The notes beneath the pieces were generated by a model. The model did no database searches and was not told where the DNA came from. It worked only from the letters and a program-made list of their open reading frames with translations. Shown here piece after piece: positions 1 to 60,754 of a DNA stretch of 60,754 nt. The translations under genes and the position numbers were made by a program. How positions within the stretch are numbered: the stretch's first letter is position 1; each line of letters opens with the position of its first letter. The stretch comes from an uncultured Candidatus Saccharibacteria bacterium (GTDB taxonomy: Bacteria > Patescibacteriota > Minisyncoccia > Minisyncoccales > GWA2-46-15): assembly GCA_964437545.1 (NCBI GenBank), contig CAYTHH010000002.1:1-60754 (forward strand), written 5' to 3'.

Positions 1-147
1 TTAAATATCCCATAGGGTCTAAGAACGAGGTCGAAGGTCGCGAGGTCAGTCTCGCGCTTTCCACGCCCACCAAGAATTTAAATATCCCATAGGGTCTAAG
101 AACGAGGTCGAAGGTCGCGAGGTCAGTCTCGCACTTTCCACGCCTAC
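1..147. repeat. 77-bp tandem direct repeat, 2 copies (may continue upstream of the window)
   Basis: TTAAATATCCCATAGGGTCTAAGAACGAGGTCGAAGGTCGCGAGGTCAGTCTCGC.CTTTCCACGCC occurs at 1 and again at 78 with one mismatch before the copies diverge. It contains a 6-bp inverted repeat, CGCGAG-GTCAGT-CTCGCG. Confidence 0.85.
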
Positions 148-179
148 ACAACAAGTTTTTTTGATAATTTTAACATATA

Positions 180-713
180 TTGGTGTTGCCAAAGATAATC
201 ATAAGAAAAAAAACAAATAAACAAGGCTTCACTCCGATTGAGCTTTTGGTAGTTATTGCCGTTATCGGACTCTTAATTTCAATGGTTCTTGTGGCTTTGG
301 GCAGCTCCAGAAAAAAGGCAAGAGATGCCGTTAGACGGACAGATATTATTCAGATAGAAAGAGCTTTGTTATTATACTGGGAAAAATTCGGAGAATTCCC
401 AAATGAATACTGTATTGACACTAGTATCGGTAGCGATGTCAATGGCTGCACAGGATGTGCTTGGCCCTGCACTGCCAATGACTGGGATCACAACAGTCCC
501 GTTTGGAAAGGATTAGTAGACAATGACTTTATGAACACGTTGCCCAAAGATCCTATTAATAATGCCACTTATTATTACAGCTATGAACCTTGTTGCAACC
601 AAAATTGCGGCTCGGAAAGAACTTGCATAGATAATGGCTGCTGTGAATATACTATCGAAGCTCATAGATTGGAAACAACTGGTGCAGCTTTTACAAAATG
701 GGGGAGGTGGTAA
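180..713 (+). CDS. type IV pilin / pseudopilin-like protein with prepilin N-terminal motif and a Cys-rich C-terminal domain
   Basis: N-terminus ...KQG|FTPIELLVVIAVIGLLISMVLVAL is a classic prepilin cleavage/methylation motif plus hydrophobic helix. TTG start as in the ORF track; no ATG is available upstream of the motif. Confidence 0.7.
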   Translation: MVLPKIIIRKKTNKQGFTPIELLVVIAVIGLLISMVLVALGSSRKKARDAVRRTDIIQIERALLLYWEKFGEFPNEYCIDTSIGSDVNGCTGCAWPCTANDWDHNSPVWKGLVDNDFMNTLPKDPINNATYYYSYEPCCNQNCGSERTCIDNGCCEYTIEAHRLETTGAAFTKWGRW

Positions 714-720
714 TAATTAG

Positions 721-791
721 GGGCCTATAGTTTAATGGTAGAACTCTACATTTGCAATGTAGTGATGGCAGTTCGATTCTGCCTAGGTCCA
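721..791 (+). tRNA. tRNA-Ala (anticodon UGC)
   Basis: Hand-folded cloverleaf: acceptor GGGCCTA/TAGGTCC with the G3:U70 Ala identity pair, anticodon arm CTACA-TTTGCAA-TGTAG, T arm GGCAG-TTCGATT-CTGCC. CCA is not encoded. Confidence 0.85.
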
Positions 792-898
792 CAACGAAAT
801 AAATTTGCAAAGCAAATTTAAACGTTGTAGGAACATAGAAATTGTTTAACAATTTCGTACGTTCCACCAAAGATAAAAATTAATATCATTTTAAGTAA

Positions 899-1699
899 AT
901 GCCCTCTCGTTGGACAATCAAAGAAGAAAAAAATAAGAAAAAAGAGTTAGTAACACTGTATGTAAAGGAAAATAAAACGATCTTTGAAACGGGAAAAATA
1001 TTAGGAATCAAATACCAAACAGTTTACGATCGTTTAAAAAGATTGGGAATTCCGACTTGCCCGGAAAGAAAACCTAAATTCCGTAATTTCCGCACTGATA
1101 TTAAAATTCCAAATAAATACTCTGGAAAACTGGCTGAATTTGTAGGAATATTGCTTGGCGACGGCCACATATCAAACACTCAAATAGTCATTTATATTAA
1201 TAGTTTAGAAACACCCTATATTAAATACATTGAAAAACTGTTTAAAAAACTTTTCGGTGCCGCATCGCATAAGAGCCACGCCTTATCAAAAAGAGTTCGA
1301 GAATACCATGTAACAGATATTCGCCTTGGCTCAACAGAATTAGTACGATACTTTCTCAAAATGGGATTAGTGAGGAATAAAACTAAATCACAAATTGATA
1401 TTCCTGCTTGGATAAATATTAAACAAAAATACCAATTAGCTTTCCTTCGCGGTTTCTTTGACACAGATGGTTCCGTTTATAAATTAAAATTCGGTACTCA
1501 GATATGTTATAAAAATGCATCTATTCCTCTTTTAAAATCTACGCAGAAAATACTTACCGATTTCGATTACCACCCTTCACAAATCAGTTATCGTTCTTTA
1601 TACTTAACAAGGAAAAAAGATTTGCGCCGATTTTTTAAAGAAGTGGGGCCAGCAAATCAAAAGCACCTTAACAGAGCAAAATTGTTTAAAGTCATCTAA
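899..1699 (+). CDS. double-motif LAGLIDADG homing endonuclease with N-terminal HTH-like region
   Basis: Two LAGLIDADG motifs, EFVGILLGDGH and AFLRGFFDTDGS. The stop codon (1697-1699) directly abuts the first base of tRNA-Tyr. Confidence 0.8.
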   Translation: MPSRWTIKEEKNKKKELVTLYVKENKTIFETGKILGIKYQTVYDRLKRLGIPTCPERKPKFRNFRTDIKIPNKYSGKLAEFVGILLGDGHISNTQIVIYINSLETPYIKYIEKLFKKLFGAASHKSHALSKRVREYHVTDIRLGSTELVRYFLKMGLVRNKTKSQIDIPAWINIKQKYQLAFLRGFFDTDGSVYKLKFGTQICYKNASIPLLKSTQKILTDFDYHPSQISYRSLYLTRKKDLRRFFKEVGPANQKHLNRAKLFKVI

Positions 1700-1785
1700 C
1701 CAGGGGTACTCAAGCGGTCAACGAGAGCAGACTGTAAATCTGCTGGCTAACGCCTTCGTAGGTTCGAATCCTACCCCCTGGACCA
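1700..1785 (+). tRNA. tRNA-Tyr (anticodon GUA), long variable arm, CCA encoded
   Basis: Acceptor CCAGGGG/CCCCTGG, anticodon arm GCAGA-CTGTAAA-TCTGC, long variable arm, T arm GTAGG-TTCGAAT-CCTAC, terminal ACCA. Confidence 0.9.
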
Positions 1786-1792
1786 AGTTTTT

Positions 1793-1822
1793 CAAAAAAT
1801 CGCCAAAAAGGTTGTTTTTGGT
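1793..1822 (+). repeat. partial copy of the cassette 3' module (degenerate hairpin plus T-tract)
   Basis: CAAAAAATCGCCAAAAAGGTTGTTTTTGG resembles CAAAGAATCGCCAAAAAGGCGATTTTTTGG of the array elements. It lies 8 nt after tRNA-Tyr. Confidence 0.5.
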
Positions 1823-1927
1823 TTTGTGTTTCCAAATTATTGAATCATAACGAAGCTATTGATAAAACTAATCCTGTATTATATAATTTTAATAGAATCT
1901 ACCACCACAAGTGCAAAGGAGGCACAC

Positions 1928-2581
1928 ATGTGTAATCTACCGTTTTGGCAAAAGAAGAAAGCAAGAAAAAAAAAGTACAAAGTTCTAAGATATCTGTCGA
2001 GCGCGAAGTGGGGAGCTTCCACTTATCTGAGAGCGGTCAATGGCAAGGTCGTTGAAACTGGGAATTCTATATGGGCAGAAGAGGGCGATGACGTTCGCTT
2101 TGTGGGTATTCCCGACCTATCATGGTATCGTGCCGAAGAGGAACCGACTTATCTGATCAGAGTCACGCTGGCCCTTGAGGTTGAGGGCTGCAAGATCGAA
2201 GTGAAAACTAATGTCCTGATTTTCTTTCGGACTGTCGAGAAACCCTCTTATTGGAAAAGTGACGGCAGCACTTATTGGACTACCAAGTTCGACATGCAAG
2301 AATTGTACGAGAAGGTCGCACTCAGGGAGTTTAAGCACATTGATGATTGGTTGACACATCTTTTCTTAACCGCGGCAAGTACGAATGAAGCAGTTCAGTT
2401 GGCTTTTCGTCGCTATGTAAAGAATGAAAAGCCTGTCCGATTTATACAGGAACTGGCTACTGCTCTGAAAGGCCTCGGATTCTCGGGACAACCATTAAGC
2501 AACATCGTTGCTATCAAGATTACGCCAATGGTTGATACCATGAAAGCCATGGTAACCGTTAAATACGGCCACTGGCGATAA
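1928..2581 (+). CDS. hypothetical protein (217 aa), visibly higher GC than surroundings
   Basis: Strong SD AAGGAGG lies 7 nt before the ATG at 1928, and the upstream part of the ORF-track ORF is AT-rich junk. It is followed by a strong terminator. I recognise no domain. Confidence 0.6.
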   Translation: MCNLPFWQKKKARKKKYKVLRYLSSAKWGASTYLRAVNGKVVETGNSIWAEEGDDVRFVGIPDLSWYRAEEEPTYLIRVTLALEVEGCKIEVKTNVLIFFRTVEKPSYWKSDGSTYWTTKFDMQELYEKVALREFKHIDDWLTHLFLTAASTNEAVQLAFRRYVKNEKPVRFIQELATALKGLGFSGQPLSNIVAIKITPMVDTMKAMVTVKYGHWR

Positions 2582-2588
2582 CGCTATG

Positions 2589-2620
2589 CGGGGAAGGAAA
2601 ACCTTCCCCGTACTGTTTTA
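2589..2620 (+). terminator. rho-independent terminator
   Basis: CGGGGAAGG-AAAA-CCTTCCCCG followed by TACTGTTTT. Confidence 0.7.
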
Positions 2621-2640
2621 ATTGTAGCTAAACAATATTA

Positions 2641-2732
2641 AACAAGTTTTAATGTCGTTCAACCAGGGAAGCCGTTTGTGGATAATAAATTACCGTCTGT
2701 TATTTGAGGCGGTTTTTTGGTAGAGTGAAACA
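2641..2732 (+). repeat. cassette-boundary element b (box plus hairpin/T6/TGGTAGAGT module)
   Basis: AACAAGTTTTAATGTCG box. Then GTTTGTGGATAATAAATTACCGTCTGTTATTTGAGGCGGTTTTTTGGTAGAGTGAAACA, then ATG. Confidence 0.7.
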
Positions 2733-3134
2733 ATGAACAGGGTTAAAATAGTAGGTGTTTATATAGAAAAGGATAATAAAGTTCTAATGGTTCAAGAAAA
2801 AGGCCAATCTTTTGGTTTATGGTCAATTCCATTGGGGCATGTGGATTCGGGAGAGTCACTAAAGAACGCCGCAGTTAGAGAGGCAAAGGAGGAAACCGGT
2901 TATGATGTCAAAATAATTAGGAAATTAGAACAAAAAATAATATCTGGCACAGAATATAAGGGCGGAAAGGGAGATAATGATAAAGAAATAGAGTTAAATT
3001 TCTTTGAAGGAATAATAACCGGGGGGAAGCTAGAAGCCGATAAAGAAGATTTACTTGATGCTAAATGGTTTGATAAAGAAGAGATAAAACAAATATCTCT
3101 TAGGGGTAATTGGTTAAACACATTATTTCAATAA
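2733..3134 (+). CDS. Nudix hydrolase
   Basis: Nudix box GHVDSGESLKNAAVREAKEETGYDV (GX5EX7REUXEEXGU). Confidence 0.85.
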   Translation: MNRVKIVGVYIEKDNKVLMVQEKGQSFGLWSIPLGHVDSGESLKNAAVREAKEETGYDVKIIRKLEQKIISGTEYKGGKGDNDKEIELNFFEGIITGGKLEADKEDLLDAKWFDKEEIKQISLRGNWLNTLFQ

Positions 3135-3253
3135 ACAGGTTCTAACATCCCTCCTTCATCAAGATTACGGACGGGCAAGGCGTCCCATAGGCAGGACAGG
3201 ATTTTTAACTCAAAGAATCGCCAAAAAGGCGATTTTTTGGTAAGATAAAGTAT
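3133..3253 (+). repeat. cassette-boundary element c
   Basis: AAACAGGTTCTAACATCC box overlaps the stop codon. It ends ATCGCC-AAAAA-GGCGAT-TTTTTT-GGTAAGAT-AAAGTAT-ATG. Positions 3133-3225 are identical to 4366-4458. Confidence 0.85.
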
Positions 3254-3850
3254 ATGATAAAAGCGGTAATATTTGACCTTAACGGAATATTTATACAGGG
3301 CCCAAGATTAAGTGATAGATTCAGGGACGTTTTTGGTATTGAGACAAAAGATTTCTTACCCATATTAAAGGAGATAATGACAAAAATAAGAAAGCCAAAT
3401 GCGGGAAGTACTTTCAGTTATTGGAAACCATATCTAGAAAAATGGAATATTAATTTAACGGAGAAACAATTTTTTGATTTTTGGTTCAATGCCGAGAAAG
3501 AAATTCCAGAGTTAGTTGAATTGGCGAAACAAATAAAAAAGATGGGCGTTAAAGTGTTTATTCTATCAAATAACTTTGCCGAAAGAGCTGATTATTACAA
3601 AAAGAATTCTCCATTTCTAACAAAGATTCCTGATAAAATCTATTATTCTTGGCAGACAGGTTTCGTTAAACCAGATCCCCAAGCATTTAAGAATCTACTA
3701 ATTGAGAATAATTTTAAACCCGAGGAATGTATTTATTTTGATGATTTGGAGGAAAATATTAAAGTGGCAAATGCCTTAGAGATAAAAGCTTTTCTCTATA
3801 AAAATGTCATTTGTTTAGAAAAAACATTGAAAGATAATCGAGTAATCTAA
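3254..3850 (+). CDS. HAD-superfamily hydrolase
   Basis: N-terminal IKAVIFDLNG (motif I-like), ILSNN, and YFDDLEENI near the C-terminus. Typical HAD layout. Confidence 0.65.
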   Translation: MIKAVIFDLNGIFIQGPRLSDRFRDVFGIETKDFLPILKEIMTKIRKPNAGSTFSYWKPYLEKWNINLTEKQFFDFWFNAEKEIPELVELAKQIKKMGVKVFILSNNFAERADYYKKNSPFLTKIPDKIYYSWQTGFVKPDPQAFKNLLIENNFKPEECIYFDDLEENIKVANALEIKAFLYKNVICLEKTLKDNRVI

Positions 3851-3856
3851 TTTACT

Positions 3857-3940
3857 AAACAAATTCTAATATCGTCCCGTAAGGAGGATTAAGATTTTCA
3901 AAGAATCGCCAAAAAGGCGATTTTTTGGTAAGATAAAAAT
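3857..3940 (+). repeat. cassette-boundary element d
   Basis: AAACAAATTCTAATATCGTCCC box, then ATCGCCAAAAAGGCGATTTTTTGGTAAGATAAAAAT, then ATG. Confidence 0.8.
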
Positions 3941-4366
3941 ATGAAAAAGCAGAAATTATATCCAGAACCAACGGTCGGCGCTTTAATCTTCAATAAAGAA
4001 GGAAAGATTTTTCTAATGAAATCTCCGAAATGGCGTAATCTGTATTCATTAACCGGAGGACATATAGAACTTGGAGAAACCGCCGAGCAAGCTCTTACAC
4101 GGGAGGTGTGGGAAGAAACAGGGTTAAAGATTAATAATATAGAATTTTCTGGTCTGCAAGAATATGTTTTCGGAAAAGAATTCTACAGGCCGAAACATTT
4201 CATCTTCTTAGACTTTAATTGCAAAACGAATAACCAAACAGTGAAACTTGATGGTAGAGAGGGAACAAGTTATGTTTGGGTGACTATCAACGAAGCATTA
4301 AAGCTGCCGCTTAATCCGTATACTAGAACGACAATCCTGAGGTATAAACGAAAGCATCGCCGTTAA
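3941..4366 (+). CDS. Nudix hydrolase
   Basis: Nudix box GGHIELGETAEQALTREVWEETGLKI. Confidence 0.85.
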   Translation: MKKQKLYPEPTVGALIFNKEGKIFLMKSPKWRNLYSLTGGHIELGETAEQALTREVWEETGLKINNIEFSGLQEYVFGKEFYRPKHFIFLDFNCKTNNQTVKLDGREGTSYVWVTINEALKLPLNPYTRTTILRYKRKHRR

Positions 4367-4500
4367 AACAGGTTCTAACATCCCTCCTTCATCAAGATTA
4401 CGGACGGGCAAGGCGTCCCATAGGCAGGACAGGATTTTTAACTCAAAGAATCGCCAAAGAGGCGGTTTTTTGGTAAGATAGAATATATTTACACAAAGTT
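4366..4500 (+). repeat. cassette-boundary element e (near-identical to element c)
   Basis: The first 93 nt are identical to 3133-3225. The 3' module is ATCGCCAAAGAGGCGGTTTTTTGGTAAGATAGAA, followed by a 22-nt leader. Confidence 0.85.
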
Positions 4501-4782
4501 ATGGACTTGAGCCTTTTTACAAAATATTATGGATTTGATTGGCTAGCTGTTCTGATAGGTGTCATTGGTATGTGGAAACTAGGAAGCAAGAAACGAAGTG
4601 GTTTTATATTCTACATGATTGCCGCCATGGCGGGTTTTGTATTTGCTTTGTTAGCTCATACCATTGCTTATATGATAGTTAATGTTATTACTTTCTTTCT
4701 GCAATTGAGGGGTTTCCTTAAATGGCGTAAAGATGATCTAGGGAAGGTGGCTCATCAAACAGGTTCTAACATCGTCCCATAG
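4501..4782 (+). CDS. small integral membrane protein (93 aa)
   Basis: Several hydrophobic helices. The last 9 codons (HQTGSNIVP) and the TAG stop are supplied by the conserved box itself. Confidence 0.55.
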   Translation: MDLSLFTKYYGFDWLAVLIGVIGMWKLGSKKRSGFIFYMIAAMAGFVFALLAHTIAYMIVNVITFFLQLRGFLKWRKDDLGKVAHQTGSNIVP

Positions 4783-4809
4783 CCTAGGCAGGACGTATTA
4801 TTTTAACTC
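4757..4809 (+). repeat. cassette-boundary element f (box only, 3' module replaced)
   Basis: AAACAGGTTCTAACATCGTCCCATAGCCTAGGCAGGAC...TTTTAACTC. The first 35 nt match element l (8095). Confidence 0.8.
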
Positions 4810-4854
4810 GATTTTAACCCAATATTATTCTCATACTGGGGTAGGTTTTTAGAT

Positions 4855-4883
4855 TTGACTAATTTAACTTAATGTGATATAAT
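4855..4883 (+). promoter_or_regulatory. near-consensus sigma70-type promoter with extended -10
   Basis: TTGACT (4855-4860), 17-nt spacer, TGaTATAAT (-10 at 4878-4883). Confidence 0.65.
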
Positions 4884-4934
4884 ATAGGCATCGTGGTTGT
4901 TTATCGTGCCACTATTCTATCTGAGGAGGAACAA

Positions 4935-5348
4935 ATGTTCATTGTAACGGTTGATTTCAAGGGAACCCTGGCAAATAGTGATACCAAACAATTTCTTGCC
5001 GGGATGAGAACGGCTGCCTTCGGACCAATTCCTGCAGAAACCCAGAAAGCGAATGACTTGGATTTCAATGCCGACTGCATCGCAATCCATCTCAACCTCG
5101 GTCCCAAGACTATTCTGGGTCGAATTCTGAAGCCGATAACTTCAGGAAATTTCCCTGATTTCCTGGCGGCGATCTGTTTCTCGGCAAAGCCAACGTACAT
5201 TCCGCACGACGCGGATCTGATCTCAGCCATCTCAACGGCGGCGGGAAAGTTTATGGAATCATGTGGGTTGCTTTCGCAGGGAACGAAAACCGCAGCCTGG
5301 GCCATTCCATTTGTCTTGGGAAAATGGACGGCAACCACCGCCAAATGA
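4935..5348 (+). CDS. hypothetical protein (137 aa), clearly GC-richer than the genome
   Basis: SD GAGGAGG lies 6 nt before the ATG at 4935, with its own promoter upstream and a plus-strand terminator downstream. The composition is more protein-like than the antisense ORF 4901..5407. Confidence 0.6.
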   Translation: MFIVTVDFKGTLANSDTKQFLAGMRTAAFGPIPAETQKANDLDFNADCIAIHLNLGPKTILGRILKPITSGNFPDFLAAICFSAKPTYIPHDADLISAISTAAGKFMESCGLLSQGTKTAAWAIPFVLGKWTATTAK

Positions 5349-5368
5349 CCAGCGAGGTTAGTAGAACA

Positions 5369-5400
5369 AAACGCACACCGAAACATGGCGTGCGTTTTCA
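5369..5400 (+). terminator. rho-independent terminator
   Basis: ACGCACACC-GAAACAT-GGCGTGCGT followed by TTTTCATTT. Confidence 0.7.
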
Positions 5401-5417
5401 TTTCCAAGCTTCAATAA

Positions 5418-5554
5418 AAACAGGTTCTAACATCGTCGCCTAGGCGGAGGAGCTAAGTTTGTGGATCATACAAATTACCGTCTATTATTTAAGGCGATTT
5501 TTTGGTAGAATAGAATAAGGGTCTAGATAATTTGTTAATAAAAATATAATTACT
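5418..5554 (+). repeat. cassette-boundary element g
   Basis: AAACAGGTTCTAACATCGTCGCCTAGGCGGAGGAGCTAAGTTTGTGGATCATACAAATTACCGTCTATTATTTAAGGCGATTTTTTGGTAGAAT. About 90 nt are shared with element h. Confidence 0.85.
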
Positions 5555-5821
5555 ATGATACTAAAAATTTTATTAGCCATAGTAGTAGTCTTATTAGGGT
5601 TGATGGTAGTATTTCGGAAGAAGATACGAAAAATTACCATAAATAAACCTTTATTTATATTAGGAATTTTATTAGCTTTAGCAGGTGCTTTCTTAATGTG
5701 GAATGGTCATATTTTAGGAGAAAATACTACAGGTATCGCAACTGTTATAGGTATTGTTGGGATAGGATTAATAGCTACATCATCAGTATCAGGTAAATCC
5801 AAAAAAACTCCAAATCAATAA
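5555..5821 (+). CDS. small membrane protein (88 aa)
   Basis: Three hydrophobic segments. Only plausible ORF in this unit. Confidence 0.5.
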   Translation: MILKILLAIVVVLLGLMVVFRKKIRKITINKPLFILGILLALAGAFLMWNGHILGENTTGIATVIGIVGIGLIATSSVSGKSKKTPNQ

Positions 5822-5844
5822 ATGATCATCAATTAGCTTTTATC

Positions 5845-5972
5845 AAACAGGTTCTAACCCATTCAATGCGATTCAGGGTCTATGACATCGTCGCCTAGGC
5901 GGAGGAGCTAAGTTTGTGGATCATACAAATTACCGTCTATTATTTAAGGCGATTTTTTGGTAGAGTGAAAAT
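5845..5972 (+). repeat. cassette-boundary element h (split or duplicated box)
   Basis: AAACAGGTTCTAAC, then CCATTCAATGCGATT, then CAGGGTCTATGACATCGTCGCC..., then the same sequence as element g. It ends TTTTTTGGTAGAGTGAAAAT-ATG. Confidence 0.85.
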
Positions 5973-6707
5973 ATGAAAAAAGATACTGTTAAAAAAATTG
6001 TTAAAGATAAATATAAGAAAATAGCGATTAGCGGTTCTTCTTGTGGATGCAGTTGTAATAATGCAAAGACTATTTCAAAAAACATCGGTTATTCTGAAAA
6101 AGAGTTAAAAATAGTTGGAGAAGCGAATCTAGGCCTTGGTTGCGGGAATCCATTAGCATTTGGAAAAATAAAAGAAGGAGATACAGTTTTAGATTTGGGG
6201 TCTGGGGCTGGGATCGACGCTATTTTAGCTGCCAAAAAGGTTGGAATTATGGGGAAAGTTATCGGTATAGATATGACCGAAGAAATGGTAAAAAGAGCCA
6301 GAGCAAACGCTAAAAAGAATAATATAACAAACGTAGAATTTCTTTTAGGAGAAATAGAAAATTTGCCTCTAGGGGATAATTCTGTAGACACGATAATTAC
6401 CAATTGCGTTATAAACCTCTCTCCTGATAAATTTAAAACCTTTAGTGAAGCATATAGAGTTCTTAAACCAGGAGGAAAAATTTATCTTTCGGATATTGTT
6501 TTATTAGAAGAACTTTCAGAAGATCAAAAGAATGACAAGGATCTATTATCTGGTTGTGTCGCAGGGGCCTTATTAAAAGAGGATTATCTGAATAAAATCA
6601 AGAATGCAGGATTTAAGATTCGTATTCTATATGAGAATAAAAGAATCAGCAAAGAACAGTATAATGGAATTGCTTTAGAAAGCTTAATGGTTGAATTAAT
6701 AAAATAA
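5973..6707 (+). CDS. class I SAM-dependent methyltransferase, arsenite methyltransferase (ArsM)-like
   Basis: SAM motif [11 protein letters not shown], then [13 protein letters not shown] and [10 protein letters not shown]. There is an N-terminal Cys cluster SSCGCSC, as in ArsM-type enzymes. Confidence 0.7.
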
Positions 6708-6718
6708 AAAAACTAGCT

Positions 6719-6893
6719 AAAACAGGTTCTAACATCGTCCCATACTGTAGACAGGGCAGGATTAAGTTTGAAAAGACGACAAGTATAGAATAAATTAGAA
6801 CCGAAAGATCGCCCTTATGTCTTTTAGGCCAGGTGATTTTTTGATATAATAGAGGAATAAAAATAAAGGAACAATCCAATAATAAAATGTTTT
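6719..6893 (+). repeat. cassette-boundary element i
   Basis: AAAACAGGTTCTAACATCGTCCCATACTGTAGACAGGGCAGGATTAAGTTTG, then an imperfect hairpin, T6, TGATATAAT and a leader of about 50 nt. Confidence 0.75.
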
Positions 6894-7109
6894 ATGAGTA
6901 AAAAAGAGCCACAAAATTGTTGGGAATTTTGGAACTGTAATATTAGGGTTAGAAAAAAGTGTCCAGCATATATAAACAATCTAGGAAAGGATTGTTGGAT
7001 GATAGCAGGATCAATTACTAAAGATCCTGCCTGCCCGAAATTAAAACACCAGTTTAGAAATTGCTGGCAATGTGACTGGTTTAAAAAATTAAAACCCGAT
7101 TTTAAATAA
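6894..7109 (+). CDS. small Cys/Trp-rich protein, two-CW-domain-like (71 aa)
   Basis: Two CW-containing motifs, NCWEFWNC and NCWQCDWF, and 7 Cys in total. My recollection of the two-CW family name is not certain. Confidence 0.5.
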   Translation: MSKKEPQNCWEFWNCNIRVRKKCPAYINNLGKDCWMIAGSITKDPACPKLKHQFRNCWQCDWFKKLKPDFK

Positions 7110-7135
7110 ATCTTCAAATAGTTTAAGGAAGAACA

Positions 7136-7256
7136 AAACAAGCTCTAATATCGTCTAGCCAAATGGGAAGCTAATAAGGTTGCCAAAAAAGCGGTTTTTT
7201 GGTAAGATGAGAATATATTCGTTAGAGTTTTTTAAATTTGGATTCCGTAATAAAAC
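7136..7256 (+). repeat. cassette-boundary element j
   Basis: AAACAAGCTCTAATATCGTC box, then GCCAAAAAAGCGGTTTTTTGGTAAGATGAGAA and a 48-nt leader. Confidence 0.7.
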
Positions 7257-7706
7257 ATGAGAAAAATTGTCATTTGTGGTTCAATGGCTTTTAGCCAAGC
7301 GATGATTAATACTGAAAAAGAGCTCAAAGCTTATGGCTTTGAAGTTGTTTTACCAGATGATATTGAGCAATATATTGATGGAAAGTGGGAGAAAAAACTT
7401 GCTTCAGGCTGGAACTCTCAAGTAGAAGGCGCTAAGAGAAAAATTGAAAACAATCTTATTAAAAGGCACTACGAAGAAATAAAAAATGCTGATGCTATTC
7501 TGGTTATCAATCAAAATAAGAAAGGAATTAAAAACTATATAGGTGGCAACACTTTCTTAGAAATGAGTTTTGCCTTCGTACTTAATAAAAACATCTTTGT
7601 TTTAAATAGGCTTCCGGAAGAGCTGACTCTAATTTACCAAGAATTAGTAGCTATGCAACCAATAGTTCTTGAGGGTGATTTAACCAAGATTACTGATAAT
7701 TTTTAA
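7257..7706 (+). CDS. hypothetical protein, possibly nucleoside 2-deoxyribosyltransferase-like fold
   Basis: N-terminal KIVICGSMAF resembles the Rossmann-like start of the Rcl/NDT family. Weak, motif-level only. Confidence 0.3.
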   Translation: MRKIVICGSMAFSQAMINTEKELKAYGFEVVLPDDIEQYIDGKWEKKLASGWNSQVEGAKRKIENNLIKRHYEEIKNADAILVINQNKKGIKNYIGGNTFLEMSFAFVLNKNIFVLNRLPEELTLIYQELVAMQPIVLEGDLTKITDNF

Positions 7707-7709
7707 GCC

Positions 7710-7747
7710 AAATAAGTTCTAACATTGTCGCCTAGGCGGAGCTTACC
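7710..7747 (+). repeat. cassette-boundary element k (box only)
   Basis: AAATAAGTTCTAACATTGTCGCCTAGGCGGAGC. It is followed by a TTGACA-17-TATCTT promoter-like sequence instead of the usual 3' module. Confidence 0.7.
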
Positions 7748-7817
7748 TTTGACAAATACCACATTTAGTGGTATCTTGTGTTTAGATTATTCGATCACAA
7801 ATCCTGAGGAGGATAAA

Positions 7818-8045
7818 ATGAAAGCTTCGGAACTTCTTGAACTCTCGGAGGAAGAACTTGAGAGATTGAGAGATAAAAAAACCATGCCATTAGGGATATA
7901 CGATCATTATGTAGAGGGACTGAAGTTTTTTGCAAAGAATATGGGCATAACCTTAGAAAAGGCTATTGAGCTTACATTTGCCAGCAATGATGAGCACAGT
8001 GTTCATTATATAATGGCGTATCAACATTTAAGGGGGAAGCGTTAA
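7818..8045 (+). CDS. hypothetical small helical protein (75 aa)
   Basis: SD GAGGAGG lies 6 nt before the ATG at 7818. The ORF-track N-terminal extension runs through the repeat box and is rejected. Confidence 0.55.
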   Translation: MKASELLELSEEELERLRDKKTMPLGIYDHYVEGLKFFAKNMGITLEKAIELTFASNDEHSVHYIMAYQHLRGKR

Positions 8046-8048
8046 CAG

Positions 8049-8089
8049 ACCGCCGAGAATATTATAATATTCCGGCGGTTGTTGTTTTT
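8049..8089 (+). terminator. rho-independent terminator
   Basis: ACCGCCGAGAATATT-ATAATATTCCGGCGGT followed by TGTTGTTTTT. Confidence 0.7.
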
Positions 8090-8094
8090 ATATC

Positions 8095-8181
8095 AAACAG
8101 GTTCTAACATCGTCCCATAGCCTAGGCAAGATTAAGCTCAAAAGATCGCTTTTTAAGCGGTTTTTTGGTAAGATAAAATAT
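8095..8181 (+). repeat. cassette-boundary element l
   Basis: AAACAGGTTCTAACATCGTCCCATAGCCTAGGCAAGATTAAGCTC, then ATCGC-TTTTTAA-GCGGT-TTTTTT-GGTAAGAT-AAAATAT-ATG. Confidence 0.85.
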
Positions 8182-8379
8182 ATGGAAGAAGAAATTCTAA
8201 AGAAAATTGAAGCCCAAGATAAAAAGCTAGAAGAGATTTATCATTCTATTGAGAAAATGAGGAAGTATTTTCTCTGGACACTCATTATAACGGTGGCTTT
8301 GATTGTTCTACCGATAATTGGTTTAATATTTGCTATTCCTAAATTCCTGGATATTTACAGTAATGCTCTTATTTTTTAG
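8182..8379 (+). CDS. small membrane protein (65 aa)
   Basis: N-terminal charged helix, then one long TM segment (LWTLIITVALIVLPIIGLIFAIP). Confidence 0.5.
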   Translation: MEEEILKKIEAQDKKLEEIYHSIEKMRKYFLWTLIITVALIVLPIIGLIFAIPKFLDIYSNALIF

Positions 8380-8430
8380 ACCATGTCAGTTGATTAAAAA
8401 TACCCTAAATTAAGAACTATTCTATATAAA

Positions 8431-8455
8431 AATAAAGTTCTAATGTCGATCCGAG
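8431..8455 (+). repeat. cassette-boundary element m (degenerate last box)
   Basis: AATAAAGTTCTAATGTCGATCC. Confidence 0.55.
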
Positions 8456-8468
8456 GCTAATCCAAATA

Positions 8469-8499
8469 TTGACAAGCCCTTGTGATCAGAGTATATAAT
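8469..8499 (+). promoter_or_regulatory. sigma70-type promoter
   Basis: TTGACA (8469-8474), 17-nt spacer, TATATA (8492-8497), overlapping TATAAT. Confidence 0.6.
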
Positions 8500-8606
8500 A
8501 AATATCATATGAAAATCCAATCCATTAAAAAATATTATGCTTTTAAGACTCTCTCATCCGCAGGGCTGGGTTTTTAAAGATAAATAAAAATTTTAAAGAC
8601 AAACTT

Positions 8607-8630
8607 AGCCTCCTGCTGGAGGTTTTTTTA
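8607..8630 (+). terminator. short intrinsic terminator / attenuator inside the leader of 8818..9750
   Basis: AGCCTCC-TGCT-GGAGGTT followed by TTTTTT. Confidence 0.55.
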
Positions 8631-8817
8631 ATTCGATGAACAAACAAATCAAAAAACTGAATAATTCTAACTTTAATTATTACTACTACGGCATCATTTT
8701 CCAGAGGCCAGTTTCGGAATGCCGAAGTAGTCACAGCTCCTAAAAACATTTCGACTTCTAAAACTGGTCTCGCGGAGATCAGTTTTAGTTCATTGATATA
8801 GTTAAAAGGAGAATAAA

Positions 8818-9750
8818 ATGATAAACGAAAACGTCAATCTAAGTGAGTGTAACGGAATCATGGTTACTCTCGACAGCGCCCGCTATGACACAGCAGTGAG
8901 CGCTCAAATGCAAAACCTCAGTAAAATAGGGGAATTGCATCGGGGATACACTCTGTCTACATACACCCCGGCAGCCCACACCTCCATTTTTCTTGGACAC
9001 CTTCCGTCAACAAGAATAGATGGAAAATTCCCATACTACCACGAACCGGCAAAACAGCTATGGAGAATTACTACTGGGCCAGCCCGCGACGCCAATAAGG
9101 GTTGCGGCATCCTGTTTCATGGAAACAATGTCATCGAGGGCTACCGCAGAATGAATACTTATGTCCTCGGCATTGGCGGAGTCTCCCAGTTTTCAAGTAA
9201 AAGCTTCTTAAGAGAAGCCTATCCTTGGACTAACTTTATCTATTATGGTCCGGATATGAATGAAGAGCCTTTAGCGCCAAGAAATCCAGAAACATTTCCG
9301 CTAAATCATGTAGAAGAAATAGCTGAAACGCTAAGGGGAAAAGAACAATGGTTTTTGTTCATCAATTGTCCAGAACCCCACTATCCGTATGACTGGGGAA
9401 AAGGAATTGATGACAAAATCATGAATATCTTCCCACAACTGGCCAAAACCCTTAATCTGCGATCCTTGACCGCTCCAATTGAGGCGTTTGAAGCATTAAA
9501 ACCGTTTGCTGATGACTTATGGCAAATGCAGGAAAAAGGCTTAAGGGCAATTGACTTGAAACTGGAATTTCTTTTCCGCAACCTTAAACAAATCTCAGAA
9601 CGACCGATCTATGCTGTGGTCTGCGGGGATCATGGAGAAAACTTCGGAGATGGAAACTCTGAAGCCGGAGGGTCTCCGCTCGGCCTTTATGGCCATATGC
9701 ACCCATCTAGAGAATGCACACAAGTGCCAATGTGGATGGGAATGCTCTAA
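8818..9750 (+). CDS. alkaline phosphatase superfamily (sulfatase / nucleotide pyrophosphatase-like) metalloenzyme
   Basis: MVTLDSARYD, TPAAHTSIFLG and VVCGDHGENFGD...GHMHP fit the metal-ligand/nucleophile layout of this superfamily. SD AAAGGAG. GC is higher than in its neighbours. Confidence 0.5.
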   Translation: MINENVNLSECNGIMVTLDSARYDTAVSAQMQNLSKIGELHRGYTLSTYTPAAHTSIFLGHLPSTRIDGKFPYYHEPAKQLWRITTGPARDANKGCGILFHGNNVIEGYRRMNTYVLGIGGVSQFSSKSFLREAYPWTNFIYYGPDMNEEPLAPRNPETFPLNHVEEIAETLRGKEQWFLFINCPEPHYPYDWGKGIDDKIMNIFPQLAKTLNLRSLTAPIEAFEALKPFADDLWQMQEKGLRAIDLKLEFLFRNLKQISERPIYAVVCGDHGENFGDGNSEAGGSPLGLYGHMHPSRECTQVPMWMGML

Positions 9751-9756
9751 AATCTG

Positions 9757-9800
9757 GGCCTCCGTAAGAAAAAACTTACGGGGGCCTAGAACTATCTTTT
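9757..9800 (+). terminator. rho-independent terminator
   Basis: 12-bp stem GGCCTCCGTAAG-AAAAAA-CTTACGGGGGCC, then a T-rich tail. Confidence 0.6.
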
Positions 9801-9833
9801 ATTTTAACTTATATTAAAAATTAATTAAAAAAC

Positions 9834-10703
9834 ATGAAATTAAATCAAAATCCCTTTATAGTTATTCTAGGCATTATTCAAGATGGCGGCCTGCCTCAAT
9901 GCGGCTGTAAAAGATTATGCTGTAAAAAAGCTTGGAAAAAACCGTCTTTAAGAAAATGGGTGGCTAGCTTGGCTATTATTGATCCAAAAACAAAACAAAG
10001 ATGGCTGATTGATGCCACTCCGGATTTCAAGCATCAGCTAGCTTTTTTAGACCAGGTCTTTTCGGTCAAGAAAAAATCTCCTGGGCTTGCTGGCATATTC
10101 TTAACCCACGGGCATGCCGGGCATTATACTGGTCTTTTGTGTTTTGAAAAATCTACCTTAAACAGCAAAAATGTTTTGGTTTGGACAATGCCTAAAATGG
10201 AAAAACTATTAAAAAATAACATTCCCTGGAAAGGCCTTGTGAAAGGAAAGAATATTGCAATTAAAAAGCTTTGTAAAAATAAAGAAGTGGCTTTAAATAA
10301 CAATCTTTCTGTTTTGCCGTTTCTGGTTTCTCATCGTGACGAATTTACGGAAACAATTGGTTTTTTTATTAAGGGTCCGAATAAAACCTGTTTATTTGTT
10401 CCAGACATTGATAATTGGCAAAATATTGAAGAAAAGATTTTAAAATCTGACATTGCTTTTTTAGACGGCACATTTTTTGAGCCAAAAGAAATACCAAACC
10501 GAGATATTTCAAAAATTCCTCATCCATTAATAAAAGAAAGTATTAAGCGTTTTGCTGATTTACCCTTGAAAGAAAAACAGAAGATACACTTTATCCATTT
10601 TAACCACACTAATCCCGTTCTCGTTAAAAACAGCCGGGCACAAAAATTAATCAAGAAAAATCATTTTAGAATAGCAAAACAAGGACAAGAATTTTCGCTT
10701 TAA
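9834..10703 (+). CDS. MBL-fold metallo-hydrolase, PqqB/PhnP-like
   Basis: HxHxDH-type motif FLTHGHAGHYTGL. N-terminal ILGIIQDGGLPQCGC resembles the PqqB family. Confidence 0.65.
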   Translation: MKLNQNPFIVILGIIQDGGLPQCGCKRLCCKKAWKKPSLRKWVASLAIIDPKTKQRWLIDATPDFKHQLAFLDQVFSVKKKSPGLAGIFLTHGHAGHYTGLLCFEKSTLNSKNVLVWTMPKMEKLLKNNIPWKGLVKGKNIAIKKLCKNKEVALNNNLSVLPFLVSHRDEFTETIGFFIKGPNKTCLFVPDIDNWQNIEEKILKSDIAFLDGTFFEPKEIPNRDISKIPHPLIKESIKRFADLPLKEKQKIHFIHFNHTNPVLVKNSRAQKLIKKNHFRIAKQGQEFSL

Positions 10704-10747
10704 GAGTTTAGGCCTAGGTTTTTATTGTGCTATAATAAATCAATATT

Positions 10748-11845
10748 ATGACCACAAAAGAAAAATTAGACCTCGTCAACCAAGTTGGCGAAGAAATTGT
10801 CACCAAGGCAGAACTTGAATCTCTGCTTGAAAAGGAAAAGAACTTGATTGCCTATGACGGCTTTGAACCCTCAGGACAAATCCATATTGCCCAGGGGATT
10901 TTAAGAGCTATTAATATTAACAAGATGACTAAGGCTGGAATCAAGTTCAAGATGCTGGTAGCTGACTGGCATGCCATGACTAATGATAAAATGGGTGGTG
11001 ATTTGGAAAAGATTAAGATTGTTGGTAAATATTTTATTGAAGTCTGGAAGGCCTGCGGCATGGACTTGAAAAACATAAAATTTGTTTGGGCTTCAGACTT
11101 GGTCAAAGACAGTAATTATTGGGAGCTAGTCTTGAGAATAGGCAGAACCAATAAACTAGCCCGCTTCATCAGAACTGCTGAATTCATGGGAAGGGAAGCA
11201 GCCGCAGAAACTCTGTCTGCTGCCCAGTTATTTTATCCTTGCATGCAAGCTGCTGACATTTTCACTTTAGGAGCTAAAATTACTCAATTGGGCATGGACC
11301 AAAGAAAGGTTAATATGTTGGCTCGAGAAATCGGACCACAGCTCGGTTTTTGGAAACCGGTAGTAGTTTCTCACCACATGCTCATGGGCCTGGGACAACC
11401 TTTAGCTAATAAAACAGCAAACAAAGCATCGCGCACTATTGCTTTAAAAATGTCGAAATCAAATCCCGACCATGCCATTTTCATGACTGACAACAAAGAA
11501 GATATTGAGCGGAAAATCAATAAAGCCTGGTGTCCGGAAGGGGAGATCAGGGAAAATCCGATTCTAGAATACTGCCAATATATTATTTTTGAATCCTTTA
11601 ACAAGCTCGGGATTAACGAAATAAAAATTGACAGACCAGCCAAGTTTGGCGGATCAGTTACTATCAAATCATTTTCTGAATTAGAAAACCTGTTTGCTAA
11701 AAAAGAGATTCATCCTCAAGATTTGAAAAAAGCGACGGCTAATCTCATCGACCAATTAATAACGCCTGTCAGACAGCATTTTACTAAAAACAACAACGCT
11801 AAAAAACTTTTAGAGCAAGTAAAAAGTTTCGGGGTAACAAGATAG
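10748..11845 (+). CDS. tyrS: tyrosine--tRNA ligase, archaeal/eukaryal type
   Basis: YDGFEPSGQIHIAQG and KMSKS. The C-terminal RPAKFGGSVTIKSFSELENLFAKKEIHPQDLK closely parallels Methanocaldococcus TyrRS. Confidence 0.9.
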   Translation: MTTKEKLDLVNQVGEEIVTKAELESLLEKEKNLIAYDGFEPSGQIHIAQGILRAININKMTKAGIKFKMLVADWHAMTNDKMGGDLEKIKIVGKYFIEVWKACGMDLKNIKFVWASDLVKDSNYWELVLRIGRTNKLARFIRTAEFMGREAAAETLSAAQLFYPCMQAADIFTLGAKITQLGMDQRKVNMLAREIGPQLGFWKPVVVSHHMLMGLGQPLANKTANKASRTIALKMSKSNPDHAIFMTDNKEDIERKINKAWCPEGEIRENPILEYCQYIIFESFNKLGINEIKIDRPAKFGGSVTIKSFSELENLFAKKEIHPQDLKKATANLIDQLITPVRQHFTKNNNAKKLLEQVKSFGVTR

Positions 11846-11941
11846 GAACGTAACTTAAAAGAATTTAAAGCAAAATGAAGCTCCAGTCTGTCTGTAAGGT
11901 ATTTATTATTTTTATTGTCGCCCAAAGGCGACTTCAGATAA

Positions 11942-14368
11942 ATGGCACTGTTAGACAAAATCTTTGGGGATCCGAATAAAAAATACTTAAAAAGTCTGGC
12001 CCCTCTTATTGAAAAAATCAATTCACTCGAAAAGGAAATTGAAGCTTTTAGTAGTGAAAAGCTAAAAGAGAAGTCTTTAGGATTGAAAGAAAGGGTTGGG
12101 AAAGGAGAATTTCTAGACTCAATCCTTTCCGAAGCTTTTGCCTTAGTCAGAGAAGCTGCAAAAAGAAATTTAAAACAAAGGCATTTTGACGTTCAGCTTT
12201 TAGGGGGAATTGTCTTGCATCAAGGTAAAATTGCCCAGATGCTGACCGGAGAAGGGAAAACCCTGGCAGCCACTCTGCCATTGTATTTAAACGCTCTGGA
12301 GCAAAAGGGTTGCCATTTAGTAACAGTTAACGATTACTTAGCTAAAAGAGACGCTATTTGGATGGGTCAGATATATAATGCCTTAGGGCTCACTACGGGC
12401 TGCATTACCCAGCAAGGCTCTTTTATATATGACCCCAACTACAAGGAAGAAGACATTGAGGAGAAAGACAGGCAAAGAGATGAAACCGGCAGCTTTAAAA
12501 TTATCGAAGATTTCTTAAGGCCATGCACTAAAAAAGAGGCTTATGAAGCTGAGATTACTTATGGCACCAATAATGAATTTGGCTTTGATTATTTAAGAGA
12601 TAACATGGTTTATGATCTTAAAAATAAAAGCCAAAGAGATTTTAACTTTGCTATTGTTGACGAAGTTGACTCCATTCTTATTGACGAAGCTAGAACTCCG
12701 CTTATTATTTCCGCTCCAGAGCAAGAGCCCTCAAAAATGTACCAGGAATTTTCCAAAATCATTCCCAGTTTAAAAAAAGACGAAGATTATCAAATAGATG
12801 AAAAGTTAAGGGTGGTAACTCTGACCGAAGAAGGAATAAACCATGTTGAAAAGATAATGGGTTTACAAGATATTTACCAGCAATGGGGCATTAAGCAATT
12901 ACATCATCTTGAACAATCCTTAAAAGCTGAAACTCTTTTTGAGAAAGATAAAGACTATGTTGTTAAAAATAATCAGATCTTAATTGTCGACGAATTCACC
13001 GGCAGGATCTTGCCAGGCCGAAGATGGTCAGGTGGCTTACACCAGGCAGTTGAAGCTAAAGAGAGAGTTACGGTTCAACCAGAATCCCTAACCCTAGGAA
13101 CAATCACTTTCCAGAATTACTTTAGAATGTATAAAAAGCTCTCGGGCATGACTGGCACAGCCTTAACCTCAGCAGAAGAGTTTGCCAAGGTTTACAACTT
13201 GGAAGCAATCAGTATTCCTACCAACCGTCCTTTGGTTAGAAAAGATCTTAGCGACAAAGTTTTAAAATCAGAAAGTGGAAAATATAAGGCCCTGATTAAG
13301 GAAATTAAAGAAAAACATGAAAAGGGCCAGCCAATGTTGGTTGGCACCAGGTCAGTTCAAAAAAACGAATATTTAGGAGAGTTATTAAATAGAGAGGGTG
13401 TTCCTCACCAGATTCTTAACGCTAAACATCATGAACAAGAAGGTCAAATCATTGCCCAGGCAGGCCAGATTGGCGCCGTTACCATTGCCACTAATATGGC
13501 GGGTCGGGGAGTGGATATTATTCTAGGAGGCAATCCCCCAAATCCAGCTCAAGCAGAAAAAGTAAAGGAGTTGGGCGGTCTGCACATCATTGGCACCGAA
13601 CGCCATGACGCCAGAAGAATAGACGACCAATTAAGAGGACGAAGTGGCCGGCAAGGAGATCCGGGATCCTCCCAATTTTTCTTATCCCTGGAAGACGATC
13701 TCTTAAGAATCTTTGGCGGGGAAACCATTCAGAAAATGATGGAAGCTTTAAAGATTCCCGAGGACGAACCAATTGAAGCTTCAATGGTTTCCAAGGCTAT
13801 TGAAGAAGCTCAGTCCAGAATTGAGGGGTTTAACCTTGATATGAGGTCCCATGTTTTAGAATATGACGACGTTATTAATAAACACCGGGAAACAATTTAC
13901 AGGAAAAGAAAAGAAATTCTTGAGAAAACGAAGGAAGAAATATCTTCTTACGCTTTAGAACTGCTTGAGAAAAACAATTTTAATAAAGAAAACTATCAAA
14001 AAAAGCAGCAAGGGGTCGGCTCAGACAACTTTTGGCAAATTGAAAAGTTTATCTTTTTAAAAGTCATTGATAATCTCTGGATAGATCACTTGGAAAATCT
14101 CCAGACCTTACAAGATGCGGTTAGACTAAGAGCTTACGGTCAGAAAGATCCTTTAGTTGAATTCAAAAATGAAGCCCATAAAATGTTTCAATCCTTGTTA
14201 ACGGTGTTTGAAGCTGAAGCTGCTAAATTTCTTAACGACGTTAAACCGTCTCTGCAAACAAGGGCACCAGCTGTTTCAACCAGCGTTCCTGGAGAAAAAA
14301 GAATCGGCCGGAATGATCCTTGTCCATGTGGTTCAGGTAAAAAATACAAGAAATGTTGCGGTCGCTAA
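11942..14368 (+). CDS. secA: preprotein translocase ATPase SecA
   Basis: Full-length SecA motifs (MLTGEGKTL, DEVDSILIDEARTPLIIS, TNMAGRGVDI) and a C-terminal zinc motif CPCGSGKKYKKCCG. Confidence 0.97.
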   Translation: MALLDKIFGDPNKKYLKSLAPLIEKINSLEKEIEAFSSEKLKEKSLGLKERVGKGEFLDSILSEAFALVREAAKRNLKQRHFDVQLLGGIVLHQGKIAQMLTGEGKTLAATLPLYLNALEQKGCHLVTVNDYLAKRDAIWMGQIYNALGLTTGCITQQGSFIYDPNYKEEDIEEKDRQRDETGSFKIIEDFLRPCTKKEAYEAEITYGTNNEFGFDYLRDNMVYDLKNKSQRDFNFAIVDEVDSILIDEARTPLIISAPEQEPSKMYQEFSKIIPSLKKDEDYQIDEKLRVVTLTEEGINHVEKIMGLQDIYQQWGIKQLHHLEQSLKAETLFEKDKDYVVKNNQILIVDEFTGRILPGRRWSGGLHQAVEAKERVTVQPESLTLGTITFQNYFRMYKKLSGMTGTALTSAEEFAKVYNLEAISIPTNRPLVRKDLSDKVLKSESGKYKALIKEIKEKHEKGQPMLVGTRSVQKNEYLGELLNREGVPHQILNAKHHEQEGQIIAQAGQIGAVTIATNMAGRGVDIILGGNPPNPAQAEKVKELGGLHIIGTERHDARRIDDQLRGRSGRQGDPGSSQFFLSLEDDLLRIFGGETIQKMMEALKIPEDEPIEASMVSKAIEEAQSRIEGFNLDMRSHVLEYDDVINKHRETIYRKRKEILEKTKEEISSYALELLEKNNFNKENYQKKQQGVGSDNFWQIEKFIFLKVIDNLWIDHLENLQTLQDAVRLRAYGQKDPLVEFKNEAHKMFQSLLTVFEAEAAKFLNDVKPSLQTRAPAVSTSVPGEKRIGRNDPCPCGSGKKYKKCCGR

Positions 14369-14478
14369 CGCCCCTGCCCCATTTCTTGAATCCCACGGCT
14401 GTGCCGTGGGATATAAACAGACAACGCGCAATCCTGGAGTTCCACCACAGGGCGGATACTACTGGAACAAGTATTGTT

Positions 14479-15024
14479 ATGGAAAATAAGAATAATAAAT
14501 CTATAATTGGATTAAAACGGGGGACAGTTGAATTAGTTAGCTATAATCCAAAATGGAAACAAAGCTTCAGATGTGAAGAAAAAAAGATACGCAAAGTTTT
14601 TGGTCAAGATGCACTAGAAATTCAACACGTCGGAAGCACGGCTATTCCAGGGATACTGGCCAAGCCAATCATTGATATCGCCATAGTTGTTCCATCTTTG
14701 CAAAAAGCAAAACGTTACAAGAAAAAACTAAAAGAAATAGGTTACGAAATAAAGAAAAAGGATCCTAAAAAAGAAAGATTGTTTTTTACAAAAGGCCCGG
14801 AAAGAAAACGGACACACTATCTTCATATCGGTAAGATTGGCAGCGGTTATACCGAAGACATGATTCTATTTAAGAATTATCTTTGTTACCATAAAGGCTC
14901 AGCAAAAAAATATTCTGATTTAAAGAAAAAATTGGGCAAGCAATATCAAAATGAAAGAGGAATTTATACTGCAAAAAAAGAAAAAATAATTAAAGAAATA
15001 CTCAAAAGAGTAAAAAATCCATAG
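14479..15024 (+). CDS. GrpB family protein
   Basis: HVGSTAIPGILAKPIIDI and HYLHI motifs of GrpB/UPF0157. Start moved to the ATG at 14479, because the upstream extension overlaps secA. Confidence 0.75.
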   Translation: MENKNNKSIIGLKRGTVELVSYNPKWKQSFRCEEKKIRKVFGQDALEIQHVGSTAIPGILAKPIIDIAIVVPSLQKAKRYKKKLKEIGYEIKKKDPKKERLFFTKGPERKRTHYLHIGKIGSGYTEDMILFKNYLCYHKGSAKKYSDLKKKLGKQYQNERGIYTAKKEKIIKEILKRVKNP

Positions 15025-15093
15025 GCGCGAAGAAGTTGCTATAGAGGCATATAATAGTTGATATGTCAGAACTCTGTTCTGTCATAATACAAG

Positions 15094-15903
15094 ATGAATA
15101 AGCTTGGAAATCCTAAAAAACTGAGAAATATTTTTTTGTTAATCCTAGTAGGGGTAATTATTATTGCCATGAACTATACTGGTTTAGGATTAAGAACTAA
15201 AGATCTTTTTTTAACTGTTTCTTCTCCATTACAAGCTTTTTTTTGGCAACAAGGCCAGGACTTGAACCACTTCATTGATAAATTAAAAGGCATTAATTCC
15301 CTTGAGGGAGAAAACTCTTATTTAAAGCTGGAAAATCAAAGATTAAGGGCAGAGTTAGCTAATCTCTTAGAATTAAAGAATGAGAATCAGGAGCTGAGAA
15401 AAGCTCTGGATATTGGTTTAGAAAAAGAGTTTGAGATGACGATGGCCAATGTTATCAGTAAAGACCCTTTTCAAGATGTCGTTGTCATTGACAAAGGATC
15501 AAATGATGGTATTTCTGTTAATTTTCCCGTCATTAGTCCGCAAAAAAACTTGATCGGCAGAGTCGAAGAATCCTTTCCCAACTTTTCTAGAATTATTTTA
15601 ACTTCTAACAAAAGAAGTTTGATCAGCGCCAAGATAAGCAATCAGGAAGAAACTATTGGCGTTGCTAATGGAGAAGGCAATTTAAAATTGGCTTTTGACT
15701 TAATCCTTCAGGATAATAAAATTGAGAAGGGAAGTTTGGTTCTGACTACTTCGCTCGGCAATATCTTTCCTAAGGGTTTATTGATTGGAGAAATCAAAAG
15801 TATTGATTATTCAGACGTTAAGCCCTTTCAAACCGCCCAAATAGATTCTGGCCTTGACTTAAATAAACTGAGCTCTGTTTTCGTCATCACTAACTTAAAA
15901 TGA
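15094..15903 (+). CDS. mreC: rod shape-determining protein MreC
   Basis: N-terminal TM, coiled coil (ENQRLRAELANLLELKNENQELR), C-terminal beta domains. Followed by mreD and mrdA. Confidence 0.85.
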   Translation: MNKLGNPKKLRNIFLLILVGVIIIAMNYTGLGLRTKDLFLTVSSPLQAFFWQQGQDLNHFIDKLKGINSLEGENSYLKLENQRLRAELANLLELKNENQELRKALDIGLEKEFEMTMANVISKDPFQDVVVIDKGSNDGISVNFPVISPQKNLIGRVEESFPNFSRIILTSNKRSLISAKISNQEETIGVANGEGNLKLAFDLILQDNKIEKGSLVLTTSLGNIFPKGLLIGEIKSIDYSDVKPFQTAQIDSGLDLNKLSSVFVITNLK

Positions 15904-16211
15904 ATAGAATGAAAAAGATTTTTACCTCAATTGCTGTCATTTATCTTTTAATTATTTTTCAGACCAGTTTTCTGACTCATTTTGAGCTTTGCCGCTATTC
16001 GCCCAATCTAGCAATCATTTTTGTTGTCTTTTTCAACTTTTTTGAAAAGCAAGAGGAAAAGAACGGCCTAATGATAGCTGGGGTTTGCGGATTTCTTTTA
16101 GACATTTTCTCTGGAAAACCTTTTGGCTTCTATACTGCAATTCTTTTAATTGCTTCCTTGATTATTAAAGTTATTGTCAAAAAATATCTTTATCTGAAAC
16201 CCTCTAAATGA
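15900..16211 (+). CDS. mreD: rod shape-determining protein MreD
   Basis: Small polytopic membrane protein. ATGA overlap with mreC and mrdA. Confidence 0.7.
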   Translation: MNRMKKIFTSIAVIYLLIIFQTSFLTHFELCRYSPNLAIIFVVFFNFFEKQEEKNGLMIAGVCGFLLDIFSGKPFGFYTAILLIASLIIKVIVKKYLYLKPSK

Positions 16212-18178
16212 CCAATCTCAGAAAATATGCTGTCAGGAGGAATAAGCAAGAACTCGAACCCCAAGAGGTGTTTTTAGATGGCTTAGCTCAAAAAAGACAG
16301 GAAAAGACTAATATGAGAGAATTAAAGTTTGAAGTGCCACCGTCAAAGAACGCCCTTAATGGCTTACTAATATTTTCCTTATTTATTCTTTTAGTTTTAC
16401 TAGGAAAAACGCTTCAACTTAATATTACGAGGGGAAAAGATTTAGCTGCTTTAGCTGAAAAAAACGTTTCCAGAATTACTCCGATCAGAGCCAATCGAGG
16501 TATAATCTATGATCAATTTTCTAAAAAACTGGTTAGCAATTTGCCAAGTTTTGATTTAATCCTAGATAAAAGAGACTTACCAGAAGATAAAGATTCAGTT
16601 TTTAAAGAAATTGAAGCTGTTGCCAAGATTATTAATAAAGATGTTAATGTTCTAGAAAAAGAGGTTTCTGATTCTAAAGAAACAAAGATGGTTATTGCTG
16701 AAAATCTGGATCATCAGATTCTAATTCTCCTTAAAACCGAGATTGATAATTTGATTGGTTTTCAAATAGAAGAAAATACGGTCAGAGATTACTTAGATGG
16801 ATCTTTTTTCTCCCAAGTGTTGGGATATACCGGCAGAATTAATCCAGATGAATTCAATCAGCTAAAAGAAAAAGATTATTTCATCTCAGATTACCTTGGC
16901 AAGCAAGGATTAGAAAAATCATATGAGGAAATCTTAAGAGGCAAACCTGGAATTTTTGAAATCCAAAAAGATGCGACCGGCAAAAAGATTAAAGAGGGGA
17001 TTACCAGAAACCCAGAGGCAGGTCAAAGCTTAATTTTGTGGCTTGACGCTGATCTTCAAAAAAAGCTTCAAGAAGAATTGTCAGTTATTTCTCAAAGCAT
17101 CGGCACCAGAAAAGCTGCTGCTGTGGCCATGGATCCAAAAACTGGCGGAGTTCTGGCAATGGTATCTTTGCCAAGCTTTGATAATAACATCTTTTCGCAA
17201 AATCTTTCTCAAGAATCCTTTGCCAAGATAATTAATGATCCAGCTAAACCGCTTTTTAATCGAGCTGTTTCAGGAAATTATGCTTCGGGATCAACAATTA
17301 AGCCATTAACTGCTGCGGCTGCTCTCCAGGAAAAGATAATCTCTCCGGAAAAACAAATTTATTCCGAGGGCTTCATTAGCGTAACCAACCAATACCACCC
17401 GGACATTATCTATACTTACCACGATACTGCCCCTCCCGGCTGGGTTGATATGAGAAGGGCAATCGCTATTTCCTGCAATGTTTATTTCTACACTATTGGC
17501 GGCAGCTATAACGTAATTACTTCCGAAGGAGTTAAATATCAGCCTGGCTTGGGCTCAGTAAAAATCAAGAACTATCTTAATTTATTTGGTTGGGGAGAAA
17601 AAACTAACGTTGACTTGCCTCAAGAAACAAGTGGCTTTATTCCGGATCATCGCTGGAAAGAAGAAACTTTAGGAGAATCTTGGTATTCGGGAGATACCTA
17701 CAACCTTTCTATCGGCCAAGGTTTCTTACAGGTCAGCCCCCTACAAGTAGCTGCTGCTTTTGTAGCCGTAGCTAATAACGGCAATCTTTTTCAGCCCCAG
17801 CTAGTTAAAGAAATTGTCAGCGGCTCTCCTGACTCTTTTACAAATATTCAAAAGATTGAACCAATATTAACTCGCAATCTGCCGATTGATGCAGAAAATC
17901 TCCAAGTCGTTAGAGAAGGAATGAGACAGGGGGTTACTTATGGCTCTTCCGTTCTTTTAAACAGCTTGCCAGTCAAGGCTGCTGCTAAAACCGGTACTGC
18001 TCAAACCAATAGGGATGATATCTATGTTAATTGGGTTACGGTTTTTGCCCCCTACGACGCTCCAGGGGGCGCGGAAGCGGAAATAGTTTTGACAATTATG
18101 ATTGAAGACGTGCCTGGGGTTAGATCTGCAACTCTGCCGGTTGCTAACGAAGTCTTGAGGTGGTATTTTACCAGGTAG
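16208..18178 (+). CDS. mrdA: penicillin-binding protein 2 (class B transpeptidase)
   Basis: SxxK (SGSTIKP) and KTGT motifs. Position after mreCD. Confidence 0.9.
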   Translation: MTNLRKYAVRRNKQELEPQEVFLDGLAQKRQEKTNMRELKFEVPPSKNALNGLLIFSLFILLVLLGKTLQLNITRGKDLAALAEKNVSRITPIRANRGIIYDQFSKKLVSNLPSFDLILDKRDLPEDKDSVFKEIEAVAKIINKDVNVLEKEVSDSKETKMVIAENLDHQILILLKTEIDNLIGFQIEENTVRDYLDGSFFSQVLGYTGRINPDEFNQLKEKDYFISDYLGKQGLEKSYEEILRGKPGIFEIQKDATGKKIKEGITRNPEAGQSLILWLDADLQKKLQEELSVISQSIGTRKAAAVAMDPKTGGVLAMVSLPSFDNNIFSQNLSQESFAKIINDPAKPLFNRAVSGNYASGSTIKPLTAAAALQEKIISPEKQIYSEGFISVTNQYHPDIIYTYHDTAPPGWVDMRRAIAISCNVYFYTIGGSYNVITSEGVKYQPGLGSVKIKNYLNLFGWGEKTNVDLPQETSGFIPDHRWKEETLGESWYSGDTYNLSIGQGFLQVSPLQVAAAFVAVANNGNLFQPQLVKEIVSGSPDSFTNIQKIEPILTRNLPIDAENLQVVREGMRQGVTYGSSVLLNSLPVKAAAKTGTAQTNRDDIYVNWVTVFAPYDAPGGAEAEIVLTIMIEDVPGVRSATLPVANEVLRWYFTR

Positions 18179-18312
18179 TATAAAAAAGTAAGTTAACATA
18201 GTTAATCAAGAAGATATTGATTAAAGTAGCAAAAAGCTTTGCATTAGTCGAGTTTCTACTACCCAGTTTACTAAATAAAAATATAACATTTAACAAACAT
18301 TTTCAATTCGTT

Positions 18313-18762
18313 ATGAATGAATTTACCAAAGATGGTCTAGAGAAACTAAAAAAGGAGCTGGAATATCTGAAAACAACAAAAAGAAGGGAAATGGCTGAAC
18401 GCCTCAAGCAAGCCATTGCTTTTGGCGATCTTAAAGAAAATGCCGCTTATCACGAAGCCAAAGAGTCTCAGGGATTCTTAGAGGGCAGGATCAAAGAACT
18501 GGGAAGAATATTAAGTAATGCCAAAATAATCCAAAAAAACAACAGTGGTTCTATTTCTTTAGGATCAAAGGTTAAAATTATTCTAAACAAAGAAGAAAAT
18601 GAGTTTGAAATTGTTGGCGCTAACGAATCAGATCCTATCAGGAATAGGATTTCAGATCAGTCTCCTCTGGGCTTAGAACTAATGGGAAAAACAAAAGGAC
18701 AGAGCGGACAATTCAAAACCCCAAACGGCTTTTTAAAATACAAGATCTTGGAAATTAACTGA
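18313..18762 (+). CDS. greA: transcription elongation factor GreA
   Basis: LKKELEYLK...RREMAERLKQAIAFGDLKENAAYHEAKE, the typical GreA coiled coil. Start set at the ATG at 18313. Confidence 0.9.
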   Translation: MNEFTKDGLEKLKKELEYLKTTKRREMAERLKQAIAFGDLKENAAYHEAKESQGFLEGRIKELGRILSNAKIIQKNNSGSISLGSKVKIILNKEENEFEIVGANESDPIRNRISDQSPLGLELMGKTKGQSGQFKTPNGFLKYKILEIN

Positions 18763-18780
18763 ACCATGAAAGTTAACTGA

Positions 18781-18900
18781 CTTTAGGCTCTTTTTCAAAA
18801 TCTTGAAAATCAGCGAATTTTGAGCTCTCTTTCAAAACATTGAAAGTCAGCGAATTTTGAGCTCTCTTTCAAAACATTGAAAGTCAGCGAATTTTGAGCT
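18781..18900. repeat. 37-bp tandem repeat upstream of lysS (2 perfect, 1 truncated, 1 degenerate copy)
   Basis: CAGCGAATTTTGAGCTCTCTTTCAAAACATTGAAAGT at 18811, 18848 and 18885. Each unit has the inverted repeat CTTTCAA-AACA-TTGAAAG. Confidence 0.9.
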
Positions 18901-18911
18901 ATATTTATATA

Positions 18912-20384
18912 ATGCCAACGCTTGAAGAAATCAGGAAAGCCAGATTAGCTAAACTTGAAAGCCTGAAAAGGGCTGGATTTTTAGCTTATCCAAGCAAAAC
19001 CAAAAGAAGCCATCAAGTTAAAGACGCTCTTGAAGATTTTGATAAGCTGAGTAGATCCAAAAAAGAAATTGTGGTTGCGGGCCGGCTCATGTCCCAAAGA
19101 GGCCATGGCAAGCTTTTCTTTGGCCACATTCAAGACGGCCAGGGTAAAATCCAAATTCTCTTTAGACAAAACCTGCTTGGAGAAAACAAGTATGAATTCA
19201 TTACTGATCATTTTGATATTGGCGACATTATTGAGGCTAAGGGTATTCTTTTTAAAACCAAAACTGGAGAAAAAACCCTTGAAGCTTCAGACGCGAAAAT
19301 ACTGGCAAAATCTTTATTGCCCTTACCGGAAAAATGGCATGGCCTGACAGATGTTGAAGAAAGATTCCGCAAAAGATACCTTGACACCCTAATGAATCCT
19401 GAAGTTAAAGATATTTTCTTAAAAAAATCTCAGTTGATAAAACTGCTTCGAGAATATCTGGATCAAAAGAATTTTATTGAGGTTAAAACTCCGGCTCTTC
19501 AGCCCCTCTACGGTGGCGCCTCAGCCAAACCTTTTAAAACTCATCATAACTCTCTGGATATTGATCTTTATTTAAGAATTTCCAATGAACTTTATTTAAA
19601 ACGTTTAATAGTCGGCGGTTTTGAAAAAGTTTTTGAGATCTGTACTGATTTCCGCAATGAAGGCGTTGATCGCTGGCACAACCCAGAATTCAGTATGCTT
19701 GAATTTTACTGGGCTTATGCTGACTATAAAGACCTAATGAAAATGACCGAAGAAATGCTTTCGGGAATTGTAAAAAAGATAACTGGTTCTTACAAGATAA
19801 AATACGGCCATGATAAAATAGATTTTACTCCGCCCTGGCCCCGAGTCCCTTATTTGGAAGCCTTTCGCAAAGCTACTGGGGTTAATTTGCCTGACATTAC
19901 CTTTGAAGGTTTGAAGAAAATAATTGGAAAGAAAAAATTTAAAATTGATTTGAAAAATGTTATTGATTTGCCAACTTTAGTTGATCAAATTTATAAGACA
20001 TTAATTCGTCCCAATATTATCAATCCTGTTTTTCTAATTGATCATCCTTATAATATGAGGCCTTTGGCTAAAAAAAAGAAAGAAGATGAAAGTCTGGTAG
20101 AAAGCTTGCATTTGATTGCCGGTGGAATTGAGCTGGTCAATGCCTATTCTGAGCTCAATGATCCCTTAGATCAAAAAGCCCGCTGGCTGGAAGAAATGCA
20201 AAGAGGCAAAAAAGGAGCTGATGAATATCAGGTTCTTGACGAAGATTATATTGAGGCCTTGGAATATGGCATGCCGCCGACAGCTGGCTGGGGCATGGGC
20301 ATTGATAGATTTTGCGCCCTGATAACCAACCAGCATTCAATCAAAGAAACAATTTTATTCCCGGCCATGAGGCCTAAATCTTAA
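18912..20384 (+). CDS. lysS: lysine--tRNA ligase, class II
   Basis: OB-fold N-domain plus class II motifs (FRNEG, GMGIDR). Confidence 0.93.
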   Translation: MPTLEEIRKARLAKLESLKRAGFLAYPSKTKRSHQVKDALEDFDKLSRSKKEIVVAGRLMSQRGHGKLFFGHIQDGQGKIQILFRQNLLGENKYEFITDHFDIGDIIEAKGILFKTKTGEKTLEASDAKILAKSLLPLPEKWHGLTDVEERFRKRYLDTLMNPEVKDIFLKKSQLIKLLREYLDQKNFIEVKTPALQPLYGGASAKPFKTHHNSLDIDLYLRISNELYLKRLIVGGFEKVFEICTDFRNEGVDRWHNPEFSMLEFYWAYADYKDLMKMTEEMLSGIVKKITGSYKIKYGHDKIDFTPPWPRVPYLEAFRKATGVNLPDITFEGLKKIIGKKKFKIDLKNVIDLPTLVDQIYKTLIRPNIINPVFLIDHPYNMRPLAKKKKEDESLVESLHLIAGGIELVNAYSELNDPLDQKARWLEEMQRGKKGADEYQVLDEDYIEALEYGMPPTAGWGMGIDRFCALITNQHSIKETILFPAMRPKS

Positions 20385-20388
20385 AAAT

Positions 20389-20970
20389 ATGACCAGACAA
20401 GAAGCTTTAGAATTGGTAAAAAAACACGTTAAGAACGAGAATAGCGTCAAACACATGCTAGCTACTGAAAGTATTATGAAAGCTTTGGCTCGGCGCTTTA
20501 ACGCTTCGGCTTCGCTCAGCGCAAGCGAGAATGAAGAAGTCTGGGGATTAGCTGGCCTTTTACATGACATAGATATGGAAATAGTTGACTAGAAAGTAGA
20601 GCCAGAAAAACATGGAATGGTTGCTGCTGATATGTTAGAAGAAATGGGCATAGACAAAGTAATTACTAATGCCATTAGAGCTCATAACGAAGCTACTAGT
20701 AAGACCAGAGACAACTTAATTGAAAAATCAATTTATGCTGCTGATTGTTTGACCGGACTAGTTGTGGCTTCAACCTTAGTTCTACCCAGTAAAAAAATGA
20801 AGGATTTGGCACCAGAAAATGTTTTAAATCGTTTTAAAGAAAAGTCATTTGCCAGAGGCGCCAGAAGGGAAGCCATTGCCAGTTGCTCAGAGATTGATCT
20901 TTCTCTAAAAGAATTTGTTGAAATCGGATTAAAGGCGATGCAAGAAATCGCCCCTGACTTAGGACTTTAG
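20389..20970 (+). pseudogene. HD/HDIG-domain phosphohydrolase interrupted by a single in-frame TAG (20590-20592)
   Basis: ORFs 20389..20592 and 20617..20970 are in the same frame. The continuous reading is ...GLLHDIDMEIVD*KVEPEKHGMVAADMLEE..., spanning one HD domain. Confidence 0.65.
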
Positions 20971-20988
20971 AATAGTTTAAGTTATTTT

Positions 20989-22647
20989 ATGCCTAAATAT
21001 ATTTTTATTTCCGGCGGTGTTATCTCTGGCCTTGGCAAGGGGATTACCACGGCCACAATTGGTCTCTTGCTGAAATCTTACGGCTTCAAGGTTTCAACAG
21101 CCAAAGTTGACATGTATTTGAATATTGATGCCGGAACCATGAATCCTTTGGAACATGGTGAAGTTTTTGTTACCGCAGATGGCGCAGAAACAGATCAGGA
21201 TTTAGGTCATTATGAACGATTTTTAAATCAGAATCTTAGTGGTGAAAATTATTTTACCATGGGTCAGATCTATAAATCCGTCCTTAATAAAGAAAGAGCT
21301 TTAGCCTACAAGGGAAAATGTGTTGAGGGAAACATTCATATCCCGGCAGAAATTATTAATAAGATCGAGAGTATTCAAAAAAAGGACAAAGCAGAAATTC
21401 TTTTAATAGAAGTGGGGGGCACGGTTGGGGAATATCAAAATATTCTATTTTTTGAAGCTATCAGGCGCTTTAAGCAAAAAAATCCTAATGATGTTGCCCT
21501 GATTCATGTTGTTTATCTGCCAATTCCTTCTTTTCTGGGTGAAATGAAGAGCAAGCCGGCCCAAGCATCAATCTACGATCTCTATCGCTTGGGACTGCAA
21601 CCTGATTTTATCATTTGTCGAAGCCATACAACAATTGACGACAAAAGACGACAAACGATTGCTTTTAACACCGGTATAAAAAAAGAGAATATCATTGCCG
21701 CGCCGGATGTAGATACTATCTACCGCGTTCCGCTTCTTCTTGAAAAGCAAGCTTTGACTAAAAAAATTCTTAAAACGCTTAATTTAAAACCAAGAAAAAA
21801 ATCTTTAAAACAGTGGCAAGACTTTATCGCTAGAATTGATAGGGTTAAAAAAGAAGTAAAAATCGCTATTGTCGGCAAATACTTTTCTTCAGGTAATTTT
21901 GCCCTAGAAGACTCCTATGTTTGCGTCATTGAAGCAATCAAGCATGCTGCCTGGCAATTAGGAATAAACCCTAAAATTCAATGGTTTGATTCAGAAAAAA
22001 TGGAAGACAAGAAACAAGTCGCACAAATACAAAAAGAACTGCAAACATATCAGGGCATCATCGTTCCTCAAGGCTGGGGCAGTAGGGGAGTTGAGGGAAA
22101 AATTAAAACCATTCGTCTAGCCAGAGAGAAAAAGATCCCTTATTTGGGATTATGTTTTGGCATGCAAATGGCAGTTATTGAGTTTAGCCGTAATGTTCTA
22201 AAATTAAAAAACGCTAATTCAACCGAAATTAATCCCAAAACGCCTCACCCTGTAATCCATATCATACCGGAACAAGAAAAATACTTAAAAAAACATCAAT
22301 ACGGTGGCACCATCCGTTTGGGACAATGGCCATGTAAGATAAAGAAGGATACTATTTTATCTAAAGTATATGGTAAAAAAATTGTTTTTGAACGACACCG
22401 GCATCGCTATGAGGTTAATAATGCCTATCGCGATCCGCTCGAGAAAAAAGGAATGGTAATTTCCGGTGTTTCCTCTGATAAAATGCTGGTGGAAACGATT
22501 GAACTTCGCCAAAAAGATCATCCCTTTTTTGTCGGCACTCAATTCCATCCCGAATACCAATCACGACCCTTATCTCCCCATCCGCTTTTTGTTGCTTTTA
22601 TAAAAGCAGCTTTAAGGAAAAATTCTTCGGCTAAAAAATCAGGTTAA
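20989..22647 (+). CDS. pyrG: CTP synthase
   Basis: N-terminal MPKYIFISGGVISGLGKG. GATase domain with GLCFGMQ and HRHRYEVN. Confidence 0.97.
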   Translation: MPKYIFISGGVISGLGKGITTATIGLLLKSYGFKVSTAKVDMYLNIDAGTMNPLEHGEVFVTADGAETDQDLGHYERFLNQNLSGENYFTMGQIYKSVLNKERALAYKGKCVEGNIHIPAEIINKIESIQKKDKAEILLIEVGGTVGEYQNILFFEAIRRFKQKNPNDVALIHVVYLPIPSFLGEMKSKPAQASIYDLYRLGLQPDFIICRSHTTIDDKRRQTIAFNTGIKKENIIAAPDVDTIYRVPLLLEKQALTKKILKTLNLKPRKKSLKQWQDFIARIDRVKKEVKIAIVGKYFSSGNFALEDSYVCVIEAIKHAAWQLGINPKIQWFDSEKMEDKKQVAQIQKELQTYQGIIVPQGWGSRGVEGKIKTIRLAREKKIPYLGLCFGMQMAVIEFSRNVLKLKNANSTEINPKTPHPVIHIIPEQEKYLKKHQYGGTIRLGQWPCKIKKDTILSKVYGKKIVFERHRHRYEVNNAYRDPLEKKGMVISGVSSDKMLVETIELRQKDHPFFVGTQFHPEYQSRPLSPHPLFVAFIKAALRKNSSAKKSG

Positions 22648-22666
22648 AATGATTCGGAAATAAAAG

Positions 22667-22692
22667 AACAGGAAGCATAGCTTCCTGTTTTA
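22667..22692. terminator. bidirectional rho-independent terminator (pyrG and the minus-strand small gene)
   Basis: AACAGGAAGC-ATA-GCTTCCTGTT with T-runs on both strands. Confidence 0.75.
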
Positions 22693-22787
22693 GTTGGGGG
22701 GTGGGGAGGGGATAAATGCAAGGAAAACTGATTTGCAACAGGGTTGGTGCTAAAATAGCCCCTCCCCTGACACATCTTTTTATCCGC

Positions 22788-22862
22788 TTAGCGGAAGATG
22801 CGTCGCAACATTTCAGCTACGATATAGCCAAACATTGCATAGGCAAAAAGTTTCTTTATCAT
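22788..22862 (-). CDS. 24-aa hydrophobic/basic peptide MIKKLFAYAMFGYIVAEMLRRIFR (candidate small membrane peptide or type I toxin-like)
   Basis: Below the ORF-track cutoff. Strong SD AAAGGAGG lies 6 nt before the ATG, with a consensus-like promoter about 75 nt upstream. The 3' UTR has a long GGGGAGGGG...CCCCTCCCC stem. Confidence 0.45.
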   Translation of the reverse strand: MIKKLFAYAMFGYIVAEMLRRIFR

Positions 22863-22934
22863 TTCGTACCTCCTTTAAAATGAACTAGGAAGAGGAATCA
22901 AATGGCAAACCATCTTTTCTCTCTATCCATCTTC

Positions 22935-22963
22935 TATATAGCACAAAAACATAATCTTGTCAA
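22935..22963 (-). promoter_or_regulatory. sigma70-type promoter for the small peptide gene
   Basis: Minus strand reads TTGACA (22963-22958), 17-nt spacer, TATATA (22940-22935). Confidence 0.55.
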
Positions 22964-23149
22964 GAACTTGTTAATTAAAGTTAAAAGCGAACTAAAAATT
23001 AATTAAAAAATACAAAATAACGAAAAATCGACGATCGTCCAAATTTTGTAAAGTTTAGTATTTTATAATTTATCTCCATAACTCAAATTTTTCATTTTGC
23101 TCTCAAAATGATATAATTTATTATTAACTACAGGCAAAAAATCAACAAA

Positions 23150-24409
23150 ATGTTAGACATAAAATTCATTAGAGAAAACCCAGAACTAATCAAAAAGGCC
23201 TGCAAGCAAAAGCAGATTAAAGTTGATATTGATCAGCTTTTGGAAATAGACGCAAGGAGAAAAGAAGTAATGTTGGCTCTTGAAGATGCTAATGCTCAAA
23301 AAAATAAGGCCAATGAAGAAATAAAACAGCTTCATGAAAAAGAAAAGAAAGAGGTTGTTATATTAAGAATGAGAGAACTAGATAAAAACAATGATCGGTT
23401 TGAAGCTGAATTTAAAGAACTAGATGCTGAATTCCAGGGCTTAATGGGACTAATCCCAAACCCTCCGGCTTCAGACGTTCACGAAGGTAAAGATGACAGT
23501 GAAAATAAAGTAATCAGGAAATGGGGCAAGCTGCCTGAATTTGGTTTTGAACCCAAATCCCACTTTGAATTAGGAGAATCTTTAGACATTATTGACACTA
23601 AAAGGGCTAGTAAAGTTTCAGGATCCAGGTTCGGCTATTTAAAGAACGGCATGGCCAAGCTAGAGCTGGCAATGATTAATTTTGCCGTTGACTTTTTATC
23701 TAAAGAAGGCTTTGTGCCGATAATCCCGCCTGTCATGATAAGCCTGGATTCAATGAAAGGTATGGGCTATTTAGAACATGGCGAAGAAGAAAATATGTAT
23801 GTTTTAGATAAGGATAACCTGGTTTTAGTCGGCACTTCAGAACAATCGATCGGCCCAATGCACAAGAACGAAACTTTTGAAGAAAAAAATTTACCTAAGA
23901 GATATATTGGCATTTCTACTTGTTTTAGAAGGGAAGCAGGAAGTTATGGCAAGGACACTAAGGGGATCTTAAGGGTTCATCAGTTTAATAAGGTAGAAAT
24001 GTTTTCTTTTACCAAACCGGAAGGTTCTGACAAAGAACATGAATATCTTTTATCTCTAGAAGAAAAACTGATGCAGGCTCTAGAATTGCCTTATCAGGTG
24101 GTTAAAATGTGTTCCGGGGATTTGGGTATGCCAGCGGCCAGAAAATACGACATTGAAGTCTGGTTGCCTTCGGAAAAACGCTACCGAGAGACTCATTCAA
24201 CATCAACTTGCACTGACTTTCAAGCCAGAAGGCTGAATATCAGATTCAAAAGAAACGGTAAATTAGAATTTGTTCATATGCTCAACGGCACGGCTTTTTC
24301 AGAAAGACCAATTTTGGCTATCTTGGAGAACTATCAGCAAGCAGACGGTTCGGTCTTAGTTCCAAAAGTTCTGCAAAAATATACTGGATTTGAAAAAATT
24401 GAGAAGTAA
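23150..24409 (+). CDS. serS: serine--tRNA ligase
   Basis: N-terminal coiled coil plus class II core (FRREAGS, GTAFSERPILAILENYQ). Confidence 0.95.
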   Translation: MLDIKFIRENPELIKKACKQKQIKVDIDQLLEIDARRKEVMLALEDANAQKNKANEEIKQLHEKEKKEVVILRMRELDKNNDRFEAEFKELDAEFQGLMGLIPNPPASDVHEGKDDSENKVIRKWGKLPEFGFEPKSHFELGESLDIIDTKRASKVSGSRFGYLKNGMAKLELAMINFAVDFLSKEGFVPIIPPVMISLDSMKGMGYLEHGEEENMYVLDKDNLVLVGTSEQSIGPMHKNETFEEKNLPKRYIGISTCFRREAGSYGKDTKGILRVHQFNKVEMFSFTKPEGSDKEHEYLLSLEEKLMQALELPYQVVKMCSGDLGMPAARKYDIEVWLPSEKRYRETHSTSTCTDFQARRLNIRFKRNGKLEFVHMLNGTAFSERPILAILENYQQADGSVLVPKVLQKYTGFEKIEK

Positions 24410-24419
24410 TTAAAAACAA

Positions 24420-24450
24420 AGCCCCTTTTCAATAAAGAAAAGGGGGCTTC
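24420..24450 (+). terminator. probable terminator hairpin
   Basis: GCCCCTTTT-CAATAAAG-AAAAGGGGGC. Weak T tail. Confidence 0.5.
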
Positions 24451-24541
24451 GAGAAATTTTTGCCGAAGCAAGAATTTTAAGCCCAGGTTAGCATTCCTTC
24501 CGAAGAAGAAAAACCAAATCCTGAACTACCTTATAAATATC

Positions 24542-25273
24542 ATGTCTATGGAAATTAGTCAAGGTCAGATTTTAATCCTTCACGGCTGGGGTTCTTCCGG
24601 CAAATCTTGGAATAAAGTAAAAGAGTCCTTAAATTCTTTGGGATATTCTGTAATAATTCCAGACTTGCCTGGTTTTGGGCAAGAGCCAGAACCTCCAAAA
24701 CCATGGAGTGTTGATGATTATGTCAGCTGGGTGGAACAATTTTGTATAAAAAACAATCTGAATAATTTTTTGTTACTTGGTCATTCCTTCGGCGGCCGGG
24801 TAGCGATAAAATTCACTGCAAAATACCAAGAAAGAATTAAAAAGCTAATTCTTTTTTCCGCTGCCGGAGTTACCCCAAGACCAAAAAATAAGCTTTCTTT
24901 ACTTAAAATTTTAGCCAAAGTGATCAATTCTGTCTTTTCCCTGCCAGTCCTCAATTTGTTTGAAAATATTTCCCGAAAGGTTTTTTACAAGATTTTGGGA
25001 AATCGCGATTATTATTTTCTTTCCAGCCAAATAATGAGAGAAACATTTAAAAAGGTAATTGAAGAAGATCTTTCTTCTTACCTCAATAAAATTAATACTT
25101 CAACTCTAATTGTCTGGGGAGAGAAAGACTTAATGACTCCAGTTTCAGATGCACAAAAAATACATCAAGAAATTCCTAACTCTGTTTTGAAAATTGTCCC
25201 CAACGAAAACCATTATTTCTACGCTAAAAACCCCGAAAAGCTAGTTGAGGCAATTAAAGAATTCATCGTATGA
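24542..25273 (+). CDS. alpha/beta-fold hydrolase
   Basis: HGWGSS and the nucleophile elbow GHSFGG. Stop overlaps the next gene (ATGA). Confidence 0.8.
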   Translation: MSMEISQGQILILHGWGSSGKSWNKVKESLNSLGYSVIIPDLPGFGQEPEPPKPWSVDDYVSWVEQFCIKNNLNNFLLLGHSFGGRVAIKFTAKYQERIKKLILFSAAGVTPRPKNKLSLLKILAKVINSVFSLPVLNLFENISRKVFYKILGNRDYYFLSSQIMRETFKKVIEEDLSSYLNKINTSTLIVWGEKDLMTPVSDAQKIHQEIPNSVLKIVPNENHYFYAKNPEKLVEAIKEFIV

Positions 25274-26907
25274 ATTTTGCTTTTTTCTATCTTTCTTTGA
25301 TTTGGACATTTTGGTTTATTAGACAAGAAAAAATTGTCTTTTTTTACATTTACCTCTGGCAATTAAAAGAATATCACTGGGGCAGGTTTATTGACCACTT
25401 TAGAACTGAAAAGGGCAGGAGATTAATTTTTCATCCTCTTAATATCGCCAAGTTTGCAATATTCCTTAGTTACTGGCCGGCTACCGCCTATTTTAAGATT
25501 ACTTTCATTTGGTCAAGTTTAATCTTTGCTGTCTATGGTCTGGAATTTCTAATAATATTAAGAGATTTGAATAACCGAACATTTAAAAAACCTGTTCTTA
25601 CTTTAAAAACGAAATTTTTAACAATTGTTATTTCTCTGATCCTTCTGGCAGTTCTAATCTACACTTTTCTAGTTGAAATTGTTTTAACTGGTTTTACCGC
25701 TGGTTTGCCCTTAAGTCCCATTTTTGTTCTTTTGTTAATTGATGTCCTATCGCCAATTATTATCTCTGCATTTGTTCTAATCCTCCAGCCTCTATCACTA
25801 ATTTATCAGCTGATTATCGTTGCCAAGGCAAAAAAGAAGCGCCTGAGATTTAAAAAATTGGTTGTTATCGGCATTACCGGTTCTTACGGTAAAACTTCAA
25901 CTAAGGAATTACTTTTTCATATTTTGTCAGAAAAGTTTAATGTTTTAAAAACTACTGACCACCAAAACTCGGAAATTGGCATTGCCCACTGTATCTTAAA
26001 CAATTTAAAGCCCGAACATCAGGTTTTTGTCTGTGAAATGGGAGCCTATAATAAAGGAAAGATAAGTCAAGTAGCTAATATGGCTCAGCCTAAAATCAGT
26101 CTTATCACCGGCGTCAATCAACAACATTTGGCTCTTTTCGGGTCAATGAAAAACTTGATTTCAGCTGAAGGAGGCAAAGAACTCTTGAAAAGCTTACCCG
26201 AGGAAGGGATTGGTATTTTTAATTATGATAACCGAATTATTAAGGAATTGAGACCTGAGATTGAAAAAGAAAATCCTAAGATAAAAACCTTGTTTTGTTC
26301 CACAACAACAGATATTAAAAACATTAAGGTCAATAAGGATTGGCTTTCTTTTAATATTGATGCGACTGAATTCAGGGTTAATCTGATTGGAAAGCAAAAC
26401 ATTGAAAATTTATTACTAGCTATTACTGCCGCCAAGAAATTGGGGATGACAACGGAAAAAATTTCCACGGCTTTAGAAAAAATTAAACCGGGAACGGGAA
26501 GCATGAAAATTGTCAAAGGAAGTCAACAAACAGACATTATTGATTCAACCTATTCTGCCAATCCGGATGGAGTCTTGGCTTCTTTAGAGCATTTAAAAAT
26601 TTGGCCGGATAAAAAAATAGTTATTATGCCATCTCTGATTGAATTAGGTGCGGCTTCAAAACAAATTCATTACGAAATTGGAAAGAAAATTGGAAAAATA
26701 TGCGACTTAGCTATAATTGTCACCAAAGACAGATTTAAAGAATTGCAAAAAGGAGCAATTTCAGTTGGCCTTAAACCTGAACAAATAATATTCTCTGAAA
26801 ACCCTAAACAAATAGCTGAGAAATTAAAAGGTTTTTATGGACCCAATAATGTAATTCTCTTGGAAGGAAGGTTACCGAAAATATTGTTAAATTTGATCTT
26901 AAAATGA
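25270..26907 (+). CDS. murF: MurF-type Mur ligase fused to a polytopic N-terminal membrane domain of about 190 aa
   Basis: GITGSYGKTSTKE P-loop and DSTYSANPDG, typical of MurF. Residues 1-190 are hydrophobic helices instead of the usual soluble N-domain. Confidence 0.75.
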   Translation: MNFAFFYLSLIWTFWFIRQEKIVFFYIYLWQLKEYHWGRFIDHFRTEKGRRLIFHPLNIAKFAIFLSYWPATAYFKITFIWSSLIFAVYGLEFLIILRDLNNRTFKKPVLTLKTKFLTIVISLILLAVLIYTFLVEIVLTGFTAGLPLSPIFVLLLIDVLSPIIISAFVLILQPLSLIYQLIIVAKAKKKRLRFKKLVVIGITGSYGKTSTKELLFHILSEKFNVLKTTDHQNSEIGIAHCILNNLKPEHQVFVCEMGAYNKGKISQVANMAQPKISLITGVNQQHLALFGSMKNLISAEGGKELLKSLPEEGIGIFNYDNRIIKELRPEIEKENPKIKTLFCSTTTDIKNIKVNKDWLSFNIDATEFRVNLIGKQNIENLLLAITAAKKLGMTTEKISTALEKIKPGTGSMKIVKGSQQTDIIDSTYSANPDGVLASLEHLKIWPDKKIVIMPSLIELGAASKQIHYEIGKKIGKICDLAIIVTKDRFKELQKGAISVGLKPEQIIFSENPKQIAEKLKGFYGPNNVILLEGRLPKILLNLILK

Positions 26908-28205
26908 AAAAACCTATTCTCATTTCTCTTTCTCCTAATGCTCAAAAAGACGATGTTATTCTGGCATTGAAGCTAATTTTCCAACCCTGGAAATGGAAAA
27001 ATAACAGAAAATCGACGATCGTCGAAAATCCGTTAAGTTTGCTTGAAGAAAAATTTAAAGAATACTTACCAATAAAACATGGCTTTACTTTTAATAGCGG
27101 CCGAAGTGCTTTTTTCGGAATCCTAAAAAGTTTAGATATAGAACAAGGGGAAGTCCTGTTGCAAGCTTTTACCTGTAGTGCTGCCGTTAATCCGATCGTT
27201 AAGGCTGGGTTTAAGCCTGTTTTTGTTGATATTGATAAGAATACTTTGAATATTGATACAACCGACCTTGAAGCTAAAATCTCAAATCGAAGCCGGATCG
27301 TTCTGGTCCAGCATACCTTCGGCCAACCAGCTGATTTAGAGCAAATATTAACTCTTTGTCAAAAATACAGCTTAATTTTAATTGAAGACTGCGCCCATTC
27401 TTTAGGAGCAAGTTACTATAATCAAAAATTGGGCCTGCCCACCGACTCGGCCTCAGCGAAAGTGGGAACTTTTGCCAAAGCTGCCTTTTTCAGCTTTGGC
27501 AGAGACAAGGTAATTTCTTCTGTTTTTGGGGGCATGGCCGTAACTGATGACGATGAATTGGCAAAAAAGCTAGAAGAATATCAAGCAAGCCTTAATTATC
27601 CTACCCGGCTTTGGACTTGCCAGCAATTACTCCACCCAATCCTGAATAAATTCTTTGTCATTCCTTTTTACGGATTCTTTGGAATAGGGAAGTGGATTTT
27701 AATTCTCTTGCAAAAGCTCAACTTTCTTTCAAAAGCCGTTAAAGATAAAGAAAAACAAGGACTGATGCCCGACAATCTTATTAAAAGAATGCCTGATAAA
27801 TTAGCTCTCTTGGCTTTAAATCAATTTAATAAGCTGGAAAATATTTTAAATCATCAAAAGGAGATTGCTAATTTTTACCAGGAAAACCTTAAAAACCTTA
27901 ATTTTATCCTGCCAAATTCAGATCCCCAAAGAATTTATATGAGATATTCTGTTTTATTAAAAAGCCAAGATCCTGATAAAATTTTAAAAAGAGCCCGACG
28001 GCAAAATATTTTCCTTGATGACGGCTGGAGAAAAACCGCTATTGTTCCTCCGGACAGCAACCAAGAAAAATTGGGTTACCAGATCAATTCTTGCCCTCAT
28101 GCTGAAATAGTTGCCAAAAAAATATTAAATCTGCCGACTCATATTAATATATCAAAAGAAGACGCCGGCAAAATTGTTGATCTCTTAAAAAAAGATGGAA
28201 ATTAG
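26904..28205 (+). CDS. DegT/DnrJ/EryC1/StrS-family PLP-dependent aminotransferase-like protein
   Basis: Fold-type I sugar aminotransferase pattern (LIEDCAHSLGA, FFSFGRDKVISS with candidate PLP Lys). Confidence 0.7.
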   Translation: MKKPILISLSPNAQKDDVILALKLIFQPWKWKNNRKSTIVENPLSLLEEKFKEYLPIKHGFTFNSGRSAFFGILKSLDIEQGEVLLQAFTCSAAVNPIVKAGFKPVFVDIDKNTLNIDTTDLEAKISNRSRIVLVQHTFGQPADLEQILTLCQKYSLILIEDCAHSLGASYYNQKLGLPTDSASAKVGTFAKAAFFSFGRDKVISSVFGGMAVTDDDELAKKLEEYQASLNYPTRLWTCQQLLHPILNKFFVIPFYGFFGIGKWILILLQKLNFLSKAVKDKEKQGLMPDNLIKRMPDKLALLALNQFNKLENILNHQKEIANFYQENLKNLNFILPNSDPQRIYMRYSVLLKSQDPDKILKRARRQNIFLDDGWRKTAIVPPDSNQEKLGYQINSCPHAEIVAKKILNLPTHINISKEDAGKIVDLLKKDGN

Positions 28206-29220
28206 AATAATTGAAAACAGGGAAGTTTGGGAAAGCTTTTTGTCTCAATGTCGGCAAAAAAGCTTTTTGCAATCTTGGAGTTGGGGAAAATTCAGTAAGT
28301 TAATGGATGAAAAAATTTGGAGATTCGGAATTTTCAAAAATCAAGAACTGGTGGCCATAGCATTAGTCGAAAAGAAAATAGCTAAAAGGGGAACATTTTT
28401 GCTGGTTCCTCACGGGCCAGTCATAAAAGATTTTTCCAACACTATTAATATTCTTAAAATTTTATCTAAAAGATTGAAAGAATTAGCCATTGAAGAAAAA
28501 GCTATTTTTGCTAGGATAAATCCGATTTCAGAAAGAAATAAAGCCAATATTAAAATCTTTAAAGAGCTTGGTTTCAGAAACGCTCCCTTGCAAATGCATC
28601 CTGAAGCCAGTTGGAAACTCAACCTTGAACCGACCGAGACAGAGCTTTGGTCTGAAATGCGTAAAACTACAAAATACCTTATCAGACAGGGGCAAAAAAA
28701 CCAAGATATTATTATTTCGAAAAGTACTAACGTTGAAGACATCAAGCTTTTTAGTAAGTTCCATAACTTGGTTTCAAAAAGGCAAAATTTTATCCCGTTT
28801 TCGCTTGAATATCTTGAAAAAGAATTTAAGGCTTTTAATCAAGAAAGTGAAGTTTGCCTGTTCTTTGCTAATTATCGAGGCGAAGTGGCGGCCGGCGCCT
28901 TTGTCATTTTCTGGTCTGGAATAGGTTTTTATCACCACGCCATTTCCGAACCCAAGTTTGCGAAACTCTCTATACCTTACCGACTGCTTTGGGAAATAAT
29001 CAGAGAAGCAAAAAAACGCGGCTGTGTTCTTTATGATTTCTGGGGATTTGTCGATCCTAAAAAACAGCCTCGTCATCCCTGGGCTGGACCAACTTTGTTT
29101 AAAATGGGTTTTGGCGGCCAGGCCTATGAATATGTTAAAACCCAGGATCTAATAATTTCAAACAAATATTGGCTAACTTACGCTTTTGAGAAAGCTAGAA
29201 AATTAAAACGCCGCCTTTAA
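28195..29220 (+). CDS. FemAB-family peptidoglycan interpeptide-bridge peptidyltransferase
   Basis: FLQSWSWGKF..., LWEIIREAKKRGCVLYDFWG and GPTLFKMGFGG, typical of the FemABX / lipid II peptidyltransferase family. Confidence 0.8.
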   Translation: MEIRIIENREVWESFLSQCRQKSFLQSWSWGKFSKLMDEKIWRFGIFKNQELVAIALVEKKIAKRGTFLLVPHGPVIKDFSNTINILKILSKRLKELAIEEKAIFARINPISERNKANIKIFKELGFRNAPLQMHPEASWKLNLEPTETELWSEMRKTTKYLIRQGQKNQDIIISKSTNVEDIKLFSKFHNLVSKRQNFIPFSLEYLEKEFKAFNQESEVCLFFANYRGEVAAGAFVIFWSGIGFYHHAISEPKFAKLSIPYRLLWEIIREAKKRGCVLYDFWGFVDPKKQPRHPWAGPTLFKMGFGGQAYEYVKTQDLIISNKYWLTYAFEKARKLKRRL

Positions 29221-29226
29221 AAGATT

Positions 29227-30018
29227 ATGAAAAGATCAAAAAAGAGATATCGCATCAAAAAGAAAAAATCTATTCTCAGGAACAAGCTGTTTCAAATTGC
29301 CGTCTTAATAGTTTTACTATCAAGTTTCTTTTCTTGGCTGATCATTTTTGCGCCACTCTTTCAAGTTAGAATGGTCTCGATTTCTGGAAATAAAAGAATA
29401 AACGTCAGCGACATTGAACAATTGGTTTATCCTGAAACAGAAAAGAAGCTTCTCTTTTTAAAAAGTCAAAGTATTTTTTTAACTAAGTCCGAATTGATTA
29501 AAGCTAAAATTCTAGAAAACTATCCTCTTATTGATGATCTAAAAATAAAAAAACTGTTTCCTAATTCTTTATTGATTGAAATCATCGAAAGACAAAGACT
29601 GGCTCGATGGTCTGGCACAGAAAAATACTTCTACATAGATAAAAAGGGGATTGCTTTTGAAGAAGCTGATGAACAGTCAAGGGCAGATTTATTAATCGCC
29701 TCAAAGCAGTTTCAGGGAGAAATTTCATTGACTAATAGAGTAATCGAAGAAAAAAATCTTTCTCAAATCATAAATATTAAAGAAACAATTGAAACTAAAA
29801 CTGGGGTTAAGGCCGAAGAATTCATTCTTTTTGAAAGTGAGGCCCGGCTTAATGTTAAAACTGCTGAAGGCTGGGAAATATACTTTTACCTAGAAGGGGA
29901 TGTAAATTGGCAATTGATTGAACTAGAATTAATACTAGAAAAGCAATTACCAATAGAAAGGAGGCAACAAGGTCTTGAATATATTGATTTAAGATTCAGT
30001 AAAACTTACTACCAATAA
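29227..30018 (+). CDS. ftsQ: cell division protein FtsQ/DivIB-like (POTRA)
   Basis: Basic N-terminus, single TM, then a POTRA-like VSISGNKRI segment. Confidence 0.6.
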   Translation: MKRSKKRYRIKKKKSILRNKLFQIAVLIVLLSSFFSWLIIFAPLFQVRMVSISGNKRINVSDIEQLVYPETEKKLLFLKSQSIFLTKSELIKAKILENYPLIDDLKIKKLFPNSLLIEIIERQRLARWSGTEKYFYIDKKGIAFEEADEQSRADLLIASKQFQGEISLTNRVIEEKNLSQIINIKETIETKTGVKAEEFILFESEARLNVKTAEGWEIYFYLEGDVNWQLIELELILEKQLPIERRQQGLEYIDLRFSKTYYQ

Positions 30019-30027
30019 AATAACGAA

Positions 30028-30054
30028 TTAGCAATCTAAGCTCTTGACTGCTAA
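30028..30054. promoter_or_regulatory. CIRCE-like HrcA operator
   Basis: TTAGCAATC-N9-GACTGCTAA versus the CIRCE consensus TTAGCACTC-N9-GAGTGCTAA. It overlaps a TTGACT -35 and lies directly upstream of hrcA. Confidence 0.6.
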
Positions 30055-30069
30055 TCTAGTTTTGTTAAA

Positions 30070-30777
30070 ATGAATATTATGCCAATTACCGAAAGGCAAA
30101 AATCAATATTAGAAAAGATCATTGAGGAATATATTGACTTGGCAACCCCAATTTCTTCGCAACGACTTTGCCAAAGGTATGACTTTTCCATTTGCCCAGC
30201 CTCATTAAGAATTGAAATGGATAGGCTAACCAAACAAGGCTTTCTTGAACAGCCTTTTATTTCTTCAGGCCGAATTCCAACCGATAAAGCTTACCGCTTT
30301 TTCGTTGATATTTTTTTAAGGAATAAGAAAAAAGCAGATGAAAATGATCTTTTAAAAAGTTTTGAAAAAACAAAAGAAGAAATAACTAATTCTCTCAATC
30401 TTTTGCACTCTCTGACTAAGGCGATTTCTGAAATGACTTCGAATCTGGCTATCGGCTATCTTCCTAATAAGAAGCTTATCTTCAAAGAAGGTTGGAGCGA
30501 GATTGCCAAAGAGCCTGAGTTTATGAATATTAAAAAATTCGCTGATTTTATAGAATTAATTGAAAATTGGGAACAAGATATTTTCCAAGAAAAAAACTGG
30601 CCCGAAACCATGAAAATCTGGATTGGCAAAGAAAATCCCTATACTAAATCTGACGATTTTAGCGCTATTTCCTGCCAATGTTTTTTTCCAGACGGAGAAA
30701 TGGGAATTATGACTATTTTTGGACCAAAAAGAATGGCTTATAATAGAAATATTAATGTTTTAAGCTTGCTTAAATAA
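30070..30777 (+). CDS. hrcA: heat-inducible transcription repressor HrcA (short form, 235 aa)
   Basis: N-terminal winged helix (TERQKSILEKIIEEYIDLATPISSQRL...GRIPTDKAYRFFVD), followed by grpE-dnaK-dnaJ. Confidence 0.8.
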   Translation: MNIMPITERQKSILEKIIEEYIDLATPISSQRLCQRYDFSICPASLRIEMDRLTKQGFLEQPFISSGRIPTDKAYRFFVDIFLRNKKKADENDLLKSFEKTKEEITNSLNLLHSLTKAISEMTSNLAIGYLPNKKLIFKEGWSEIAKEPEFMNIKKFADFIELIENWEQDIFQEKNWPETMKIWIGKENPYTKSDDFSAISCQCFFPDGEMGIMTIFGPKRMAYNRNINVLSLLK

Positions 30778-30897
30778 ATATAATAGAAATATTAATGTTT
30801 TAAGCTTGCTTAAATAAATATAATAGAAATATTAATGTTTTAAACTGTTTAAATAAATACAATAGAAATATTAAAGTTTTAAATTTTTTAAATAAAA
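30741..30897. repeat. 40-bp tandem repeat that duplicates the hrcA 3' end (2 perfect and 2 degenerate copies)
   Basis: TAATAGAAATATTAATGTTTTAAGCTTGCTTAAATAAATA at 30741 (inside hrcA, includes its stop) and at 30781. Degenerate copies at 30821 and about 30860. Confidence 0.9.
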
Positions 30898-30900
30898 AAA

Positions 30901-31392
30901 ATGGCATCTGAACAACTTCCGAAATCAGTTAACAATTTAGAAGAACAGCTAACAGAGCTGGCAAAACAAAAGCAAGAATATCTGGCTGGCTGGCAAAGAT
31001 CAAGGGCAGACTTCTTAAACTATAAAAAGGAAGAAATAAAAAGATTTGAGAAAATTATTAATTTTGCTAATCAGGGGATGATTTTAAAAGTCTTGCCTTT
31101 ACTCGATAACCTTTATCTGGCAGAGAAAAACTTGCCTGAGAATCTGAAAAAAAATCAATATGTTCAAGGGCTATTGCAGATAAAAATTCAACTGGAAAAC
31201 CTTTTAAAGAATCAGGGTGTTGAACCTTTAGAAGTTATCGGCAAGCAGTTTGACCCTCAATTCCATGAAGTTGTTGAGGAAATAGAGTCAGACAAGGAAA
31301 TAGGGATTATTGTCGAAGAGATTCAAAAAGGATATTTAATTAATCAAAACCTTTTGAGACCAGCTAAAGTGAGGGTTTCTAAAAATAAATAA
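30901..31392 (+). CDS. grpE: nucleotide exchange factor GrpE
   Basis: Coiled coil plus RSRADFLNYKKE motif. Operon position. Confidence 0.9.
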   Translation: MASEQLPKSVNNLEEQLTELAKQKQEYLAGWQRSRADFLNYKKEEIKRFEKIINFANQGMILKVLPLLDNLYLAEKNLPENLKKNQYVQGLLQIKIQLENLLKNQGVEPLEVIGKQFDPQFHEVVEEIESDKEIGIIVEEIQKGYLINQNLLRPAKVRVSKNK

Positions 31393-31457
31393 TTAATAAC
31401 AAACTAAAAGTTTGCTATACCGAATCTTTAATTCGCTATAACAAAAAATAAAAAACT

Positions 31458-33407
31458 ATGGCAAAAATATTAGGCATTGACCTGGGAACAACTTATTCAG
31501 CTATGGCCGTCATCGAAGGCGGCGAACCCAAAATCATTGAGAGCAAAGAAGGAGCCAGGATTACCCCCTCGGTCGTTTCTTTAACTAAAACCGGAGAAAG
31601 GCTAGTAGGCATTGTTGCTAAAAGACAAGCAGTCACTAATCACCAAAACACTATTTATTCGATTAAAAGACTGATTGGCAGGAAATTTACCGATCCTGAG
31701 GTTCAAAGAGATAAAAAGCTTTTACCTTATGAAATCAAAGAATCTTCAGACGGCGGCGTTGAAGTTAAGATGGGCCGCTGGTTTAAACCCCCGGAAATCT
31801 CGGCCATGATCCTGCAAAAATTAAAGCAAGACGCTGAAACTAAACTGGGCGAAAAAATTACTGAAGCAATTATTACTTGCCCGGCCTACTTTGATGACTC
31901 CCAAAGAAAAGCAACTAAAGTAGCTGGTGAAATTGCCGGCTTTAAAGTCAAAAGAGTTATTAATGAACCAACCGCCGCAGCTCTAGCTTACGGCCTGACT
32001 AAAAAGAATGACCAACAGATTGTTGTTTATGACTTTGGCGGCGGCACTTTTGATATTTCCATTCTTAACGTTACTTCAGACACAGTTGAAGTTAAAGCTA
32101 CGGGAGGAGACACTCACTTAGGCGGAGATGACTTTGATCAAAAGATAATTGACTGGTTAGTGAAGAACTTTCAAAAGGATCAGGGTATTGACCTTAGTAA
32201 AGATTCTTTAGCTATTCAAAGATTGAAAGAAGCAGCTGAAAAAGCAAAGATTGAATTGTCTTCAAGCCAGGAAACCGAGATTAATCTGCCATTTATCACC
32301 TCTGGTCAATCAGGACCCCAGCATCTCTATTACAAGCTGACCCGTTCTGAACTGGAAAACTTGGTCAGGGAATATATTGATAAATCAATCGACCTGATTA
32401 AGCAAACCATGAAAGAGGCTGGACTAGAACCAAAAGATATCGAAGAAATAGTTTTAGTCGGTGGCCAAACCAGAATGCCGGCAATGCAAGAAGCTGTTAA
32501 AAACTTCTTTGGCAAAGAAGCTAATAAAACCATTAATCCAGACGAGGTCGTCGCTATTGGTGCTGCTGTTCAGGCCGGTATTCTGCAGGGAGAAGTTAAG
32601 GATGTGCTGCTTTTAGATGTCACGCCTTTGTCTTTAGGGATTGAAACTTTTGGGCAGGTCAATACTGTCTTGATTGCCAAAAACATGACCATCCCGACCT
32701 CAAAAACCCAGGTATTCTCAACTGCAGCTGATAATCAAACTTCTGTTGAGGTTCATGTCTTGCAGGGAGAGAGACCCATGGCTTACGATAATAAGTCTCT
32801 GGGCAGATTTATCTTAGACGGCATTCCGCCTGCTCCCAGAGGCATTCCCCAAATTGAAGTTATTTTTGACATTGACGCTAATGGCATTTTAAACGTCACT
32901 GCCAAGGACAAAGCTACTAATAAAACTCAGTCGGTTAGAATTGAGGGTTCCACTGGATTATCAAAAGAAGAGGTTGAAAAAATGAAAAAAGAAGCCGAGG
33001 TTCATGCTGTCGAAGATAAAAAGAAGCAAGAAATAATTGAGGCCAAAAACTTGGCCAATAGCTTAATTTATACCAGCGAGAAAACTATTAGAGAACTAGG
33101 CGATAAAATCTCGGCTGAAACAAAAAAAGAAGTTGAGGACAAGGCCGAAAGCTTGAAAAAAGAAATGGCTGGCGACAATCTTGAGGAGATAAAAGCTAAA
33201 ACCCAAGATTTATCCCAAAGTCTTCAAAAAATCGGCAGCCAAGCCTATAGCCAAGCTCAAGAAGAAAAGAAAGGCCAGGAAGAAGCTCCAAAAACCCAAG
33301 AGGCCGAGTATAAGCCTAAAGCAGAAGAGGCCGGACATGAACCAAAAACAGGACAGGACAAAAACGAGCCTAAGGCTGAAGAAGGCGAGTCTAAAGAAAA
33401 AGAATAA
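31458..33407 (+). CDS. dnaK: molecular chaperone DnaK (Hsp70)
   Basis: [17 protein letters not shown] and [10 protein letters not shown] signatures. Confidence 0.98.
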
Positions 33408-33416
33408 TAGCTAAGT

Positions 33417-34466
33417 ATGGCTAAAGACTATTATCAAATTCTCGGTGTTAATAAAAACTCCAATTCTGAAGAGATTAAAAAAGCTTATCATCGCTTAGCG
33501 CATAAACATCATCCTGATAAGGGTGGTAACGAAGCAAAATTCAAGGAGGTAAACGAAGCTTACCGAACTCTTTCAGATAAAAACAAGAGGGCTCAATACG
33601 ACCAGTTTGGCCAGGTTTTTTCCGCCTATGGCGGGGAAAATGCTGGCGGCGCTAACCAGTGGCATGATTTTGGTAATTTGGGAGATATTTTTGAAGAGTT
33701 TTTCGGCTTTGGCCAATCTAGAAGAAAATCTTCGAGAACCGGAAGAAATATTGAAGTCGCTATCCAAATGTCTTTAGAGGAAATCTTAAAAAGTCAGGAA
33801 AAAGAAATTACTTTAGAAAAGCTAGTTAAATGCCAGCGCTGCCAAGGATCTGGGGGAGAGCCCAACACTCAAATTAAAGAGTGTGTTACTTGCCGTGGTG
33901 CCGGCCAGGTTCAACAGCTCAAAAGAACTATCCTGGGTTCTTTCAGCAGTTATGTGACTTGTCCCGACTGCAAAGGTGAAGGTAAGAAACCGGAGAAACC
34001 ATGCAATGTCTGCAAAGGAGAGGGTCGCATAAAAAGCAAAGAAACTATTAAGATCTTTATTCCGGCTGGTGTTGATCAAAACCAATTGATTAAAATTGAG
34101 GGCGCTGGCGAGCAAGGCAAAAGAGGTGTCAAGGCCGGAGACCTGTACGTCAGGATTTTCCTTAAAGATCATCCTGTTTTTGAAAGAAGGGGAGACGATC
34201 TTTTGATGAAGCTGTTTTTAAATTTTTCCCAACTAGCAGCCGGAGACAATGTTGAAATTACTGATTTGGCTGGCAAGAAATTCATGGTTAAAATTCCGGC
34301 TGGATCTGAACCAAAGAAAATGCTAAGATTATCTGGAAAAGGCATTCCTCATTTCCAAGGATATGGCCAAGGAGATTTGTATGTTGGATTAGAGTTAAAA
34401 ATTCCTAAAAAACTGACTAGAAAACAAAAACAATTACTAGAACAGTTAAAAGAGGAAGGACTGTAA
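33417..34466 (+). CDS. dnaJ: molecular chaperone DnaJ
   Basis: J domain with HPD, G-rich linker, four CxxCxGxG zinc motifs. Confidence 0.96.
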   Translation: MAKDYYQILGVNKNSNSEEIKKAYHRLAHKHHPDKGGNEAKFKEVNEAYRTLSDKNKRAQYDQFGQVFSAYGGENAGGANQWHDFGNLGDIFEEFFGFGQSRRKSSRTGRNIEVAIQMSLEEILKSQEKEITLEKLVKCQRCQGSGGEPNTQIKECVTCRGAGQVQQLKRTILGSFSSYVTCPDCKGEGKKPEKPCNVCKGEGRIKSKETIKIFIPAGVDQNQLIKIEGAGEQGKRGVKAGDLYVRIFLKDHPVFERRGDDLLMKLFLNFSQLAAGDNVEITDLAGKKFMVKIPAGSEPKKMLRLSGKGIPHFQGYGQGDLYVGLELKIPKKLTRKQKQLLEQLKEEGL

Positions 34467-34566
34467 AAATTTTTAATTAACCTAATTTCTAATGTTAAAA
34501 ACAATTGGTCATTAGGATTTCATTAGATATTAGAATAATTAGTCATTAGTCGTTCGGAAAAAAAAC

Positions 34567-34639
34567 GCCCCCATAGCTCAATTGGTAGAGCAATTCCCTT
34601 TTAAGGAAGCGGTTGAAGGTTCGAGTCCTTCTGGGGGCA
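34567..34639 (+). tRNA. tRNA-Lys (anticodon UUU)
   Basis: Acceptor GCCCCCA/TGGGGGC, D arm GCTC-AATTGGTA-GAGC, anticodon arm ATTCC-CTTTTAA-GGAAG, T arm GAAGG-TTCGAGT-CCTTC. CCA is not encoded. Confidence 0.9.
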
Positions 34640-34702
34640 CTAATATTACCGAATTTTAAAGATATTTTTTGTTATTTCTTAGCGAGCATTAGCTTTGTAA
34701 GA

Positions 34703-34877
34703 GGACTCGAAAGCCGGACTGAGCGAAGCGAGGGAGGCGGGGTCGCGAGTCCCGCTGAAAGCGGGAACTTGTGTTCGAGTCCTTTGGACTCGAAAGCCGG
34801 ACTGAGCGAAGCGAGGGAGGCGGGGTCGCGAGTCCCGCTGAAAGCGGGAACTTGTGTTCGAGTCCTTCTGGGGGCAC
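34703..34877 (+). repeat. two 83-bp GC-rich tandem units ending in a duplicated tRNA-Lys 3' end
   Basis: Units start at 34703 and 34786 (GGACTCGAAAGCCGGACTGAGCGAAGCGAGGGAGGCGGGGTCGCGAGTCCCGCTGAAAGCGGGAACTTGTGTTCGAGTCCT). Positions 34856-34877 are identical to tRNA-Lys 34619-34640. A third partial unit start is at 34946. Confidence 0.9.
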
Positions 34878-35061
34878 ACAAGTAAAGCAAATATAAAACT
34901 AGACTGCATTGCCAGAATAAAAAGGCTGGCTGTATTGAGTAATAAGGACTCGAAAGCCAAATTCGCTTTAAGTAGGAACTGGTATACTAGAATATAGCGT
35001 GCAGGTCTTTATGCTATAATACTAATAGACTTTATTTTTTAATTCTGCTATTCTAAAACTC

Positions 35062-36267
35062 ATGAAAAAGCTTCCCAAGATAGTTATTGTCCTTGCCCTG
35101 GTTATTGCCAGCGCCTTTTTGGGTTTCGTTATTGGACAACAACAAGGAGAAGCAAGGGCAGTTAATGAGTTCTTTTCCCAAGGAGCAGGTGATAATGCCC
35201 CGGATTTAGATTTCACTCTTTTTTGGGAAACTTGGCAGACTTTAAAAGAAAAGTTTATTGATAAAACCAAGTTTGATAACCAGAAAATGCTTTATGGGGC
35301 TGTTGCTGGTGTAGTCAGCTCTTTAGAAGATCCCTATACCATTTTCATGAATCCCGAAGAAAGCAAAAAGTTTATGGAAGATGTTTCTGGTAAATTTGAA
35401 GGTATTGGCATGGAAATTGGTAAAAAGAATGGTCAACTTCAAGTTATTACTCCTTTGGAAAACACCCCAGCTCAAAAAGCAAAATTAAGGGCTGGAGATA
35501 AAATCATTAAAATTGATGGCGTTTTTACCAGCGATATGACTATTGATGACGCGGTTACTAAAATCCGGGGTAAAAAGGGAACTGCAGTGACTTTAGCGAT
35601 TTTTAGAGAAGAATGGAACAATACTAAAGATTTTGAAATCATTAGGGATGTTATCGAAGTGCCTTCTTTAAAATGGGAACTAATAGACGATAATATTGCC
35701 TATATTGAACTTTATCAGTTTTCAGAAAAAGCTGGTTATGATTTCGGGAAAGCTTCCCTGGAAATTCTAAATTCTCCTGCAGATAAAATCATCCTTGACT
35801 TAAGGAATAACCCCGGCGGTTACCTTGAGGTTTCGCGAGATATTGCCAGCTTATTTATAGAAAGGGGTTCCTTGGTAGTTATTGAAGATTTTGGAGATAA
35901 AGCCGAACCTAAGGAATACATTACTGACGGTAATGACATTTTTTCCAGCTTGCCAATGGTAGTTTTAATTAACCAAGGATCAGCATCAGCTAGCGAAATC
36001 TTGGCTGGAGCTCTGCGAGATAATCGCGATATTAAACTAATTGGAAAAACTTCTTTTGGCAAAGGATCAGTCCAAGAAGTTAAAAATTTTAAAGATGGCT
36101 CTTCTTTAAAAGTGACTGTAGCAAAATGGCTGACTCCAAAGGGCCTATCAATCTCAGATCATGGCTTGATTCCTGATATCGAGATTGAAATTACTGATGA
36201 GGATTATCAGGCCGACAAAGATCCACAGCTAGATAAAGCTATTGAAATTTTAAAGGAGATCAGGTAA
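35062..36267 (+). CDS. ctpA: S41-family carboxy-terminal processing protease (PDZ domain)
   Basis: PDZ segment (AGDKIIKIDG), LDLRNNPGGY, and the catalytic region SASASEI...GKTSFGKGSVQ. Confidence 0.9.
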   Translation: MKKLPKIVIVLALVIASAFLGFVIGQQQGEARAVNEFFSQGAGDNAPDLDFTLFWETWQTLKEKFIDKTKFDNQKMLYGAVAGVVSSLEDPYTIFMNPEESKKFMEDVSGKFEGIGMEIGKKNGQLQVITPLENTPAQKAKLRAGDKIIKIDGVFTSDMTIDDAVTKIRGKKGTAVTLAIFREEWNNTKDFEIIRDVIEVPSLKWELIDDNIAYIELYQFSEKAGYDFGKASLEILNSPADKIILDLRNNPGGYLEVSRDIASLFIERGSLVVIEDFGDKAEPKEYITDGNDIFSSLPMVVLINQGSASASEILAGALRDNRDIKLIGKTSFGKGSVQEVKNFKDGSSLKVTVAKWLTPKGLSISDHGLIPDIEIEITDEDYQADKDPQLDKAIEILKEIR

Positions 36268-36297
36268 AATAAATACAAATAAATCTAAGTCGATAAA

Positions 36298-36756
36298 ATG
36301 AAGGTCGTTTTACTAGAAGATATCGATAAATTAGGTAAAAAATACGAGATTAAAGAAGTGGCAGATGGCTTTGCCCGCAATTTTTTAATTCCTAAAAATC
36401 AAGTCAAACCGGCCACTAAAGAAATGATGGAATGGGTTAAAATCCAAAAAACCCTCCTAGAGAAAAAAGCTGAAGGCCACTTAAAGAAAACTCAAGAGAT
36501 GGCCTCGGCCACAGACGGCTTAGAAGTGATGATGCAAGTCAGGGTTGGCGAAGAAAACCAAATTTTTGAATCAATTACTGCCCAGAAAATAGCTGATAAG
36601 CTCAAAGAAATGGGGTTTGAAATAAAGAAAAACCAAATTGATTTAACTGAACCCATTAAGGAAGTAGGGGAATATCCGGTCAGTCTAAAATTTGATCATA
36701 ATCTAGAATCTCAAATCCAAGTGATCGTCAGCGGCGAACATAAAGAAGAAAAATAA
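36298..36756 (+). CDS. rplI: 50S ribosomal protein L9
   Basis: MKVVLLEDIDKLGKKYEIKEVADGFARNFLIPK is the canonical L9 N-domain. Confidence 0.93.
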   Translation: MKVVLLEDIDKLGKKYEIKEVADGFARNFLIPKNQVKPATKEMMEWVKIQKTLLEKKAEGHLKKTQEMASATDGLEVMMQVRVGEENQIFESITAQKIADKLKEMGFEIKKNQIDLTEPIKEVGEYPVSLKFDHNLESQIQVIVSGEHKEEK

Positions 36757-36765
36757 CAAAAGAAA

Positions 36766-36795
36766 ACAACCCCTTGATCAGGGGCTGTTTTCTTT
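36766..36795. terminator. bidirectional terminator between convergent rplI and rpmA
   Basis: ACAACCCCT-TGATC-AGGGGCTGT with T/A runs on both sides. Confidence 0.65.
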
Positions 36796-36818
36796 CAAAA
36801 GGGGAGTAGTTGTTATTC

Positions 36819-37094
36819 TTAAGCAAGAATGCTGACTACCTTAGCTAGTCTTTGGGAACCATCAAAGCGCTTTACTTTTTTAGTAGTAAATTTAACCGTG
36901 CCTGGTTTGCCGGCATAAAGGGTATCATCACTGCCAATTCTAACATTATTACCGGGCACAAATTTAGTCCCTCTTTGCCGGATAATTACCATGCCGGCCT
37001 TAACCGACTGATTGTCATTGATTTTGATCCCCAGATATTTTGGTCGAGACCTTCTTCCTAATCCTGAAGTCCCTGTTGCCTTAGTCTTGGACAT
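36819..37094 (-). CDS. rpmA: 50S ribosomal protein L27
   Basis: GLGRRSRPKYLGIK...GMVIIRQRGTKFVPGNNVRIGSDDTLYA matches the L27 core. Confidence 0.9.
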   Translation of the reverse strand: MSKTKATGTSGLGRRSRPKYLGIKINDNQSVKAGMVIIRQRGTKFVPGNNVRIGSDDTLYAGKPGTVKFTTKKVKRFDGSQRLAKVVSILA

Positions 37095-37122
37095 ATTTGC
37101 TTAAATTATTTAAGATAAACTC

Positions 37123-37296
37123 ATGGTAACAAAACTTAAAGCTTTTGTCAAAAATAATCTCAACGATATATTGATAGTTACGACAGTGATTTTGATCTCT
37201 TTATTCTCATTTGCTGCCGGCTATTTAGTTTCTGATTATAGCGATTATGATATATCTAGACAAAAAGAACCCATTCAAATAGAAACCATGCCTTAA
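37123..37296 (+). CDS. possible small membrane protein (57 aa)
   Basis: An ORF below the track cutoff with one TM (ILIVTTVILISLFSFAAGYLV). Preceded by TTAAGAT-6 nt-ATG, like other promoters here. Confidence 0.3.
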   Translation: MVTKLKAFVKNNLNDILIVTTVILISLFSFAAGYLVSDYSDYDISRQKEPIQIETMP

Positions 37297-37349
37297 GAGT
37301 GGAAAATATTGGTAAATTTATGAATTTTTCACTGTTTTTAATTTAAAAA

Positions 37350-37652
37350 ATGAGATTTAAATCTAAAAAACCAAGGGAAAATATAGCTAATTTAGCCAGA
37401 ATCTTAGGATATAGGCTATTAAAGGGGACTGATCATGAGTTTAATTTAGTCAGGCCTTTGGGCAGAGATTATCCAAGATTTCATGTTTATCTGGAAGAAA
37501 ATGATGATTTTCTTTATTTTAATCTGCATCTTGACCAAAAAAGACCTTCTTATTCAAAACAAACAATGCACAGTGGCGAATATGATGGTGATTTAGTTTT
37601 AGGCGAACAACAGAGAATCCAAAAGACTTTGGAAAAGCTAATTACTCTTTAG
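37350..37652 (+). CDS. hypothetical protein (100 aa)
   Basis: Clean ORF, no recognisable motif. Confidence 0.5.
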   Translation: MRFKSKKPRENIANLARILGYRLLKGTDHEFNLVRPLGRDYPRFHVYLEENDDFLYFNLHLDQKRPSYSKQTMHSGEYDGDLVLGEQQRIQKTLEKLITL

Positions 37653-38595
37653 TATTATCAGCGGCGTGAAACCTGCGATGAATATCTCTCAGCTTTTTAC
37701 TGGTTACATGGGTATAGATTTGGGTAGCAGAAATGTTCTTATGGCCCAAAAATTCCTGTATTATTCTTAAATCTACACCTTGGCTTAAAAGATCAGAAGC
37801 AAAACTATGCCTCATGACATGGGGGGTAGTATTTGAGGGCAATCCGGCTAAAAGCGCATATCTTTTGATCATCTTTTCCATATAACGAACCGATAATCTT
37901 TCGTCAGTACCATTACGACGGCGATAATTAATAAATAAGGGTTTGTTATCGTCATTTCTAGTCTTTAAATATTTCCCCAACCATTCTAGAGATCTTTCTG
38001 AGAAATAAACTGTCCTGGCTCGGCCACCCTTGCCAATAATGCCAAGCTCCAATCTCTTAAAAGCTAAATTTTTAAACTGATTGCGATTCAGAGCCGCCAA
38101 CTCAGCAATTCTCATTCCAGTAGAGAATAAAACTTCTAGAATCGCCCTATCTCTGAGTCCCTGGATTTTATCTATCTTAATAACGGAAACTAATTTCTCG
38201 ATCTGATCTAGATTAAGAAAGCGAACCTGTTTTTCTTTTTTATCTTTGGCTAACTTTATCTTTTCTGATGGTAAAGATATAATGTCGCGATCGGCAAAAT
38301 AGTTTAATAAAGACCTGACGGCAATCAAGTAATAGTTTTGGGTAGATCTCTTAAGCACAGCATTAGACTTTGACCGATATTGGCGGGACAGAAAAACCCG
38401 GTACCTCCAGACATGATCGGAAGTAAGCTCATGAGGTTTTATGTTTTGTAAATTATTTTTTTTAAGCCAACTCAAAAATCTTCCTAAGAATCTGGCATAA
38501 TTTTCTTGAGATTTGGCTGATAGGCCTTTTTCTATATCCAACCAATCTAAAAAATCTGATAAATGAGCGGGGATAGATCTCGAATCTTTATTCAT
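37642..38595 (-). CDS. tyrosine site-specific recombinase, XerC/XerD family
   Basis: C-terminal catalytic region HVMRHSFASDLL...LGHKNISATQIYTHV (R-H-R-Y set). N-terminal SAM-like core-binding domain. Confidence 0.88.
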   Translation of the reverse strand: MNKDSRSIPAHLSDFLDWLDIEKGLSAKSQENYARFLGRFLSWLKKNNLQNIKPHELTSDHVWRYRVFLSRQYRSKSNAVLKRSTQNYYLIAVRSLLNYFADRDIISLPSEKIKLAKDKKEKQVRFLNLDQIEKLVSVIKIDKIQGLRDRAILEVLFSTGMRIAELAALNRNQFKNLAFKRLELGIIGKGGRARTVYFSERSLEWLGKYLKTRNDDNKPLFINYRRRNGTDERLSVRYMEKMIKRYALLAGLPSNTTPHVMRHSFASDLLSQGVDLRIIQEFLGHKNISATQIYTHVTSKKLRDIHRRFHAADNTKE

Positions 38596-38679
38596 GATTA
38601 ATCGCTTAAGTATAATTATGCGTACCTTACTATTACCATCTTAACAGTCCTCTCTTACTGCTTTTGTACTATTAAATTA

Positions 38680-39117
38680 TTATTTAATTATTTCTTTAAG
38701 TTTTTCTAAAAAAGTTTTCTTCAACTCTGGAATTTCTTTTTTAACATCTTCGCCCATTTCCTTTTTTTCCTCATCAAGCTCTTTCTCAAAAATATCTTTT
38801 CTTTCTAAGAATAAAGATTTTAGCTTCTGCCAGGCATTATTTAACCAAACCTTAACCTTATTTGCCAAATTATGACTCCACCATTCCCTAAGCCAGCTAA
38901 CCATATCATTCCAAAAAGCCTTAGCCTCATTTAAAGCAGCTTTAAAACCACTTAGAAAACCTTCCGATAGCTTTAAAACCATGGTTTTAAGACCCTCAAG
39001 CGTGTCTGGGGGCTCGATAAAGGCCTGAGAGCTGTCTATAGCCATTAATAGGCTTGGGGCTGCCCAAAGGCTAAAAACGAGGGCAAAAAAAAGAATAATA
39101 GGATAATGATTTTTCAT
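38680..39117 (-). CDS. hypothetical secreted helical protein (145 aa)
   Basis: Signal-peptide-like N-terminus, Trp-rich amphipathic helices, acidic/basic C-terminal tail. Confidence 0.5.
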   Translation of the reverse strand: MKNHYPIILFFALVFSLWAAPSLLMAIDSSQAFIEPPDTLEGLKTMVLKLSEGFLSGFKAALNEAKAFWNDMVSWLREWWSHNLANKVKVWLNNAWQKLKSLFLERKDIFEKELDEEKKEMGEDVKKEIPELKKTFLEKLKEIIK

Positions 39118-39135
39118 TTTAATTTCGAGCTTTAC

Positions 39136-40740
39136 TTATATTTTTATTGCTTGTTGAATTCTTTTAATAGTTTTATCTTTTCCTAAAATATCGGCGATTT
39201 CAAAAGGACCGGCTGAAAATTGTTTGCCGCTCAAAGCCACTCTTAGCGGCCAAAGCAAATACCCTCTATCTCCCCTATCCTTTACCCCGAAGTCAGCTTG
39301 CTGCACTTTGGGACGTATTTTCTCTGCCTCAGCTAAAAGGATATTTTCCAAATTTTCTTTCTGCCAGTTTTCAGGGCTTATTCCCCCCAAAACTTTTTCT
39401 AATACTTCCAGAGAGCCCCTGACTTCCTCGTTGGTCATTTCTTTCCATTTTAAAAGATCAACTGAAAAATTAATCTTTTCTTTAAAAAAGAAATCTGTCA
39501 GCTCTATAATTTCTGAAAGTTTTTTTAAACGCTGCTGGTAAAGACTGACTATTTTTTCTAAATAATCGAAACCGACAATTTCTTTGGTACTCGCTATCTC
39601 GTACTCTCGCTTTTGCCAAGACTCTTCAATAGCAGCCGGGATTAGTTGAGCCGGAATAGATTCTTCAAAAACTTTTATCAGCCCTGATTGAATTAAAAAA
39701 GGTAAACACTTTTTTGTTAAGTTTTCTAAACTTAAATTCCTCAAGTAAAAACCATTAAGCCAATCTAATCTTTGCTGATTGAAAATGGCTCCTGATTTTT
39801 GAACCCTTTCGAGAGAAAATTCTTTTACCAAGCCTTTTATGGTAAAGATTTCTCTGTCGTCTTCCGGATGCCAGCCCAAAAGCACTAGGAAATTAATTAA
39901 AGCTTCTGGCAGATAACCTTCATCCCGGTATGCTAAAGTTGAAACAGCACCATGACGCTTACTTAGCTTTGATCGATCGGAAGCTAAAATCATTGGCAGG
40001 TGGGCATATTCTGGACTAGGAAAACCAAAAGCTTTTTGAAGCATAATTTGCTTAGGAGTATTAGAAATATGATCCTCGCCCCTAATAACATGAGTAATTT
40101 TCATGTCAAAATCATCAATCACGCAAGAAAAATTATAAAGCGGAGAACGAAGGTCGCGAGCAATAGAAAAGTCACCAATTAGATGAGGATCAAATTCTGT
40201 TTTACCGCGGATAATATCGTTAAAAATAATAGGTTGGACAATTGTATTCTTAAAACGGATAATTGCTTTCTCTCCCCTACTAAGCTTTTGCTCAGCTTGG
40301 GATAAAGTTATTTCCCGGCACTTCCCAGAATAAGCTGCGGATTGACCTTGGCTTAATCTGTATTGACGATAAGTTTCCAGTTCTTCCTCAGAACAAAAAC
40401 AATAAAATGCCTTATCTTCGCTTAAAAGCTGTTTTAAGTATTTTTCATAAACATCAAGTTTCTCGCTCTGACGATAAGGTCCGTAGACACCATCAACCTC
40501 GGGTCCCTCGTCCCATAACAAACCTGTCCATTTTAAGGTTTCCAGAATTGCTTTTTCGTACTCTGGCTCTGATCTTTCTTTATCGGTATCTTCAATCCTT
40601 AAAATGAAAACGCCATTATTTTTTTTAGCAAAAAGATAAGCGAATAAGGCTGTTCTTAAATTTCCCAATTGCAAAAAACCAGTTGGCGATGGCGCAAATC
40701 TAGTTCTAATTTCTTCTTTTTTAGAAGTTAACGATTCCAT
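39136..40740 (-). CDS. gltX: glutamate--tRNA ligase
   Basis: RFAPSPTGFLQLGN...LRIEDTD and KLSKR. Start set at the ATG at 40740, which lies 6 nt after a TATAAT. The HIGH position reads LQLG. Confidence 0.9.
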   Translation of the reverse strand: MESLTSKKEEIRTRFAPSPTGFLQLGNLRTALFAYLFAKKNNGVFILRIEDTDKERSEPEYEKAILETLKWTGLLWDEGPEVDGVYGPYRQSEKLDVYEKYLKQLLSEDKAFYCFCSEEELETYRQYRLSQGQSAAYSGKCREITLSQAEQKLSRGEKAIIRFKNTIVQPIIFNDIIRGKTEFDPHLIGDFSIARDLRSPLYNFSCVIDDFDMKITHVIRGEDHISNTPKQIMLQKAFGFPSPEYAHLPMILASDRSKLSKRHGAVSTLAYRDEGYLPEALINFLVLLGWHPEDDREIFTIKGLVKEFSLERVQKSGAIFNQQRLDWLNGFYLRNLSLENLTKKCLPFLIQSGLIKVFEESIPAQLIPAAIEESWQKREYEIASTKEIVGFDYLEKIVSLYQQRLKKLSEIIELTDFFFKEKINFSVDLLKWKEMTNEEVRGSLEVLEKVLGGISPENWQKENLENILLAEAEKIRPKVQQADFGVKDRGDRGYLLWPLRVALSGKQFSAGPFEIADILGKDKTIKRIQQAIKI

Positions 40741-40791
40741 AGTCTGATTATATTCTAACACACAATAATATACCAAACTTCCAGTTCGTTA

Positions 40792-41988
40792 TCATGTTTT
40801 TAAAGAATTAAAAATGATTCTGGCAATATTCTTTCCTGCTTCGGGATTGGAAAAACCTGAAGTCGCCTGCCTCATTTTTTCCAAATCATTAGGATGAGAG
40901 AAAAGATATTTGAGCTTTTCTAGAAAAAAGTTTGGCGTTGTATTATTTTGCTCCAAGACAATAGCCGCCCCACTGGCCGCATAAGCATAAGCATTCTTTA
41001 ATTGATGACCCTGAGCTGAATCAGGTAAGGGCATAATAACTGAAGGCTTGCCGACAGCGGCAATCTCAAATAAAGTTCCAGACCCAGCTCGAGCCACTAC
41101 CAAATCTGCTGCTGCTAGAACGTGCTTTAATTCTTGTTCTCTAAAGAAAGCTACTGGGTGATAATATTTTTTTATTTCTTTAGAGATAGTGATATTAACC
41201 TCGGGTAAATATTTAGCAAAGTTCTTCTCACCAACTTGATGTAAAATCTCATAATCTTGGAGAAGTTTGGGAAGAATGGTCAAAATCATATCATTTATGG
41301 GTTGGGCGCCCTGGGAACCGCCGAGAATAAGCACCACTGGCTTTTCCCCGGTCAATTTAAAAATTTCTTTGGCTTTTTTAAGAGTCCCTTGAAGAATTTC
41401 TTTCCTGATTGGGTTACCAACTAAAATTGATTTTGAAGGGGGCAATCTTTCTGTCTTAGGAAAAGAAATTAGAATCTTTTTGGCAAATTTAGAAAGCAAA
41501 AGATTACTTAAACCGGCATCAGCATCAGACTCATGTAAAAAAATTGGAATCCTTAATACCCAACCGGCAATCACTATTGGAAAAGAGCCATAACCACCTT
41601 TACTGAAAATTAAGTCTGGAGCAATAAAAAATAGATAAAAGAATGATTGCAAAACTCCAAATGGCATCTTAAAGAATATATCAATAGCGTTTTCAAAAAA
41701 GCTTTGCCAATCAAAATATCTTCTTATTTTGCCAGTAGAAACCTCTCTAGTTTTAACTCCTTCTTGGGCAAGTAAAATCAACCCGAATTCATCTCTGGGG
41801 CCAAGGTAATAAAGATCTAAAGATTCTCTGAGAGGGTCTTTAGGGTTATTGCTCCCCTTGGCTTCAGCGAAAACATTTAAATTATCTTCAATCCTGGTTT
41901 GAATATAAAGACTTTTGATTTCCCTGACTACGGCGATTAAGGGGAAAATGTGACCTCCGCTACCTCCACCGGTAAAAACTATTTTCAT
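40792..41988 (-). CDS. murG: undecaprenyldiphospho-muramoylpentapeptide beta-N-acetylglucosaminyltransferase MurG
   Basis: MKIVFTGGGSGGHIFP and GGSQGA motifs. dcw context. Confidence 0.92.
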   Translation of the reverse strand: MKIVFTGGGSGGHIFPLIAVVREIKSLYIQTRIEDNLNVFAEAKGSNNPKDPLRESLDLYYLGPRDEFGLILLAQEGVKTREVSTGKIRRYFDWQSFFENAIDIFFKMPFGVLQSFFYLFFIAPDLIFSKGGYGSFPIVIAGWVLRIPIFLHESDADAGLSNLLLSKFAKKILISFPKTERLPPSKSILVGNPIRKEILQGTLKKAKEIFKLTGEKPVVLILGGSQGAQPINDMILTILPKLLQDYEILHQVGEKNFAKYLPEVNITISKEIKKYYHPVAFFREQELKHVLAAADLVVARAGSGTLFEIAAVGKPSVIMPLPDSAQGHQLKNAYAYAASGAAIVLEQNNTTPNFFLEKLKYLFSHPNDLEKMRQATSGFSNPEAGKNIARIIFNSLKT

Positions 41989-41998
41989 ATCTCTTGAA

Positions 41999-43078
41999 TT
42001 ATGTTTGTCTTGATATATTTAATAATATGCCTAAGCCCGCTAATTCAGAAGTCAAATGGGAACCGCCATAACTAATAAATGGTAATGGAACGCCGGTTAA
42101 GGGAAAAATTCCTGTCATTGAACAGATGTTAACTAATGACTGAAAGCCTATCCAGAAACAAATACCAACAGCGACAACTTGGGAAAATTTATCCTTAGAA
42201 GCTTTAGCAATCTTAAATCCTTGCCAAACAAAAACAAAAATAATTGAAAGTAGGATAATAGCTCCAAAAAAACCAGCTTCCTCGGCAAAAATTGAAAAGA
42301 TGGCATCGCCAATGGTAGCCGGCAAAAAATTAAATCTTTGCCTAGATCCCCCAAACCCTAAGCCAAAAATACCCCCAGAACCAATAGAAATTAACGACTG
42401 CTTTAATTGATAGCCAATACCCATAGGATCAAAGTCAGGATTAATGAAAACTCTCCAGCGATTCATCCGGTATGGAGCCACTTTAATCAAAATACCTAAG
42501 GCTGCCAAGCCAGACAACCAAATCAGAAAGTTCTGCCAAAGAGGCGTGTTCGTAGCAAAGAAAACAGCCAAACCAATCACCGCCACAATCACTAGGGTGC
42601 CAATATCGGGTTGAAGAATTAAAAGCAGGGAAACTATTGCCATCACTATCAAAAAAGGAATTAGCGATTTTTTAGAATCCTGCTTTGTCAACCAGACACC
42701 AAGATATAAAATTAAAACTAGTTTTAAAAACTCTGAAGGCTGAAAACTAAAAATGCCAAAGTTTATCCAGCTAGAAGCATTAAAAAGTTTTAATTCGGTT
42801 GTTGAAACAAAAAGCAAGCATAGGCATAAAATAATAAAAAGAAAAGCTAAAAAAGAAAATTTCTTAATTATTGGTAACGGGATTAAAAAACCGGCTAATC
42901 CCAAAATCAGACCCGGCAATAGTCCAAATAACAACTGGTGTTTTAAAAGATAATTCTGATTACCGAACTTTTCCATTGAAAAAACGGTTGAGGTACTAGC
43001 TAAGATCAAAGCACCAAGTAAAAGTAAAAGCGAGCCAGCTATAATTAAGGTAAAATTTGTATTTTTTAAGTTTTTCAT
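41999..43078 (-). CDS. ftsW: SEDS-family lipid II flippase/polymerase FtsW
   Basis: Polytopic protein with FQPSEFLK and PLPFISYGGS motifs. Confidence 0.9.
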   Translation of the reverse strand: MKNLKNTNFTLIIAGSLLLLLGALILASTSTVFSMEKFGNQNYLLKHQLLFGLLPGLILGLAGFLIPLPIIKKFSFLAFLFIILCLCLLFVSTTELKLFNASSWINFGIFSFQPSEFLKLVLILYLGVWLTKQDSKKSLIPFLIVMAIVSLLLILQPDIGTLVIVAVIGLAVFFATNTPLWQNFLIWLSGLAALGILIKVAPYRMNRWRVFINPDFDPMGIGYQLKQSLISIGSGGIFGLGFGGSRQRFNFLPATIGDAIFSIFAEEAGFFGAIILLSIIFVFVWQGFKIAKASKDKFSQVVAVGICFWIGFQSLVNICSMTGIFPLTGVPLPFISYGGSHLTSELAGLGILLNISRQT

Positions 43079-43100
43079 CGGCTAAGACAGCTAAAAAATG

Positions 43101-44432
43101 TCATTTTCTAAATTGCCTGACATATTTTTTAAATTGGTCACCCCTATCCTTATAATCAGAAAAAAGGTCGAAACTTGGTGAAGCGCAAGATAAAAGACAA
43201 ATTTTTCCCGAATGAGTGTACTTAAAAGCCAGATCAACTCCCCTTTCCATTTTGTCAATGAAAAAATAATTAAAAAAGCGATTTTGGGGTTTTATCTTCC
43301 TAATTTCTCGCCAAATCTTTTTTCCAGTACCGGGAAAGAATATCAAGGTTTTAAGATTACTGGCAATGATTTTTTTAGCCAATTTCTTAAATTCCAAGTT
43401 CCTGTCAAAACCGCCCAGGAAAATAGTCTCGACTTCGTTTCCCAAGGCAGCCAGCGCTTCGATAGTTGCTTGAGGAATAGTTGCCAAGGAATCATTGTAA
43501 AACTTTATCTCTTGATACTGACCGATAAATTCGAGCCGGTGCGGTAAAGGTTTAAATCCTTTTAGGGTTTTAATAATTTTGCTCTTAGAAACCTTAAAGA
43601 TTTTGCCAACTTCGATGGCGGCGGCCATATTTAACAAATTAAAATCACCAATAAGTTTTGTCTTTCCGCATTTAGCCAAGAATTTTTCCGCTGTTTTTGA
43701 ACTTAAGGCAATCTTCCTTGCTCTAGAAATTTTAGCAGTCTTAAAGACATATTTATTTTCTGGATTAAAAAGGAAAAAATCCGTCTTCTTCTGATAACGA
43801 CAAATATTCTGTTTAGCTTTAAAATATTCATTAAAGCTTCGATAATAATCAAGATGCTCAGGATAGAGATTTAGAAAAACAGCTATTTGAGGAGATTTCT
43901 TTAAGTCTGCAAGCTGATGGCTAGACAACTCATAAACATAAATATCTTCTGATATGGCATTCAACAATAAAAATAAAACTGGCTGGCCAATATTGCCAAC
44001 TAGAAAAGCTTTTAATCCCCCGCTTTTTAAAACTTGATATATCAAAGAAGCAGTCGTGCTCTTGCCTTTAGTGCCAGTAATGCCGATAATTTTTCCGGGA
44101 CAGCTGGCAAAAAAGATTTCTGTTTGAGAGGTTAAAATTTGTTTTTTACCGATGAACGGTTTAATTCTTTTTAAAGGAATTCCTGGCGACTTAATAATTA
44201 AATTATACTTTTTAAAGGATTTTAGATAGTTTTGACCGGAATAAAAATTTAGATACTTATCTTTCTTAATCAACCGCCGAGATTCAGGATCAAGATCTTT
44301 CAAATTTGATTTATCGGCAATCCCCAGTATTTTTTGAGGAAACAGCTTTCTTAAAAATAAAAAACTGTCCCTGCCTTCTCGGGCAAAACCTAGAATTAAA
44401 ATTTCTTTATCTTTAAGATAATTTAGGTTCAT
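43101..44432 (-). CDS. murD: UDP-N-acetylmuramoylalanine--glutamate ligase MurD (D-Glu or MurD2-type L-Glu not distinguishable here)
   Basis: GITGTKGKSTT P-loop, NDSLAT, dcw context. Confidence 0.88.
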   Translation of the reverse strand: MNLNYLKDKEILILGFAREGRDSFLFLRKLFPQKILGIADKSNLKDLDPESRRLIKKDKYLNFYSGQNYLKSFKKYNLIIKSPGIPLKRIKPFIGKKQILTSQTEIFFASCPGKIIGITGTKGKSTTASLIYQVLKSGGLKAFLVGNIGQPVLFLLLNAISEDIYVYELSSHQLADLKKSPQIAVFLNLYPEHLDYYRSFNEYFKAKQNICRYQKKTDFFLFNPENKYVFKTAKISRARKIALSSKTAEKFLAKCGKTKLIGDFNLLNMAAAIEVGKIFKVSKSKIIKTLKGFKPLPHRLEFIGQYQEIKFYNDSLATIPQATIEALAALGNEVETIFLGGFDRNLEFKKLAKKIIASNLKTLIFFPGTGKKIWREIRKIKPQNRFFNYFFIDKMERGVDLAFKYTHSGKICLLSCASPSFDLFSDYKDRGDQFKKYVRQFRK

Positions 44433-44555
44433 TCTAATGTTAAACTAAAGTCCCGCGGATAAATCCGTGGTTCTACCGCTTTTACGGACAATCTAGCCAA
44501 GGAATTAACCGAATCTTTATCTTGTAATAGCACGAAAATACAGTTAAATAAAGGT

Positions 44556-44599
44556 TTTAGGAAAAGAAAAATCCCTCTGGTTTCCAATCAAAGGGATTT
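44556..44599 (-). terminator. terminator downstream of pyrF
   Basis: AAATCCCT...AGGGATTT stem, followed on the minus strand by TTTCTTTTCC. Confidence 0.6.
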
Positions 44600-44609
44600 A
44601 TTGCTACAT

Positions 44610-45533
44610 TTAATGATACACTTTTCTTTCCCATACAGCTTTTGTAAATGCAACTGCTGTATAGGTAATATCGCGCAACTGCTTAGCTTTTGCTGCAGCG
44701 GCCTCTGCAAAATCTTTGCCGGAACTGGCAAAAATGATTCCAGAGGAAGAATTGACGGCAATTGAACCATAATCAATGAAACCGACACGGACGGTTTCGA
44801 CTACGAAGCCTCCTTGGGCGCCGATACCTGGAATCAAAAACCAGAGCTTATCGCCGACAATTTGCCGGCATCGCGCCAAGTGTTCAGAATAGATGATTGC
44901 GGATCCTCTCGGATTTTCGTAAGCAGCCGCCATTACCAGTCCTGCATTCTGAGCTACTTCCAACTCTTCGGCCCAATTTAAGATGGTTTCAGCCATAAAT
45001 TCCCAGTAGAGACGACCATCGGCTAATCGGACATCCTGCACTTGCCGGGCAGCCGGGTTACTTGTGTAGCATAATCCGACAAGAGCGCGGCCAAGGTGTT
45101 TTTTGTCAACAAGGGCTTCCATGCAATCTTTGCCCATATACGGTGAAAAATTCATCCCGTCAACTTCGCCGAAATTAAAATGAGCAATGCTATAGCATGC
45201 TTGAGTCCGAGCAATATCTCCGCGTTTGCAATCAAGAAAAACAGGAATGCCGGGATAATAATTATGGATATGCCGGACTACCTTTTGAAGCGCCTCAATT
45301 CCGCCGGGTATCGCTTCCCAATGAGCGCTTTGCGGTTTGAACATTGAGGCATAAGGTACCGTCGCTTCAACAATTGCTATCATCCATTCAGCAACTTTAT
45401 TTGCAAGGGATAGATGCTTGTTATTGAAATGAGACGGCAGTTTATCGGGAAGCGGATCAAGCCCTACACAGACCAGCGAGTTTATCGCTTTCTGCCTTCT
45501 TGCCAACATTTGTCTGAATCCTATGCTTAACAT
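44610..45533 (-). CDS. pyrF: orotidine 5'-phosphate decarboxylase, type 2
   Basis: LVCVGLDP, FLDCKRGDIARTQ and LIPGIGAQGG motifs. SD AAAGGAG. Noticeably GC-richer than the flanking dcw genes. Confidence 0.85.
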   Translation of the reverse strand: MLSIGFRQMLARRQKAINSLVCVGLDPLPDKLPSHFNNKHLSLANKVAEWMIAIVEATVPYASMFKPQSAHWEAIPGGIEALQKVVRHIHNYYPGIPVFLDCKRGDIARTQACYSIAHFNFGEVDGMNFSPYMGKDCMEALVDKKHLGRALVGLCYTSNPAARQVQDVRLADGRLYWEFMAETILNWAEELEVAQNAGLVMAAAYENPRGSAIIYSEHLARCRQIVGDKLWFLIPGIGAQGGFVVETVRVGFIDYGSIAVNSSSGIIFASSGKDFAEAAAAKAKQLRDITYTAVAFTKAVWERKVYH

Positions 45534-45639
45534 ATGTTTCTCCTTTCTGAAAATTTGAATTTTATAAGGTACAAATTAAACTGAGTTATATTTAACCTCC
45601 TTTGGTGTAAATTAACTTATATTAAAGAAAAAAACAAGG

Positions 45640-45674
45640 GTAAAACAAAAAAACAGAAATTCCCGGAATTTCTG
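45640..45674 (-). terminator. rho-independent terminator after the PP-loop gene
   Basis: CAGAAATTC-CGG-GAATTTCTG followed on the minus strand by TTTTTTTGTTTT. Confidence 0.75.
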
Positions 45675-45714
45675 CATCAATAGGTCATTCCGTTAAAATG
45701 GCAATCCGAAACTT

Positions 45715-47106
45715 CTAAATGTCAATCTTGTTCCTTAATATTTTTCTCATTTCAAGCGGCAAATAATGTTTGGGATTATAAGAACTTAGAATTCTTCTTG
45801 ATTCAGATTCTAAATTGAAATATCTGGAAGAAATCCTGTTTTTAAAGTAAGCAAGCAAAGTCGGCATCTCTCCGGCTTCGCCGCTTCTGGCTTTCTTGAG
45901 ACTTAAATAAAAAGCGATAATGCTTTCTTTTTTGGTACCAACACATTCAAAAGGCTTAAAATCACTCTCGCCGATTAACTCTTTCATAATCTGTAAAAGA
46001 TCGTTCTTGGTGAATAAATCTTGTCCAAAAATAGCTTTCATTTCTAGCTTACTCAAAAATGGAAAAAAGCAAGTAAAAACAAATAAGCATTTAGAGCATT
46101 TACCGCACCAGCGTTTATTTTTAGCTTTTTGATTACAGCTTAAAAATGACTTAAAATATTTAGGATAACCAGTAAAAATCTTAGCAATCTGCAATTCATA
46201 AAGAGGCCTTAATAAACTGAAATACTCAATCCCTTTGATTAAATATTTCTGAAGATAATTCCTAAACCTCCTCTCAAATTTAAAAGTCTTAGAATACTGA
46301 TGGTTAACCTCTTTGCCGAAATACCAGACATTGCCTTCGTTAGCGCTTTGTTCGTTAGAGAAAACGATTGACCTGTAATCAAAAATTGTCGCTATTAAAA
46401 CACTCAAGAAAGATAAATAAGCAGTAAACGGAGTATGGCCGTTCAAGAAATTCTCTTTATTCATCTCCAGAAGTTTTGGGTCAATTTTCCTAAGCACTGT
46501 AATTGGTTTTTCGTAGCCAGCGATCTTAATCACTTCCTTAGAAGCTTGGCTAGGGTTTAAAGAAAAACAGCTAATTTCTTTGCCAGCCTCTTTTAAAAGC
46601 TCGATTGTTACCACTGAATCCTTACCGCCGCCAACGGGCACTAAATAACGTTCTTTTAATTTTAGACTGATTGGTCGGAATAGTTTCCCCTTTTTAGCCA
46701 GTTTAATTTTTAAGAAACCTTTTTCCATAAAATTAATCTGGTTTTCATAAAAATACTGAGCCATGCCGTTGAAAATCAAATCTTTCCACCACCTGATTTG
46801 ATCATGACTTAATGTTCCGGCTTTGATTAAAATCTCCGGAGAACAGGTCGCCTTCCAATATGAAATCATTTCGATTAAGCCAATATTAAAAACCAGATTA
46901 TCAATAACTTTTTTACCAATTTTTTTTATTCTTTTTGCATCTATTTTTTTAACTAAAAGCTGAGGGGAAAATGAGATCTCCTCCCCTATTATAAAATTAA
47001 AAGATATTTGTAAATCATTTTCTAAAACTTTCCAGGAAAATTTTTCATATGAAAACTGAAGATATTTTTTTCTTAAAGCAATAAAGGGTTTATTTTGGAT
47101 TGCCAT
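45715..47106 (-). CDS. PP-loop (GGGKDS) ATPase-like protein in the dcw cluster; candidate MurL-type UDP-MurNAc-L-Ala-L-Glu epimerase
   Basis: VPVGGGKDSVV PP-loop-like motif and a C-terminal CGKCSKC cluster. Located between mraY and murD. The MurL assignment comes from context plus recollection of the family, not from an alignment. Confidence 0.4.
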   Translation of the reverse strand: MAIQNKPFIALRKKYLQFSYEKFSWKVLENDLQISFNFIIGEEISFSPQLLVKKIDAKRIKKIGKKVIDNLVFNIGLIEMISYWKATCSPEILIKAGTLSHDQIRWWKDLIFNGMAQYFYENQINFMEKGFLKIKLAKKGKLFRPISLKLKERYLVPVGGGKDSVVTIELLKEAGKEISCFSLNPSQASKEVIKIAGYEKPITVLRKIDPKLLEMNKENFLNGHTPFTAYLSFLSVLIATIFDYRSIVFSNEQSANEGNVWYFGKEVNHQYSKTFKFERRFRNYLQKYLIKGIEYFSLLRPLYELQIAKIFTGYPKYFKSFLSCNQKAKNKRWCGKCSKCLFVFTCFFPFLSKLEMKAIFGQDLFTKNDLLQIMKELIGESDFKPFECVGTKKESIIAFYLSLKKARSGEAGEMPTLLAYFKNRISSRYFNLESESRRILSSYNPKHYLPLEMRKILRNKIDI

Positions 47107-47108
47107 GG

Positions 47109-48176
47109 TTAACCAAAAAGCCTAATAATTACCCCGACCATCATTGCTACCATTGTGATAAGCCAAAACCTCATGGTTATTTGAGGCGCCGGCCACCCTT
47201 TGGCCTCAAAATGATGATGAATTGGAGCTGCTAAAAATAGTTTCTTGCCCCTGAACCTCTTAGAAAGAAGCTGTAAAATAACAGAACCTGATTCGACAAA
47301 TAAAATCAATCCGATAATCGGCAATACTAGCACTGAATCAGTTAAAAAAGCCACTACGGTTAACGTGGCAGTCAATCCTAAAACTCCAGTTTCGCCCATA
47401 TAAAATTTGGCGGGTGGGATATTGTGCCATAAAAAAGCCATTAAGCTGCCCAGGATGACAGATAAAAAAGCAGCTAAATCTATTTGGCGTAAAAAAATGG
47501 CGATGACCGCATAACCAGTAAAGATAATTGCGAAAGCTCCGCCAGCCAAACCATCAATGCCGTCGATCACTCCGCCTGAATAAACTGCCATCATAGTAAT
47601 AATAAATAAGGGAATATAAAGGCCGTCGATCTCAAAATTACCTATCCCGGGAATATGAATTGTATGCCAATCCAGTTTAAAGTAAAACCATAAGGCGCCA
47701 ATAATGCCAATAACAGCTACCAAGCTCAAGCGATAAACTAAGCTTAATCCCCCACCAACATATTTACCTTTGCTAAAAACCTGAAGCAAATCATCGGTTA
47801 AACCGAGTAAAGAAGCGGCTACCAGGGCAAACAAGGGCAACCAGGTTTGACTCCGGCTCAGAAAATTTAATTTGTTAAAAATCTGAATATTAAACAGATT
47901 GTCGAGTAAAAAAAACAAAAAAACTAAAATTAAGGTGGTGGCAAAGATCAAAATGCCACCAAATCTTGGCGTTCTGATTTCACCTTCTGAATGAAATTTC
48001 TGAAAATAAGAAACATCACCGCCATCAATAGCCTTGGTTCTGACCTGCTTACGCCAAAGCTTCTTCTTATATAAGAAACTAATCAAAGGCTTGGCTAAAA
48101 AAGCTGCCATAATAAAAGAGAAAAAGCCCAAGCTTAAGATTTTAATAACATCAAACGAAAGGCCGTAAAATTTCAT
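47109..48176 (-). CDS. mraY: phospho-N-acetylmuramoyl-pentapeptide transferase MraY
   Basis: Polytopic protein with LTDDL, GIDGLAGG and APIHHHFE motifs. Confidence 0.95.
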   Translation of the reverse strand: MKFYGLSFDVIKILSLGFFSFIMAAFLAKPLISFLYKKKLWRKQVRTKAIDGGDVSYFQKFHSEGEIRTPRFGGILIFATTLILVFLFFLLDNLFNIQIFNKLNFLSRSQTWLPLFALVAASLLGLTDDLLQVFSKGKYVGGGLSLVYRLSLVAVIGIIGALWFYFKLDWHTIHIPGIGNFEIDGLYIPLFIITMMAVYSGGVIDGIDGLAGGAFAIIFTGYAVIAIFLRQIDLAAFLSVILGSLMAFLWHNIPPAKFYMGETGVLGLTATLTVVAFLTDSVLVLPIIGLILFVESGSVILQLLSKRFRGKKLFLAAPIHHHFEAKGWPAPQITMRFWLITMVAMMVGVIIRLFG

Positions 48177-48227
48177 CTTATGCGTTTAAAAAATAAATAT
48201 GTCTGCAAACTTCAAAGAAGTTGCATC

Positions 48228-49172
48228 TTAATCAAAAGCCTCAATTAACTTTTTCATTTCACTGAAACGAGATTCGTGAGAATCAGCCCCTAAAATAACG
48301 TTAATAAAGTGATTATTATTTTTATCTTTCAGAATTAAAATAATACAGCCACCGGCCTCGTCAGTATAGCCGGTTTTGCCGCCAACGATCCTTTTTCCAG
48401 CCAGCTCGCTAAAAGAATTCAATAATTCATTAGTGTTAAAAGCCCGATGGTGAAGTTCTCCGTTCTCGCTTAAAACTATGACTGAAGGCTGTGCTGAAAT
48501 TTCCAAAATTAGGGGGTACTTTTTTAAAATTAAAATGGTTAAATTGGCCAGATCCTCGGCGCTAGAAAAATTATTCTCTACTTCTAATCCAGTCGGAGTT
48601 GAAAAATTAGTTGATCTTAAGCCAAATTCTTTTACTTTTAAATTCATCATCTTAATAAATTCTTGGCGACTGTCAACTTCGTTGACTTCGTTGACTTCGG
48701 CCAAAGCGCTGGCAGCATCATTATTCGATTCCACTAAAGCCATTTTTAATAATTCCCCAACCATAATCTTCTCGCCAACCTTTAAATTACCATTACTCCA
48801 CTCTTGGGAAATCATTGCCCGGCTGATTTCAACTATTTTGGAAAGCGGCTGGTTATCCAAAGAAATAATAGCCGTCATCAATTTTGTCAGAGAAGCAATC
48901 GGCATCTTAGCGTTTGAATTTTGGTCAAAAATAATTGTCTGCTCTCCATCACTACTGACCTTAACCACTAAAGCAGCTTTAGCCTTAACATTAAAATCGA
49001 TTGAATTTTTTCTGCTCAAACTTTCTCTAGAAATCTGAGCCAGGAGAATGTTATCTGGAAAATAAATTTCATTAATTAAAAAATCTTCCATGGCAAATTG
49101 GGCGCTATTGACGCTCAAGGAAAAAGCTAAACCGATAACAATACCAACGCCAAAAAATTTAATTCCTTTCAT
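48228..49172 (-). CDS. dacA: D-alanyl-D-alanine carboxypeptidase (S11, PBP5/6-like)
   Basis: SxxK (IASLTKLMT), SxN (ESNND) and KTG (GKTGYT) motifs. Signal peptide present. Confidence 0.85.
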   Translation of the reverse strand: MKGIKFFGVGIVIGLAFSLSVNSAQFAMEDFLINEIYFPDNILLAQISRESLSRKNSIDFNVKAKAALVVKVSSDGEQTIIFDQNSNAKMPIASLTKLMTAIISLDNQPLSKIVEISRAMISQEWSNGNLKVGEKIMVGELLKMALVESNNDAASALAEVNEVNEVDSRQEFIKMMNLKVKEFGLRSTNFSTPTGLEVENNFSSAEDLANLTILILKKYPLILEISAQPSVIVLSENGELHHRAFNTNELLNSFSELAGKRIVGGKTGYTDEAGGCIILILKDKNNNHFINVILGADSHESRFSEMKKLIEAFD

Positions 49173-49221
49173 TTATTCCTTAGAAAAAAGTAATAATGTC
49201 TGCAAATTCTAGCAAGAATCT

Positions 49222-50568
49222 TCATCTCTTTTTCTGCCGAATCTTAGCTTTTAAAAGAGATAGTCTCTGGTCAATTCTTTCCATATCACGCGGAAAGAGC
49301 GATGCTTCTCGGACATTCTTTAAGCCCAAGACCTGCATAGTGATTCTTTCTGCGCCCAAGGCAAATCCACCTTCAGGTGGCATGCCAAATTTAAAGGCTT
49401 GCAAATAAATCTCAAAATCCTCGGGTTTATTACCCCACTCTTTAATATTTTTTAAAAGTTGCTGGTAATCATTAATTCTCTGACCGCCAGTTACCCATTC
49501 CAAGCCTCGCCCCAAAAGATCAAAACTGTAGGTATATTCTGGATCTTGAGGATCTGGATAAGTATAAAACGGTCTTTTTTTAGCTGGATAATGAGTAATG
49601 AAAATTAGTTCTGAGCCATATTTTTCAAGAGCATAACGACAAATTTCTTTTTCGTCTTCTGGTTCCAAGTCCGGTTCTTGGCGATTATCACGGTTTGTTC
49701 TCTCAAAAATAATTTGCTGAGCCTGACGCATTTTTAACTGCGGAATCTTTTCTGGTAGTTGAGGAGTAGTGACTCCAAACATTTTTAACTCTTCGGCTCT
49801 TTCTTTGTTAAGTTTCTGAAAAACATATCTGATCGTTTTTTCTACTTCTTCCATAATCTCTGTAAATGACTCGATAAAACCCATTTCTGCGTCCAAGCTT
49901 AAATATTCTGTCAAATGACGGGTAGTCACCGACGGTTCAGCCCGATAGGCATGAGCTAAAGTAAAAACTCTTTCAAAAACGCCCACCATGATTTGCTTAT
50001 ACATCTGCGGAGACTGAGCTAAAAAAGCATCTTTGTCAAAATATTTCACCCTAAAAACTTCGGCGCCGCCCTCGGTTGCCGAAGGCACAATGGTTGGCAC
50101 TTGAATTTCCGTAAAGCCATCTTGTTTTAAAACTTCGCGAAAACCACTAATAATTGTTTCTTGAACCTTAAAGATAGCAGTAACTTTTGGATGCCGTAAA
50201 GAAAGCGGACGCCAATCAAGTAGCGTCGGCAACTCAAGGTTCAAATCTTCCTGACCCATATCAAAAGGCAATTCTTCAGCCTTAGATAGAACTACTAGCC
50301 CCTGAACCGCTACTTCTATTTTACCAGTCAGAATATTTTTATTAACCATGGCCAGCGGTCTTTTCTGGACCAAGCCAACAATTTCAATTACATCCTGAGG
50401 CCTAAGACCAGAAAGCAACTCGCCACCAACTAATTGAATCATGGCACTGCCATCTCTAATATCAACAAAAACCAGCTTGCCATGATCACGCTTAATATTA
50501 ACCCAGCCAGCAATTTTGATCTTTTTATCAACGTACTTTGGCGTTTCTTGTATAAAAATTCTTTTCAT
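49222..50568 (-). CDS. aspS: aspartate--tRNA ligase, archaeal/eukaryal type (possibly non-discriminating)
   Basis: OB-fold N-domain, class IIb motifs FRAEPSVTTRHLTEY and GGFALGAERI. 448 aa. Confidence 0.85.
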   Translation of the reverse strand: MKRIFIQETPKYVDKKIKIAGWVNIKRDHGKLVFVDIRDGSAMIQLVGGELLSGLRPQDVIEIVGLVQKRPLAMVNKNILTGKIEVAVQGLVVLSKAEELPFDMGQEDLNLELPTLLDWRPLSLRHPKVTAIFKVQETIISGFREVLKQDGFTEIQVPTIVPSATEGGAEVFRVKYFDKDAFLAQSPQMYKQIMVGVFERVFTLAHAYRAEPSVTTRHLTEYLSLDAEMGFIESFTEIMEEVEKTIRYVFQKLNKERAEELKMFGVTTPQLPEKIPQLKMRQAQQIIFERTNRDNRQEPDLEPEDEKEICRYALEKYGSELIFITHYPAKKRPFYTYPDPQDPEYTYSFDLLGRGLEWVTGGQRINDYQQLLKNIKEWGNKPEDFEIYLQAFKFGMPPEGGFALGAERITMQVLGLKNVREASLFPRDMERIDQRLSLLKAKIRQKKR

Positions 50569-50577
50569 GAAGATTAA

Positions 50578-51621
50578 TTAAACTTGTAAAAGACAATTGT
50601 ACTTAGCCAATCTTTCTCCCCTGGCCATGCCGCCGAATTTAACAAAATCAGATCCAATAGCCAAAGCTAGTTCAGCTATGAAAGGATCATTGGTTTCGCC
50701 TGACCGGTGTGAGACAATGATTTTTAGTTTATTTTTCCTGGCCAATCTCACAAATTCCAGAGTTTCAGAAATAGTACCGATTTGGTTTGGCTTAACAATA
50801 ACTGCGTTAATCAATAAGGGAGAAAGGGCTTTCTTCAGCCTAAAAGTATTGGTAGCCACCAAATCATCGCCAACTACTAAATGATCTTTTCCGAACTTTT
50901 TGAAAAAACTTTGCCAATTTTTAATATCTTTTTCCGCAAACGGGTCTTCAATACTAACGATCTTAAAGTCTTTAATTAAGTCTTCCAAATCATATTTCTC
51001 GCTTGGCTTGAAATAACTGCCGCCAACATCAATGGCATACTTAGTTTGAGCTGGTAAAGACTTTTTCAGAATCTGCATCGCTTGATAATCATTAAGATTA
51101 TTTGGAGCAAATCCGCCCTCTAATCCTACATCGGTGTCAATCTTTTCTTTTAATAAAGCTTTTTTTAATCTTCCGTAATTTAAAAGTCCTTGATTAACAT
51201 TTTTACTGATAATCATGATTTCCTGAATTTTTAAAGAAGAATCTGAATGAATTCCGCCTTCAAATCCTAAAACCATTAATTGCGGACGTCTTTTTGATTT
51301 CGGTAAAGTTTTAAAGGCCCGACAAAAAGCAACTGATAAAGGCAGAGTGACGTTGGCAAATTTAGACTTTAATTTTAAATACTTGTCAAAATCTGACTGT
51401 GACTTAAAGTTTTTCTTTAAAATGTTTTTTGACAGTCTATTAATAATGGCTACTGCTTTGTCGGCTGGCAAATTCTTAGTTTCATATTTCCCAATAGAAG
51501 TTCCGCTCGGAACTGAAGCCAATACTTTTTCATTCGAGCTTACCAATTCAACTTCAACCGTTGGCTTAGCCCGGGAATCTAGAATCTTTCTGACCTGAAG
51601 TGATTTAATTACTAGTTTCAT
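50578..51621 (-). CDS. eno: enolase, short form (347 aa)
   Basis: ILDSRAKPTVEVEL, LEGGFAP, SIEDPF, VGDDL, VKPNQIG and SHRSGET. Catalytic and metal residues are retained despite being about 80 aa shorter than usual. Confidence 0.8.
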   Translation of the reverse strand: MKLVIKSLQVRKILDSRAKPTVEVELVSSNEKVLASVPSGTSIGKYETKNLPADKAVAIINRLSKNILKKNFKSQSDFDKYLKLKSKFANVTLPLSVAFCRAFKTLPKSKRRPQLMVLGFEGGIHSDSSLKIQEIMIISKNVNQGLLNYGRLKKALLKEKIDTDVGLEGGFAPNNLNDYQAMQILKKSLPAQTKYAIDVGGSYFKPSEKYDLEDLIKDFKIVSIEDPFAEKDIKNWQSFFKKFGKDHLVVGDDLVATNTFRLKKALSPLLINAVIVKPNQIGTISETLEFVRLARKNKLKIIVSHRSGETNDPFIAELALAIGSDFVKFGGMARGERLAKYNCLLQV

Positions 51622-51715
51622 AACCTTAATTCATTTAATTACTAGTTTCATAACCTTAATTCATTTAATTACTAGTTTCATAACCTTAATTCATTTAATT
51701 ACTAGTTTCATAACT
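51604..51715. repeat. 30-bp tandem repeat (4 copies) duplicating the trxB-stop / eno-start junction
   Basis: Minus strand has GTTATGAAACTAGTAATTAAATGAATTAAG three times, then GTTATGAAACTAGTAATTAAATCACTT (the real eno start). Copies start at 51604, 51634, 51664 and 51694 on the plus strand. Confidence 0.92.
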
Positions 51716-52631
51716 GATTTTGTAAAAAAGAATAAACAGATAAAACTGCCTTAGTCCCCTCTCCAGCCGCAACAATGATTTGCTTGTATTTAACATTAGT
51801 AACATCGCCGGCTGCATATAAACCTGGAGTTTTAGTTGCACAGGTTAGAGGATCAACAGTAATCTCTCCCATCTTGGTTAAATCAACTAAATCTTTCAAA
51901 AAATCTGCGGCTGGCAAATACCCGACCTGAATAAAAACCCCTTGAACTGCCAGTTCTTTTTCCTGGCCAGATTCCAAATCTTGGTAAAGAAGCGCGTTGA
52001 CCTTATCTTTTCCTTTAATCTCCAGAGTTTTAGCTCTTAAGATCACTTCTATTTTCCCGGATTTTCTGGCTTTTTCTTGTTCGATTTCATCAGCCAAAGG
52101 CTTAGAGGAAAGCTCAAGGATATAAATTTTATTTGCATAAGGAATAGAATCCAGGGCTGCCCCAAAGCCAGAGTTGCCTCCGCCAACCACAGCTATGTCT
52201 CGCCTCCTAAAAAGAGGGGCATCGCAAATAGAGCAATATGATACCCCTTTATTCCTTAACTCTGTTTCTCCCGGCACTTTTAATGGTCTGGGATTCCGAC
52301 CCGTGGCGATAATAATTGCTTTGCTTTGAAAAACCTGTTTTTTTACAGTTTCAATTGTAAAAATATTTTCTTTCTTAGAAAGAGAGCGAACCTCATCGCC
52401 TTCTTTGATTTCAACATCAAACTTTTGCAAGTGATCCTTAAAACTTTTCATCAAGCTCATGCCGTCAATTTCAGCAAAGCCGGGATAGTTTTCTATCATG
52501 CCGACTTTACCGATCTGACCAATAAAATCTTTGGTAGCTAGCAAAATATTCAAAGCCTTTCTGGCCCCATAAATGCCAGCGGCAATTCCTGCTGGTCCGC
52601 CGCCAATAATAATCAGATCGTAGATCATCAT
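51708..52631 (-). CDS. trxB: thioredoxin-disulfide reductase
   Basis: GGGPAG, the redox motif CSICDA and GDV motifs. Confidence 0.9.
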   Translation of the reverse strand: MMIYDLIIIGGGPAGIAAGIYGARKALNILLATKDFIGQIGKVGMIENYPGFAEIDGMSLMKSFKDHLQKFDVEIKEGDEVRSLSKKENIFTIETVKKQVFQSKAIIIATGRNPRPLKVPGETELRNKGVSYCSICDAPLFRRRDIAVVGGGNSGFGAALDSIPYANKIYILELSSKPLADEIEQEKARKSGKIEVILRAKTLEIKGKDKVNALLYQDLESGQEKELAVQGVFIQVGYLPAADFLKDLVDLTKMGEITVDPLTCATKTPGLYAAGDVTNVKYKQIIVAAGEGTKAVLSVYSFLQNQL

Positions 52632-52703
52632 ATATTATACCGAAAAAAGTGATTTTAAGCAATAAAATTAAAATTAAAGATTATACCTTTGAGAAAAAGG
52701 TAA

Positions 52704-52736
52704 AGCAAAAATCCCGCTAAAAGCGGGATTGTTGCT
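52704..52736 (-). terminator. rho-independent terminator
   Basis: AGCAAAAATCCCGC-TAAAA-GCGGGATTGTTGCT, with a T-rich tail on the minus strand. Confidence 0.7.
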
Positions 52737-52754
52737 TTTTCTCAAAGTTTGGCC

Positions 52755-54554
52755 TTAAGAATTCTTTTCTCTGTTTCTAATTTCTTCAATAATCTTATTG
52801 AGTCTTTGTTCTGCTTTTTCAGAAGGCTCTTTGGGCATCAAATCTGCTATCTTTTCTTTAGCAGAAGAAACAACCTCGTTGACTCCAAGAGCATAAGCTT
52901 TTTTACCGACATAAAACCTTAATAGCATAAAGTATGTCAATAGAATTGTGGCCATTGCTGAAGTGATTAAAGCAATTTTAGCTGAATCTAAAACTCCGGT
53001 TGGTACATCGGTAGCGCCTTTTACTTCAGTCCTGACTACGTTAACGGAAGCAGTGTCAGTTCTAGAAACACTGCTGTTATAGACTGAAACCGTATTAACT
53101 AAGTTAGTGGTGCCGAAAGCAAAGTTTGCTGCTTGAGCTACAAGTGCCTGAAAAGTAATTTTTTTAGTCTGTTGCGGATTAAGCGTACCAATATTAAGAC
53201 CGGTTAAGATATTGCCGCCGACAAAAGAAACGTCATCTATTTTAAGACTGCCGAGATAACTCATATTGGCCGGCAGAGTATCTTTGACAATAACGTCATT
53301 AAGAATGCTATTTCCAGTGGCAGTAATGAAAATATGAAATTCAATCACCTCTCCCGGATCAGAAGTAGTTACTTCCCCATAAGCAGTATTGTCGCTTAAG
53401 TTCCGACCGAGCTTATTAACACTCAGATCTTGAGTTCCAGCTGAACCAACTATAACCGTAGCCGTAGCTTCGGCAGCTGAAGCTGTGCCTCTTTCTATTC
53501 TGACCTTAGCAATGTAAGTGCCAATATTTTGATAATTACAAGCATCAACTACTGTTTTTGGATTCTCAGATATTGAACTAAAGGTCTGATCCCAAACGCC
53601 ATCTGAAGTACAATCAAATCTATAAGTAATAAGGCCTGTAGCCGTTCCTGTTGCTGTTGCCCTTAAATCAACTCCGTTCAAGGGGGCATTGCCTGTATTG
53701 GGAATAGTTTCAAGACTGGCATAAAGAGTTTGTTGTTGATTAGCAACCTGAACGGTAACGCTGTCTGAAGCTGAACCGCCAGCTCCGCTACAAGCTATGA
53801 TATATGTTTTTGAGCTCAAAAGATTACCAGTGGTTTCACTGCCGCTCAGAGATTTATACCCCTGCCAAGCAGTATCAGTAGCATAACAAGAACTGGCATT
53901 GCTGGAAGTCCAAGATAAGGTGGCAGCGGTGTTGTAATTAACAGTTATTGGACCATCCGAACCATTGACCTTTAAGTCAACGGTTGGTCCTGAGCTTGTT
54001 GTTAGTCTTCCTCTGAAGACAACGTAACCGGCTTCTGTATAACAATCGATTGTATCACAATCAATACTGCCCAAATTCACTTCAACATAACCAGCTCCCT
54101 GGGAAACCGTTATATTGCTGACTGTTTGATTATTATCTCTGTACCAGGTAGTAATGTTATCAAAAACTAGTTTTTGGGCAGTTGAAACATTAATAATACC
54201 ATTATCATTAGCGCTGGTAACATTGTTAGCTGAAACCAAAGCGGTAGTAGTTATTGAATTTTGTTCTGTGGTTGGAAAGTTAATCCTCACGATGGTATTC
54301 TGGGCTTGCTGGGTTGGAATATTAGAATCGGTTGTTCCACAATGATAATAGACATCGAATCTAATATAGTCTCCGCTATTAGCTGAAATTGGATCTTGCC
54401 AGCTAACAGTCCCCTGAGTTTCGTTTTTCATCTTCAGAAGTTCAATATCAGCTGCCATCATATTAAACCTTGTTTCTGCTTGAGCTGTTAGGGGAAATAT
54501 AACCAATCCAGCTAAAAGTACAAATGAAGAAATTAATAGAATTTTTTTAGTCAT
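52755..54554 (-). CDS. large surface/adhesin-like protein: signal peptide, shared N-domain, Ig-like module, PKD-like and DUF11-like repeats, C-terminal VPTG-TM-basic segment
   Basis: Start set at MTKKILLISSFVLLAGLVIFPLTAQA (ATG 54554). TYRFDCTSDGVWD...GTYIAKVRI is PKD-like and VKDTLPANMSYLGS is DUF11-like. The C-terminus reads GATDVPTG plus a TM plus RFYVGKK. Confidence 0.75.
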   Translation of the reverse strand: MTKKILLISSFVLLAGLVIFPLTAQAETRFNMMAADIELLKMKNETQGTVSWQDPISANSGDYIRFDVYYHCGTTDSNIPTQQAQNTIVRINFPTTEQNSITTTALVSANNVTSANDNGIINVSTAQKLVFDNITTWYRDNNQTVSNITVSQGAGYVEVNLGSIDCDTIDCYTEAGYVVFRGRLTTSSGPTVDLKVNGSDGPITVNYNTAATLSWTSSNASSCYATDTAWQGYKSLSGSETTGNLLSSKTYIIACSGAGGSASDSVTVQVANQQQTLYASLETIPNTGNAPLNGVDLRATATGTATGLITYRFDCTSDGVWDQTFSSISENPKTVVDACNYQNIGTYIAKVRIERGTASAAEATATVIVGSAGTQDLSVNKLGRNLSDNTAYGEVTTSDPGEVIEFHIFITATGNSILNDVIVKDTLPANMSYLGSLKIDDVSFVGGNILTGLNIGTLNPQQTKKITFQALVAQAANFAFGTTNLVNTVSVYNSSVSRTDTASVNVVRTEVKGATDVPTGVLDSAKIALITSAMATILLTYFMLLRFYVGKKAYALGVNEVVSSAKEKIADLMPKEPSEKAEQRLNKIIEEIRNREKNS

Positions 54555-54585
54555 TTTTTTATTGATTAATTTTTTTAATAAATAC

Positions 54586-55896
54586 CTAAAATGGCTCCGA
54601 TGGCGGAGCTGGTAAACAATAAAGGACTTGAACCAGAACGCTGTCATTGGCAGATCCGGCTGAATTACTGCAAGTTAATGTGTAGTTCTTAGTTAGAGCT
54701 AAAATTCCAGTTGATTCAGATCCGCTTGGCACAGCTTTTGAACCAGACCAATCTCCTGAGGCAGTACAACTGGTTGGATTATTGGTAGTAGTCCAAGATA
54801 GAGTAGCAGCGGTGTTGTAATTGATGGTCATTGGTCCATCTACCCCATTAGCTTTTAGGTTAACGGTTGGCTGCGAGACCTGGACATTGGCTTTGACTGT
54901 ATCAGTGGCCGTGCCACCCGGGCCTGTGCAGGTAATAGTATATGTTTTGTTGGAAGTCAAGTTGCCGGTTGATTGAGATCCGGAAACAGCTTTTGAACCA
55001 GACCAGTTTCCTGAAGCTGAGCAGGAAGTGGCGTTAGTTGAAGTCCAGAATAGAGTTGCCGCCGTATTGTAGGGAATGGTAATAGTGCCATTTTGATTAT
55101 TGATTTTCAGGTTAACTGTGGGCGCTGTAGCCTGGACATTGGCTTTGACTGTATCAGTGGCCGTGCCACCCGGGCCTGTGCAGGTAATAGTATATGTTTT
55201 GTTGGAAGTCAAGTTGCCGGTTGATTGAGATCCGGAAACAGCTTTTGAACCAGACCAGTTTCCTGAAGCTGAGCAGGAAGTGGCGTTAGTTGAAGTCCAG
55301 AATAGAGTTGCCGCCGTATTGTAGGGAATGGTAATAGTGCCATTTTGATTATTGATTTTCAGGTTAACTGTGGGAGGAGTAAAAATAGAAGAAACCGTAG
55401 CTTTAAAAACTACAAAACCTGCTACAGTATAACAGTTCATATAATCGCACTTTAAGTCTCCAAGATTAACTTGGATGTAACCATTGCCAATGCTGGCAGA
55501 AATATTTTGATTAGTGCCGTCATGATACCAAATAGCTGTGTTCTCAAAATTCAGTTTTTGGGATGAAGAAACGTTAATTGTTCCTGTATTAGTGATTGTC
55601 GAAAGATTATTGGCTGAAAGTCTGCCGGTACTGGTAATATTTGCCTGTCGGCTGGTAGGAAACTCAAGTTTAACTATAGTGTTACGAGCCCTAATAGTTG
55701 ACCAGGCTACATCATTAGTTCCGCAGTGATAATAAACAAGAAATTCAACCTGATCACCGGCACTGGCAGAAATAGGGTCTTGCCAAGTAGTCATTCCTTG
55801 AGTTCTATTAGCTAATCTAACGAGTTCCTTGTCTCCACTCATGATATTCCAGCCCGTAGTGCTAGCTAGAACAAAACCTGTGGCTAAAACTCCCAA
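54586..55896 (-). CDS. surface protein paralog with three about-84-aa Ig-like modules (two encoded by a perfect DNA repeat)
   Basis: The N-domain is homologous to 52755..54554 (WQDPISA..GD..F.VYYHCGT, CD...CYT). The start is uncertain, because the hydrophobic signal continues upstream of the only canonical start (TTG 55896). Confidence 0.7.
   Translation of the reverse strand: MGVLATGFVLASTTGWNIMSGDKELVRLANRTQGMTTWQDPISASAGDQVEFLVYYHCGTNDVAWSTIRARNTIVKLEFPTSRQANITSTGRLSANNLSTITNTGTINVSSSQKLNFENTAIWYHDGTNQNISASIGNGYIQVNLGDLKCDYMNCYTVAGFVVFKATVSSIFTPPTVNLKINNQNGTITIPYNTAATLFWTSTNATSCSASGNWSGSKAVSGSQSTGNLTSNKTYTITCTGPGGTATDTVKANVQATAPTVNLKINNQNGTITIPYNTAATLFWTSTNATSCSASGNWSGSKAVSGSQSTGNLTSNKTYTITCTGPGGTATDTVKANVQVSQPTVNLKANGVDGPMTINYNTAATLSWTTTNNPTSCTASGDWSGSKAVPSGSESTGILALTKNYTLTCSNSAGSANDSVLVQVLYCLPAPPSEPF
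54879..55382. repeat. perfect 252-bp tandem duplication inside the surface protein gene
   Basis: CCTGGACATTGGCTTTGACTGTATCAGTGGCC... starts at 54879 and again at 55131. I saw no mismatch by eye across either copy. Confidence 0.9.
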
Positions 55897-56108
55897 AACA
55901 GCGATAATGGTAATCGCTTTCCAGGAACTGATCTCTTTATTAAAAAGATTGTTCGTATTTTTTTAATTACTTTTTTATACTGCTTAATTAATTATCTTTT
56001 TATTCCCTCCTCATTAAAGACTTCTTTTGAAATCTTCATTGAGGAGAGTGCGGAAAACTTTGTTTTCCGCATCTTTCTTATTCTCGCCGCTCTCTCTCCT
56101 AAGAGCGA

Positions 56109-56957
56109 CTATGGAGACGGATCCGTTGGCGGGATGCAATCTTCTGGCGGGCACACCGGATCCACAGGGGGAGGATCAGTTGGTTCCACTATTGGATCCA
56201 CGGGGGGATCCGTTGGCGGGATGCAATCTTCTGGCGGGCACACCGGATCCACAGGGGGAGGATCAGTTGGTTCCACTATTGGATCCACGGGGGGATCCGT
56301 TGGCGGGATGGGATTACAGCCCGGACATTTTTCCTGTGGTTCTTGCGGCTGCCGCGAAGTCTCGTAATACTGCCACGCGACGTTTCCGCAAGCGTGAAAA
56401 ACTACGAAAGAGTACTCCGCGTTCTCCACTATTATCCAGGCCTCTGGCGCATTTTTGGGCGAGATGTTTACCATCCCGACCAAAGGCGCATTACAATGAC
56501 CGTCATCGGCTAAGTCGCCGCAAGCGGTCACCCACCACGACCCTAGAATAAACCGGCTGCTTGGCTCGCTAACTGGAAGATCGAGCCAAGCTAAGCCATA
56601 AGCTTCCTGGATGTAAGGCCAGGAAACCACTAACTCGTCCCAAGTAGTGGGACAGTTGATAGACCAACGATTATCACACCACTGGCTTGTTGTGGTGGTG
56701 GTATTTGGTGGTGTCGGCGTTGGGCTCGCCATACTAACTGTTTGGGTCGCCAAAGTTAATGTGGCATCAAAATTAATAAATTCAGGTGTCGGTGTTGCGG
56801 TCAGTACCGTTGGCGTTGCGGTCAGCATTGCCGTCGGTGCCGATGCCGACAATGGTTGGTATAAATACCAGCCCACCATGCCCCCTATCATACAGGCCAG
56901 GGTCAAACTAATTCCCAGCAAAACTAACCCCACCATTGGCCAAACAAAGTTTCTCAT
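56109..56957 (-). CDS. GC-rich hypothetical membrane-anchored/secreted protein with Thr/Pro linker, Cys-containing globular domain and 29-aa Pro-rich C-terminal repeats
   Basis: SD TAAGGAGG lies 7 nt before the ATG. N-terminal TM (VWPMVGLVLLGISLTLACMIGGMVGW). The competing plus-strand ORFs are low-complexity shadows. Confidence 0.65.
   Translation of the reverse strand: MRNFVWPMVGLVLLGISLTLACMIGGMVGWYLYQPLSASAPTAMLTATPTVLTATPTPEFINFDATLTLATQTVSMASPTPTPPNTTTTTSQWCDNRWSINCPTTWDELVVSWPYIQEAYGLAWLDLPVSEPSSRFILGSWWVTACGDLADDGHCNAPLVGMVNISPKNAPEAWIIVENAEYSFVVFHACGNVAWQYYETSRQPQEPQEKCPGCNPIPPTDPPVDPIVEPTDPPPVDPVCPPEDCIPPTDPPVDPIVEPTDPPPVDPVCPPEDCIPPTDPSP
56119..56310. repeat. 87-bp tandem repeat (2 full copies and 1 partial) encoding IPPTDPPVDPIVEPTDPPPVDPVCPPEDC
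   Basis: GGATCCGTTGGCGGGATGCAATCTTCTGGCGGGCACACCGGATCCACAGGGGGAGGATCAGTTGG... at 56119 and 56206, with a partial copy at 56293. Confidence 0.9.
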
Positions 56958-57118
56958 AGCACACCTCCTTATCAGAATGTACTTTCAAAATATATTTTAA
57001 AGAACCAGAGAAACACATTTCAAAAACATGTTTTTCTAGACCTTTAAATAATCTGAATTTTATTCAGATGTCCTATTTCAAATGTCCTATCTGAATACTG
57101 AACCTTACCACGCATTGC

Positions 57119-57784
57119 TTATCTTGTCAAGAACAATTCTGCCTCGACTATTAGTCTTTTAAAGTCTTTGCCCGGGGGCCAGCAAGTAATAAGATAAAGA
57201 AACTGCTTTGAATTACCTGAATTATTTTCTGGTAATGCCTGGCCTTTTTCTACAAAGACTTTATTGGTAACCATAAAATCATATTGTAAACCGGTAAAAT
57301 TAATTCTAATGTTATCCCCTGCTTGCAATTCTCCCAATTTACTGAAAACCCAATCATATCTTATCTTTGGCCAACCTGGTGGTGAAGAATGTCCTAGGAC
57401 AATTAATTTTCCTGACTGACCGGGTAAACTTGATTCAGGATAAACTACTACGCCATTTTTCAAGTCTCGGGTAATAGCTTTTATCTCGGTACTATTAGCA
57501 AAAATTAAAGGTGCTTCTAAGCCAAGCTTTGTAATTTCTAAACTATTTTCTTTTGGCGTTGGAAAAAACTCTTTTTGCATAGGAACTGGAGTTGGAGTTG
57601 AGGTTGGGATTGGTGTTTCTTGATGTAGTGTTGTAATCGGCACTTCAGTTAAAACAGCTACCTGCCTGGTCATAAAATTAAAAAACTGGATTATATTCAA
57701 AACCAAAAAAATAGAAATAAAGGAAAATAGGAAAAAGAAAAATACTTTTTTTGTTTCTTTAAAAAAATTTGATTCTTCAGCCAT
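57119..57784 (-). CDS. sortase-family transpeptidase
   Basis: N-terminal TM anchor and the catalytic triad context LIVLGHSS (His), LYLITCWPPG (Cys), KRLIVEA (Arg). ATG at 57784 is preferred over the TTG at 57793. Confidence 0.8.
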   Translation of the reverse strand: MAEESNFFKETKKVFFFFLFSFISIFLVLNIIQFFNFMTRQVAVLTEVPITTLHQETPIPTSTPTPVPMQKEFFPTPKENSLEITKLGLEAPLIFANSTEIKAITRDLKNGVVVYPESSLPGQSGKLIVLGHSSPPGWPKIRYDWVFSKLGELQAGDNIRINFTGLQYDFMVTNKVFVEKGQALPENNSGNSKQFLYLITCWPPGKDFKRLIVEAELFLTR

Positions 57785-57802
57785 TTTATTCAAAAGAAGT
57801 TC

Positions 57803-57823
57803 AAAAGGAGCTAAGCTCCTTTT
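57803..57823 (-). terminator. hairpin between the CAP-domain gene and the sortase gene
   Basis: AAAAGGAGC-TTA-GCTCCTTTT. Confidence 0.5.
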
Positions 57824-57826
57824 AGG

Positions 57827-58831
57827 TTAAATAATTAAGTTATGGGGAATCAAGCTGATAATGAGCTGTTTATCAACAAAGTTTGAAACGAAGAACAAAA
57901 GGATAAAAAAAGCCGCGTCTAAGGCCAGCTCGGGCCTCTTGATGCCCTCAATTAAATTAATGAGAAAGTTAAAAATTAAAGCGCCGATCAGGAAAAGCAA
58001 AAAAACGGTTATTGCTTGGGAAGTTATCCGGTCATATTGATTCGAACCAAAGTTAAAAACTTCAACCGGCAAATCAAAATTTCCTTTAATCTCAGCTAAA
58101 GGTTCCGGATTAAGGGTTTCCGTTGATGTTTCTGTAATCTCTAGCGGTACTTCGGTTTCACTGGGAACATTAAGCGGAGTCTCAACTTCTGGAGAAGAGC
58201 TTGAAATCGATTTAGGGGGCTGAACCGAACTGACAACTACCGGTTTGGCAGTAGGATTGCCAAAAAACTGAACAACAATAGTTGTTTCTTTGCCCTGAAA
58301 ATTACCGATTAAAACAGCAATGCCGATCTCTCTAAAATTAGGATTTAAAAGATTCTGCCGGTGCGAAGGAGATTCTTTCCAAGCTTTTTCGACCTCAGTT
58401 GAATCTAAAAACCCAATCGCTAGATTTTCTCCGGCCGCTTTATAAGTATAGCCGTTCTTTTTAAACCAATACCAAGGAGTAACCCCGCTTGGGCTAGTGT
58501 GGTTGAAATAACCATTGTTAATCATATCCTGAGCCTTAGCTAAAGCCGCCTGATTTAAAACCAAACTTTCTTTTAATGGCGATAATCCGATTGATTGTCT
58601 CTCCTGATTAGTCAGCTCTATTAAGGTTGAAGAAATAACTTCAGCAAAAAATGAAGTTTTGGGAAACAATAAATAAAATGGAAAAAGGATCAGCTTTAGC
58701 GCTAAAAATATCAAAAGGTAATAAGTTAAAAACTGGCGTTGGAGAGCCAGCGGCCTAAAAGAGTTTTCCTGGCAAGGAAAAAAGGCAATCTTTGACTGAT
58801 AAAAAAGATTTTTTAGATTAAAGAATTCCAT
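57827..58831 (-). CDS. CAP/SCP (YkwD-like) domain protein with N- and C-terminal membrane segments
   Basis: ELTNQERQSIGLSPL..., GYFNHTSP, AGENLA and SPSHRQNLLNPNFREIGIA are CAP-domain signatures. Confidence 0.8.
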   Translation of the reverse strand: MEFFNLKNLFYQSKIAFFPCQENSFRPLALQRQFLTYYLLIFLALKLILFPFYLLFPKTSFFAEVISSTLIELTNQERQSIGLSPLKESLVLNQAALAKAQDMINNGYFNHTSPSGVTPWYWFKKNGYTYKAAGENLAIGFLDSTEVEKAWKESPSHRQNLLNPNFREIGIAVLIGNFQGKETTIVVQFFGNPTAKPVVVSSVQPPKSISSSSPEVETPLNVPSETEVPLEITETSTETLNPEPLAEIKGNFDLPVEVFNFGSNQYDRITSQAITVFLLFLIGALIFNFLINLIEGIKRPELALDAAFFILLFFVSNFVDKQLIISLIPHNLII

Positions 58832-58838
58832 GGTCTAG

Positions 58839-58867
58839 ATTATAACATAATCTTTTACTTTAGTCAA
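58839..58867 (-). promoter_or_regulatory. consensus sigma70-type promoter placed for a leaderless transcript
   Basis: Minus strand reads TTGACT (58867-58862), 17-nt spacer, TATAAT (58844-58839), 7 nt, then the ATG (58831). Confidence 0.65.
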
Positions 58868-58960
58868 GAATAAAAAAGCCAGCTTTCCCAAGCCGACCTT
58901 CTTATAGCGAATCAGAAATTCGATATACTGGATATATTTAATCCATTATCAAATAAATCC

Positions 58961-59830
58961 TTAACTAATAGCTTCGGGAATAGCTTCAATTAAATCAAGC
59001 ACTGACAAAGAATCTTTCATTTTCTTTGCCGCCGTTTCCCCAGCCAAACCGTTAATATAAGCGGCCGCCTGAGCAGCAATAAAAGAATCTATGCCCTTGG
59101 CCAGAAAAGCACCGCAAATACCGGCGAAAGCATCTCCAATCCCCATTTTGCTAAGGTAAGGGCTGCCCGTTCTATTTATTGCCACTTCCTTTCCGTTTGA
59201 AATAATATCAATCTTGCCCTTTAAAACAATTGTTGTTTGAAGTTTTTCTGCTTCTTCCTGAACAATTTTTACTTTTTCTTCATCAGGAAGTTCATAGATT
59301 TCTCGACCGGTCAGAGCATAAAACTCATAAGTATTGGGGGTAATAACCGAATTTTCCCCTTTTATACCTTGAGGGCTTTTAGCCAAGGCGTAAATGGCAT
59401 CAGCATCAATAACCGCCGGTAAAGAATTATTTACTAAGAATTCAGCGATTGCCTCCTGAGTTTCTTTCGTCCTGCCCATACCGCCGCCAATCACCAAAGC
59501 ACTTTTGCCATGAGAAATTTCTTTAGCTGATTCAGCCATGGAAAGTAACGTCGCTAAATGTCTTTTTTCCAACCAATTGCCGTCTAAGGGGTAAGCAGCG
59601 ATTGCAGGAAAAAAAGAAGCAATAATGTCTGCCGCTCTTTTGGGAGCAATAACCCTAATAACATCTACTCCGGCTTTAAAGGCCGCTAGAGCCGAAATTG
59701 TCGGTTGACCTGAATAAAATTCAGACCCCCCGATTATTAGTAAAAGCCCGTAATCGTATTTTCTGACAGCTTTTTCTATCGGTCGTGGTTGATAAACGCT
59801 TTTTAATATTTCTTTAGTAACTTCGATCAT
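58961..59830 (-). CDS. nnrD: ADP-dependent NAD(P)H-hydrate dehydratase (YjeF C-terminal / Nnr2 type)
   Basis: Ribokinase-like fold with VIGGGMG and GIGDAFAGICGAFLAKG. Confidence 0.8.
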   Translation of the reverse strand: MIEVTKEILKSVYQPRPIEKAVRKYDYGLLLIIGGSEFYSGQPTISALAAFKAGVDVIRVIAPKRAADIIASFFPAIAAYPLDGNWLEKRHLATLLSMAESAKEISHGKSALVIGGGMGRTKETQEAIAEFLVNNSLPAVIDADAIYALAKSPQGIKGENSVITPNTYEFYALTGREIYELPDEEKVKIVQEEAEKLQTTIVLKGKIDIISNGKEVAINRTGSPYLSKMGIGDAFAGICGAFLAKGIDSFIAAQAAAYINGLAGETAAKKMKDSLSVLDLIEAIPEAIS

Positions 59831-60696
59831 CTTCGTATATTAATGTTTTTAAAATCAGGATGTCTTTTAGCTAAGAATAGATTTGATTCAAGCCAACCCT
59901 GGATATTACCGCATTCAAGCCAATCTCCTTCAAACTCATATCCATAAATCATTATACCCTCTTTAATCATTTGCTCAAGAGCATTAGCTAAAATGATTTC
60001 TCCCTTAAAAGTTTTGGATTTCTGCAAATAATCAAATATTACCGGAGTTAAAATATACTTTCCGACCGCAACAAAGTTTGAGGGTGCTTTTCCCGCACTG
60101 GGCTTTTCAACTATTTCTTTAATCTGATAAATTTTAGGAGCGACTTTTTTAATCTTAAAAGCACCGTAAGAACTGACCTTTTCTGGAGCCACTTTTTTCA
60201 TAGCCACCACTGGATGGCTATAGCCGTACTCGGCAAAAACTTTCATCATTTGCAAAAGACAAGGGGTTTTGGAAATAACAATGTCATCGCCAAAAGAAAC
60301 CATAAAAGGATTTTTACCAATTTTATCTTTAGCCTGAAGGATAGCATGACCATCTCCTAGGGGTTTTTTCTGGATCACTGAAGAAAACTTAAGATCGCGA
60401 AAACTTGCTTGGCTCTTCTTCAATTCGGTTAAAAGATCTTTTTTGTTTCTTTTTTCCAAAATCTTTTCTATTTTGGCATCGGCTTTAAAATAGTTTTCAA
60501 CAATCTTTTTACCGGGAGAATTCACAAAAATTATTTCATTAATACCGGATTCTTTAAATTCCTGAACGATATAGTCAAGAATTGGACGATTAAGCAAAGG
60601 CCAAAGCTCTTTGGGAAACACCTTTGAAAGAGGAAGAAACCGGGTTCCTAACCCGGCAATTGGCAATACTGCCTTTTTAATTGATTTATGTTGCAT
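59827..60696 (-). CDS. galU: UTP--glucose-1-phosphate uridylyltransferase
   Basis: KAVLPIAGLGTRFLPLSKVFPKELWPL is the GalU N-terminal signature. Confidence 0.9.
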   Translation of the reverse strand: MQHKSIKKAVLPIAGLGTRFLPLSKVFPKELWPLLNRPILDYIVQEFKESGINEIIFVNSPGKKIVENYFKADAKIEKILEKRNKKDLLTELKKSQASFRDLKFSSVIQKKPLGDGHAILQAKDKIGKNPFMVSFGDDIVISKTPCLLQMMKVFAEYGYSHPVVAMKKVAPEKVSSYGAFKIKKVAPKIYQIKEIVEKPSAGKAPSNFVAVGKYILTPVIFDYLQKSKTFKGEIILANALEQMIKEGIMIYGYEFEGDWLECGNIQGWLESNLFLAKRHPDFKNINIRR

Positions 60697-60699
60697 TAC

Positions 60700-60754
60700 A
60701 ATAACACAGTTGATATGCCGGCTTCGCCGTCATAATAACACAGTTGATATGCCG
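60700..60754. repeat. 21-bp direct repeat with 34-bp period, cut by the window end
   Basis: AATAACACAGTTGATATGCCG at 60700 and 60734, separated by GCTTCGCCGTCAT. Confidence 0.8.

What the first reader, a model, noticed from the sequence alone, without database searches (positions are those of the whole stretch)
2641..8455. Array of about 11 single-gene cassettes bounded by a conserved box: integron/CALIN-like but non-canonical
A conserved box occurs twelve times on the plus strand, starting at 2641, 3134, 3858, 4367, 4758, 5419, 5846, 6721, 7137, 7711, 8096 and 8431. The consensus is AAACAGGTTCTAACATCGTC(C/G)C. Weaker variants are AACAAGTTTTAATGTCG, ACAAATTCTAATATCGTC, ACAAGCTCTAATATCGTC, ATAAGTTCTAACATTGTC and TAAAGTTCTAATGTCG.

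Each box sits 0-15 nt after the stop codon of a short plus-strand ORF. The box-to-box units are 335-875 bp and carry one ORF each. The functions are unrelated: two different Nudix hydrolases, a HAD hydrolase, an ArsM-like methyltransferase, a two-CW Cys-rich peptide, three small membrane proteins and several unknowns.

Most elements end in a second module: a 5-6 bp hairpin (ATCGCC-AAAAA-GGCGAT), T6, then TGGTAAGAT or TGGTAGAGT. The ATG follows 6-7 nt later in five units. The array starts right after tRNA-Tyr, where a partial 3' module lies at 1793-1822.

This is the architecture of an integron cassette array or a CALIN (a cluster of attC sites with no integrase). It differs in three ways:
- The box only approximates an attC R'' site (TTCTAAC versus RYYYAAC), and I could not find a matching GTTRRRY R' site.
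- Cassettes appear to bring their own terminator and leaderless promoter, rather than depending on a Pc promoter.
- No integrase lies in this part of the window. The only tyrosine recombinase is Xer-like and about 30 kb away.

If real, this would be a cassette-capture system with a different site type in a CPR-like genome.
Basis: partly seen in the sequence, partly recalled or inferred. Interest (0 to 1): 0.82.

Follow-up and report, generated by a model that had tools for sequence, protein, structure and literature searches.

The report
Gene cassette array beside a tRNA
Twelve small accessory genes sit in a row after a tRNA gene in a tiny-genome (CPR-type) bacterium; each ends in the same ~33-base junction, which matches the docking site of a serine integrase common in these bacteria, so this looks like an integron-like gene-capture system built on a different enzyme.

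Summary
Twelve co-oriented boxes (2640-8463) separate twelve single-ORF units directly downstream of tRNA-Tyr, and no box occurs elsewhere in the 60 kb.

The box is not an attC. It has no inverted R'/L' partner and no consistent fold, there is no IntI, and it matches no Rfam family.

It has two parts: a 20-nt core, AAACAGGTTCTAACRTCGTC, and a ~14-nt tail that mimics the 3' end of a tRNA.

The same box forms single-strand arrays in hundreds of CPR contigs. These arrays lie downstream of, and co-oriented with, tRNA-Gln, tRNA-Asn, tRNA-Tyr or tRNA-His.

In the window's own population, contigs from at least four samples lack cassettes 6-11 (window 4791-8091). Both breakpoints lie inside boxes.

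A very large CPR family of large serine recombinases (LSRs) has its gene end overlapping either a tRNA 3' end (attL) or the box core (attP-like). Two integrated LSR elements end in a box (attR). The GGTTC motif sits 5 bp further out in the core than in the tRNA, which is the known attP/attB geometry.

Best reading: integrase-less cassettes that carry an LSR attP arm and accumulate in tandem at a tRNA. This resembles SCC composite islands or an integron in function, but it is not an integron. Mobilisation of the cassettes by the LSR is inferred, not shown.

The parts
1700..1785 (+). tRNA-Tyr(GTA), the anchor of the array. Under the model it is the attB-type left arm (T-arm plus acceptor 3' end).
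   Evidence: ARAGORN and Rfam. In 21 tRNA-anchored loci, 57 of 57 boxes lie downstream of and co-oriented with the tRNA.
1786..1927 (+). First spacer: a degenerate hairpin/T-run module (1780-1819), then a sigma70-like promoter and Shine-Dalgarno site for cassette 1.
   Evidence: family D6: 83% identical to the spacer at 3886-3925. Sequence read.
1928..2581 (+). Cassette 1 ORF (217 aa, unknown function, about 45% GC), with its own terminator at 2589-2620.
2640..2672 (+). Box 1, degenerate: AAACAAGTTTTAATGTCGTT + CAACCAGGGAAGC.
   Evidence: Not found by the profile.
2733..3134 (+). Cassette 2 ORF, Nudix hydrolase. Leaderless-type start 6 nt after the -10 element.
3133..3197 (+). Box 2. The core is split from its Tyr-type tail (GTCCCATAGGCAGGAC) by a 32-nt insert.
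   Evidence: (family D5).
3254..3850 (+). Cassette 3 ORF, HAD hydrolase.
3857..3888 (+). Box 3: AAACAAATTCTAATATCGTC + CCGTAAGGAGGA.
3941..4366 (+). Cassette 4 ORF, second Nudix hydrolase.
4366..4430 (+). Box 4. The 123-nt element 4366-4488 that contains it is 97% identical to the box 2 element 3133-3255.
   Evidence: family D5.
4501..4782 (+). Cassette 5 ORF (93 aa, PnuC/NMN-transporter-like). It reads 25 nt into box 5.
4757..4794 (+). Box 5, a perfect core plus the tail CCATAGCCTAGGCAGGAC. It is the left breakpoint of the population deletion.
4791..8091 (+). Block of cassettes 6-11, present or absent in the natural population. The removed length is 3338 bp, counting one copy of the shared 37 nt.
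   Evidence: L138 equals window 2234-4790 joined to 8092-8766. L139 equals 3902-4790 joined to 8092-9489. L125, L128 and L136 show the same junction, all at 100% identity.
4935..5348 (+). Cassette 6 ORF (137 aa, 50% GC), with its own promoter, Shine-Dalgarno site and terminator.
5418..5453 (+). Box 6, core plus the Asn-type tail GCCTAGGCGGAGGAGC.
5555..5821 (+). Cassette 7 ORF (88-aa membrane protein). Homologous cassettes at 78-94% identity occur in other CPR genomes with different spacers.
5845..5908 (+). Box 7. The core half AAACAGGTTCTAAC, a 26-nt insert, then ACATCGTC plus the tail. From 5885 on it is 100% identical to 5430-5509.
   Evidence: (family D8).
5973..6707 (+). Cassette 8 ORF, SAM-dependent methyltransferase.
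6720..6761 (+). Box 8. This is the only window element with an inverted partner (GACGAC...TTAGAACC at about 6776-6803).
6894..7109 (+). Cassette 9 ORF, two-CW-domain peptide.
7136..7171 (+). Box 9: AAACAAGCTCTAATATCGTC + TAGCCAAATGGGAAGC.
7257..7706 (+). Cassette 10 ORF (149 aa, unknown function).
7710..7742 (+). Box 10: AAATAAGTTCTAACATTGTC + GCCTAGGCGGAGC.
7818..8045 (+). Cassette 11 ORF (75 aa), with its own promoter, Shine-Dalgarno site and terminator.
8095..8131 (+). Box 11, a perfect core. With the 3 nt before it, it shares a 37-nt identity with box 5 (8092-8128 = 4754-4790). It is the right breakpoint of the population deletion, and many contigs break here.
8182..8379 (+). Cassette 12 ORF (65 aa, one transmembrane segment). 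A homologous cassette occurs in L045.
8430..8463 (+). Box 12, degenerate, at the distal end of the array.
   Evidence: Not found by the profile.
2695..2729 (+). Hairpin + T6 + GGTAGAGT module (terminator plus extended -10). Equivalent copies lie at 3206-3246, 3894-3934, 4439-4479, 5480-5514, 5935-5969, 6819-6853, 7168-7208 and 8134-8174.
   Evidence: (families D2, D4), (the hairpin is the only consistent fold).

Best explanation
The region is a tRNA-anchored tandem array of twelve integrase-less gene cassettes. Each unit runs from a spacer, usually with a terminator hairpin and its own promoter, through one ORF, to a ~33-nt junction.

The junction has two parts:
- A ~14-nt tail that copies the T-stem and acceptor 3' end of the target tRNA, and which contains or adjoins the crossover.

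Autonomous elements of this family are 6-9 kb and carry the LSR, replication genes and restriction-modification genes. They integrate at the 3' end of tRNA-Asn or tRNA-Gln. This leaves tRNA + P' on one side (attL) and core + tail + host DNA on the other (attR, which is a box).

The single-gene units in the window have the same ends but no recombinase. They would be inserted, excised and reshuffled in trans at the tRNA or at existing boxes. This would build an integron-like reservoir of individually expressed accessory genes, analogous to ccr-less SCC elements stacked at rlmH.

Shown:
- The anatomy of the array.
- Its wide distribution.
- The tRNA anchoring.
- The match between tail type and tRNA type.
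- Box-delimited gain or loss in the population.
- The overlap of the LSR gene end with either the core or the tRNA.
- Boxes at the far end of integrated LSR elements.

Inferred:
- That the LSR acts on the small cassettes.
- The position of the crossover.
- The reaction that stacks the units.
For: 1. The box is real and local to the array.

   - Profile hits: 295 in the window plus the first 122 loci (120 genome, 2 viral), and 247 in the metagenome loci.
   - All boxes are on one strand in 65 of 67 and in 58 of 58 multi-box sequences.
   - Median spacing is 733 bp.
   - 85% of boxes follow a same-strand ORF.

3. The arrays are anchored at tRNAs.
   - In 21 loci with tRNA-Gln, tRNA-Asn or tRNA-Tyr, 57 of 57 boxes are downstream and co-oriented.
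   - This replicates in the metagenome set: Gln 17/17, Asn 8/9, His 11/11.
   - The anchors sit in conserved core synteny with no integrase upstream: DnaX or FtsX before tRNA-Gln, DnaG-RpoD before tRNA-Asn.

4. The tails track the anchor tRNA.
   - Asn-anchored arrays: 17 of 22 tails are GGAGY.
   - Gln-anchored arrays: 12 of 21 are SCARC.
   - Tyr-anchored arrays: 5 of 13 are AGGA(C).
   - L117 shares CCCGGAGT with its tRNA.
   - The same spacer families follow tRNA ends and box tails.

5. A population variant lacks cassettes 6-11, with the junction inside the shared box, in at least four samples. It co-occurs with the long form in JGI 3300005645.

6. The link to LSRs.
   - Bona fide LSRs with Resolvase + Recombinase + Zn_ribbon_recom domains.
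   - The gene ends in antisense tRNA-Asn or tRNA-Gly (L060, L076) or reads antisense through the core as ..DDVRTC.. (L155, L207).
   - Among 120 cluster representatives of a family of more than 5,700 members, 48 read through a T-arm and 11 read strictly through the core.
   - L275 and L276 show a perfect core + tail abutting the LSR.
   - L278, L279, L280 and L281 show an intact tRNA-Asn or tRNA-Gln followed by the LSR, at the same DnaX and RpoD loci that hold arrays elsewhere.
   - Integrated LSR elements in L060 and L279 end in a perfect box whose tail matches the anchor tRNA.

7. The geometry fits serine integrases. GGTTC to GGAGC is 28 nt in the box and 23 nt in tRNA-Asn (read). This is the 5-bp outward shift of the distal motif in attP relative to attB described for serine integrases (PMC3783163).
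Against: - No LSR lies in the window or in the 10 kb upstream of it.
- Only 6 of 242 box loci (5 full-length genes and one weak fragment in L157) carry an LSR within the fetched stretch.
- Canonical serine integrases recombine only attP x attB. Stacking units therefore needs attP x attL or attP x attR, or multimer integration, which is known only for permissive enzymes such as Ccr (my own knowledge).
- No conserved P' half-site follows the tail, and no dyad symmetry is visible.
- Homologous copies of cassette 7 in different genomes share only the stretch from the -10 element to the core, while the tail, spacer and hairpin are genome-specific. Gene conversion or homologous exchange is therefore also at work.
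- The deletion junction lies within 37 nt of perfect identity, so it cannot distinguish site-specific from homologous recombination.
- The predicted circle junction of cassettes 6-11 was not found in assembled metagenomes.
- One integrated LSR element (L281) has no recognisable box at its far end.
Confidence: 0.58

Rival explanations
1. Box and LSR are independent. The core would be the site of another, still unidentified recombinase (Xer-type or other). LSR elements would merely use the tRNA-like tail of boxes as secondary attB sites.
For: - LSRs are rare next to arrays.
- Every CPR genome has a Xer; the window's copy is at 37642-38595.
- Boxes outnumber target tRNAs, so LSR elements landing beside boxes could simply reflect the number of targets.
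Against: - The core has attP-type rather than attB-type spacing of the GGTTC motif, so it is a poor attB.
- LSR elements integrated at a genuine tRNA still end in a core-bearing box at the far end (L060, L279).
- No tyrosine recombinase occurs among the ORFs of 242 box loci.
- The box has no dyad typical of Xer or Cre-type sites.
Confidence: 0.14
2. No dedicated recombinase acts on the small units. The arrays would be built and reshuffled by homologous recombination and gene conversion between the conserved junction and promoter repeats after DNA uptake. The boxes would be relics that persist as portable homology.
For: - The deletion junction lies in 37 nt of identity.
- Spacers are homogenised within a genome, while the ORFs are shared between genomes with breaks at conserved motifs.
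- A 5-kb segmental duplication sits inside one array (L022/L106).
Against: - A 20-nt core that is invariant across very distant CPR lineages, and in both datasets, calls for a sequence-specific reader.
- The strict single-strand orientation and tRNA anchoring are not expected from homologous recombination alone.
- The longer repeats in the window (123 nt and 80 nt) were not the ones used for the observed deletion.
Confidence: 0.12
3. The units are not mobile mini-cassettes. They would be the decayed remains of many full-length LSR elements that integrated in tandem and were each reduced to one gene.
For: - Full-length LSR units have the same ends as cassettes and lie next to them (L060).
- Some boxes are degenerate (2641, 8431).
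Against: - Twelve consecutive remnants, each trimmed to exactly promoter + one ORF + core, is implausible.
- The same small cassette recurs in different genomes and arrays. Cassette 7 has 471 homologues, some 80-94% identical across lineages.
- Arrays of ten or more small units are common.
Confidence: 0.08
4. RNA-level element. The box would be a tRNA-like 3'-UTR motif used for processing or stability of the upstream mRNA.
For: - About 88% of boxes lie between a stop codon and the next terminator-like hairpin, so they would be transcribed.
- The tail resembles a tRNA acceptor end.
Against: - There is no covariation or stable local fold and no Rfam match.
- 12% of boxes, including three in the window, lie after the gene's own terminator.
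- The T-stem cannot pair.
- The breakpoints and the LSR overlap are properties of the DNA.
Confidence: 0.04
5. Canonical integron cassette array or CALIN, with divergent attC sites recombined by an IntI elsewhere in the genome.
For: - The architecture is array-like.
- TTCTAAC resembles the R'' consensus RYYYAAC.
- One element (6720-6803) pairs GGTTCTAA with TTAGAACC.
Against: - Eight of nine folded top-strand elements lack an R'/L' partner and an attC-like fold.
- Inverted core copies are rare across 162 boxes.
- No IntI or other tyrosine recombinase lies near 242 loci.
- The window's only tyrosine recombinase scores as a generic Xer (integron-integrase model 94 bits against a cut-off of 265).
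- The cassettes carry their own promoters.
Confidence: 0.03

Closest known systems
SCC / pseudo-SCC composite islands of staphylococci (Ccr large serine recombinases at the 3' end of rlmH/orfX). From my own knowledge.
   Same: - The recombinase is a serine recombinase of the large family.
- Integration is at the 3' end of a conserved housekeeping gene.
- Units are stacked in tandem.
- Each junction keeps a direct repeat of the integration site.
- Recombinase-less units sit beside autonomous ones.
   Different: - The anchor is a tRNA gene.
- The units are single genes of 0.3-1.3 kb, each with its own promoter.
- There are ten or more units per array and several arrays per genome.
- The junction carries a 20-nt invariant arm plus a tRNA mimic.
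- The hosts are CPR bacteria.
- Orthology to Ccr was not tested.
Integron cassette arrays and CALINs (IntI tyrosine recombinase, folded attC sites).
   Same: - Co-oriented arrays of single-ORF cassettes of unrelated, accessory function.
- Each cassette ends in a recombination-type site.
- Junction repeats are homogeneous within an array, as in sedentary chromosomal integrons.
- Blocks of cassettes are lost or gained at the sites.
   Different: - There is no attC palindrome or fold.
- There is no IntI.
- Cassettes bring their own promoter and terminator instead of relying on Pc.
- The array is anchored at a tRNA 3' end.
- The candidate enzyme is a serine recombinase, not a tyrosine recombinase.
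Serine-integrase prophages and integrative elements with attP/attB logic (A118/LI, Bxb1, phiC31; PMC3783163).
   Same: - The LSR gene lies beside, and overlaps, its attP.
- The hybrid sites attL (tRNA + P') and attR (core + host DNA) are both found.
- The distal motif is shifted 5 bp between the attP-like and attB-like arms.
   Different: - Canonical systems give one element per site and do not stack.
- Here the attP arm is also carried by dozens of recombinase-less single-gene units.
tRNA-targeted genomic islands formed by tandem accretion, for example tycheposons of Prochlorococcus (bioRxiv 10.1101/2020.12.28.424599, seen in the listing but not read; otherwise my own knowledge).
   Same: - Islands of flexible genes lie next to particular tRNA genes in streamlined genomes.
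- Partial tRNA 3' repeats sit at the junctions.
- Many cargo units lack an integrase.
   Different: - Tycheposons use tyrosine recombinases and are multi-gene elements.
- They have no 20-nt conserved arm and no arrays of single-gene units with their own promoters.
pdif modules of Acinetobacter plasmids (Xer-dependent). From my own knowledge.
   Same: Small gene modules are bounded by short conserved recombination sites and served by a recombinase encoded elsewhere.
   Different: - pdif sites are dyad-symmetric Xer sites in alternating orientation on plasmids.
- Here the sites are asymmetric, all direct, chromosomal and tRNA-anchored.

Membership tests
Integron / CALIN | The attC site has inverted core sites R'' (RYYYAAC) and R' (GTTRRRY) that pair in a folded single strand. 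| tested here: not met
   Both strands of the window elements were folded (nine top strands, six bottom strands). Only the terminator hairpin is consistent, and only the 6720 element pairs the box with an inverted copy. Across 162 strong boxes, inverted core copies are rare, five at about +80.
Integron / CALIN | L''/L' pairing with extrahelical bases that mark the recombined strand. | tested here: not met
   No covarying or complementary partner exists for the region after the core.
Integron / CALIN | An IntI integron integrase (needed for a complete integron, not for a CALIN). | tested here: not met
   The only tyrosine recombinase in the window scores as a generic Xer (integron-integrase model 94 bits against a cut-off of 265). 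No Xer/IntI-like ORF occurs in 242 box-bearing loci.
Integron / CALIN | Mostly promoterless cassettes expressed from a common Pc promoter. | tested here: not met
   Nine of twelve units carry a T-run + extended -10 module and three carry sigma70-like promoters. This rests on sequence only; no transcript data were available.
Integron / CALIN | A co-oriented array of single-ORF units, each ending in a recombination site. | tested here: met
Integron / CALIN | A significant hit to the attC covariance model (IntegronFinder, HattCI). | not testable with these tools
   That model is not available here. Rfam gives no match.
Large-serine-recombinase attachment sites | The recombinase gene lies adjacent to its attP. 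| tested here: met
   Met in related loci, not in the window. The LSR ORF reads antisense through core + tail in L155, L207, L275 and L276, and in at least 11 of 120 family representatives.
Large-serine-recombinase attachment sites | Hybrid sites attL (host arm + P') and attR (P + host arm) flank the integrated element. | tested here: met
   attL, an intact tRNA-Asn or tRNA-Gln followed by the LSR end, is seen in L278-L281; L060 has a tRNA-Asn 3' half that ARAGORN does not call. attR, a perfect box with a matching tail, is seen at the far end in L060 and L279. It is absent in L281.
Large-serine-recombinase attachment sites | The distal (zinc-ribbon) motif lies 5 bp further from the crossover in attP than in attB. 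| tested here: met
   The motif AGGTTC lies 5 nt further from the ..GGAGC end in the core than in tRNA-Asn (sequences). The rule is taken from PMC3783163. This is a sequence comparison only.
Large-serine-recombinase attachment sites | Imperfect dyad of P and P' around a central dinucleotide. | tested here: inconclusive
   No conserved motif was found in the 30 nt after the tail in 262 distinct junctions. The P' arm of LSR-bearing elements is constrained by coding.
Large-serine-recombinase attachment sites | A cognate LSR is encoded in the same genome as the array. | tested here: inconclusive
   None in the 60.7-kb window or 10 kb upstream; the rest of the genome is not available. CAYVDD010000001.1 holds both boxes (L004, L020) and an LSR at its tRNA-Asn.
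Large-serine-recombinase attachment sites | Recombination of the sites by the enzyme. | not testable with these tools
   This needs biochemistry or a heterologous assay.
SCC-like composite islands | Tandem units at the 3' end of a conserved gene, a direct repeat at each junction, and recombinase-less units beside autonomous ones. | tested here: met
   Window array. L060 shows an LSR unit followed by cassettes. LSR elements and arrays share the DnaX-tRNA-Gln and RpoD-tRNA-Asn loci.
SCC-like composite islands | The recombinase is orthologous to CcrA, CcrB or CcrC. | not tested
   Only the Pfam domain architecture was checked.
tRNA-targeting islands with a tyrosine integrase (including tycheposons) | A tyrosine integrase at the island border, and tRNA 3' fragments as direct repeats. 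| tested here: not met
   The repeats contain only a ~14-nt tRNA-like tail joined to a non-tRNA core. There is no tyrosine integrase.

The most novel reading that the evidence does not exclude
CPR bacteria carry a serine-recombinase counterpart of the integron.
- A lineage-wide system in which single genes, each packaged with its own promoter and a 20-nt attP arm, are captured, stacked and shed at the 3' ends of a few tRNA genes.
- The enzyme would be a large serine recombinase supplied in trans by 6-9-kb helper elements.
- This would be a main route of accessory-gene flux in these minimal genomes.
Probability: 0.4. Interest if true: 0.92.

Novelty: new variant of a known kind. Interest (0 to 1): 0.8.

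Why it matters
CPR/Patescibacteria have tiny genomes with few recognised mobile elements, and how they exchange accessory genes is an open question.

This analysis shows the following:
- A conserved, easily searchable 33-nt junction marks hundreds of arrays of individually expressed small genes at a handful of tRNA loci across the radiation.
- At least one array is polymorphic in nature, with breakpoints exactly at the junctions.
- A concrete candidate enzyme family exists.

If the link to the serine recombinase holds:
- It would be the first cassette-array system of integron type that runs on a serine rather than a tyrosine recombinase.
- It would use a compact, tRNA-directed att site, which may also be of interest as a genome-engineering tool.

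Even if the link fails, the box is a practical marker for the flexible gene pool of CPR genomes and a frequent cause of assembly breaks.

Tried and rejected
- **attC-like folding.** Both strands of the window elements were folded (nine top, six bottom). There is no consistent structure beyond the terminator hairpin.
- **Local hairpin in the box.** Mutual information within the box gives no paired columns.
- **Known RNA families.** Rfam at the gathering threshold and at permissive thresholds, on the window and on nine loci, finds tRNAs only.
- **Box as a true tRNA 3' half.** Rejected: the T-stem cannot pair, and the loop would be 12 nt.
- **Cultured phages and plasmids.** There is no meaningful match to the box.
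- **Enriched neighbouring protein.** Clustering 1,174 ORFs gave none.
- **Tyrosine recombinase near boxes.** None found.
- **LAGLIDADG endonuclease (899-1699) as driver.**
  - Homologues are absent from the genome loci and present in one metagenome locus.
  - I treat it as an unrelated homing gene.
- **Small GIY-YIG genes.** They recur next to anchor tRNAs and boxes but are too rare to explain the arrays. Left as a side observation.
- **Breakpoint histogram from all-vs-all BLAST.** Uninformative, because alignments run on through the conserved box.
- **Second core copies or a conserved P' motif.** Only a minority class of double boxes about 60 nt apart was found.
- **Circle junction of cassettes 6-11.** Not found in metagenome contigs.
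- **LSR relatives in IMG/VR viral contigs.** Only one distant hit.
- **Viral contigs L001 and L002.** Both place a box in AT-rich, CPR-like DNA next to GC-rich phage DNA. In L001 the phage DNA starts at the box tail; in L002 it starts about 370 nt upstream. They may be chimeric assemblies and were not used as evidence.
- **Literature.** Nine full-text searches found no description of this motif or of cassette arrays in CPR. The library is incomplete.

Full report
**1. Observation**

- Nine lie within three mismatches of AAACAGGTTCTAACATCGTC, against none expected in shuffles, and the motif occurs nowhere else in the 60,754 bases.
- A profile built from 140 non-identical copies from other genomes recovers ten of them.
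- The first and last boxes (2641, 8431) are degenerate and are accepted on position only.

Each box-to-box unit holds one + strand ORF. The stated functions hold: two Nudix hydrolases, a HAD hydrolase, a SAM methyltransferase, a PnuC-like fragment and a two-CW peptide.

The hairpin + T6 + TGGTARRRT module occurs nine times in the array. The only other such run followed closely by a start codon is at 30060. Five units have the ATG 6-7 nt after the -10 element.

Corrections:
- The box lies -25 to +70 nt from the stop codon.
- Three GC-richer cassettes (1, 6, 11) have their own promoter, Shine-Dalgarno site and terminator, with the box after that terminator.
- Three boxes are split by 26-32-nt inserts.

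The rest of the window is housekeeping DNA: aminoacyl-tRNA synthetases, SecA, the Mur/Fts genes, Hsp70 and one generic Xer at 37642-38595.

**2. The box is longer than reported and very widespread**

Nearly all are Patescibacteria/CPR MAGs, including complete chromosomes, plus a few MAGs of other phyla.

Aligning the hits shows the structure of the box:
- An invariant 20-nt core.
- Then CC, about seven variable bases, and a conserved end, most often CGGAGC.

The profile finds 295 copies in the window plus the first 122 loci (120 genome, 2 viral).
- In 65 of 67 multi-copy sequences all copies are on one strand, with up to ten per 8 kb.
- Median spacing is 733 bp.
- 85% of boxes are preceded within 150 nt by a same-strand ORF of at least 60 aa, against 47% in a mirror control.

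An independent scan of metagenome contigs gave another 120 loci with 247 boxes, and 58 of 58 multi-box loci were single-stranded.

Several genomes have more than one array, for example OY969803.1 at 32-40 kb and at 312-320 kb.

**3. It is not an attC and not a known RNA**

- Single-strand folding of the window elements (nine top strands, six bottom strands) gives only the terminator hairpin. One element (6720) pairs GGTTCTAA with a downstream TTAGAACC.
- Inverted core copies are rare across 162 strong boxes.
- No pair of columns in the box covaries.
- Rfam finds nothing at the gathering or at permissive thresholds.
- No tyrosine recombinase lies among 1,174 ORFs of the genome loci or 2,445 ORFs of the metagenome loci.
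- The window's Xer is not an IntI.

**4. The arrays are anchored at tRNA genes and the box tail is a tRNA 3'-end mimic**

tRNA-Gln (12 loci), tRNA-Asn (8 loci) and tRNA-Tyr (2 loci plus the window) are heavily over-represented next to boxes.
- In these 21 sequences, all 57 boxes lie downstream of and co-oriented with the tRNA.
- The metagenome set replicates this: Gln 17/17, Asn 8/9, and a further anchor, His, at 11/11.
- Upstream of the anchors are core genes in conserved synteny, with no integrase: DnaX or FtsX before tRNA-Gln, DnaG-RpoD before tRNA-Asn, and a YbaK-like gene, tRNA-Ile and tRNA-Ala before tRNA-Tyr.

The last 14 nt of the box have the layout T-stem 3' strand + acceptor 3' strand + discriminator + C. 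Their type follows the anchor:
- Asn-anchored: 17 of 22 are GGAGY.
- Gln-anchored: 12 of 21 are SCARC.
- Tyr-anchored: 5 of 13 are AGGA(C).
- In L117 the tail shares CCCGGAGT with its tRNA.

The same spacer families follow tRNA 3' ends and box tails. In the window, 1780-1819 after tRNA-Tyr is 83% identical to the spacer after box 3 (family D6). A box is therefore positionally equivalent to the end of the tRNA.

**5. Gain and loss at the boxes in nature**

Contigs encoding proteins identical to those of the window come from about 20 assemblies.
- Most carry the same twelve cassettes.
- L138 (JGI 3300005645), L139 (ERZ27248936), L125/L136 (ERZ27248939) and L128 (ERZ27248885) join window 4790 directly to 8092. 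Both flanks are 100% identical.
- This removes cassettes 6-11.
- The junction lies in the 37 nt shared by boxes 5 and 11.
- Long and short forms co-occur in one sample (L137 and L138).
- Many contigs break at 8065-8159.

It does not by itself separate site-specific from homologous recombination.

**6. A candidate enzyme**

Five box loci contain a full-length large serine recombinase (Resolvase + Recombinase + Zn_ribbon_recom), and a sixth (L157) has a weak fragment. In every full-length case the 3' end of the gene converges on the tRNA end or on the box:
- In L060 and L076 the last codons (..LLRG*, ..VLSG*) are the reverse complement of a tRNA-Asn or tRNA-Gly acceptor end.
- In L155 and L207 the ORF runs antisense through tail and core (..MLHGLDDVRTCLQ..).

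The family is very large, with more than 5,700 proteins at E < 1e-40, named from Patescibacteria where named at all. Among its 120 best cluster representatives:
- 43 stop at ..LLRG.
- 48 continue with ..DSN.., which is an antisense T-arm.
- At least 11 continue with D(D/N)(V/I)RT, which is the antisense core.

Fetched examples confirm both states:
- L275 and L276 have a perfect core + Asn-type tail abutting the LSR.
- L278, L280 and L281 have an intact tRNA-Asn, and L279 an intact tRNA-Gln, followed at once by the LSR. These sit at exactly the RpoD and DnaX loci where arrays lie in other genomes.

The elements are 6-9 kb and carry primase or helicase genes, DUF5659, HTH regulators and restriction-modification genes.

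Two integrated elements end at their far side in a perfect box whose tail matches the anchor tRNA:
- L060: after the HicAB genes, followed by an ordinary cassette.
- L279: box tail CCACGACCCGCAG, beside tRNA-Gln (..CCCCGCAGC), followed by core genes.

A third element, L281, has no recognisable box at its far end.

The geometry also fits. The motif AGGTTC is 28 nt from the end of the tail in the box and 23 nt from the end of tRNA-Asn. In the serine-integrase model of Rutherford et al., the zinc-ribbon motif of attB lies 5 bp closer to the centre than in attP (PMC3783163).

**7. Model**

I read the core as the P arm of the LSR attP, the tRNA T-arm as the B arm, and the tail as the region that holds or adjoins the crossover.
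- An integrated unit is then tRNA | P'...genes...core + tail | host DNA.
- The window is tRNA-Tyr followed by twelve such units without a recombinase.
- Internal junctions (core + tail + next spacer) are formally attP-like.

Stacking needs a reaction that canonical serine integrases avoid (attP x attL or attP x attR), or integration of multimers. This is the weakest step and is inferred. Permissive LSRs such as the staphylococcal Ccr enzymes do build such composite arrays (my own knowledge).

Homologous processes clearly act as well.
- Copies of cassette 7 in four genomes share only the stretch from the -10 element to GTTCTAAC, while the tail, spacer and hairpin are specific to each genome and uniform within it.
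- One array contains a 5-kb segmental duplication.

**8. Rivals**

- The core could serve another, unknown recombinase, with LSR elements only exploiting the tRNA-like tails. The attP-type spacing of the core and the boxes at the far end of tRNA-integrated LSR elements argue against this.
- Pure homologous shuffling does not explain a 20-nt core that is invariant across the radiation, nor the strict polarity.
- Decay of full-length elements does not explain recurrent identical small cassettes.
- An RNA role lacks structure or covariation, and it conflicts with boxes placed after terminators.
- A canonical integron fails its defining tests.

**9. Comparison and novelty**

Functionally the array works like an integron or a CALIN: a polar stack of single, unrelated accessory genes with junction sites, whose blocks come and go. 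It is not a member of that family.
- It is closest in mechanism to serine-integrase elements.
- It is closest in architecture to SCC/pseudo-SCC composite islands.
- It differs from both in being tRNA-anchored and built of single genes with their own promoters.

Nine full-text searches found no description of the motif, of CPR cassette arrays, or of this LSR family's att site. The library is incomplete.

I rate it a new variant of a known kind, with high interest.

**10. Caveats**

- The loci are 8-kb chunks or short contigs, so absence of an LSR nearby is weak evidence.
- Taxon labels are those of the records, and some non-CPR labels may reflect mis-binning or chance 20-mer matches.
- No LSR is known for the window's own genome.
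- The position of the crossover and the P' determinants are unresolved.
- The predicted circle junction was not found in assemblies.

Noticed in passing
window 1-147: Two tandem copies, 97% identical, of a 77-nt unit (TTAAATATCCCATAGGGTCTAAGAACGAGGTCGAAGG...) lie at the very start of the window, upstream of a type IV pilin-like gene (180-713). The window may cut a longer array (family D11).
   Followed up: no
window 899-1699: A free-standing double-motif LAGLIDADG endonuclease gene with an N-terminal HTH fills the gap between tRNA-Ala and tRNA-Tyr and ends one base before tRNA-Tyr. In L111 the two tRNAs are 6 nt apart, so the gene is an insertion. Another LAGLIDADG gene sits beside the anchor tRNA-Gln in L183.
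   Followed up: partly
L024 2700-3790 (Zixibacteria chromosome OY970208.1): Three identical tandem copies of a 91-aa GIY-YIG (YhbQ-like) gene lie directly after tRNA-Met. Each copy is followed by a partial copy of the tRNA, from the D-arm to the 3' end. This is a separate single-gene, tRNA-targeted tandem insertion.
   Followed up: partly
L044 4538-4909; L089 398-697; L107 4425-4715; L111 4763-5239; L119 3589-3846; L175, L187, L204, L239, L240; L281 11719-11982: Small GIY-YIG genes recur immediately beside anchor tRNAs or directly after boxes, in 11 of about 250 loci in addition to L024. They may be homing genes that use the same sites.
   Followed up: partly
L002 4697-4830; L066 about 7160-7300 (- strand); L090 3143-3290 and after 6615; L012; L110: A conserved spacer family of about 130 nt (AGGCTAGTGAG..GTTCGAG.GACCGAAACGCCTCATATTTTGAAA..GGTTCGAGAAA..CCGTCTAGAACATCGAAC..) follows both tRNA-Asn or tRNA-Gln ends and box tails. 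It looks structured but has no Rfam match.
   Followed up: partly
L026 5311/5370, 6269/6333, 7159/7215; L041 407/466, 546/605; L069 1000/1059; L018, L042: Double boxes: a second core copy lies 56-64 nt after the first, with a conserved linker, like an empty mini-cassette.
   Followed up: partly
L001 14690-14728; L002 4290-4700: In both IMG/VR contigs that contain the box, AT-rich CPR-like DNA holding the box is joined to 50-57% GC phage DNA (terminase, portal and capsid genes in L001). In L001 the phage DNA starts at the box tail; in L002 it starts about 370 nt upstream of the box. This is either a prophage at or near a box or a chimeric assembly.
   Followed up: partly
window 18787-18900: A short tandem repeat with a 37-nt offset varies in copy number between population contigs. 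L125 aligns in two pieces that overlap there.
   Followed up: no
L022 3033-8000 and L106 1494-6461 (same contig, CAYZSL010000005.1): A 5-kb stretch of a cassette array is duplicated at 99.8% identity, 6.5 kb further along the same contig.
   Followed up: no
L024 2266-2285; L096; L097 3464: In Zixibacteria and Terriglobales MAGs the box sits inside a longer conserved non-coding element, with flanks shared on both sides and a second core-like motif at +88. Its tail is of another type (CCRTAAGGCACCC). The context there was not resolved.
   Followed up: no
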